DNA of 32,000 nucleotides, taken from NCBI RefSeq assembly GCF_000406145.1, contig NZ_CM001976.1, forward strand, positions 3,155,213 to 3,187,212. Direction: 5' to 3'. This document shows positions 1-32,000 of the stretch, piece by piece; within the stretch, counting starts at the first letter, position 1; the number at the start of each line of letters is the position of its first letter. The notes beneath the pieces were generated by a model, which worked only from the letters and a program-made list of their open reading frames with translations, was not told the origin of the DNA and made no database searches. Origin of the DNA: Dickeya dadantii NCPPB 898. GTDB lineage: Bacteria > Pseudomonadota > Gammaproteobacteria > Enterobacterales > Enterobacteriaceae. A program made the translations under genes and the position numbers.

Positions 1-1133
1 TCCTTCAGCCGTCCGGGGTGTTGTTTGACGATGTCCCAGGGCAGGATTTCCCAACCGGAGCCTTTGCACTGCGAAGTCAGATTAGGGGTCATGGTCTGGA
101 AATAGATACCTTTGGATGTCAGGCTCCAGGGGGCATTCGCCCACACCTCTGACGAACTGTAGTCACAGGCATCCTCGCTCTCGTCATCCGTCGCCGCGGT
201 CTGTTCCGGATAGAGCCGGGCAAACTGCGCGGCCAGCCATGTCGGCAAGGTTTCCTGCAAATAGTCATCAGGGATAGCGGAGGCATCCGGCACCGGCGAT
301 TCGTCTACCCACATCAAATCAGACAGCGTCAGCTCGCTCGCGTCAGAGACACGCAAAATGTGGGGCGATACTTTCATATAACTGTGTGCGCCGCCACACT
401 CTAGAACACTGGATATCACGTAGCTAATCATCTTCTCTGATAGCAGGCTAATCTTTACCGTATCGTCCGAGTGTTCGCACTGGACAACATCCAGCAACGA
501 GCGCCAAAAACTCTTACGTAGCGCAGCGTTCAAGGCAGCGAGCTGTTCCGCCGGATAGCCAGAGGTTAACTGAAACATCGACAGTTTAGCGTTCGGTTCC
601 TGCCACCATTCCACGTTATAACCGTTGACGACGCCTTGCTTGACCATCACCGGTTCAGCCGTTGCACGCAGCAGATAGTCATAAGGCGAGAGCTGGTAGA
701 GCGACTGCATAAAGGGCGATAATCCGGTTGTCGCTATCGGTGCCACTGGCGACAGCTCAATGGCGAGTGGCTTATCTTGCCCCTGACGCCACTTACCCTG
801 CCAGCCATTCTCGGTAGCGCGTAGCGTGATGACCGGGCTGCTCGCCGTTTTTTCCTCATCCTCAGTACCGTATTCACTGTCGCTATACGATGTGTACGAT
901 TCCCCATCCAGGGTGACGACGCCCTGCTTGCTGCGCTGACCGTTAATATAGTGAGTCACCCGCTCAGGCGTCACAAAATAGCGGCTCTTCACGCGCCCAT
1001 CCAACTTAACATCCAGCTCTATCACCACTGGCGTTGTTCCCAGCGTGCCGCCATATACCACCGGCGTTGCCTGCGCGTTTCCCGCCAGCAACCCCATCCC
1101 CAGAATCCCTGCCATAAAATGGATGCTTTTCAT
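1..1133 (-). CDS. Secreted DUF3298/RsiV-like family protein, paralogue 1 (3' end runs off the window; 377 codons visible)
   Basis: Absent from the supplied ORF track because it is open at the window edge. Manual reverse-complement translation from the ATG at 1133 gives an uninterrupted frame: MKSIHFMAGILGMGLLAGNAQA/TPVVYGGTLGTTPVVIELDVKLDG...NGYNVEWWQEPNAKLSMFQLTSGYPAEQLAALNAALRKSFW...ISYVISSVLECGGAHSY...WSLTSKGIYFQ...GWEILPWDIVKQHPGRLKD. It has a Sec-type signal peptide (AQA) and aligns along its whole length with the four downstream-array ORFs. Confidence 0.8.
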   Translation of the reverse strand, partial: MKSIHFMAGILGMGLLAGNAQATPVVYGGTLGTTPVVIELDVKLDGRVKSRYFVTPERVTHYINGQRSKQGVVTLDGESYTSYSDSEYGTEDEEKTASSPVITLRATENGWQGKWRQGQDKPLAIELSPVAPIATTGLSPFMQSLYQLSPYDYLLRATAEPVMVKQGVVNGYNVEWWQEPNAKLSMFQLTSGYPAEQLAALNAALRKSFWRSLLDVVQCEHSDDTVKISLLSEKMISYVISSVLECGGAHSYMKVSPHILRVSDASELTLSDLMWVDESPVPDASAIPDDYLQETLPTWLAAQFARLYPEQTAATDDESEDACDYSSSEVWANAPWSLTSKGIYFQTMTPNLTSQCKGSGWEILPWDIVKQHPGRLK

Positions 1134-1160
1134 GTAATGTACGATGTCTCTTTATGATCC

Positions 1161-1185
1161 GATAAAAGCAGCACCGCGGTGCTGC
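1161..1185 (-). terminator. Intrinsic terminator between paralogue 2 and paralogue 1
   Basis: The perfect palindrome GCAGCACCGCGGTGCTGC (1168..1185) is followed on the minus strand by TTTTATCGG. It sits immediately after the paralogue-2 stop codon (1192..1194). Confidence 0.6.
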
Positions 1186-1191
1186 ATAAGG

Positions 1192-2391
1192 TTAAGGCAG
1201 CACCAGCTCACCGTTGCGTACATTCTCGGCCGAATGACTTTTTATGAATGACCAGGGCAATAACGCCCATGAGTCATAGGTAATTTTACCAATATGGTCA
1301 TCGGTTGAGATATTGGAATAAAAACGCAACCCTTTAGCCGTTGCAAACCAGTTTTTACCAACCTGAACCCAGCCATCAGGTTCAGGGGCTGGATAAGTGT
1401 CAGATCGGGCTGCCAGCTCATCCCGGTGCAAGATCATCAGTTGCTCATACAACCATTTGGGTAGCGCACTATCAAAAGACGGTGACGGGTATTCATCGGC
1501 TTCCTTATTCTCCCCTATCGATAACAATTGCGACAATGCCACCGGTTTTGCGGTGCGGGTGGAGAGCGTTTGCGGTTTCAGCCAAAATTTTTGCTCGTTG
1601 CTGTCACCGGAGCCTTGTCCAGGAGCATCATCCTCGTACCGAACCATCACCTTACAGTCCCTGTGATATATCTGATTGATATAACTGACCAACGACGCGG
1701 AGAGCAGAGTTATCTGAATCTGTTGTGACAGATAGCCGCCATTATCAACACACGCCTGCTGCTTCAGCATGGTACTCCACCACTCTTGCTGTAAGGTACG
1801 GTTCAGCGCCGCCATCGTTTCCGGTGGATAGCCGCTGACAAACTGAAAAATTTTCACCCGTGTCTGTGGATTCTGCCACCAGGCCAGTCGATATTCCCCC
1901 ATATCTCTTTCGCCCAGGAACTCCACCGGGCGGGTTTGCCATAACAGGTAGTCATAGAGCGACACATCCCGCAGCCCCTGTTTCATCGCTTGTGCGTTAT
2001 CGTTGGGAATATCAGTGCCGGATATCAGCGTCAGGTTTACCGGGAGGCGTTGCCCGTTAGGTTGACGCCACTCGCCTTGCCAGCGCTGTTTTTCTTTATT
2101 GGGACGCAACACCATATGGTGTCGTTTATTCAGTTCTCCATCGCTAATCGAGCTGCCCAGCTGGCTATCCGGTACAATCATCAGCGATTCATCGTCTATT
2201 CCCTCAATCCAGGCCGTCAGAGAGCGGTCTTTATGATCCTGTACATCGAAGAAGCGCCCTGTTGTCGGCCCATCACCGAGCTTTAGCTCCAGCACGACAT
2301 TAGCATTCCCTATCGTCCCGCGATAAACATCCGCCCACGCACATTGAATTAACGCCAGTAGCCCCAGCGCCATAACCGTGATATGTCTCAT
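1192..2391 (-). CDS. Secreted DUF3298/RsiV-like family protein, paralogue 2 (most divergent copy)
   Basis: 399-aa ORF. Signal peptide MRHITVMALGLLALIQCAWA/DVYRGTIGN. Shares the family blocks YRGTIGN..LEL, RWQGEWRQ, EYRLAWWQNPQTRVKIFQFVSGYPPETMAALN, LVSY and ALLPW. An AAGGA Shine-Dalgarno lies 7 nt upstream of the ATG. Confidence 0.8.
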   Translation of the reverse strand: MRHITVMALGLLALIQCAWADVYRGTIGNANVVLELKLGDGPTTGRFFDVQDHKDRSLTAWIEGIDDESLMIVPDSQLGSSISDGELNKRHHMVLRPNKEKQRWQGEWRQPNGQRLPVNLTLISGTDIPNDNAQAMKQGLRDVSLYDYLLWQTRPVEFLGERDMGEYRLAWWQNPQTRVKIFQFVSGYPPETMAALNRTLQQEWWSTMLKQQACVDNGGYLSQQIQITLLSASLVSYINQIYHRDCKVMVRYEDDAPGQGSGDSNEQKFWLKPQTLSTRTAKPVALSQLLSIGENKEADEYPSPSFDSALPKWLYEQLMILHRDELAARSDTYPAPEPDGWVQVGKNWFATAKGLRFYSNISTDDHIGKITYDSWALLPWSFIKSHSAENVRNGELVLP

Positions 2392-2427
2392 TATCCAATC
2401 CTTGCGGTTTATATTTATAACTTATAT

Positions 2428-3288
2428 TTATGGCATTACCTGCTGCGTCAGCCGACCGGGGTTGGCCCGCACCAGACGCCACGGCAACACCGCCCACCCA
2501 CCGTCGCCGCACGTTTTAGGATAATACGCCCCTGGATAAAAACGGATGCCCTCTGGTGTCAGTGACCATAAACCCTCATCCCATTCTTCAAATTGGTATG
2601 CACAAGACTCGTCATTCATCTGGCGGGGATAAAGTGCCCTTAATTGCGTTGTGATCCAGTCGATAAGGGTGACCCCGTGGTAAGTATCAAATGACTGGTT
2701 GCGCGTGATATCTAAGGGGGGCTTACGCAGCATCAGGACATCATCGATCGACAAAGGTCTGGCATCTTGAGTTAACAATGTACTGGCATCGTGAAAGGTG
2801 TACGGTGTGTCGCCATTACAGGCGCTCACCTCTGTTTTCAGATAACTGACCACCGATGGCGTAATCAACGAAAAAGACCACTCAGCGTGATACGCCAATG
2901 GAGATTGTCCCTTTTGTGCCTTAGACAGCTGCTGATAAGATTCCTGACACGCTTTTTTACGCTCCAGCATCAAGAACATTTCAGCGTTCAGTTTGTTATT
3001 GAGCCGGATACGCTGATTGGTCGTATAGCCGGAAGCGATTTGTGGGTAGGTAAATCCTGTTAGCGGATCACTCCACCAGATGACGTCGTAACCATTGATA
3101 TTTTCCTGTTTTGCCACTGTCAGATCGGTATTCGTATAACGCTGGTAGGTATCAGGCTCTGACCAATAGAGCCATTGTTTAAACGGCGAAGCATGGGAGG
3201 AAGGAGCGGGGACATCGGCAAAAGCAGAGGTGAACACCATCCCCAAACAGGTAGCCACAATCCTTGCGGTTTTTATTGATAGCATCAT
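2428..3288 (-). CDS. Secreted DUF3298/RsiV-like family protein, paralogue 3 (short form lacking the N-terminal module)
   Basis: 286-aa ORF. The signal peptide MMLSIKTARIVATCLGMVFTSAFA/DVP is joined directly to the core: NGYDVIWWSDPLTGFTYPQIASGYTTNQRIRLNNKLN ... VVSYLKTEVSAC ... WSLTPEGIRFYP ... CGDGGWAVLPWRLVRANPGRLTQQVMP. Confidence 0.8.
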   Translation of the reverse strand: MMLSIKTARIVATCLGMVFTSAFADVPAPSSHASPFKQWLYWSEPDTYQRYTNTDLTVAKQENINGYDVIWWSDPLTGFTYPQIASGYTTNQRIRLNNKLNAEMFLMLERKKACQESYQQLSKAQKGQSPLAYHAEWSFSLITPSVVSYLKTEVSACNGDTPYTFHDASTLLTQDARPLSIDDVLMLRKPPLDITRNQSFDTYHGVTLIDWITTQLRALYPRQMNDESCAYQFEEWDEGLWSLTPEGIRFYPGAYYPKTCGDGGWAVLPWRLVRANPGRLTQQVMP

Positions 3289-3421
3289 ATTACGTAAATA
3301 AATTAAGAAAGGAGAAAAGCACCATTCACCTGTTTGTACAAACCGCCACAGGTGAACCCAAAAGACCGTACCATTATATCGGTATTACATCCGTATCGCC
3401 TTCGCTATCTTACTGATATAA

Positions 3422-4627
3422 TTAGGGAACCGTGACATATTGAAGACGGCCAGGGTGTTTATTCACAATGCGCCAAGGCACGACTTCCCACCCCTCGTCA
3501 TCGCATACATCCGTGCCATCCGGCCGTAGCGGTTGAAAATAAATCCCTTCCGGGGTGAAGGACCAACGGGTGTTGGCCCATGTCTGCGTCGCGGTGTAAT
3601 CACAGCCTTCACCGGTAGCGCCAGATGCGTGGGTCATTTTGGTCGGATACAATTGGGTAAACTGGCTTTTTAACCATTCAGGAAGACGTTCCTGTAAACG
3701 CATTTCACCATAGTCATCGCCATTATCGTACTCATCGCTCATCACTGGCACCGGAAGATCATCGAGCCAGAACAGATCAGAGAGCAACAGTTCTGGATAG
3801 TCCCTAAGAGTCGATGCGTCGTACCTGAGCGTTGACGTGTGAGTGAATACTCTGATTTGGGGTTGTTCATCATCCGGACACTGGAATTTTCCCGTCAAGG
3901 TATAGCTGACGGCGTTTGGCGACAACAAACCAATTTTGACCTTTAGCCCTCCCGCATTGACGCAGGTACTCATGCCAGACAAGGTACGCCAGAACATGTC
4001 GCGCAACATTGCATTTAATTGATTACGCTGCTCGGCCGAATAACCCGATGCCACCTGAAACATGGAGAAATGGGTAAGCGGGTCTTGCCACCACTCCACC
4101 GCGTACTTTCCCATCATTCCTTGTTTAACCATCTTTGGTTCATATCCCTGCTGGAAAAGGGCATCGTACGTTAATGTGTGATAGACCGTCTGCATAAATG
4201 GTGGGGCGCTGGCAACATCACTTTCTTCAGGAAAAAACTTAACAGGCGACAACACTACCGACACGGGTGCCGCATTGTTTTCACGCCACTCACCGTATAG
4301 TCGATTCCCCAATGAACCATGAAGAATTAATGTTTTTTCCACCCAAGGTGGAGGATCATCCGCACGATTGCCTAATTTCAGCACAATGCCTAATTCATTA
4401 ACCAAGCCAGAGAGTGGACGAGTGACATGTTCAGAAGGGACAAAATAGCGGCTGGTTCTCGCTCTCATCCGATAACTTATCGTCTACAGTTTCTATCACT
4501 ACTGGCGTTGATTACCCAGCGTTCCTTTATAGGTACCATGGTCTGTTGGGATGCTGGCCATACCCTTCATACAAACCAAGCCCAGCGCCAGCACCAACAT
4601 CCTTGAGGTCAATGTTAATAAGTTCAT
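3422..4627 (-). pseudogene. DUF3298/RsiV-like paralogue 4, with the signal peptide detached by two compensating frameshifts
   Basis: ORF 3422..4468 carries the full family core but no signal peptide. An ATG at 4627 opens MNLLTLTSRMLVLALGLVCMKGMASIPTDHGTYKGTLGNQRQ, then TAG TGA TAG. The family sequence continues in another frame (STPVVIETVDDKLSDES) before returning to the original frame at SRYFVPSEHV. The ATGs at 4627 and 4468 are in the same frame (159 nt apart), with four in-frame stops between them. Confidence 0.65.
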
Positions 4628-4783
4628 ATTAAGTAAATAGATAAGAAAGAAAGCGGATACTATAGCGGAAATGAACTAAGCGCCGTAATCAAAAACAAAA
4701 CGGCGTCTCGTTTTATACGCGAGGGGAACGAACCTTGACTCCCCGGCCGGATATATCGCAAGCCGGGGTATACAGCGTAACAC

Positions 4784-5970
4784 TCAGGGCAACGGCAAAT
4801 CCTTCAGCCGTCCGGGGTGTTGTTTCACCACGCTCCACGGCACTACCGCCCAGGCTGCATCATCACAAACACTGTCGGATTCAGGAAAGGTCGGGTGGAA
4901 AAGGATGCCTTTGGCGGTCAGCGTCCAGGTCGAATACTGCCAGCGGTCTGGTTCACGATAATCACACTGCGTATCACCCCAGGCACCTTTTATGGTCTTC
5001 GCCATCTCAGCCGGATACATCGACGAAAGCTGTTCAACCAGCCAGGCTGGAAAAATATCGCCCCTGTCATCTTTAGATTCCGCCACCTCATCCGGTACGG
5101 GTGATTCATGAACCCAAAGTAGATCGGATAACGCCATACTCTTCGCATCACTCACCCGCAGATTGGCGCTGCGCATACCGGAGGATGCCCCATCCCGCCA
5201 CAGAACATACTTCCGGAGATGGTGTAACTGACCGCCCGGGGAAACAACTGGCTAATCTGCATCTCTTCGGTGTATTTCCCTTGTTCTGGATTCGTTCCCA
5301 CTATACAGCGGTAATGATTCAACACCTCCTGCCACAGCTCCTTACGCAGCGCCGTATTCAATCCCGCCAGCTGTTCTGCCGAATAACCGCTGCGTAACTG
5401 AAACGTCGTCATGCCGGACAGCGGATCTCGCCACCATTCCACGCTGTATCCATTCACGTTTTCCTGCTTCGTCATCACCGGTTCGGCCCCTTCATGCCGC
5501 AGGTATTCATAGCGTGAATGTTGATACGCCTGCTGCATAAACGGCGATGCTGTCGCAGGCAGTTCGGTGACCAGCGACAGCACCACCGGGTAGGCTTTGC
5601 CTTTGTCGTTGCGCCACTCGCCCTGCCAGGTTTTTTGATCGCGGCTGCGCAGCACTATCACCGGTATCGAATCTTTGCCAGCCAGCGCTTGTTGGTCATC
5701 CATAGCATCATCGCCTTCCGATAGCACCAGATTGCCCTGCGCATCCCGCGAGCCGGATAATGGAATATCCTTGCGGTATTTAGTATAGAAATAACGTCCG
5801 CTAATACTCCGGCTTCCCGGCTGATTGGGGTCGTTATTCAGTTCCACCCCGATGGCTGTATTACCTATCGTGCCGCGATAAACGGGAAAATCATCGTCAG
5901 CCTTAGCAACCCCTGCCAGAAAAACGACGCCCAGCGCGACTATCCTTGAGGCTAATGTGAATAAGTTCAT
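4784..5970 (-). pseudogene. DUF3298/RsiV-like paralogue 5, split by a single frameshift
   Basis: ORF 5152..5970 covers the signal peptide MNLFTLASRIVALGVVFLAGVAKA, the N-terminal module and the core up to SYTISGSMFCGGMGHPP. ORF 4784..5176 covers RSANLRVSDAKSMALSDLLWVHESPVPD...VVPWSVVKQHPGRLKDLPLP. Together they are colinear with one intact paralogue (compare paralogue 1, CGGAHSYMKVSPHILRVSDASELTLSDLMWVDESPVPD). The two frames differ by 2 nt, with the switch near 5170..5185. Confidence 0.75.
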
Positions 5971-6213
5971 GTTAACTATATGAATAAGAAAGGGAGTGGA
6001 GACTATAATTGAACTACTGCATTTCCACTAATCATAACGAATAACCGCCTCAGTAAATAAGCGCACATTGAATACTCCGATGATGCTCACCCATCACTCA
6101 ATGGCATTTTCTCCTCCACGCTCTATGCTATGACGAGTCAGGGACAAACGGAGACGCGGTGTGCGCCGACGTTATCCTGGTGATTTTCTTTTCATACCAA
6201 AAAGGACAACACC

Positions 6214-6759
6214 ATGAGTCATATCAAACTATTAGGTATTGCCGGCAGCCTGCGTAAAGCCTCTGCCAACCGGGGATTGCTGCGCGCTGCGCAGTCCGTG
6301 CTGCCGGCGGGCGTCACGCTTGAGATCGCCGACCTGCTGGACGTACCGTTCTATAACGCCGACCTGACCGAGGTTCCCGCTTCAGTACAACGTATCGCCC
6401 GTCAGGCCAGCGAAGCGGATGGCTTCGTGTTCGCCTGCACGGAATACAATTATTCGATGGCGCCGGCGCTGAAAAATATTCTTGATTGGATCTCCCGCCT
6501 GCCGGACACCAGCATTCTGAATGACAAGCCGGCCGCGCTGATGGGCGCCGGCGGCGGTATGGGCACTTCCCGCTCGCAGTATCATTTGCGGCAAACCTGC
6601 GTCTACCTGAATATTCATCCGCTCAACCGACCGGAAGTCTTTTCCAATGCTTTCGCCGGCGGCTTTGACGATCAGGGCAATCTAAAGGATGAAAAAATCA
6701 CCGCGCTGATCGCCGATCAAATGAACGCGCTCGCCGATGCGATTACGAATAAAAAATAA
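6214..6759 (+). CDS. NAD(P)H-dependent FMN reductase family oxidoreductase (YieF/ChrR-like)
   Basis: 181-aa ORF. The N-terminal IKLLGIAGSLRKASANRGLLRAA matches the flavodoxin-like FMN_red signature (GSxRxxSxN). An AAAGGA Shine-Dalgarno lies upstream. Confidence 0.75.
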   Translation: MSHIKLLGIAGSLRKASANRGLLRAAQSVLPAGVTLEIADLLDVPFYNADLTEVPASVQRIARQASEADGFVFACTEYNYSMAPALKNILDWISRLPDTSILNDKPAALMGAGGGMGTSRSQYHLRQTCVYLNIHPLNRPEVFSNAFAGGFDDQGNLKDEKITALIADQMNALADAITNKK

Positions 6760-6776
6760 ATTACACCTGCATCAGG

Positions 6777-6800
6777 CTGCCGCCCGCCATCGGGCGGCAG
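6777..6800. terminator. GC-rich hairpin between convergent genes (possible bidirectional terminator)
   Basis: CTGCCGCCCG-ccat-CGGGCGGCAG forms a perfect 10-bp stem. It lies between the FMN-reductase stop (6759) and the methyltransferase stop (6805). An A-run precedes it, but there is no clear U-tract on either side. Confidence 0.45.
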
Positions 6801-6804
6801 TCGT

Positions 6805-7635
6805 TCACGCCGCCACCGTTCCCACCTTCATCATCGCCTCGCCGGCGACCGTCAGCGCCGAATGACGACAGAAACGCACCACTTCCCCCACGACCAACAG
6901 ACTGGGTGACTGCGGCTGATAACGCGCCATCAGCGCCGGCAAGGTCGCCAGCGTGGCGGTCAGCAAACGCTGTTCCGGCTGGGTACCGCGCTCGATAATC
7001 GCCAGCGGCGTACCGGCGGGCAAACCATTGGCGATCAGTTTCTGGCACAGACGGCTGGCATGACTCAGCCCCATGTAAAACACCAGCGTCTGTTGGCCGA
7101 CGCCGAGCGTTTCCCAGTCCAGCTGCGGTTCGCCGTCGCGGGCATGTCCGGTGATAAAGCGCACCGACTGGGCGCAATCCCGGTGCGTCAGCGGTAGCCC
7201 CACCGCCGCGGCGCAGCCGGTGGCGGCAGTGATGCCAGGCACCACATGGCAGGTCACGCCCTGCTGCTGCAGATAATCCATCTCTTCGCCGCCACGGCCA
7301 AAAATGAACGGATCGCCGCCTTTAAGCCGCACCACCCGTTGCCCGGCTTGCGCCAGTTCCATCAGCAACTGGTTGATTTGCGGCTGCGGCAGCGCGTGGT
7401 GCCCCTGCTGCTTGCCGACATCAATACACAACGTCTCCGGCTGAACCAACGCCATGATATCGGCGGAAACCAGCCGGTCATGGACCACCACGTCCGCCTG
7501 CTGAATCGCCCGCAGCGCCTTGATAGTCAGCAGTTCGGCGTCGCCCGGGCCGGCGCCCACCAGCCAGACATCGCCGACCAGCACAGGCTGGCGTTGATGG
7601 CCCTGCGCCATCAGTGTGTTCAGAATAGGGTTCAT
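6805..7635 (-). CDS. cobA: Uroporphyrinogen-III C-methyltransferase (siroheme branch; CysG C-terminal-domain type)
   Basis: 276-aa ORF with [50 protein letters not shown] and [13 protein letters not shown] motifs. An AAGGAG Shine-Dalgarno precedes the start. It is the last gene of the nas transcription direction. Confidence 0.85.
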
Positions 7636-7662
7636 GTTGATGACTCCTTATCCGGGCGCGGC

Positions 7663-10311
7663 TCAGCCCGCCCGGCGTAATGTATCCGGCGTGGCATACT
7701 GTTGCAGCAACGCCTTCAGTTCCGGCACGCAGGACCCGCAATTGGTCCCGCATTGTAGTTGTTCGCCCAGTTTCGCCACGCTGTGGCACCCCTGACGGAT
7801 CGCATCGATAATGCGCTGTTCTCCCACCGCGAAGCAGCTGCAAATGGTCGCCCCCTGCGGCGCTTCGCCCTGCGGCGCGCATCCGGCCAGCAGCGCCAGC
7901 CGATCCGACGTCTGCTGCGGCGGCGAGGCAAACGCCGCCAGGATCGTTTCACGCTCCAGCACAGGCCGGCGAACGTCGACATACAGCGCCACCGCCACCT
8001 GCCCCGACAGCCAGCCAACCGCGTGAAACAGGCCGCCGTCGCCCTGCGCCTGTTGATAGTCGACGCCGTCCAGTCCGTACTGCCGGGCCAACCAGTCGAG
8101 CCAGCGATCCGGCGTCTGTTCGCCGGCGATGGTGTAATGAGACACACCGTCGGCGGCAATGCGGCTCCAGTAGCCGCAATCCGGCGCCGTCACATCGCCG
8201 CGCACAAACAGTTCGCCGAACCAGGCGGCGGGCCAGCGTTGGATACGCACCCGCGCCTGCTTGCTTTCCGGCTGACCGGAATAGGGGTCGGTCACCGCCG
8301 CCACCAGGCTGTCTGCCCGCGCCTGCGCGCTGAACTGCCGGTTCCAGTGCATTGGGACAAAGATACTGCCGCGCTGCTGCCCGCGCTGGACCTGCGCCCG
8401 CGCCAGCATCCAGCCCGACTCGGCGCTGATGCGCACCAGTTCGCCGTCGTGAACGCCGGCATTGAGCGCATCCTGCGGATGGAGGTCGCAATAGGGCTCC
8501 GGCAGATGGCGCATCAGGCGAGGCGCCTTGCCGGTACGGGTCATGGTATGCCACTGATCGCGCACCCGGCCGGTGTTGAGCACCAGCGGATACGCGGGCG
8601 ACGGCGGATTGACAGGCAGTTGCGGCGTGATCGCCAGCAGCCGCGCCTTACCATCCGGATGCCAGCAGCGACCGTCGGTATACAACCGCCTGGTGCCGTC
8701 GCCAGCGTTGGCGGTCACCGGCCACTGCACCGGTGTGAGTTGCTGCCATTGTTCATCGCTAAGCGTCGCCAGCGCGCTGATGTTGAACGCACGCTGTTCC
8801 TGATTCTCGAAACCGGACAAGGCGGCGTGTTCGCGGAAGATTTGCGCCGGGTGGCGATAATCAAACGCCTCGCCAAACCCCATACGCGTGGCGACCTGCG
8901 ACACAATCCACCAGTCTGCTTTCGCCTCGCCCGGCGCAGGCAAGAACGCGCGTTGGCGGGAAATACGCCGTTCGGAATTGGTGACCGTGCCGTCTTTTTC
9001 TCCCCACGCCAATGCCGGTAACAGGATATGGGCGCATTCGGTGGTATCGGTATGGCGCATCACATCAGAGACAATCACCAGCGGGCAGCGCAACAACGCC
9101 TGCCGCACCCGATCGGCCTCCGGCATTGACACCACCGGGTTGGTCCCCATGATCCACACCGCCTTCACCTGCCCGGCTTCGATGGCGCGGAACAAGTCCA
9201 CCGCCATCAGCCCCGGTGCCGAAGCCACCCGGTCGCTGCCCCAGAAGCGGCCAACCCGCGCCACCTCTGGCGGGCTGAACCCCATGTGCGCCGCCAGTTG
9301 GTTCGCCAACCCGCCCACTTCCCGGCCCCCCATAGCATTCGGCTGACCGGTAATCGAAAACGGGCCGCACCCTGCACGACCGATACGGCCGCTGAACAGA
9401 TGCACGTTGATAATCGCGTTGCATTTGTCGCTACCGGAAGCAGACTGGTTAATCCCCTGCGAGTAGAGCGTGACTACCTTGCCGGTCTCACTGAACCACT
9501 GGTAAAAACGAGTGATGTCCTCGTGTCGTAACCGGCAGAATTCCGCCACCTGTTCTACCGTCCACTCATCGGCCGCCGCCAGCGCCGCTTCCACACCGCT
9601 AAGCGCGTCAGGTGGCGGCGCGGATTGCTGCGCCAGCCAGTGCAGCAATCCGTTAAACAACCCGGCATCGCTGCCGGGTGCCAACGGCAGATGTAAATCT
9701 GCCGCATCGCAAGTAGCGGTATGACGCGGGTCCACCACCACGACCTTCATGTGCGGACGCTGTTGTTTGGCCTGCATCAACCGCTGATACACCACCGGGT
9801 GCGCCCAGGCGGTATTGGAGCCGACCAGCACCACCAGATCCGCCTGTTCGATGTCTTCATAGTTACCCGGCACCGCATCAGCACCCAACGCCCGTTTGTA
9901 GCCGATGACCGCTGAGGCCATGCACAGCCGGGAATTGGTATCCATGTTGGCGCTGCCAATGAATCCTTTCATCAGCTTGTTGGCGACGTAATAGTCTTCG
10001 GTCAGTAATTGCCCCGAGCCGTAAAACGCCACCGCCTGCGGGCCGTGCTGCGCAATAATATCGCCGAGCGATTGCGCGACCCGGTCCAGCGCCTGATCCC
10101 AACTGACGCGCTGCCCGTCTACCAGCGGCCATAACAACCGCCCTTGTAGACTCAGCGTGTCGCCGAGCGCTGAACCTTTGACGCACAACCGTCCCTGATT
10201 CGCCGGGTGCTGGCTGTCGCCTTTTATGGTCACCCTCCCGTCCGGTTGCGCCGTGGCAATCACGCCGCAACCCACGCCGCAATAAGGACAAGTGGTGCGA
10301 CAGTCGGTCAT
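7663..10311 (-). CDS. nasA: Assimilatory nitrate reductase catalytic subunit (molybdopterin enzyme with a C-terminal BFD-like 2Fe-2S domain)
   Basis: 882-aa ORF. It has an N-terminal CPYCGVGCGV 4Fe-4S motif, a molybdopterin oxidoreductase body, and a C-terminal CSCFAVGEQRIIDAIRQGC...CGTNCGSCVPELK. The start overlaps the upstream stop (ATGA at 10308..10311). Confidence 0.9.
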   Translation of the reverse strand: MTDCRTTCPYCGVGCGVIATAQPDGRVTIKGDSQHPANQGRLCVKGSALGDTLSLQGRLLWPLVDGQRVSWDQALDRVAQSLGDIIAQHGPQAVAFYGSGQLLTEDYYVANKLMKGFIGSANMDTNSRLCMASAVIGYKRALGADAVPGNYEDIEQADLVVLVGSNTAWAHPVVYQRLMQAKQQRPHMKVVVVDPRHTATCDAADLHLPLAPGSDAGLFNGLLHWLAQQSAPPPDALSGVEAALAAADEWTVEQVAEFCRLRHEDITRFYQWFSETGKVVTLYSQGINQSASGSDKCNAIINVHLFSGRIGRAGCGPFSITGQPNAMGGREVGGLANQLAAHMGFSPPEVARVGRFWGSDRVASAPGLMAVDLFRAIEAGQVKAVWIMGTNPVVSMPEADRVRQALLRCPLVIVSDVMRHTDTTECAHILLPALAWGEKDGTVTNSERRISRQRAFLPAPGEAKADWWIVSQVATRMGFGEAFDYRHPAQIFREHAALSGFENQEQRAFNISALATLSDEQWQQLTPVQWPVTANAGDGTRRLYTDGRCWHPDGKARLLAITPQLPVNPPSPAYPLVLNTGRVRDQWHTMTRTGKAPRLMRHLPEPYCDLHPQDALNAGVHDGELVRISAESGWMLARAQVQRGQQRGSIFVPMHWNRQFSAQARADSLVAAVTDPYSGQPESKQARVRIQRWPAAWFGELFVRGDVTAPDCGYWSRIAADGVSHYTIAGEQTPDRWLDWLARQYGLDGVDYQQAQGDGGLFHAVGWLSGQVAVALYVDVRRPVLERETILAAFASPPQQTSDRLALLAGCAPQGEAPQGATICSCFAVGEQRIIDAIRQGCHSVAKLGEQLQCGTNCGSCVPELKALLQQYATPDTLRRAG

Positions 10312-13300
10312 AACGCCTCCGCCATGTCGGTCGATATCACCTTACTCGGTTCATCAGCCACCCAGATACGATCCTGAACAACACGTACCGGCCAGACGCG
10401 TACCCGCAACTGACTGTCATCCGGGCTGACACCATCACACAAGCGCAAACGTTTTTTGTACAACGGCGAAATCACCACCGGCTCACCGGCCACGTCGCCG
10501 ACAATGCCACGCGACAGCACGTTAGCACCGCTTCCCGGCTCCAGGTTATCGAGCGCGAACACGCGTGCCGCCTGGCCCGGTTGCGACGCCGGGAGATGGA
10601 ACAACGCCACCTGGCGATGTCCGACTCGGGCTGCCATCCCCGCATTCGCCGGGATATCGCTGAGGAAACCGACGCACTGCCAGCCATCGGCCCCGAGGGT
10701 CTCGGATACGGTGATCGGTTTTTTCTCTTCCTGACGCGCCGGGCGAATCTGACCACGTTCGGGGACCATCACCACCGCCTCATCCGGGGTATCGCTGTTG
10801 AGGAAGGCGCGGAACAATGCCCGATTTTCGTCATGCGCCAGTGTGGTTTGCCACTCGCACTGGTAGCTGTCGACAACATGGCGCATCTCGCTTTCCAGCT
10901 CATCGGCAATCCCCAGGCTGTCGTCGATCACCACCTGACGCAGGTAATCAACGCCGCCTTCCAGATTATCCAGCCACACACTGGTACGCTGGAGCCGGTC
11001 TGCGGTACGGATGTAAAACATCAGCAGGCGGTCGATAAACCGGAATAGCATCTCGGTATCCAGATCGCTGGCGAACAGGTCAGCATGACGCGGTTTCATA
11101 CCACCATTACCGCACACGTACAGGTTCCAGCCTTTGTCGGTGGCAATCACACCGATGTCTTTACCCTGCGCTTCGGCGCATTCGCGGGTACAACCGGAAA
11201 CCGCCATCTTGAGCTTATGCGGTGAGCGCAACCCTTTGTAACGGTGCTCCAGCGCAATCGCCAGCCCAGTGGAATCCTGCACGCCATAGCGGCACCAGGT
11301 TGACCCTACGCAGGATTTCACCGTACGCAGCGACTTGCCGTAGGCATGACCGGTTTCAAAACCGGCGTCGATCAGTTCCTGCCAGATAGCCGGCAGTTGT
11401 TCCAGCCGCGCACCGAACAGGTCGACGCGCTGACCGCCGGTAATTTTGGTGTACAGGTGGTAGCGTTCAGCCACCTGGCCGATGGCGATCAGCCCCTGCG
11501 GGGTGATCTCGCCGCCGGGAATACGCGGCACCACCGAGTAAGTGCCATCTTTCTGGATATTGGCCAGGAAACGGTCGTTGGTATCCTGCAACGGTACGTG
11601 TTCGGGCTTCAGTACATAGTCGTTCCAGCAGGACGCCAGCATCGACCCGGCCAGCGGTTTACAGATTTCACAACCCAGCCCATGACCGTGGCGGGCGATC
11701 AGTTCGTCAAAACTGCGGATGCGGTTGACGCGGATCAGGTGGTACAGCTCCTGGCGCGAATAGGCGAAATGCTCGCAGATGTCTTTTTTTACCTCGATGC
11801 CCGACTGCTGCAACTGGTACTCCATCACCTGCTTGAGCAGCGGTACGCAGCCGCCGCAGCCGGTGCCCGCTTTAGTACAAGCTTTGAGCGACGCCAAATC
11901 AGTGCAGCCGTTGTCCACCGCCGCACAGATATCCGCTTTGCTGACGTTGTGGCAGGAGCAGATCTGCGCGCTGTCCGGCAACGCCGCCACCCCCAGCCCT
12001 TTCGGCGCCGCGCCGTCCAGCGCGGGCAGAATCAGGCTTTCCGGGTGCGCAGGCAAGGTCATGTCGTTGAGCTTCATCTGCAACAGCGTGCTGTAATCGC
12101 TGCTGTCGCCCACCAGCACCGCCCCCAGCAGCCGTTTGCCGTCCGCCGACACAATGATTTTTTTATAGACCTGATTCGGTTCGTCGTTCCACTGATAGCT
12201 CAGGCTGCCCTCGGTTTTACCGTGGGCATCGCCGATCGAGGCCACGTCCACACCCAGCAGCTTGAGCTTGGTGCTCATGTCGGCCCCGATGAACGTTTGC
12301 TCCTGCTGCGCCAGCCGGGCGGCGACGGTGCGCGCCATCTGGTAGCCCGGTGCCACCAGCCCAAATATCTGCCCTTGCCATACCGCACACTCGCCGATGG
12401 CGAAGATAGCGTCATCCGAGGTCTGGCAATGATCGTCAATCACGATACCGCCGCGCACGCCTATCTCCAGCCCGGCCTCACTCGCCAACCGAACGCGTGG
12501 GCGAATACCGGCGGAAAACAGTATCAGATCGGTTTCCAGCGACGTGCCATCGGCGAAGTTCATGCGGTGACGCGCCTGCTCGCCTGCCGTAATGGCGATC
12601 GTTTCTTTGCTGGTGTGCACATGCAGGTTCAACGCTTCGATTTTGCGCCGGAGCAACTGTGCGCCGCCATCATCCAGTTGCACCGCCATCAACCGGGGTG
12701 CGAACTCTACCACATGAGTCTCCAGCCCCAGTTGGCGCAGCGCATTGGCCGCCTCCAGCCCCAGCAGACCGCCGCCCACCACCACGCCGCTGCGCGATTC
12801 GCGCGCTTGGTCGGCAATCGCATCCAGATTATCCAACGTGCGATATACCAGACAGCCGGGGCGATCATTGCCTTTGATCGGTGGTACAAACGCATAGGAG
12901 CCGGTTGCAAGCACCAGGCGATCGTAAGGTGTTTCCTGACCATTCGCGTCGCGCACACAGCGGCGCTGGCGATCGATTGTCATCACCTGACAACCGGTAC
13001 GCAGCTCAATACCGGTCTGCTCGAAAAAACCTTCACTAACCATCGACAGCGATTCGGCGCTGCGACCGGCAAAATACTCGGACAAATGTACCCGGTCATA
13101 GGCCGGATGGCGCTCCTCACCAAACACCACCACGTGATACTGTTGGTGCAGGTTGCGTTCCACCAGTTGCTCCAGAAAGTGGTGCCCGACCATGCCGTGC
13201 CCCACTACCACCAATACGGGTTTACTCATGACAGAAATCCTTACGGCCGAAGGCCGTATGTCTACTTCAGGAAAAGAAAGACCAAACAAAAGCGACGACG

Positions 13301-14483
13301 GTGCCGATGACAGCCTGGTCTCCATGGCCGCCAGCAGTTGCGGACTGTCGCTGACATGACCGAACAACAGCGCGCCGCATAACCGGTCGTCGCGGAATAT
13401 CAGGCGGCGATAATGGCCGCCGAGCGGGTCTGACAGCGAGTGGAGCCGATCGCCCTCCTGCGGGTGCAACTCCCCCGCGCTCACCACGTCAATCCCGGTA
13501 ACTTTTAGTCGGGTGGCCAGCGCCGCCGGCGCGTAATCCGCCACCGGCTGCTCCGCCAGCCGGGCGGCCAGCACGTCGGCCTGCGCCAGACAGGGGGCCA
13601 CCAGCCCGACCGTTTCACCCTTCACTTCAGCGCACTCGCCGACTGCGCTGACGTATTCATCGGCGGTGCGCAACTGGCCGTCCGCCAGAATGCCGCGCCC
13701 GCACGCCAGGCCGCTGTCGCGAGCCAGCTCACACACCGGTTGTACGCCGGTCGCCACCACCACCAGACCGGCGGGCAGGCGCGTGCCGTCAGCCAGTTCG
13801 ACCGCCTCCACCTGCTTGCCGCCGGACAATTCATTACCGGACAATTCGTTACCGGATAATGCCTGAATCTGCACGCCGGTCAGGCAACGGATACCGCGCT
13901 CATGCAGCCGGGTGCACAGCAGGCCGCTGGCGGTGGCGTCAAGCTGACGCTCCATCAGCCGGGCGTGGCGGTGCAGTAGCGTCACCGTGGCGCCTTGCAG
14001 GCGCAGCGCGGCGGCGGCTTCAATGCCCAGTAATCCGCCGCCGATCACCACCACCGGCTTTCCCTGCCGCACCGCCGCCCACATCCGCTCAACGTCATCC
14101 AGCGTACGAAAGCCCATCACGCCCGGCAGGTCGATGCCCGGCAGCGGCGGCATAAACGGGCGGGAACCGGTGGCGAACACCAGTTGGTCATACGCCAGAC
14201 GACGGCGATCGGTGATCACTTCCCGCGCGGATCTGTCGATACGCAATACCGACTCGCCGGTCAGGGTGGTCACGTCCATGGTTTCCGGCGCCGGTTCTAG
14301 CTGCGTGTCCTTAAAGCTTTTCTCTCCCCCCAGCACCGACGAAAGCAGCACGCGGTTATAGCTGTCGCGCGGCTCGCGATCGATGACGGTGACGCGGTAG
14401 CGTTGCGGTGCCAGTTGCCCCAGTCTCTTTACCAGCCGGACGCTGGACAGACCGTTGCCGATAATCACCAGATGCGCGCTCAT
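10308..14483 (-). CDS. nasB: Single 1391-codon ORF: NasC-like FAD/NAD(P) oxidoreductase module joined in frame to a NirB-NirD-type assimilatory nitrite reductase (NasB)
   Basis: Residues 1-418 form a pyridine-nucleotide-disulfide oxidoreductase fold (VIIGNGLSS..., VVVIGGGLLGIEAA). From the internal ATG at 13229, MSKPVLVVVGHGMVGHHFLEQL...AYDRVHLSEYF is colinear with E. coli NirB, including the BFD-like CSCHNVSKADICAAV...GCGGCVPLL and the siroheme/4Fe-4S region. The last ~110 residues are NirD-like (WQCVGFLSDIPANAGMAARV...ISPLYKKRLRLCDG). A GGGAGGAAG Shine-Dalgarno precedes the start at 14483. Confidence 0.85.
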   Translation of the reverse strand: MSAHLVIIGNGLSSVRLVKRLGQLAPQRYRVTVIDREPRDSYNRVLLSSVLGGEKSFKDTQLEPAPETMDVTTLTGESVLRIDRSAREVITDRRRLAYDQLVFATGSRPFMPPLPGIDLPGVMGFRTLDDVERMWAAVRQGKPVVVIGGGLLGIEAAAALRLQGATVTLLHRHARLMERQLDATASGLLCTRLHERGIRCLTGVQIQALSGNELSGNELSGGKQVEAVELADGTRLPAGLVVVATGVQPVCELARDSGLACGRGILADGQLRTADEYVSAVGECAEVKGETVGLVAPCLAQADVLAARLAEQPVADYAPAALATRLKVTGIDVVSAGELHPQEGDRLHSLSDPLGGHYRRLIFRDDRLCGALLFGHVSDSPQLLAAMETRLSSAPSSLLFGLSFPEVDIRPSAVRISVMSKPVLVVVGHGMVGHHFLEQLVERNLHQQYHVVVFGEERHPAYDRVHLSEYFAGRSAESLSMVSEGFFEQTGIELRTGCQVMTIDRQRRCVRDANGQETPYDRLVLATGSYAFVPPIKGNDRPGCLVYRTLDNLDAIADQARESRSGVVVGGGLLGLEAANALRQLGLETHVVEFAPRLMAVQLDDGGAQLLRRKIEALNLHVHTSKETIAITAGEQARHRMNFADGTSLETDLILFSAGIRPRVRLASEAGLEIGVRGGIVIDDHCQTSDDAIFAIGECAVWQGQIFGLVAPGYQMARTVAARLAQQEQTFIGADMSTKLKLLGVDVASIGDAHGKTEGSLSYQWNDEPNQVYKKIIVSADGKRLLGAVLVGDSSDYSTLLQMKLNDMTLPAHPESLILPALDGAAPKGLGVAALPDSAQICSCHNVSKADICAAVDNGCTDLASLKACTKAGTGCGGCVPLLKQVMEYQLQQSGIEVKKDICEHFAYSRQELYHLIRVNRIRSFDELIARHGHGLGCEICKPLAGSMLASCWNDYVLKPEHVPLQDTNDRFLANIQKDGTYSVVPRIPGGEITPQGLIAIGQVAERYHLYTKITGGQRVDLFGARLEQLPAIWQELIDAGFETGHAYGKSLRTVKSCVGSTWCRYGVQDSTGLAIALEHRYKGLRSPHKLKMAVSGCTRECAEAQGKDIGVIATDKGWNLYVCGNGGMKPRHADLFASDLDTEMLFRFIDRLLMFYIRTADRLQRTSVWLDNLEGGVDYLRQVVIDDSLGIADELESEMRHVVDSYQCEWQTTLAHDENRALFRAFLNSDTPDEAVVMVPERGQIRPARQEEKKPITVSETLGADGWQCVGFLSDIPANAGMAARVGHRQVALFHLPASQPGQAARVFALDNLEPGSGANVLSRGIVGDVAGEPVVISPLYKKRLRLCDGVSPDDSQLRVRVWPVRVVQDRIWVADEPSKVISTDMAEAL
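13822..13866 (-). repeat. 15-bp in-frame tandem duplication inside the NasC-like module
   Basis: CCGGACAATTCATTA / CCGGACAATTCGTTA / CCGGATAATGCCTGA (the third unit is degenerate). It encodes LSGNELSGNELSGG. Confidence 0.85.
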
Positions 14484-14495
14484 CGCTTCCTCCCG

Positions 14496-15290
14496 TCAGG
14501 CCGCGTGCGGCTGCTTCTCATACAGGAAATGCAGCACCTGCTGGCGGTACTGGTGATAACGCGGGTCATCCGCCAGCGCCACGCGGGAGCGCGGACGTTC
14601 CAGCGCCACCGTCATGATCTCGCCCACCGTGGCCGCCGGGCCGTTGGTCATCATCAGCACCCGGTCGGAGAGCAACACCGCTTCATCCACGTCATGGGTG
14701 ATCAGCACGATGGTGGTGTTCAGCCGCTGCTGAATTTCCATCACCGCGTCCTGCAAATGGGCGCGGGTCAGCGCGTCCAGCGCGCCGAACGGTTCGTCCA
14801 TCAGCAGCACTTTGGGTTTCATCGCCAGCGCGCGGGCGATGCCCACCCGCTGCTTCATGCCGCCGGAAATCTCGTGCGGGCGCTTGTTCAGCGCGTGCCC
14901 CATGTGCACCAAATCCAGGTTATGGACAATCCACTCGTGCATTTCCGCTTTGCCCATCTGGCCGCGGAATACCTGTTTCACCGCCAGCGCCACGTTGTCG
15001 TAGGTGGTGAGCCACGGCAGCAGCGAATGGTTCTGGAATACCACCGCCCGCTCCGGCCCCGGGCCGTCGATTTCGCGGTTGTCGCACAGCAGGCCGCCGC
15101 TGGTCGGCAGCGTCAGCCCGGCAATCAGGTTGAGCAGCGTCGATTTGCCGCAGCCGGAATGCCCGATCAAACTCAGGGTTTCCCCGGTATGGATATCGAA
15201 ACTCACGTTATCGAGCGCCACGAACGAGCCGCTGGCGGTGGAAAAACGCTGACTGACCTGCTGAATACGAATAATCGGTTGATCGCGCAT
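14496..15290 (-). CDS. nasD: Nitrate ABC transporter ATP-binding protein
   Basis: Walker A GHSGCGKST, signature ISGGMKQR and Walker B LLMDEPFGALD. I chose the ATG at 15290 (MRDQPIIRIQ) because a strong AAGGAG sits 6 nt upstream. The longest ORF would start at 15314, inside nasE. Confidence 0.85.
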   Translation of the reverse strand: MRDQPIIRIQQVSQRFSTASGSFVALDNVSFDIHTGETLSLIGHSGCGKSTLLNLIAGLTLPTSGGLLCDNREIDGPGPERAVVFQNHSLLPWLTTYDNVALAVKQVFRGQMGKAEMHEWIVHNLDLVHMGHALNKRPHEISGGMKQRVGIARALAMKPKVLLMDEPFGALDALTRAHLQDAVMEIQQRLNTTIVLITHDVDEAVLLSDRVLMMTNGPAATVGEIMTVALERPRSRVALADDPRYHQYRQQVLHFLYEKQPHAA

Positions 15291-15300
15291 ACGTTTCTCC

Positions 15301-16278
15301 TTAACGGGTTTCATAGCTGAAGCGTTTGGCCAGCAACATCAGCCCTTGCTCAAGTAACAGCCCGACCACGCCAATCACCAGAATGGCGATGATGATGTTG
15401 GGCACGTTGAGGTTGTTCCACTCGTTCCAGATCCAGAAACCGATGCCGATGCCGCCGGTCAGCATTTCCGCCGCCACGATCACCAGCCAGGCGATGCCGA
15501 TCGACAACCGCACCCCGGTCAGCACGCTCGGTAGCACCGCCGGCAGCAGGATTTTGCGCATGATGGTGAATTCGGACAGCTTCAGCACCCGCGCCACATT
15601 GAGGTAATCCTGCGGAATCTGGCGCACGCCCTCGGCGGTGTTGAGGATCATCGGCCAGATGGAGCAGATAAAAATGGTCCAGCTGGAAGCCGGCTCGGCG
15701 CGCTGGAACAGCAGCAGGCCGATAGGCAGCCACGCCAGCGGGCTGACCGGACGCAACAGCGAAATAATCGGGTTGAACATCGCCGCCATAAACCGGAAGC
15801 GGCCAATCAGGAAACCGGCGGGAATGCCCACCAGCGCCGCCAGCCCGAAACCGATGCCGACACGTTCCAGCGACGCCAGCACGTTCCAGCCGATGCCCTG
15901 ATCGTTAGGGCCGGCCACGTAAAAGGGGTCGGCAAAAATGCTCTGCGCCGCCAGCCAGGTCTGCCACGGCGTCGGGAAACCCTTGCTGCTCAGCGCCGCC
16001 ACCTGCCAGACCGCCAGCAGCAAAATCATGCCGACGCCGCCCGGTAACAGCCGGGACAGCCACTGGCTCAGGCGCGGCCGCCAGACGGCGCGCGGTAAAA
16101 CTGCTGCCGGTGTCGGCGCAGCCACGCCGGCGGTTTCAGGCAAGGCGATAACGGTGGCGTCGGTCGCAACAGCGCGATGGTCGGGCGTATCAGTACGGTA
16201 GTCCGGCGTATCAATGTGGTAGTCCGGCGTATCAGTCGGTTCCGGCACGATCGAAAGAATCTGGGCTTGCGTTTTCAT
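15301..16278 (-). CDS. nasE: Nitrate ABC transporter permease with a repeat-containing N-terminal extension
   Basis: 325-aa ORF. The C-terminal ~250 aa are a typical NrtB/NasE-type BPD permease (multiple TM helices and a conserved loop in the region ...NTAEGVRQIPQDYLNVARVLKLS). A GGAGAG Shine-Dalgarno lies right after the nasF stop. Confidence 0.85.
   Translation of the reverse strand: MKTQAQILSIVPEPTDTPDYHIDTPDYRTDTPDHRAVATDATVIALPETAGVAAPTPAAVLPRAVWRPRLSQWLSRLLPGGVGMILLLAVWQVAALSSKGFPTPWQTWLAAQSIFADPFYVAGPNDQGIGWNVLASLERVGIGFGLAALVGIPAGFLIGRFRFMAAMFNPIISLLRPVSPLAWLPIGLLLFQRAEPASSWTIFICSIWPMILNTAEGVRQIPQDYLNVARVLKLSEFTIMRKILLPAVLPSVLTGVRLSIGIAWLVIVAAEMLTGGIGIGFWIWNEWNNLNVPNIIIAILVIGVVGLLLEQGLMLLAKRFSYETR
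16177..16239 (-). repeat. 21-bp x3 in-frame tandem repeat in the nasE 5' extension
   Basis: The units are ATGGTCGGGCGTATCAGTACG / GTAGTCCGGCGTATCAATGTG / GTAGTCCGGCGTATCAGTCGG. They encode TDTPDYH-IDTPDYR-TDTPDHR. Confidence 0.85.
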
Positions 16279-16290
16279 GGTCGCTCTCCG

Positions 16291-17568
16291 TTACTTTTTC
16301 ACGCTGAAGCTGTTGGCATAACCGGCCGGATCGCTGCCGTCCCAACGCTTACCGTCAATCAATACGCTGCTGCGCATCTCGCCGGACGGCAGCGGTACAT
16401 TGCCGACCGCGCTGGCCGCCTGTTTGTAGATATCGATGCGGTTGACCTGACGGGCCACCGCCTGATAGTCCGGCTCCTGCGCCAGCAGACCCCAACGTTT
16501 GTGCTGAGTGAGGAACCACATCCCATCCGACAGGTACGGGAAATTCACTTCACCGTCGTGGTAGAAACGCATGGCGTGCGCGTCCTGCCAGCGTTTGCCC
16601 GCGCCGTCGTCGTATTGCCCCAGCATACGGCCGGCAATCGTCTCCTCCTGGGTGTTGACGTATGCACGCCCGGCGATAACGCGCGCGGTTTCGCGCCGGT
16701 TGTCGTCCGAACTGTCGATCCAGCGCGAAGCGTCCAGTACTGCCGCCGTCAACGCGCGGGCGGTATTGGGGTTGGCGTTAACCCATTCGGCGGTGGTGCC
16801 GAGGACCTTCTCCGGATGATCCGGCCAGATATCCTGCGACGTGGCGGCGGTAAAACCGAGGCCGTCGGTAATGGCGCGCTGGTTCCAGGGCTCGCCGACG
16901 CAGAACCCGCTCATGTTGCCGATCTTCATGTTCACCACCATCTGCGGCGGCGGCACCACCACGGTGCGCACGTCGTCAAACGGATTGATGCCGGCCGCGC
17001 CCAGCCAGTAATAGAGCCACATGGCGTGGGTGCCGGTGGGAAACGTCTGGGCGAAGGTGTAAGTCCCCGCCGGGCTGGCGGCAATAAACCGTTTCAGGCT
17101 GGCGCCATCGGTCACGCCCGCTTCGCGCAGCTTATTGGATAGGGTGATCGCCTGACCGTTGTTGTTGAGGGTCATCAGCGCCGCCATATTGTGCTGCGGC
17201 CCCGCTGCGCCTGCCTGCAACCCGTACAGCAGCCCGTAGAGCACATGCGCCGCGTCCAGTTCGCCGGACACCAGCTTGTCGCGCACCGCGGCCCAGCTTG
17301 CTTCCTTACTCGGCACAATGGTGATGCCGTATTTCTTGTCAAAGCCTTTTACCGACGCCATCACCACCGAGGCGCAGTCGGTCAGTGGAATAAAGCCGAT
17401 GCGCACTTCTTTCTTCTCAGGGGCATCGGAACCGGCCGCCCAGGCGCAATTCATTATTCCCGGCAGCAGCATGGCGCCGCCCAATGCGGCGCTCCCCACC
17501 AAAAACTGACGTCGGGAAAACACGTTTGTTTGGTTATCGGTTTTTTTATCGGTTGTGGAATCACTCAT
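16291..17568 (-). CDS. nasF: Periplasmic nitrate/nitrite-binding protein of the ABC transporter (Tat signal)
   Basis: NrtA/NasF-like body with the twin-arginine motif SRRQFLVGSAALGG. I chose the ATG at 17568 (MSDSTTDKK) with a GAGGTG Shine-Dalgarno. The longest-ORF start at 17622 lies inside the leader terminator. Confidence 0.85.
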   Translation of the reverse strand: MSDSTTDKKTDNQTNVFSRRQFLVGSAALGGAMLLPGIMNCAWAAGSDAPEKKEVRIGFIPLTDCASVVMASVKGFDKKYGITIVPSKEASWAAVRDKLVSGELDAAHVLYGLLYGLQAGAAGPQHNMAALMTLNNNGQAITLSNKLREAGVTDGASLKRFIAASPAGTYTFAQTFPTGTHAMWLYYWLGAAGINPFDDVRTVVVPPPQMVVNMKIGNMSGFCVGEPWNQRAITDGLGFTAATSQDIWPDHPEKVLGTTAEWVNANPNTARALTAAVLDASRWIDSSDDNRRETARVIAGRAYVNTQEETIAGRMLGQYDDGAGKRWQDAHAMRFYHDGEVNFPYLSDGMWFLTQHKRWGLLAQEPDYQAVARQVNRIDIYKQAASAVGNVPLPSGEMRSSVLIDGKRWDGSDPAGYANSFSVKK

Positions 17569-17602
17569 CAACGACACCTCGGCAACCCGCCATTCCGGCG
17601 GT

Positions 17603-17655
17603 AAAAACAAAAAGGCGCCCATAAGCCATGCGAAAATCGCACGCTTATGGGCGCC
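17603..17655 (-). terminator. Intrinsic terminator (attenuator) in the nasF leader
   Basis: The minus-strand RNA reads GGCGCCCAUAAGC-(16-nt loop that itself pairs UGCGA/UCGCA)-GCUUAUGGGCGCC, followed by UUUUUGUUUUU. It sits ~35 nt upstream of the nasF start codon. Confidence 0.8.
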
Positions 17656-17691
17656 TTTGCCCAGCGCTTTCCCGTACCGCCATTAGCACGG
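17648..17691 (-). promoter_or_regulatory. ANTAR-type dual hexaloop hairpin (candidate NasR antiterminator target)
   Basis: The minus-strand RNA reads CCGUGCU-AAUGGC-GGUACGG (7-bp stem with 2 G.U pairs), an 8-nt linker, then UGGGC-AAAGGC-GCCCA. Both loops are 6 nt with A at position 1 and G at position 4. The second hairpin sequesters GCCCA from the 5' arm of the terminator. Confidence 0.65.
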
Positions 17692-17722
17692 AAAAGTCGC
17701 AGTGAATTGTTACCGGAGATGA

Positions 17723-17738
17723 AGCAAGGTGTGTGCCA
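17723..17738 (-). promoter_or_regulatory. Sigma-54 (-24/-12) promoter candidate for nasFED...
   Basis: The minus strand reads TGGCAC-ACACC-TTGCT, against the consensus TGGCAC-N5-TTGCA/T. It lies ~155 nt upstream of the nasF ATG and just upstream of the leader hairpins. Confidence 0.65.
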
Positions 17739-18040
17739 ACCTGTCAGATATCCCTGTGACCTGACAGTGCATTGAGTAAACCGTCCATGCCGCGCCGGAT
17801 AACCGACGTGTCCCCATAAGGCTATTCTGCTCGCCGGAGGCGCAGCAAATATTGAGCTGGATCAATTCAGCCGGGATATCCAACAGATTGTAAAAACGGC
17901 CAGTCGTCCGTACACGCCCCGGCAAAACGAGGGAAAAAACCGCCGCGGCTGCACCGTTATCTGGCAAATCACGCACGCTTTATGTGCATTCAGCGCGTAC
18001 GAACTCGGCTCACCACCGTGCGGCAGAGCGCCGCCGCCGG

Positions 18041-19327
18041 TCAGGGCGTATCCTGAAAAACATCCGCCACCGCCAGCATGGCGTTGGCAATCTCGATCAG
18101 TTTCTTGTTCTGGTTCATCGCCATACGGCGCAGGGTTTTATAAGCCTCTTCTTCGTTCAGCCCTCGGTGCTGCATCAGCAACCCTTTGGCTCGATCGATT
18201 TGGCGGCGTTCATCCAGCGTCGCGCGCATCGCCGCCAGTTCATGATCCAGCGCCTGCAAGCGCCGCGCCTGCTGCTGCACCAGCGACAGCAACGAACGCC
18301 CCAGTTGCGGCCGTACGCCGTCGCTGTCGAGCCAGCCGCCTTGCCCGGCGGTGCTCTGTTCCATCTCCGAGCGAGCGATAAACACCGAGTAGCTGTGATC
18401 TTCGCCCTGCTGCGCCATCAGGCTGGCGACATCCGCCTGCTGGTCGAGACAGGCCTGCTCGGCGGCGGCGATGCGGTCTCGGCACAGCTGCATCAGCGTC
18501 TGCGCTAGCCGATCCTCGATCTGTTTCATGGCGTCGATGCGCGCCGTCGCCAGCGCGAACCACTGCAGACCGCCTTCCAGCGGCAGGTTGTCCGGCACGC
18601 GGGTACACGCCACGCGACGCAACCGTTCAAACTCCCGATCGGTCGGCAGCGACTGCCAGCGCTCGCGGCTGGCGTCATCGGCAAAATTGGCGAAGGTATC
18701 GAAACAACGCTCCTGACGATCGATCAAATCCAGCAGCGTTTGCTGGATGCTGACAGGGAACTCACCGGCGGCAAACGCAGCGGCGCCGACCGCGCGCTCC
18801 TGCCCGGCCAGTTCCTTGCCCTGCATGAAACTGAACATCGCCACCAGCGCACGGGCGATCACCGGCTCCGCCGCGGTGTCCGATACCTCGAACACCAGCG
18901 TCAGCAGGTGACGGATAATGTCGTTAAACACCGTCATCGCGTCCGACTGCGCCAGCGCGCGCTGGCGCATCTGCTGGCGCAGCGACGGCAGCAACCCCAG
19001 GGTGTAAACCACGCTGGCGGCGCGGCTGAATAGCCGGCTGGCCTGCGGCAGCGATCCGGCGCGGCGCGCCAGATCGTCCAGTTGCTCCATGAACTGCCAC
19101 TCGGCCTGTTGCACATCCTGCTCGCGCTGCGGCAATTCATCGGCACATAACCGCCCGTCCGAACACAGAAACAGGTTAGCGGTTCCACGCTCCCGCTGTA
19201 GCATATGTACCAGTTGACTGATGCGCCCCACCAGTTCGCCGCTTTGCAGCAAACCGCGCAGGCTGTTCAGCTCACACTGGCGCGATGCCATCAGAAAACG
19301 AATTGTCGTTGAAGGGTCCGCTATCAT
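18041..19327 (-). CDS. nasR: Nitrate/nitrite-responsive transcription antiterminator (NIT sensor domain plus C-terminal ANTAR domain)
   Basis: The C-terminus LDERRQIDRAKGLLMQHRGLNEEEAYKTLRRMAMNQNKKLIEIANAML is an ANTAR domain. A long helical N-terminal domain precedes it, and the gene lies directly upstream of nasF. I prefer the start at 19327 (MIADPSTT) over the longest-ORF start at 19363, but either is possible. Confidence 0.8.
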   Translation of the reverse strand: MIADPSTTIRFLMASRQCELNSLRGLLQSGELVGRISQLVHMLQRERGTANLFLCSDGRLCADELPQREQDVQQAEWQFMEQLDDLARRAGSLPQASRLFSRAASVVYTLGLLPSLRQQMRQRALAQSDAMTVFNDIIRHLLTLVFEVSDTAAEPVIARALVAMFSFMQGKELAGQERAVGAAAFAAGEFPVSIQQTLLDLIDRQERCFDTFANFADDASRERWQSLPTDREFERLRRVACTRVPDNLPLEGGLQWFALATARIDAMKQIEDRLAQTLMQLCRDRIAAAEQACLDQQADVASLMAQQGEDHSYSVFIARSEMEQSTAGQGGWLDSDGVRPQLGRSLLSLVQQQARRLQALDHELAAMRATLDERRQIDRAKGLLMQHRGLNEEEAYKTLRRMAMNQNKKLIEIANAMLAVADVFQDTP

Positions 19328-19426
19328 TCTCTCTTCTCTCCACACGGCATGTGATGCGACCATGCCGTCATACGATTACGCTGTCATACAGCCACGCCGT
19401 CATACACCCATGCAACGGTATAGACA

Positions 19427-19442
19427 TGCAAACCGTACGCCA
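19427..19442 (-). promoter_or_regulatory. Sigma-54 (-24/-12) promoter candidate for nasR
   Basis: The minus strand reads TGGCGT-ACGGT-TTGCA. The GG and GC dinucleotides have the correct spacing. It lies 65-100 nt upstream of the candidate nasR starts. Confidence 0.4.
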
Positions 19443-19857
19443 TCCTGACTTTACGGCACAGCGCCGCCGCGGTAAGCGACCCGATGGCGTACCATACCGA
19501 AAGCGTTTCCCTGGCATATTTTTTTATTATTACGCGACGTCTTTTACCTGATGCCGACGCGGCTAACAGCCATTTCGCCGCGAGACGAGGCATGCGTCGC
19601 CTGATTTGATAAATACCTGGTTTGATGAATAGCAGAGTCTGGTAGTCCCAAACAACTGATGAATAGCGCAGAACCTCAGCGAGTGAGCGCTACGCCAATA
19701 TAGTAAAGGATACAGGTAACAATAACCTACGGTTTCCTGGTTAACCGCACAATTAACGTACATCCCGGCAAGATGACCCGCTGCCGCCCGTTTGTCGGCA
19801 CGGCAGCGGAATTCGGCAGGCAACGTCGGGAAAGAATACCCGCTCTGCCGAAAAAAA

Positions 19858-21255
19858 TTATTTCACCCCGCCGCCCAACACATTATACAGCGTGATCAGG
19901 TTATCCAGCCGCGACTGCTCCAGGCTGAGCAACGTCTGACGGGCGCTGTACAGCGTGCGCTGGGCATCCAGCACATTGAGATAGGTATCGACCCCGGCGC
20001 GGTAGCGGTTGCTGGCCAGTTGATAACTGCGTTCGGCGGCGGTCGCGTAGTCGCGTTGCGCCGCCTGTTGCTCATCAATCGTCCCCTTGCGCGCCAGCGC
20101 GTCGGCCACTTCCCGAAATGCGGTCTGCAACGTTTTCTCATAACTGGCGACATAGCCCTGCTTCTCCGCTTCGGCATAGCGCAGCGCCGACAGGTTGGCG
20201 CCGCCGGCAAAGATCGGCAGGCTGACGGACGGCGCCAGCGACCAGACGTGCGCGCCGCCGCTGAACAGCGATGATAATGCCTCGCTGCTCAGGCCGTTGC
20301 TGGCGGTCAGGGTAATGCTGGGAAAGAACGCCGCCCGCGCCGCGCCGATATTGGCATTGGCCGATTTCAGGGTATGTTCCGCCGCCTGCACATCCGGGCG
20401 GCGCAACAACACGGCGGACGAAATACCGGCCGCCACCGGTTTCACCGCCTGCGCCAGCGACGCCACATCCGCAGGCAACAACGCCTCCGGCACTGAACGC
20501 CCGGCCAGCAGGTCCAGCGCATTCTTATCCTGCGCTTCGGTGGTCAGCGCGCTGGCGACGTCCGCCCGCGCCTGCTGGTAGACGGTTTCCGCCTGCGCCA
20601 CATCCACCGCCGACGCCACGCCGTTACGCAACCGACTGCGGGTTACCGCCAGCGACTGCCCGGCGCTCTCCATCGTCTGCCGCGCCAGCGTCAGATTGCT
20701 GCGAGTGGTCGCCAGCGCCACCCAGGCGGTAGATGTATCGGCAATCAGCGTCAGCCGGGTACTGGCGGCGGTGGCGGCGCTGGACAGATACGCCTCCCGC
20801 GCCGCGCCGGTCAGGCTGCGATTTTTGCCAAACAGATCCAGCGTAAAGGCGCTGGTGGACAGGCTGGCGCCGTAGCTGCTGCTCAACACCGTCCCGTTGC
20901 CGCTGCTGCTTAACGAACGGCTGCGATCGCCATCCATCCCGGCGTTGATGGTCGGCAACAGCGCCGCCCGTTTTTCGCCAAGCTGCGCCCGCGCCGCTTC
21001 CACATCGGCAATCGCTTTGCGCAGGTCCCGGTTATCCGACAACGCCATGTCGATCACCTGACGCAGACGATCGTCCACCAGCACCTCGCGCCACGGGATA
21101 TCATCCACCGGCTGGCGAGCCGTCGCCGCCGCCTGATAAGCCGCCCCTTGCGGCCAGGCGTCAGGCACCGGCGCGGACGGCCGCTGATAGTGCGGATCCA
21201 GCGAACAGCCGGATAACAGCATGGCGCCGGTCAGTACAGTCATGATAACGCGCAT
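19858..21255 (-). CDS. Efflux outer-membrane factor lipoprotein (NodT/OprM family)
   Basis: 465-aa ORF with the lipobox LLSGC near the N-terminus and two TolC-like repeats rich in Ala/Leu/Gln coiled-coil sequence. The start codon overlaps the RND pump stop (ATGA at 21255). Confidence 0.85.
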   Translation of the reverse strand: MRVIMTVLTGAMLLSGCSLDPHYQRPSAPVPDAWPQGAAYQAAATARQPVDDIPWREVLVDDRLRQVIDMALSDNRDLRKAIADVEAARAQLGEKRAALLPTINAGMDGDRSRSLSSSGNGTVLSSSYGASLSTSAFTLDLFGKNRSLTGAAREAYLSSAATAASTRLTLIADTSTAWVALATTRSNLTLARQTMESAGQSLAVTRSRLRNGVASAVDVAQAETVYQQARADVASALTTEAQDKNALDLLAGRSVPEALLPADVASLAQAVKPVAAGISSAVLLRRPDVQAAEHTLKSANANIGAARAAFFPSITLTASNGLSSEALSSLFSGGAHVWSLAPSVSLPIFAGGANLSALRYAEAEKQGYVASYEKTLQTAFREVADALARKGTIDEQQAAQRDYATAAERSYQLASNRYRAGVDTYLNVLDAQRTLYSARQTLLSLEQSRLDNLITLYNVLGGGVK

Positions 21256-24200
21256 CAGTTTTCTCCCTGCGTAGGCGTAGGCATCGAGGTTGATGGCGAT
21301 GTTGGCGCGTGGCGACCGGGGAACACCCGTCTGACCAGCACAAAGAACATCGGCACCAGAAAAATCGCCAGCACGGTGGCGGTCAGCGTACCGCCGACAA
21401 TGCCGCTACCGATGGAGATACGGCTGTTGGCGCCGGCGCCGGTCGCCACCGCCAGCGGGAACACCCCGGCGATAAACGCCAGCGACGTCATCAGCACCGG
21501 CCGCAGACGGGTGCGCGCGCCTTCCAGCGCCGCTTCATACAACGTGGCGCCGTGCCGGTAAGCGGCTTCGGCGAATTCCACGATCAGAATGGCGTTCTTG
21601 GCCGACAGGCCGATGGTAGTGAGCAACGCCACCTGGAAATAAACGTCGTTTTCCAGCCCACGTAATGTGGCGGCCAGCACCGCGCCTACCACCCCGAGCG
21701 GGATCACCATCATCACCGAGAAGGGGATGCTCCAGCTTTCATACAAGGCGGCCAGACACAAAAACACCACCAGAATCGACATGGCATAGAGCGATATTGC
21801 CTGCCCGCTGGCCAGCCGTTCCTGATAAGAAAGCTCACTCCAGGCAAAGGTGGTGCCGGCGGGCAGCGCGCGCGCCAGCGCTTCCATTTCGTCCATCGCC
21901 TTGCCGGAGCTGACGCCAGGCGCGCCGGCGCCCTGAATTTCGTAGGACGCCAACCCGTTGTAACGCGACAGGCTTTCCGGGCCATAGCTCCAGCGGGTGG
22001 CGGCAAAGGCGGAGAACGGCGTCATCACGCTGTTGCCGCTGCTGTCGGTGCCACGCACAAACCACTTGTCGAGATCCGACGGCTGGCCGCGCGAGCCGGC
22101 GTCGCCCTGGATATAAACTTTCTTCACCCGACCGCGATCGATGAAGTCGTTGACGTAGGTGCCACCCCAGGCGCTGCTCAGCGTGCTGGTGACATCGCTG
22201 ATCGACAGCCCCAGCGCCCGTACTTTGGCGTAGTCGAGATCCACCTGCAACTGCGGCATCTGCACCAGATCGTTGGGCCGCACCGCCGTCAGCCGCGGAT
22301 TTTTCGCCGCCTCCGCCAGCAGTCGATCGCGCAACGCCAGCAAACGGCTGCGATCGGTATTGCCGGTGGCCTGCAGTTCAAAGGTAAAGCCGTCAGACTG
22401 GCCCAGCCCCTGCACCGCCGGCGGCGACATGGTGAACACCTGAGCGTCGCGAATGGCGGACAGCGCTTGCATCGCACGATGGGCGATGGCGGTAGAGCTG
22501 TTCGCGCTGCCGGGGCGCTGGCTCCAGTTCTTCAGCGCCACGAACGCCATCCCGGCATTCTGGCCGCTGCCGCTGAAGTTGAAACCGGAAATCACGAAAA
22601 TCGCCTCAACGTTGTCTTTCTCTTCGCTGAGGAAGTAGTGCTCGATGTGCTCCCCCACCTTGCTGGTGCGGGTTTCGGTGGCGCCGGCCGGCAGGGTAAA
22701 CTGCACCATCACGTCGCCCTGATCCTCATTAGGCAGAAAGCCTCCCGGTAGCCGCAGGAACAGCACGCCCATTACCACAATCACCAATCCGTACAGCGCC
22801 AGATAACGCCACGGGCCGGTGATGACGTGCGCCACCCGCCCGGTATAGCGCTGCTGTAAGTTTTCATAGCCCCGGTTGAAACGGGCAAAAAAGCCGTTAC
22901 CGTTCGACGGCGTATGCGCCGCCGGTTTCAACAGCGCCGCGCACAACGCCGGCGTCAGCGTCAGCGCCACCACCACCGACAGCAACATGGAAGACACGAT
23001 GGTGATGGAGAACTGCCGGTAGATCACCCCGTTCGAGCCGCCAAAGAACGCCATCGGCAGAAATACCGCGCTCAGCACCAGCGCCACCCCTACCAGCGCG
23101 CTGGAAATCTCGCGCATCGACTGTTCCGTGGCCGCCACCGGCGACAGCCCCTGATCGCGCATCAGCCGCTCGACGTTCTCCACCACCACGATGGCGTCAT
23201 CCACCAGCAGGCCGATCGCCAGCACCATGCCGAACAGCGTCAGGGTATTGATGGAGTAGCCGAACACCGCCAGCACGCCGAAGGTGCCCAGCAATACCAC
23301 CGGCACCGCCACCGCCGGAATCAGCGTGGCGCGCAGGTTCTGCAGAAACAGAAACATCACCAGCACCACCAGCGCGATGGCCTCAAACAGGGTCTGCACC
23401 ACTTCTTCCACCGACACCTTGATAAAGTCGGTGCTGTCTTTCGGGTAGGACACTTCGTAGCCCTGCGGCATCTGCGGGGTGAACTCCGCCACTTTGGCCT
23501 TCACCCGCTCCGCCGTCGCCAGCGCATTGGCGCCGGACGACAGCATCACCGCGATACCGGCGGCAGGGTGACCGTTCAGCCGGGTGGTGGTGGTGTAATC
23601 CTCGTTGCCCAGTTCGACCCGTGCCACGTCGCCAAGGCGCACCAGCGCGCCGCTGGATTCGCTTTTGACGATGATGTCGCGGAACTGCGCCGGGGTTTTC
23701 AGCCGCGACTGCGCGGTGACGGTGGCGGTCAATTGCTGATCGCTGCTGGCGGGCTGCGCGCCGATTTTCCCGGCCGACACCTGGGTGTTTTGCGCTTCGA
23801 CCGCGGAGGAAATATCAGACGGCATCAGGCTGTAAGCCGCCAGTTTGGTCGGGTCCATCCAGATACGCATCGCGTACTGGGAACCGAACACCTGTACGCT
23901 GCCGACGCCCTCGACCCGAGAGAGCGGGTCTTGCAGGTTGCTGACCATGTAGTCGGCGATGTCGGCGGCGGTGCTTTTATCGGTGGTGTCGTACAGCGCC
24001 ATAATCAGCAGGAAGTCCTGCTGGGACTTAGTCACCGTGATGCCTTGCTGCTGCACCTCCGTAGGCAGGCGGCTGGTGGCCTGTTGCACCTTATTTTGCA
24101 CCTGCACCTGCGCGGTATCCGGGTTGGTGCCCTGCGTAAACGTGGCGGTAATGCGCACATCGCCGCTCGAATCGCTGGATGAAGAAAAATAGAGCAACCC

Positions 24201-24422
24201 GTCCAGCCCGGTGAGTTGCTGCTCAATCACCTGGGTAACGCTGTTTTCCAGCGTATCGGCGGACGCGCCGGGGTAGCTGGCTTTGATGGCGACGGAGGGC
24301 GGCGCCACGTTCGGGTATTGCGCCACCGGCAGCGATTCAATCGACAGCGCGCCCGCCAGCATGATGACAATGGCGATCACCCAGGCAAACACCGGGCGAT
24401 GAATAAAGAAACGGGAGAACAT
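21255..24422 (-). CDS. RND multidrug efflux permease (HAE1; AcrB/MexB family)
   Basis: 1055-aa ORF. The N-terminus MFSRFFIHRPVFAWVIAIVIMLAGALSIESLPVAQYPNVAPPSVAI is the canonical AcrB-family start. It shows a 12-TM architecture with two large periplasmic loops. Confidence 0.9.
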   Translation of the reverse strand: MFSRFFIHRPVFAWVIAIVIMLAGALSIESLPVAQYPNVAPPSVAIKASYPGASADTLENSVTQVIEQQLTGLDGLLYFSSSSDSSGDVRITATFTQGTNPDTAQVQVQNKVQQATSRLPTEVQQQGITVTKSQQDFLLIMALYDTTDKSTAADIADYMVSNLQDPLSRVEGVGSVQVFGSQYAMRIWMDPTKLAAYSLMPSDISSAVEAQNTQVSAGKIGAQPASSDQQLTATVTAQSRLKTPAQFRDIIVKSESSGALVRLGDVARVELGNEDYTTTTRLNGHPAAGIAVMLSSGANALATAERVKAKVAEFTPQMPQGYEVSYPKDSTDFIKVSVEEVVQTLFEAIALVVLVMFLFLQNLRATLIPAVAVPVVLLGTFGVLAVFGYSINTLTLFGMVLAIGLLVDDAIVVVENVERLMRDQGLSPVAATEQSMREISSALVGVALVLSAVFLPMAFFGGSNGVIYRQFSITIVSSMLLSVVVALTLTPALCAALLKPAAHTPSNGNGFFARFNRGYENLQQRYTGRVAHVITGPWRYLALYGLVIVVMGVLFLRLPGGFLPNEDQGDVMVQFTLPAGATETRTSKVGEHIEHYFLSEEKDNVEAIFVISGFNFSGSGQNAGMAFVALKNWSQRPGSANSSTAIAHRAMQALSAIRDAQVFTMSPPAVQGLGQSDGFTFELQATGNTDRSRLLALRDRLLAEAAKNPRLTAVRPNDLVQMPQLQVDLDYAKVRALGLSISDVTSTLSSAWGGTYVNDFIDRGRVKKVYIQGDAGSRGQPSDLDKWFVRGTDSSGNSVMTPFSAFAATRWSYGPESLSRYNGLASYEIQGAGAPGVSSGKAMDEMEALARALPAGTTFAWSELSYQERLASGQAISLYAMSILVVFLCLAALYESWSIPFSVMMVIPLGVVGAVLAATLRGLENDVYFQVALLTTIGLSAKNAILIVEFAEAAYRHGATLYEAALEGARTRLRPVLMTSLAFIAGVFPLAVATGAGANSRISIGSGIVGGTLTATVLAIFLVPMFFVLVRRVFPGRHAPTSPSTSMPTPTQGEN

Positions 24423-24424
24423 GA

Positions 24425-25573
24425 TCAGCGAGCCTCCGTGGTGCGCGGCGTCGCCGAGTCAGACCGGGCGCTCTCCTCAACGGCGGTGACCTTATCACCC
24501 ACACGCACCTTGTCGGTGCCTTCGGTCACCAGCCGGTCACCCGCGTTCAGCCCCTGGGTGATCAGCCAGCGGCTACCCATCGCCTCGCCGGTTTCCACCT
24601 CTCGTTGTTCCACCACCTGCTGATTATTAACCACCAGCGCATAGGCATTGCCTTTGGTGTCGCGCAGGATGCCCTGCTGCGGCGCCAGAATGGCGTCGGG
24701 TACGCTGGTGGTTTCCACCGTGGCGCGCACAAACATGCCCGGCAGCAGCATATGGCCGGCGTTGGGGAACTCGGCGCGCAGCGTCACCGAACCGGTGGCC
24801 TCATCCACCGCCACTTCCGCCAGTTTCAACACGCCCGGCTGGCTGTAAAGCTGGCCGTTTTCCAGCGTCAGCGTTACCGCCGCCTGCTGCTGTTTCTGAT
24901 GCGCCAGCAGCGCCAGCCGCTGACTGCTGGACTGGGTGAGGTCGACGTAGATCGGGTTCAACTGACGGATAGTAGCCAGCGCGGTGGTCTGGCTGGCGGT
25001 GACCAGCGCCCCCGGCGTCACCGATGAAATACCGATGCGGCCGGAAATCGGCGCGGTAATGCGGGTATAGGCCAGGTTGATTTGCGCGGTTTTCAGGGCG
25101 GCGGTCTTTTCCGCTACGCTGGCGACATCCTGTTCATAGGTGGCCTGCGCGTCGTCCGCATCCTGTTGCGACACGCCCTCTTCTTTCAACAACCGGGCGT
25201 AACGTTCGGCTTTCAGTTTGGCTGAGCGCACCGTGGATTGAGCGTTTTTCAGCGCGGCGGCGGCTTGATCCACCGTCGCCTGATAACTGGCCGGGTCGAT
25301 CTGATACAGCACCTCTCCGGCTTTCACTTCGCTGCCTTCGGTAAATAACCGTTTCTGGATAATGCCCTCCACCTGCGGGCGCACCTCGGACACCATCGCC
25401 GCCGTCACGCGGCCGGTCAGTTCGCTGTGCAGCGTCACAGGTGCGCCATGCAGCGTCTGCACGGTCACCGCCACCGGTTGCACCGCCTCGGTCGATGAGG
25501 CGTTTTGCTCACAGCCGGTCAACAGCACGGTGAACATACCGGCTGTTACAATAAAGATTTTCCTTCGCATCAA
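24425..25573 (-). CDS. RND efflux periplasmic adaptor (membrane fusion protein, AcrA/MexA family)
   Basis: 382-aa ORF with the lipobox LLTGC, a coiled-coil hairpin region (QATVDQAAAALKNAQSTVRSAKLKAERYARL...) and beta-barrel domains. It lies 2 nt upstream of the RND gene. Confidence 0.85.
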   Translation of the reverse strand: MMRRKIFIVTAGMFTVLLTGCEQNASSTEAVQPVAVTVQTLHGAPVTLHSELTGRVTAAMVSEVRPQVEGIIQKRLFTEGSEVKAGEVLYQIDPASYQATVDQAAAALKNAQSTVRSAKLKAERYARLLKEEGVSQQDADDAQATYEQDVASVAEKTAALKTAQINLAYTRITAPISGRIGISSVTPGALVTASQTTALATIRQLNPIYVDLTQSSSQRLALLAHQKQQQAAVTLTLENGQLYSQPGVLKLAEVAVDEATGSVTLRAEFPNAGHMLLPGMFVRATVETTSVPDAILAPQQGILRDTKGNAYALVVNNQQVVEQREVETGEAMGSRWLITQGLNAGDRLVTEGTDKVRVGDKVTAVEESARSDSATPRTTEAR

Positions 25574-25586
25574 GCCCTGTCCTAAG

Positions 25587-25612
25587 ATTGAGAATGAACG
25601 TTCATTCTCAAT
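25587..25612. promoter_or_regulatory. 26-bp perfect palindrome: candidate TetR operator in the divergent efflux promoter region
   Basis: ATTGAGAATGAAC|GTTCATTCTCAAT is perfect over 13+13 bp. It starts 14 nt from the adaptor-gene ATG. It overlaps a plus-strand TTGAGA-N17/18-TATAAA sigma-70-like promoter facing tetR. Confidence 0.65.
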
Positions 25613-25692
25613 ATAAAAAATTTGACGTCAGACTTCTTATAAAATTTGCAAGGATAGCGTTAGCAACGTTATCCAGGCATTGGAGCAATGCT

Positions 25693-26301
25693 ATGCCATC
25701 ACCCCATCATGAAGACAAGGCGCAGGCCCGGCGTGATCAGATAGTCGCCGCCGCTCGCCGCTGCTTTCGCCAGTCCGGCTTTCACGGCGCCAGCATGGCG
25801 GAGATCGCCGCGCAAGCGCAGCTCAGCGTCGGGCAGATTTACCGCTATTTCGTCAACAAAGACGACATCATTGAGGAGATCGTGCGCCGTATCGTCGATA
25901 TCCGGCTACAGCGCATGACGCTGGAAAATGGCGACCCCCGGCGTTTCGCGCCGCTGCTGGCCCGCCGCCAGTTGCCGATCGCTGGCGTCAGCGACAGCGA
26001 TGATGACGACGACGACAACCAACTGATGCTGGAAGTGGCATCCGAAGCCACCCGTAACCCACGGGTGGCGAGCATCATGCAGGAGACCGAACAGAAAATG
26101 TTTACCCGAGCCAGTACGCTGATGAAACACCGCTTCCCGCACTTTTCTGATGAGGAAATCGCCGCACGCACCGAATTGCTGGCAGTCTTGTGCGAAGGCA
26201 CGACATTCCGCTGTGTGATTCCGCAACGCGCCTCGGTCGCGGTGCTGGAACCGCTGTACCAATCCCTGTTTGACTCACTGTTTCCTGATAAGACACCATG
26301 A
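25693..26301 (+). CDS. TetR/AcrR-family transcriptional repressor
   Basis: N-terminal HTH: RRDQIVAAARRCFRQSGFHGASMAEIAAQAQLSVGQIYRYFVNKDDII. I chose the ATG at 25693 (MPSPHHEDK) with GGAG 7 nt upstream. The longest-ORF start at 25588 would lie inside the palindrome. Confidence 0.85.
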   Translation: MPSPHHEDKAQARRDQIVAAARRCFRQSGFHGASMAEIAAQAQLSVGQIYRYFVNKDDIIEEIVRRIVDIRLQRMTLENGDPRRFAPLLARRQLPIAGVSDSDDDDDDNQLMLEVASEATRNPRVASIMQETEQKMFTRASTLMKHRFPHFSDEEIAARTELLAVLCEGTTFRCVIPQRASVAVLEPLYQSLFDSLFPDKTP

Positions 26302-27500
26302 CTGAAAAACTATCCCGCTCACGACTCGAATACGCCCTGATTCTGGGCTCGCTGGCCGCGCTTGGTCCGTTATGTATCGATCTCTATCTCCCCGCGCTGC
26401 CGCAGATGACCAGCGCGCTCTCCGCCTCGACGGCGGTCACTCAACTCAGCCTGACCGCCGGCCTGCTCGGGCTGGGAGCCGGTCAGTTGATCTTCGGCCC
26501 GCTGAGCGACAAGCTGGGCCGACGCCTGCCGTTGCTGCTGTCGCTGGCGATGCTGCTGCTGACGTCGGTCTGGTGCGCGCTGGCGCAGGATATCGGCCAG
26601 TTAGTCGTCGCCCGGTTGTTGCAAGGCATCGCCGGTGCGGGCGGCGCGGTGCTGTCCCGGGCCATCGCGCGAGATCTGTATGTCGGCCATGCCCTGACCC
26701 GCTTCTTCTCGCTGTTGATGCTGATCAACGGTCTGGCGCCGATCCTCTCGCCGGTACTGGGCGGTCTGTTGCTGAGCATCACCGACTGGCGCGGCATTTT
26801 TGCACTGCTGGCGGTGATTGCCGGCCTGCTGCTGACGATGAGTGTACTGCGGCTGAACGAGACGCTGCCTGCCGAGCGGCGCATCGCCGGCGGGGCCGGC
26901 TCGATGCTGTCGTCGCTGGGCAGTCTGCTGCGGGAACGGGAATTCATGGGGTTGTGTCTGGCGCAGGGATTGTGCGGCGCCGGGATGTTTGCTTACATCG
27001 GCGCCTCGCCATTCGTGCTGCAGGAAGTGTACGGGCTTAGCCCGCAGGCGTTCAGCCTGTGTTTCGCGGTCAACGGCATCGGGCTAATCGCCGCCGGACA
27101 ACTGGCCTCCCACTTTAGCTTGCGTTTTGGCGAACAACGCGTGCTGCGCGCCGGGCTGACTACCGCGGTCATCTCGGCGCTGGTGCTGACGGTGGCCGGC
27201 TTTCTGCACGCGCCGCTCATCGGCATTCTGATCCCACTGTTTTTCGCCATCGCCATGATTGGGATTGTCGGCCCTTGTGCGTCATCGCTGGCGATGCAAA
27301 GTCAGGGCAGCAAGGCGGGCAGCGCGTCGGCGCTGATTGGTCTGAGTATGTTCGCACTTGGTGCGCTAAGCGTGCCGTTTACCGGACTGACAGGCAGCAC
27401 CAGCGCACTGTCGATGGCGCTGGTGATTCTGGGGTGTTACCTGCTGGCCGCCCTTGCCTATCGCATGTTATCGCCGCAGCCGCTCGCCCGAAAAGCGTGA
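26298..27500 (+). CDS. MFS drug-resistance transporter (DHA1, Bcr/CflA family)
   Basis: 400-aa, 12-TM ORF. The N-terminus LGSLAALGPLCIDLYLPALPQM and the motif GPLSDKLGRR are typical of the Bcr/CflA family. The ATG overlaps the tetR stop (ATGA at 26298..26301), implying co-transcription. Confidence 0.8.
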   Translation: MTEKLSRSRLEYALILGSLAALGPLCIDLYLPALPQMTSALSASTAVTQLSLTAGLLGLGAGQLIFGPLSDKLGRRLPLLLSLAMLLLTSVWCALAQDIGQLVVARLLQGIAGAGGAVLSRAIARDLYVGHALTRFFSLLMLINGLAPILSPVLGGLLLSITDWRGIFALLAVIAGLLLTMSVLRLNETLPAERRIAGGAGSMLSSLGSLLREREFMGLCLAQGLCGAGMFAYIGASPFVLQEVYGLSPQAFSLCFAVNGIGLIAAGQLASHFSLRFGEQRVLRAGLTTAVISALVLTVAGFLHAPLIGILIPLFFAIAMIGIVGPCASSLAMQSQGSKAGSASALIGLSMFALGALSVPFTGLTGSTSALSMALVILGCYLLAALAYRMLSPQPLARKA

Positions 27501-27533
27501 GCGGAAAAGAGGCAAGAGAAGAAGACGTGAAAG

Positions 27534-27578
27534 ACATCAACCTTCACGGGTAGGCCCCATAAAGGTTGATGTTTCTTT
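27534..27578 (+). terminator. Hairpin terminator candidate downstream of the MFS gene
   Basis: ACATCAACCTT and AAGGTTGATGT form a perfect 11-bp stem with a 17-nt loop, followed by TTCTTT. A second 9-bp hairpin, AACCCGGGC/GCCCGGGTT (27584..27614), abuts the convergent hydrolase gene. Confidence 0.5.
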
Positions 27579-27619
27579 ACCGGAACCCGGGCCGCATAAC
27601 CTGCAGCCCGGGTTGATTA

Positions 27620-28600
27620 TTACAGCTGACCGTCGGTGTCGTTACCCCCCGTCGGAGCCGTTTGCGTGATAGGTTCACCCAGCGTTTGCTTGAACCAACT
27701 CACGATCTTATTGATGATCACCGGCTGGAACCAGTTAATATCGCCATGACCGGCACCCTCCAGCAGCAGGTACTCCGCTTTGTTGCCGCCAGCTACCAGC
27801 GCTTCATACAGCTGCTTGCTCTGCAACGGTGAAACGACGGTATCCGCGCTGCCGTGCATAATGAGATACGGCGGTTTTTTCCCGTCGATATGCCCCATCG
27901 GGCTGGCATTAAGCGCTTTGACCGGGTCGCTGGTAATGGTGGCGCCGGGGAAATCCCCAAATGCCGTGCCATTGACCAACAACGCTTCCGTTACCGCCGG
28001 CGAATCATGCACTACGAGCAGGTTTTCGGGAAGGCCTTCGCCAATGCTCAACAAATTGGAGATGCCGTACGCCGAAACCACCGCCTGAACATCCGACGAT
28101 TTATCCAGAAAGCGTCCCTTATCAAAGCTACGCAGCCCATTCGTCGCACCGGTCATTTGCGCGACATAACCACCGGCGGAATCACCCAGGACACCAATTC
28201 GGTTCGGGTCAATGCCGTATTCCGCTGCGTGTTCGCGCAAGTAACGCACCGCCGCTTTGGCATCCTCAATCAGTGCCGGGTATTTCTCGGCCACCACACG
28301 ATATTCCGCCGCCGCGACGACAAAACCGGCTTCCGCCAGCGCCATACGCACATCAATGTATTTGGCATACGCAGCGGAAGCGAAGCCACCACCGGGGAAA
28401 TAGACAATCGCCGGTTTAAGTGCCGTCGTACGGGGGACAAGCAACGACATTTGCAACTGCTGTACTTTTTGTATACTTTTAATCTGGGAATAAACGATGT
28501 CATTAATCGCATCAATTTGTTGGCGTACTGGTTTAACACGAATAACCTGTGCGCCTTTAGTATATCCCATCAGATTATTAACACTGGTTGAATTAGCCAT
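27620..28600 (-). CDS. Alpha/beta-fold hydrolase (HSL-like esterase/lipase)
   Basis: 326-aa ORF with the oxyanion-hole motif YFPGGGF, the nucleophile elbow GDSAGG, and the candidate triad residues HGSADTVV (Asp) and GAGHGD (His). No signal peptide is present. GC content is visibly lower than in the neighbouring genes. Confidence 0.75.
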   Translation of the reverse strand: MANSTSVNNLMGYTKGAQVIRVKPVRQQIDAINDIVYSQIKSIQKVQQLQMSLLVPRTTALKPAIVYFPGGGFASAAYAKYIDVRMALAEAGFVVAAAEYRVVAEKYPALIEDAKAAVRYLREHAAEYGIDPNRIGVLGDSAGGYVAQMTGATNGLRSFDKGRFLDKSSDVQAVVSAYGISNLLSIGEGLPENLLVVHDSPAVTEALLVNGTAFGDFPGATITSDPVKALNASPMGHIDGKKPPYLIMHGSADTVVSPLQSKQLYEALVAGGNKAEYLLLEGAGHGDINWFQPVIINKIVSWFKQTLGEPITQTAPTGGNDTDGQL

Positions 28601-29044
28601 AATAAATGAGTCCTTAAATGATTTAGAGAAAATATTTTACAATCACCTGTCAGGCGATAATTCCTGGTGGTCATATTTCACTATTTTCCGAATAACAACC
28701 GGATTGCGCGTTGAATAACGCAATACATCAACTTTTTACGGCAAGGCAAATAACACGTTCTTTTATCACTGCGGAATAACAGCGAAAATAAAAAGACGTA
28801 AAATAAACCGAGTCATAACGCCGGCATGGCGGCAAGTTAAATATGACGACATGTTCAGATAATACCTTTTGAACAACGCCACTATACTTGCCATTCAGAA
28901 TATAAAAAAATCAGGCCTGTTCGTTGGCAGGGGGAAGAACGCCAAATATCGAAAAGAAAACGCTTTATTCTAAAAAAGAAACATAAAAAAGAGATAACGG
29001 AAAAAACAACGTTATATCTCTTTATTTATTGTCTTATTCTTATA

Positions 29045-29074
29045 ATTAATTAATTACAAATGTAATTAATTAAT
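29045..29074. repeat. 30-bp AT-only palindrome in the AT-rich spacer
   Basis: ATTAATTAATTACA-aa-TGTAATTAATTAAT has perfect 14-bp arms. Confidence 0.85.
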
Positions 29075-29097
29075 ATACCCAAAATAATTCGAGTTGC

Positions 29098-29136
29098 AGA
29101 ATAAAACGCGCTGCGTTTTGGACAACACAGCGCGTT
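29098..29136 (-). terminator. Intrinsic terminator candidate downstream of fdhE
   Basis: The minus strand reads AACGCGCUG-(14 nt)-CAGCGCGUU followed by UUAUUCU. It lies ~130 nt after the fdhE stop. Confidence 0.5.
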
Positions 29137-29265
29137 AGTCCATGATGGCAAGATTCATTATGATTCTTGTAACGCGGCGAGGCAGGAACTGACACAAGTC
29201 AGCGATACAACGCCGGCGCTGGCTCCAGAGCACCAGCGCCGTGCCAACAGGCTGGGCTATCCCGC

Positions 29266-30219
29266 CTACTGGCTGCCGTCCGGGAACAGGAATGGGTTGA
29301 TGCTGCTGCGGGAAAAGCCTTCATCTTCCATTTTCACATCCAGCACCAGCGAGGCCAAATCGTCAGCCACCGCTTCCACCCGGTGATCCTTTTCCTGATA
29401 CAACAGTTTTAGGTAAGTACCGCAATCGTCGCAGCTTTCCGCCTTGATGGCGGCGTTCTCATCATCCAGCGACCAGTAGTGCAGTTTGCCCGCCTGCTCG
29501 CAGTTACTGCACTTGACGCGCACCATATGCCATTCGGTTTCGCACAGATTACAGTGCAGGTAGCGCAGGCCGCTGGTGGTGCCAATCTGCACCACGCCGG
29601 AAACCGGCATACTGCCGCACACCGGGCAGAACTGACGATGCTCGCCCTGCTCGGCGTGCGCCCGCCCCGGCAACCGGGTCGCCATCTGCGCCCAGTACAG
29701 TGATAACGCCGCCCAGACGAACGGAGCTTTGTCGTTGTTTTCCGGCGTGAATTGCTGAGCAATCAGCGCGTCCGCCAGCGCATCCCACTGCTGGGCCGGC
29801 ATCTTTTCCAGATTTTCCAACGTGGTCAGTACCTGGCCGCTGGCGGTGGCTTTCAGTTCTTCAATCAACGCCTGCAGCAGCGCATGCCAGTGCGGATCGC
29901 GCGCAAACGTGGCGGCATCCAGCGGCGGGCGTGCGGCGCTGTTTTGCACGCTGCTGTTTTGCACGCTATCGTGCAACAGGCCGGCGAGGTCCTTATCCAG
30001 CGGGTGGTCATGCCGCACTTTTTCCTGCGCCTCCACCACCTCGGCGGCAAACAGCAGGTACTCCGCCAGCGGGTGATCCTGTGCCAGTTGACGCAGGCGC
30101 TCGGCTCGACCGCTGTACAGACTTTTCAGGTTAGCGAACAGCAAGGGAGGAATCGTGCCGATGGTTGAGGTTTTCTCACTGTCGGCCAGTTGCTCCTGCG
30201 GCACAATACGAATACTCAT
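29266..30219 (-). CDS. fdhE: Formate dehydrogenase accessory protein FdhE
   Basis: [11 protein letters not shown]...[16 protein letters not shown]...[81 protein letters not shown]...[12 protein letters not shown]...SSINPFLFP is nearly colinear with E. coli FdhE as I recall it. I chose the start at 30219 rather than the longest ORF (30294). Confidence 0.9.
29938..29967 (-). repeat. Perfect 15-bp in-frame tandem duplication inside fdhE
   Basis: GCTGTTTTGCACGCT occurs twice, encoding [10 protein letters not shown] in a linker that is variable relative to E. coli FdhE. Confidence 0.9.
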
Positions 30220-30570
30220 CAGGTGATGTTTCCTGTTTATCCATGTGGAAGAGGCCGTGCGAGTACAACGCCGGCCCCGTTCTGATGCCCTCATGTTAGC
30301 AGGTTATTCCCCACAATAAGGAGTGATTTTCCGAGCCGGGCCCAGGCGTGGCAAACATCAGCCAAACTGGATAGACACGACCGGCTATCGACCGCAATAT
30401 TGGATGACGGTCTTTCGTCGACAGAACTGAGGCTATGCGCTTATTATTTGCGTCGCCGGCACGCGGCGGCGATCCGGCGTACCGGTTCGGGCGTGCGGCG
30501 AAAGGACGCCAGTCATGGATGCGCACAAACAAGGGACACCGCCTGATACGTATACCGATAACTCCGTCTA

Positions 30571-31893
30571 ATGCTGGAAACGACATACATGACCGCAGTT
30601 TATTCTCAGACACCCACACCAGGCGCTATCGCGTCGGTTTACCGCAAAATCACCTGGCGGCTGATCCCGTTCCTGTGCCTGTGCTATCTCGCCGCTTACC
30701 TTGACCGCATCAATATCGGGCTGGCGAAACTGCAGATGGCGAATCAGCTGGCACTCAGCGACGCCGCCTTCGGCCTTGGCGCCGGGCTGTTCTTCGTCGG
30801 CTATATTCTGTTCGAGGTGCCGAGCAACCTGATTCTGCAACGCGTCGGCGCCCGCATCTGGATTGCGCGCATCATGATCAGTTGGGGGCTGCTGTCCGCC
30901 GCAACGATGTTTGTCTCCACCCCGGTTCAGTTCTACGTACTGCGTTTTCTGCTTGGCGCGGCGGAAGCCGGTTTTCTGCCCGGCGTGTTGTACTACCTGA
31001 CGCGCTGGTTTCCCTCCTGGCGGCGCAGTCGCATCATTTCGCTGTTCATGATCGGCCTGCCGCTTTCCAGCGTGGTGGGCGGCCCGCTGTCGGGCTGGAT
31101 CATGTCGCATTTCGATTCAGTCCACGGGCTGCACGGCTGGCAGTGGATGTTTCTGCTGGAGGGACTGCCGAGCGTACTGCTTGGCGTACTGACCCTCTGG
31201 CTGCTGCCGGACGGCGTTGATCAGGCGCGCTGGCTGAGTGAGACGGACAAAGCGCAGGTGCGCGCCGACCTGGCGATTGACGCCCGTGAAGCGCCATATC
31301 TGAAACACCGCTTTCGCGACGGTTTCCTCAACCTGAAAGTCTGGATGCTGGGCGGCATCGATTTCTCGATTCTGTTGTGCGCCTATGCCATGGGGTTCTG
31401 GCTGCCGACCTTCATTAAGAAGGCCGGCGTGGCCGATATCGGGCAGATTGGTTTGCTGACGGCGATCCCCAGCGTCGCGGCGCTGGCAGGAATGGTGATA
31501 CTCGGCGCCAGCTCCGACCGGCTGCGCGAGCGGCGCTGGCACATCATCGTGCCGTTCTGGCTGGGCGCGGCGGCGATGGCGGCCAGTACCCTCTTCACCC
31601 AGAACATCGTGATGACGGTGCTGCTGTTCTCGGCGGCGCAGGCCACCATCATTGGCACCGTGCCGGTGTTCTTCAGCCTGCCCGCCACCTTCCTCACCGG
31701 CACCGCCGCCGCCACCGGCTTTGCGCTGGCCTGCTCGCTGGCGAATATCGCCGGTCTGGTCAGCAACTCAATCATGGGTTTCGCTATGGATCTCACCGGC
31801 AGCGGCAGCAGCGCGCTGTGGTTCTTCGCCTTCTGCCTGCTACTCAGCTCGCTGCTGGTGCTGGCGCTGCCGGCAAAACTAGTAAATCGGTGA
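30571..31893 (+). CDS. MFS transporter, anion:cation symporter (ACS) family (tartrate/hexuronate/galactonate-transporter-like)
   Basis: 440-aa, 12-TM ORF. The N-terminal block RLIPFLCLCYLAAYLDRINIGLAKLQM...LFEVPSNLILQRVGAR is typical of ACS-family carboxylate permeases. The start could instead be the ATG at 30589, and neither has a strong Shine-Dalgarno. The substrate cannot be assigned. Confidence 0.75.
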   Translation: MLETTYMTAVYSQTPTPGAIASVYRKITWRLIPFLCLCYLAAYLDRINIGLAKLQMANQLALSDAAFGLGAGLFFVGYILFEVPSNLILQRVGARIWIARIMISWGLLSAATMFVSTPVQFYVLRFLLGAAEAGFLPGVLYYLTRWFPSWRRSRIISLFMIGLPLSSVVGGPLSGWIMSHFDSVHGLHGWQWMFLLEGLPSVLLGVLTLWLLPDGVDQARWLSETDKAQVRADLAIDAREAPYLKHRFRDGFLNLKVWMLGGIDFSILLCAYAMGFWLPTFIKKAGVADIGQIGLLTAIPSVAALAGMVILGASSDRLRERRWHIIVPFWLGAAAMAASTLFTQNIVMTVLLFSAAQATIIGTVPVFFSLPATFLTGTAAATGFALACSLANIAGLVSNSIMGFAMDLTGSGSSALWFFAFCLLLSSLLVLALPAKLVNR

Positions 31894-32000
31894 GCTGGAT
31901 TAGACCTGGCAACATCATGCCAAAGCGAGAGATTGGGTTACAGATGATGGGCTTACAGCGTCAAAACCGTGCTGAGGCAGGCGACTTCGCCGGGTGAGCC

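What the first reader, a model, noticed from the sequence alone, without database searches (positions are those of the whole stretch)
1..5970. Tandem array of five diverged, Sec-secreted DUF3298/RsiV-like paralogues: a possible periplasmic inhibitor or immunity-type family
Five consecutive minus-strand genes (1..1133, 1192..2391, 2428..3288, 3422..4627, 4784..5970) encode clear paralogues.

Shared architecture:
- Each has its own AxA-type signal peptide.
- Most have an N-terminal module (Y-x-G-T-I/L-G-N...L-E-L...G-R-Y/F-F ... W-Q-G-E/K-W-R).
- All share a core with NGY-x-V-x-WW-x-x-P...F-Q-x-x-SGY-x-x-E/N-Q...LN, V-S-Y, C-G-G-A/M-H/G, L-S-D-L-x-W, W-S/T-L/F-T-x-x-G-I-x-F and G-W-x-V/I-L/V-P-W.

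The ...SY....GGAH... block followed by the F-x-L-x-x-x-G-L-x-F ... G...V-x-I-P-W strand is what I recall as the hallmark of the DUF3298 domain. That domain occurs in the lysozyme-binding anti-sigma factor RsiV and in PdaC.

The copies are strongly diverged in sequence. Two are decayed, and one has lost a whole module. The block is visibly less GC-rich than the adjacent nas cluster.

Diversified tandem arrays of periplasmic proteins of this kind are typical of immunity or inhibitor loci under arms-race selection, for example orphan immunity arrays against T6SS cell-wall or lipase effectors. No toxin or effector gene is visible. The 5' side of the array is a divergent FMN reductase gene, and the 3' side leaves the window. 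The function is therefore open, and the immunity/inhibitor idea is inference only.
Basis: partly seen in the sequence, partly recalled or inferred. Interest (0 to 1): 0.75.

Follow-up and report, generated by a model that had tools for sequence, protein, structure and literature searches.

The report
Tandem exported RsiV-like protein genes
A plant-pathogen (Dickeya) genome carries a row of old, diverged gene copies for exported proteins whose core folds like the lysozyme-binding domain of the Bacillus sensor RsiV; the fold call holds, but what the proteins bind is unknown and the "immunity array" idea is untested.

Summary
Five minus-strand paralogues (21-50% identical) lie at the stated coordinates. 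Two are pseudogenes and one lacks the N-terminal module.

The fold call is also supported, although Pfam and NCBIfam models miss the window proteins:
- An AlphaFold model of g1 (pLDDT 86) matches only the known RsiV/DUF3298 structures: 3CYG, 5JEN, 3S5T and 4E72.
- A family profile hits 3CYG at E 9e-6.
- 24 of 116 wider relatives hit PdaC/DUF4163.

The N-terminal module is an extra 8-stranded, calycin-like barrel.

The family is widespread in beta- and gamma-proteobacteria (2,327 cluster representatives). All are hypothetical proteins, and some are already labelled "DUF3298 domain-containing" or "RsiV family protein".

In Dickeya the array is ancient and syntenic, with 1:1 orthologues in three species. 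It evolves 2-5x faster than its flanks but under purifying selection (dN/dS 0.11-0.25, no region above 0.35 outside the signal peptide). Strains differ by copy loss, a gene fusion, decayed copies and mosaic alleles.

No toxin, T6SS or sigma-factor gene lies nearby in the nine other loci examined, whose flanks also cover the side that leaves the window.

My best guess is a set of periplasmic binders or inhibitors of lysozyme-like hydrolases. It rests only on analogy with RsiV (about 0.3).

The parts
1..1133 (-). g1: paralogue with a signal peptide, an N-terminal 8-stranded barrel and an RsiV-like core. The last 5 codons and the stop lie left of the window (full protein 382 aa, WP_038911518).
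   Evidence: Translation. Identical to P0284 over 377 aa. AlphaFold model pLDDT 86, pTM 0.82. Foldseek hits to 3CYG, 5JEN, 3S5T and 4E72.
1192..2391 (-). g2: intact 399-aa paralogue and the most divergent lineage. The GGAH motif is replaced by a longer insert, and only 2 of the 4 family cysteines are kept.
   Evidence: ORF, alignment, BLASTP to g1 E 2e-38, Cys count. Orthologues are 76% identical in D. zeae and 49% in D. aquatica.
2428..3288 (-). g3: intact 286-aa paralogue with a signal peptide joined directly to the RsiV-like core. It has no N-terminal barrel.
   Evidence: ORF, alignment. The short form is conserved in orthologues of 270, 284 and 291 aa.
3422..4627 (-). g4: pseudogene. Insertions of 2 nt (about 4510) and 1 nt (about 4461) put roughly 50 nt out of frame, giving four stops. 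A 348-aa ORF without a signal peptide remains (3422..4468).
   Evidence: The intact orthologue in another D. dadantii strain is 389 aa. The fragment is identical to WP_161624727.
4784..5970 (-). g5: pseudogene. A 1-nt deletion in a G run (5191-5188) splits it into ORFs of 272 aa and 130 aa.
   Evidence: The intact orthologue is 395 aa. The fragments are identical to WP_236616672 and WP_050570269.
4588..4664 (-). Conserved 5' region of g4: the start codon, the first codons of the signal peptide and about 40 nt upstream. It is 79% identical to the matching region of g5 and overlaps the ~129-nt stretch (4588-4716) that aligns on both sides of the copy missing from this strain.
   Evidence: Repeat family D5. 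BLASTN of the window against L001 shows the deletion of L001 6444-7679, with window 4588-4716 aligning on both sides.
5931..6007 (-). Conserved 5' region of g5, the partner of the repeat at 4588-4664.
   Evidence: Repeat family D5.

Best explanation
**What it is (shown, confidence about 0.9).** This is part of an ancient tandem array in Dickeya dadantii. The strain probably has six genes, five of them in the window. They encode Sec-exported, acidic proteins (mature pI 4.5-5.4) with four conserved cysteines. The proteins have three parts:
1. a cleavable signal peptide;
2. an 8-stranded up-and-down beta-barrel of the calycin (avidin/lipocalin) type;
3. a two-lobed DUF4163+DUF3298 domain, the fold of the extracellular lysozyme-binding domain of the anti-sigma factor RsiV.

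They are not anti-sigma factors. There is no cytoplasmic or transmembrane part and no sigma gene nearby.

**How it most likely works (inferred, about 0.3).** The proteins sit in the periplasm as soluble stoichiometric binders or inhibitors of lysozyme-like peptidoglycan hydrolases. Candidate targets are:
- lysozymes of hosts, grazers or insects that get past the outer membrane;
- muramidases delivered by competitors;
- the cell's own lytic transglycosylases.

Binding would use the loops around and after the GGAH motif to occlude the enzyme cleft, as RsiV does with hen lysozyme. Each paralogue lineage has been kept separately since before the split of the three Dickeya species compared, and the lineages differ most in those loops. 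Each would therefore cover a different target.

In this strain two copies are dead and one is deleted, so the repertoire is partly dispensable.
For: **Architecture**
- Paralogy and domain layout.
- Full-length model pLDDT 86. The only significant PDB fold matches are 3CYG, 5JEN (RsiV-lysozyme), 3S5T and 4E72. The RsiV structure paper lists these three as RsiV's structural relatives, together with MPT64 (PMC5014341).
- Sequence-profile links: 3CYG E 9e-6, 3S5T E 1.3e-3; PdaC/DUF4163 in 24 of 116 relatives, best E 1.4e-6.
- N-module model pLDDT 87, matching only avidin, lipocalin and nitrobindin barrels.

**Export**
- Signal peptides are visible in the sequences.
- Four nearly invariant cysteines across 116 relatives.
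- Mature pI 4.5-5.4.

**Precedent for the proposed mechanism**
- RsiV binds the lysozyme active-site cleft and inhibits the enzyme at 1:1 (PMC5014341).

**Evolution**
- Copies are retained and individually conserved: 1:1 orthologues in the same order in D. dadantii, D. zeae and D. aquatica, with dN/dS 0.11-0.25.
- Paralogues differ most around the GGAH loop.
- Stand-alone genes without a conserved partner in other taxa. From my own knowledge, not tested here, the known periplasmic lysozyme inhibitors Ivy and PliC/MliC are also stand-alone genes.
- Tandem expansion recurs in Pseudomonas, with 3 copies.
Against: - No binding data exist for any member.
- The fold does not imply lysozyme binding. 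MPT64 has the same fold and does not bind lysozyme (PMC5014341).
- Three of the five window copies (g2, g3, g4) lack the GGAH motif.
- No sign of positive selection in a pooled sliding-window test: maximum 0.35 outside the signal peptide.
- The calycin barrel suggests a small-molecule pocket that the inhibitor model does not need.
- Two copies are pseudogenes here, so selection on them is weak in this strain.
Confidence: 0.3

Rival explanations
1. The proteins are ligand-binding or scavenging proteins, or secreted host-interaction factors, unrelated to enzyme inhibition. The calycin barrel and/or the RsiV-like cleft would bind a small molecule, lipid or glycan. MPT64, with the same core fold, is a secreted protein reported to bind eukaryotic membranes. 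The paralogues would cover different ligands.
For: - The N module matches only ligand-binding barrels: rhizavidin and agroavidin at TM 0.5-0.6, plus siderocalin and nitrobindin.
- MPT64 carries DUF3298, does not bind lysozyme, and is described as a eukaryotic membrane-binding effector.
- Purifying selection with many invariant aromatic residues fits a conserved pocket.
- The neighbours are metabolic and transport genes: nas, an FMN reductase, a solute-binding protein and an aminotransferase.
Against: - Foldseek E-values for the barrel are weak (0.02-0.1), and a barrel topology alone does not show a pocket.
- g3 and its orthologues work without the barrel.
- No transporter or enzyme is consistently adjacent across taxa.
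- No ligand can be named.
Confidence: 0.25
2. The genes form an orphan immunity array. Each copy would neutralise a different periplasm-acting antibacterial effector (T6SS amidase, muramidase or lipase) delivered by competitors, with the effector genes lost or located elsewhere.
For: - Tandem diverged periplasmic paralogues.
- Strain-level copy loss, pseudogenes, a fusion and replacement of the distal copy.
- Mosaic g1 alleles within one species.
- Protein evolution faster than in the flanks.
- GC below that of the neighbours.
Against: - No effector, VgrG, Hcp, PAAR or Rhs gene within 10 kb in three Dickeya species, nor in the rest of the window.
- Single-copy relatives in other genera sit in unrelated housekeeping contexts.
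- The same slot and the same gene order with 1:1 orthologues in all three species compared, and dN/dS of 0.11-0.25, point to long-term vertical retention and not to turnover.
- At about 360 mature residues with two domains, these are larger than typical T6SS immunity proteins (my own knowledge).
Confidence: 0.12
3. The genes are RsiV-type signalling receptors or anti-sigma factors that sense lysozyme and release an ECF sigma factor.
For: - Core fold shared with RsiV.
- NCBI names some orthologues 'RsiV family protein'.
Against: - The proteins begin directly with a cleavable signal peptide. There is no cytoplasmic sigma-binding domain or membrane anchor.
- No ECF sigma gene lies in the window or in any fetched locus.
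Confidence: 0.01
4. The array is a decaying, functionless remnant of an old duplication.
For: Two pseudogenes and one deleted copy in this strain. Many truncated forms of the g5 lineage occur in D. dadantii and D. solani.
Against: Every lineage has intact orthologues in D. zeae, and all but the g5 lineage in D. aquatica, with dN/dS of 0.11-0.25, well below 1. The family is conserved across beta- and gamma-proteobacteria.
Confidence: 0.05

Closest known systems
Extracellular domain of the anti-sigma-V factor RsiV (Bacillus subtilis, PDB 5JEN), DUF4163 + DUF3298
   Same: The two-lobed core fold (Foldseek E 9e-5, prob 1.00), and location outside the cytoplasm. RsiV shows that this fold can bind and block a peptidoglycan hydrolase at 1:1 (PMC5014341).
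   Different: - No sigma-binding domain, membrane anchor or adjacent sigV.
- Soluble, with a cleavable signal peptide.
- An extra N-terminal calycin-like barrel.
- Two likely disulfides.
- About 10% sequence identity.
- Lysozyme binding untested.
Uncharacterised DUF3298/DUF4163 structures: 3CYG (Fervidobacterium nodosum), 3S5T (BF2082, Bacteroides fragilis) and 4E72 (PA4972, Pseudomonas aeruginosa)
   Same: These are the best fold matches, and they share the x-GGAH-x ... L-x-L-x-D-(L/F/I) motif. They too have no known function.
   Different: They are about 200-265 residues long. The only significant sequence match between the Dickeya-type family profile and these chains is the ~60-residue GGAH block. 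The Dickeya-type family falls below Pfam thresholds and forms its own clade of about 370-420-residue proteins.
MPT64 (Rv1980c, Mycobacterium tuberculosis)
   Same: A secreted protein with the DUF3298-type fold.
   Different: It does not bind lysozyme and is reported to bind eukaryotic membranes. It is not among the Foldseek hits here and is not arranged in arrays.
Periplasmic lysozyme inhibitors of Gram-negative bacteria (Ivy, MliC/PliC, PliI, PliG)
   Same: The proposed mode of action and compartment. They are stand-alone genes and acidic soluble or lipid-anchored periplasmic proteins. MliC/PliC is also an 8-stranded barrel (my own knowledge).
   Different: No sequence or HMM relationship. 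The N-module's top 50 fold matches do not include MliC or PliC. Inhibition is untested.
Orphan T6SS immunity gene arrays
   Same: Tandem, diverged, exported paralogues with strain-to-strain copy differences.
   Different: No effector linkage anywhere. Conserved order and 1:1 orthology across the genus, with purifying selection.

Membership tests
DUF4163 (PdaC, PF13739) + DUF3298 (PF11738) superfamily (RsiV-like extracytoplasmic domain) | Match to the Pfam models at or above the gathering score | tested here: not met
   No hit at E<=1 for any window protein. Among 27 close relatives, PdaC is hit in 4, best E 0.0043. Among 116 wider relatives, PdaC is hit in 24, best E 1.4e-6, and DUF3298 in 1, at E 0.046. 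The one score printed (P0031, 13.4 bits) is below the 29.1-bit cut-off; the bit score of the best hit (E 1.4e-6) was not shown.
DUF4163 (PdaC, PF13739) + DUF3298 (PF11738) superfamily (RsiV-like extracytoplasmic domain) | Three-dimensional fold of solved members | tested here: met
   The g1 model (pLDDT 86) gives 3CYG 3e-6, 5JEN 9e-5, 3S5T 6e-4 and 4E72 6e-3, with TM-score normalised to the target of 0.29-0.53. Nothing else reaches E<=1e-3.
DUF4163 (PdaC, PF13739) + DUF3298 (PF11738) superfamily (RsiV-like extracytoplasmic domain) | Sequence motif: aromatic-x-GGAH followed by ...L-x-L-x-D-(L/F/I), and the C-terminal ...G-(L/I)-x-(F/I) ... (I/L)-P-(W/Y) strand | tested here: met
   The family consensus is CGGAHP...L-x-L-x-D-L-L-W. 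It is aligned by HMMER to the same motif in 3CYG (E 9e-6) and 3S5T (E 1.3e-3). Within the window it is present in g1 (CGGAH) and degenerate in g5 (CGGMGH). It is absent from g2, g3 and g4.
RsiV anti-sigma factors | N-terminal cytoplasmic sigma-V-binding domain and a transmembrane segment | tested here: not met
   All copies start with a signal-peptide-like stretch of 20-26 residues followed directly by the barrel or the core.
RsiV anti-sigma factors | Gene adjacent to an ECF sigma factor gene (sigV) | tested here: not met
   The neighbours are an FMN reductase, cobA and nas genes on one side. On the other side they are a solute-binding protein, an aminotransferase, a LysR regulator and an S66 peptidase.
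RsiV anti-sigma factors | Binding of C-type lysozyme through the contact residues defined in 5JEN | not testable with these tools
   No residue-level structural alignment was available, and 5JEN is not reached by sequence. This needs biochemistry or a complex prediction.
Known periplasmic lysozyme inhibitors (Ivy, MliC/PliC, PliI, PliG) | Sequence or HMM membership in one of these families | tested here: not met
   No such Pfam family appears among the hits for the window proteins or for 143 relatives.
Known periplasmic lysozyme inhibitors (Ivy, MliC/PliC, PliI, PliG) | Inhibition of lysozyme activity | not testable with these tools
   This is a biochemical assay.
T6SS / polymorphic-toxin immunity arrays | Linkage to a cognate effector or to secretion-system genes (VgrG, Hcp, PAAR, Rhs) | tested here: not met
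   None within 10 kb on either side in D. dadantii, D. zeae or D. aquatica. None in the 32-kb window. None at six loci in other taxa.
T6SS / polymorphic-toxin immunity arrays | Rapid turnover or diversifying selection | tested here: inconclusive
   Turnover exists within the species: a deleted copy, pseudogenes, a fusion and mosaic alleles. Against this, orthologues are 1:1 in a fixed order across the genus. dN/dS is 0.11-0.25 gene-wide and at most 0.35 per 20-codon window outside the signal peptide. dS is near saturation, and no site-model test was run.
Calycin-type beta-barrels (avidin / lipocalin / nitrobindin), for the N-terminal module only | 8-stranded up-and-down antiparallel barrel | tested here: met
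   Eight strands appear in both models. Nearly all of the top 50 Foldseek hits are avidins, lipocalins, nitrophorins, nitrobindin or fatty-acid-binding proteins, with TM-scores up to 0.61. E-values are only 0.02-0.14, so this is a similarity of topology, not proven homology.

The most novel reading that the evidence does not exclude
This is a previously unrecognised family of periplasmic proteinaceous inhibitors of peptidoglycan hydrolases in beta- and gamma-proteobacteria. It would stand alongside Ivy, MliC/PliC, PliI and PliG. It is built from an RsiV-like domain plus a calycin barrel. In Dickeya it has expanded into a 6-7-member repertoire, with each paralogue neutralising a different class of lysozyme or injected muramidase.
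Probability: 0.2. Interest if true: 0.7.

Novelty: new variant of a known kind. Interest (0 to 1): 0.4.

Why it matters
If the RsiV-like core does bind hydrolases, the lysozyme-recognition fold known from Gram-positive signalling would also act as a soluble periplasmic defence in Gram-negative bacteria. Dickeya would then offer a natural panel of six or seven diverged specificities to dissect.

The hypothesis is directly testable with purified proteins and an array deletion.

If it is wrong, the result is still useful. A family with 2,327 cluster representatives, missed by Pfam and NCBIfam, now has a domain architecture and a defined evolutionary behaviour.

As it stands the finding is an uncharacterised family with a correct fold label that public databases already partly carry.

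Tried and rejected
**Searches that found nothing**
- Direct Pfam and NCBIfam scans of the six window ORFs found nothing relevant.
- The profile of 27 close relatives against PDB sequences gave only noise. The broader 116-sequence profile was needed.
It then ran twice, with a single protein and with a 7-sequence alignment, and found no relative. No systematic species survey was therefore possible. Cross-species comparison rests on loci fetched by exact protein look-up.
- Exact look-ups of this strain's own proteins (g2, g1, the sixth copy) were not on record. The DNA left of the window in the same strain could not be read. Synteny in L001-L004, L008 and L009 stands in for it.
- tblastn of g2 against plasmids found no match.
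- Literature searches for DUF3298, DUF4163, 'RsiV family' and the strain 3937 locus tags found no functional study of this family.

**Attempts that did not work**
- I tried to map RsiV's lysozyme-contact residues by reaching 5JEN from a 3CYG fragment. It hit only 3S5T and 4E72.
- The promoter and terminator scan gave fewer promoter-like sites than shuffled sequence and is uninformative.

**Readings rejected**
- RsiV-type anti-sigma signalling, because of architecture and context.
- Recent horizontal island, because the array is syntenic across the genus.
- g3 as a decayed copy, because the short form is conserved.

Full report
**1. What is in the sequence**

The window comes from Dickeya dadantii. 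Every ORF of the array is identical to a D. dadantii RefSeq protein, and the DNA is 98% identical to two D. dadantii assemblies.

Five consecutive minus-strand genes sit at the stated coordinates.
- g1 (<1..1133) lacks only its last five codons. The full protein is 382 aa.
- g2 (1192..2391, 399 aa) and g3 (2428..3288, 286 aa) are intact.
- g4 (3422..4627) carries a 2-nt and a 1-nt insertion about 50 nt apart. These put four stop codons in frame.
- g5 (4784..5970) has lost one G from a G5 run at 5191-5188.

Both lesions are seen in catalogued proteins, and the g5 fragments occur on two contigs. They are therefore likely real.

The copies are 21-50% identical. The most distant pair still gives BLASTP E 1e-11.

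A sixth copy (383 aa) is recorded on a contig of the same length (4,997,541 bp) as g1, g2 and the g5 fragments, presumably the same assembly, so it probably lies just left of the window.

**2. What the proteins are**

Pfam and NCBIfam do not recognise any window copy, even at E<=1.

An AlphaFold model of g1, built on 27 relatives, is confident (pLDDT 86, pTM 0.82). Against the PDB its only significant matches are:
- 3CYG (3e-6);
- the RsiV-lysozyme complex 5JEN (9e-5);
- the DUF3298 protein 3S5T (6e-4);
- PA4972, 4E72 (6e-3), just below the 1e-3 line.

Everything else is noise. The RsiV structure paper names 3CYG, 3S5T and 4E72, together with MPT64, as RsiV's structural relatives (PMC5014341).

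Sequence evidence follows once the family is sampled broadly:
- A profile of 116 diverse relatives hits 3CYG at 9e-6 and 3S5T at 1.3e-3, through the GGAH...L-x-L-x-D-L block and the C-terminal G-L...I-P-W strand.
- The Pfam PdaC/DUF4163 model is hit in 24 of those 116 relatives.

One detail differs: in the one Pfam alignment shown (P0031), the SY...GGAH region aligns to the end of the PdaC/DUF4163 model.

The N-terminal module was modelled alone (pLDDT 87). It is an eight-stranded up-and-down barrel. Its fold neighbours are avidins, lipocalins and nitrobindin (TM up to 0.6, E 0.02-0.1). This is a calycin-type topology, not a proven homologue. MliC and PliC are not among the top 50.

The mature proteins are acidic (pI 4.5-5.4). 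They carry four nearly invariant cysteines, except g2, which keeps two. This fits an oxidising extracytoplasmic compartment.

**3. How big the family is**

A word-indexed search found only 26 relatives, almost all from Dickeya.

An exhaustive profile search found 2,327 cluster representatives at E<=1e-3, and 279 at E<=1e-30. Nearly all full-length hits listed are 360-420 residues with the same architecture.

Named members come from these groups:
- Pseudomonas;
- Budviciaceae (Limnobaculum, Pragia, Leminorella);
- Rouxiella;
- Aquitalea, Vogesella, Gulbenkiania and Chitinimonas;
- Lysobacter and Rhodanobacter;
- Aeromonas.

All are "hypothetical protein". UniRef calls some "DUF3298 domain-containing protein", and NCBI calls some Dickeya orthologues "RsiV family protein". 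No paper in the searchable library addresses their function.

**4. Context**

In D. dadantii, D. zeae and D. aquatica the array occupies the same slot. It lies between the divergent FMN-reductase gene and a solute-binding-protein gene. Beyond that come an aminotransferase, a LysR regulator, an S66 LD-carboxypeptidase, a chemoreceptor and a gamma-glutamyltranspeptidase.

There is no T6SS, Rhs, effector, peptidoglycan-hydrolase or ECF sigma gene. The rest of the window holds nas genes, an RND efflux system, regulators, transporters and fdhE.

Elsewhere the gene is usually single and its neighbours are unrelated:
- a DAP-epimerase-family gene in P. abieticivorans;
- the dcw cluster in a metagenome contig;
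- a GNAT acetyltransferase in Chitinimonas;
- hypF and an autotransporter in Limnobaculum;
- an arginase and cob genes in a Neisseriaceae bacterium.

A Pseudomonas contig has three tandem paralogues. Tandem expansion therefore recurs in the family.

**5. Evolution of the array**

D. dadantii strain L001 has six genes of 395, 390, 389, 270, 399 and 750 aa. The last is an in-frame fusion of two copies.

D. zeae has the same layout. D. aquatica has seven separate genes.

Orthologues pair 1:1 in the same order. Identity is 66-86% between D. dadantii and D. zeae, and 40-60% to D. aquatica. Paralogues are only 21-50% identical. The duplications therefore predate the split of the three species compared. 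The barrel-less g3 form is also ancestral.

By Nei-Gojobori estimates, dN/dS is 0.11-0.25 for array genes and 0.03-0.11 for six flanking genes, with dS near saturation at about 1.

Pooling seven orthologue pairs in 20-codon windows, the highest value outside the signal peptide is 0.35. It falls in the disordered acidic loop of the barrel.

The proteins thus evolve fast but under purifying selection.

Within D. dadantii there is real flux:
- This strain has lost one whole copy. Window 4588-4716 aligns on both sides of the ~1.2-kb segment that L001 has and this strain lacks, and a 77-nt 5' repeat shared by g4 and g5 lies within it.
- Two copies are dead in this strain.
- The last two copies are fused in some strains and separate in others.
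- The distal copy of this strain and of strain 3937 (P0217-type) has a clearly different sequence from the copy at that position in L001.
- g1 alleles are mosaics. Against strain 3937 the last 110 residues are identical and the first 130 are 43-83% identical. Against L001 the pattern is reversed.

**6. Mechanism**

What is shown is the architecture, the signs of export and the pattern of retention. What the proteins bind is inferred.

The only member of the fold with a known molecular activity towards a protein is RsiV. It inserts loops into the lysozyme cleft and inhibits the enzyme at 1:1.

These features make a repertoire of periplasmic hydrolase binders or inhibitors the most economical reading:
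- soluble, acidic, exported, stand-alone proteins;
- several anciently separated lineages;
- lineages that differ most around the GGAH loop.

I put it at about 0.3.

MPT64 shows that the fold need not bind lysozyme. The calycin barrel hints at a small ligand, so a ligand-binding or host-interaction role is nearly as likely (0.25).

An orphan immunity array (0.12) fits the strain-level flux. It does not fit the absence of any effector linkage, nor the genus-wide 1:1 synteny.

An anti-sigma role is excluded by architecture and context.

**7. Verdict**

The immunity/inhibitor interpretation is neither supported by context nor excluded. The arms-race signature was not found with the crude tests available.

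The family is a distinct, uncharacterised proteobacterial branch of the RsiV/DUF3298 superfamily with an added barrel. Databases already partly label it. I rate it a new variant of a known kind, of moderate interest.

Noticed in passing
window 2396-2419: Just upstream of the g2 start codon, and out of frame with it, lies a 24-nt stretch. It is 92% identical to the codons for the start of the g3 signal peptide (3258-3281) and 71% identical to those of g4 and g5. It looks like a relic of an ancestral 5' end, which would mean the N-terminus of g2 was remodelled.
   Followed up: partly
window 1168-1185 (minus strand): A terminator-like hairpin (7 pairs, 5 of them GC, followed by TTTTAT) sits in the 58-nt gap between the g2 stop and the g1 start. 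It could be a terminator or attenuator inside what otherwise looks like a g3-g2-g1 operon with gaps of 36 and 58 nt.
   Followed up: no
L008 3849-4651 (D. zeae): D. zeae has two extra small minus-strand genes between the FMN-reductase gene and the array. One is a 165-aa DUF3885 protein and the other is a 61-aa ORF. Both are absent from D. dadantii and D. aquatica at this position.
   Followed up: no
L012 5719-11481 (Pseudomonas sp., Logan contig): Three tandem paralogues of the family (411, 396 and 393 aa) are followed by a convergent 330-aa protein with no Pfam match. After that comes an exported Sel1-repeat protein of 292 aa.
   Followed up: partly
window 27620-28600: This is the lowest-GC kilobase of the window (0.454 at 28001-29000). 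It overlaps a minus-strand alpha/beta-hydrolase gene (BD-FAE / Abhydrolase_3, E 3e-43) that lies between an MFS transporter gene and fdhE. It may be a horizontally acquired esterase.
   Followed up: no
window 6805-27500: The rest of the window reads as ordinary metabolism and efflux:
- cobA-like TP_methylase (6805-7635);
- nasA-type molybdopterin nitrate reductase (7663-10311);
- a 1,391-aa nitrite-reductase-like ORF (10308-14483);
- a nitrate ABC transporter, including an NMT1-type binding protein (16291-17622);
- a NIT-ANTAR regulator (18041-19363);
- an RND efflux trio of outer-membrane factor, AcrB-type pump and membrane-fusion protein (19858-25573);
- divergent TetR and MFS genes.

D. aquatica lacks the nasA-type gene at the matching place (L009).
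   Followed up: partly
L001 11259-13511; P0001, P0027: In-frame fusions of two family copies occur in several D. dadantii, D. zeae and D. chrysanthemi strains, as proteins of 625-750 aa. The stop codon of the first copy and the signal peptide of the second are lost. In strain 3937, and probably in this window's strain, the same two positions are separate genes.
   Followed up: partly
Genome-contig collection: Two scans of the species-representative genome collection found no relative. The peptide patterns used are present in published Dickeya proteins. The relevant genomes seem to be absent or masked there, so the negative result says nothing about distribution.
   Followed up: no
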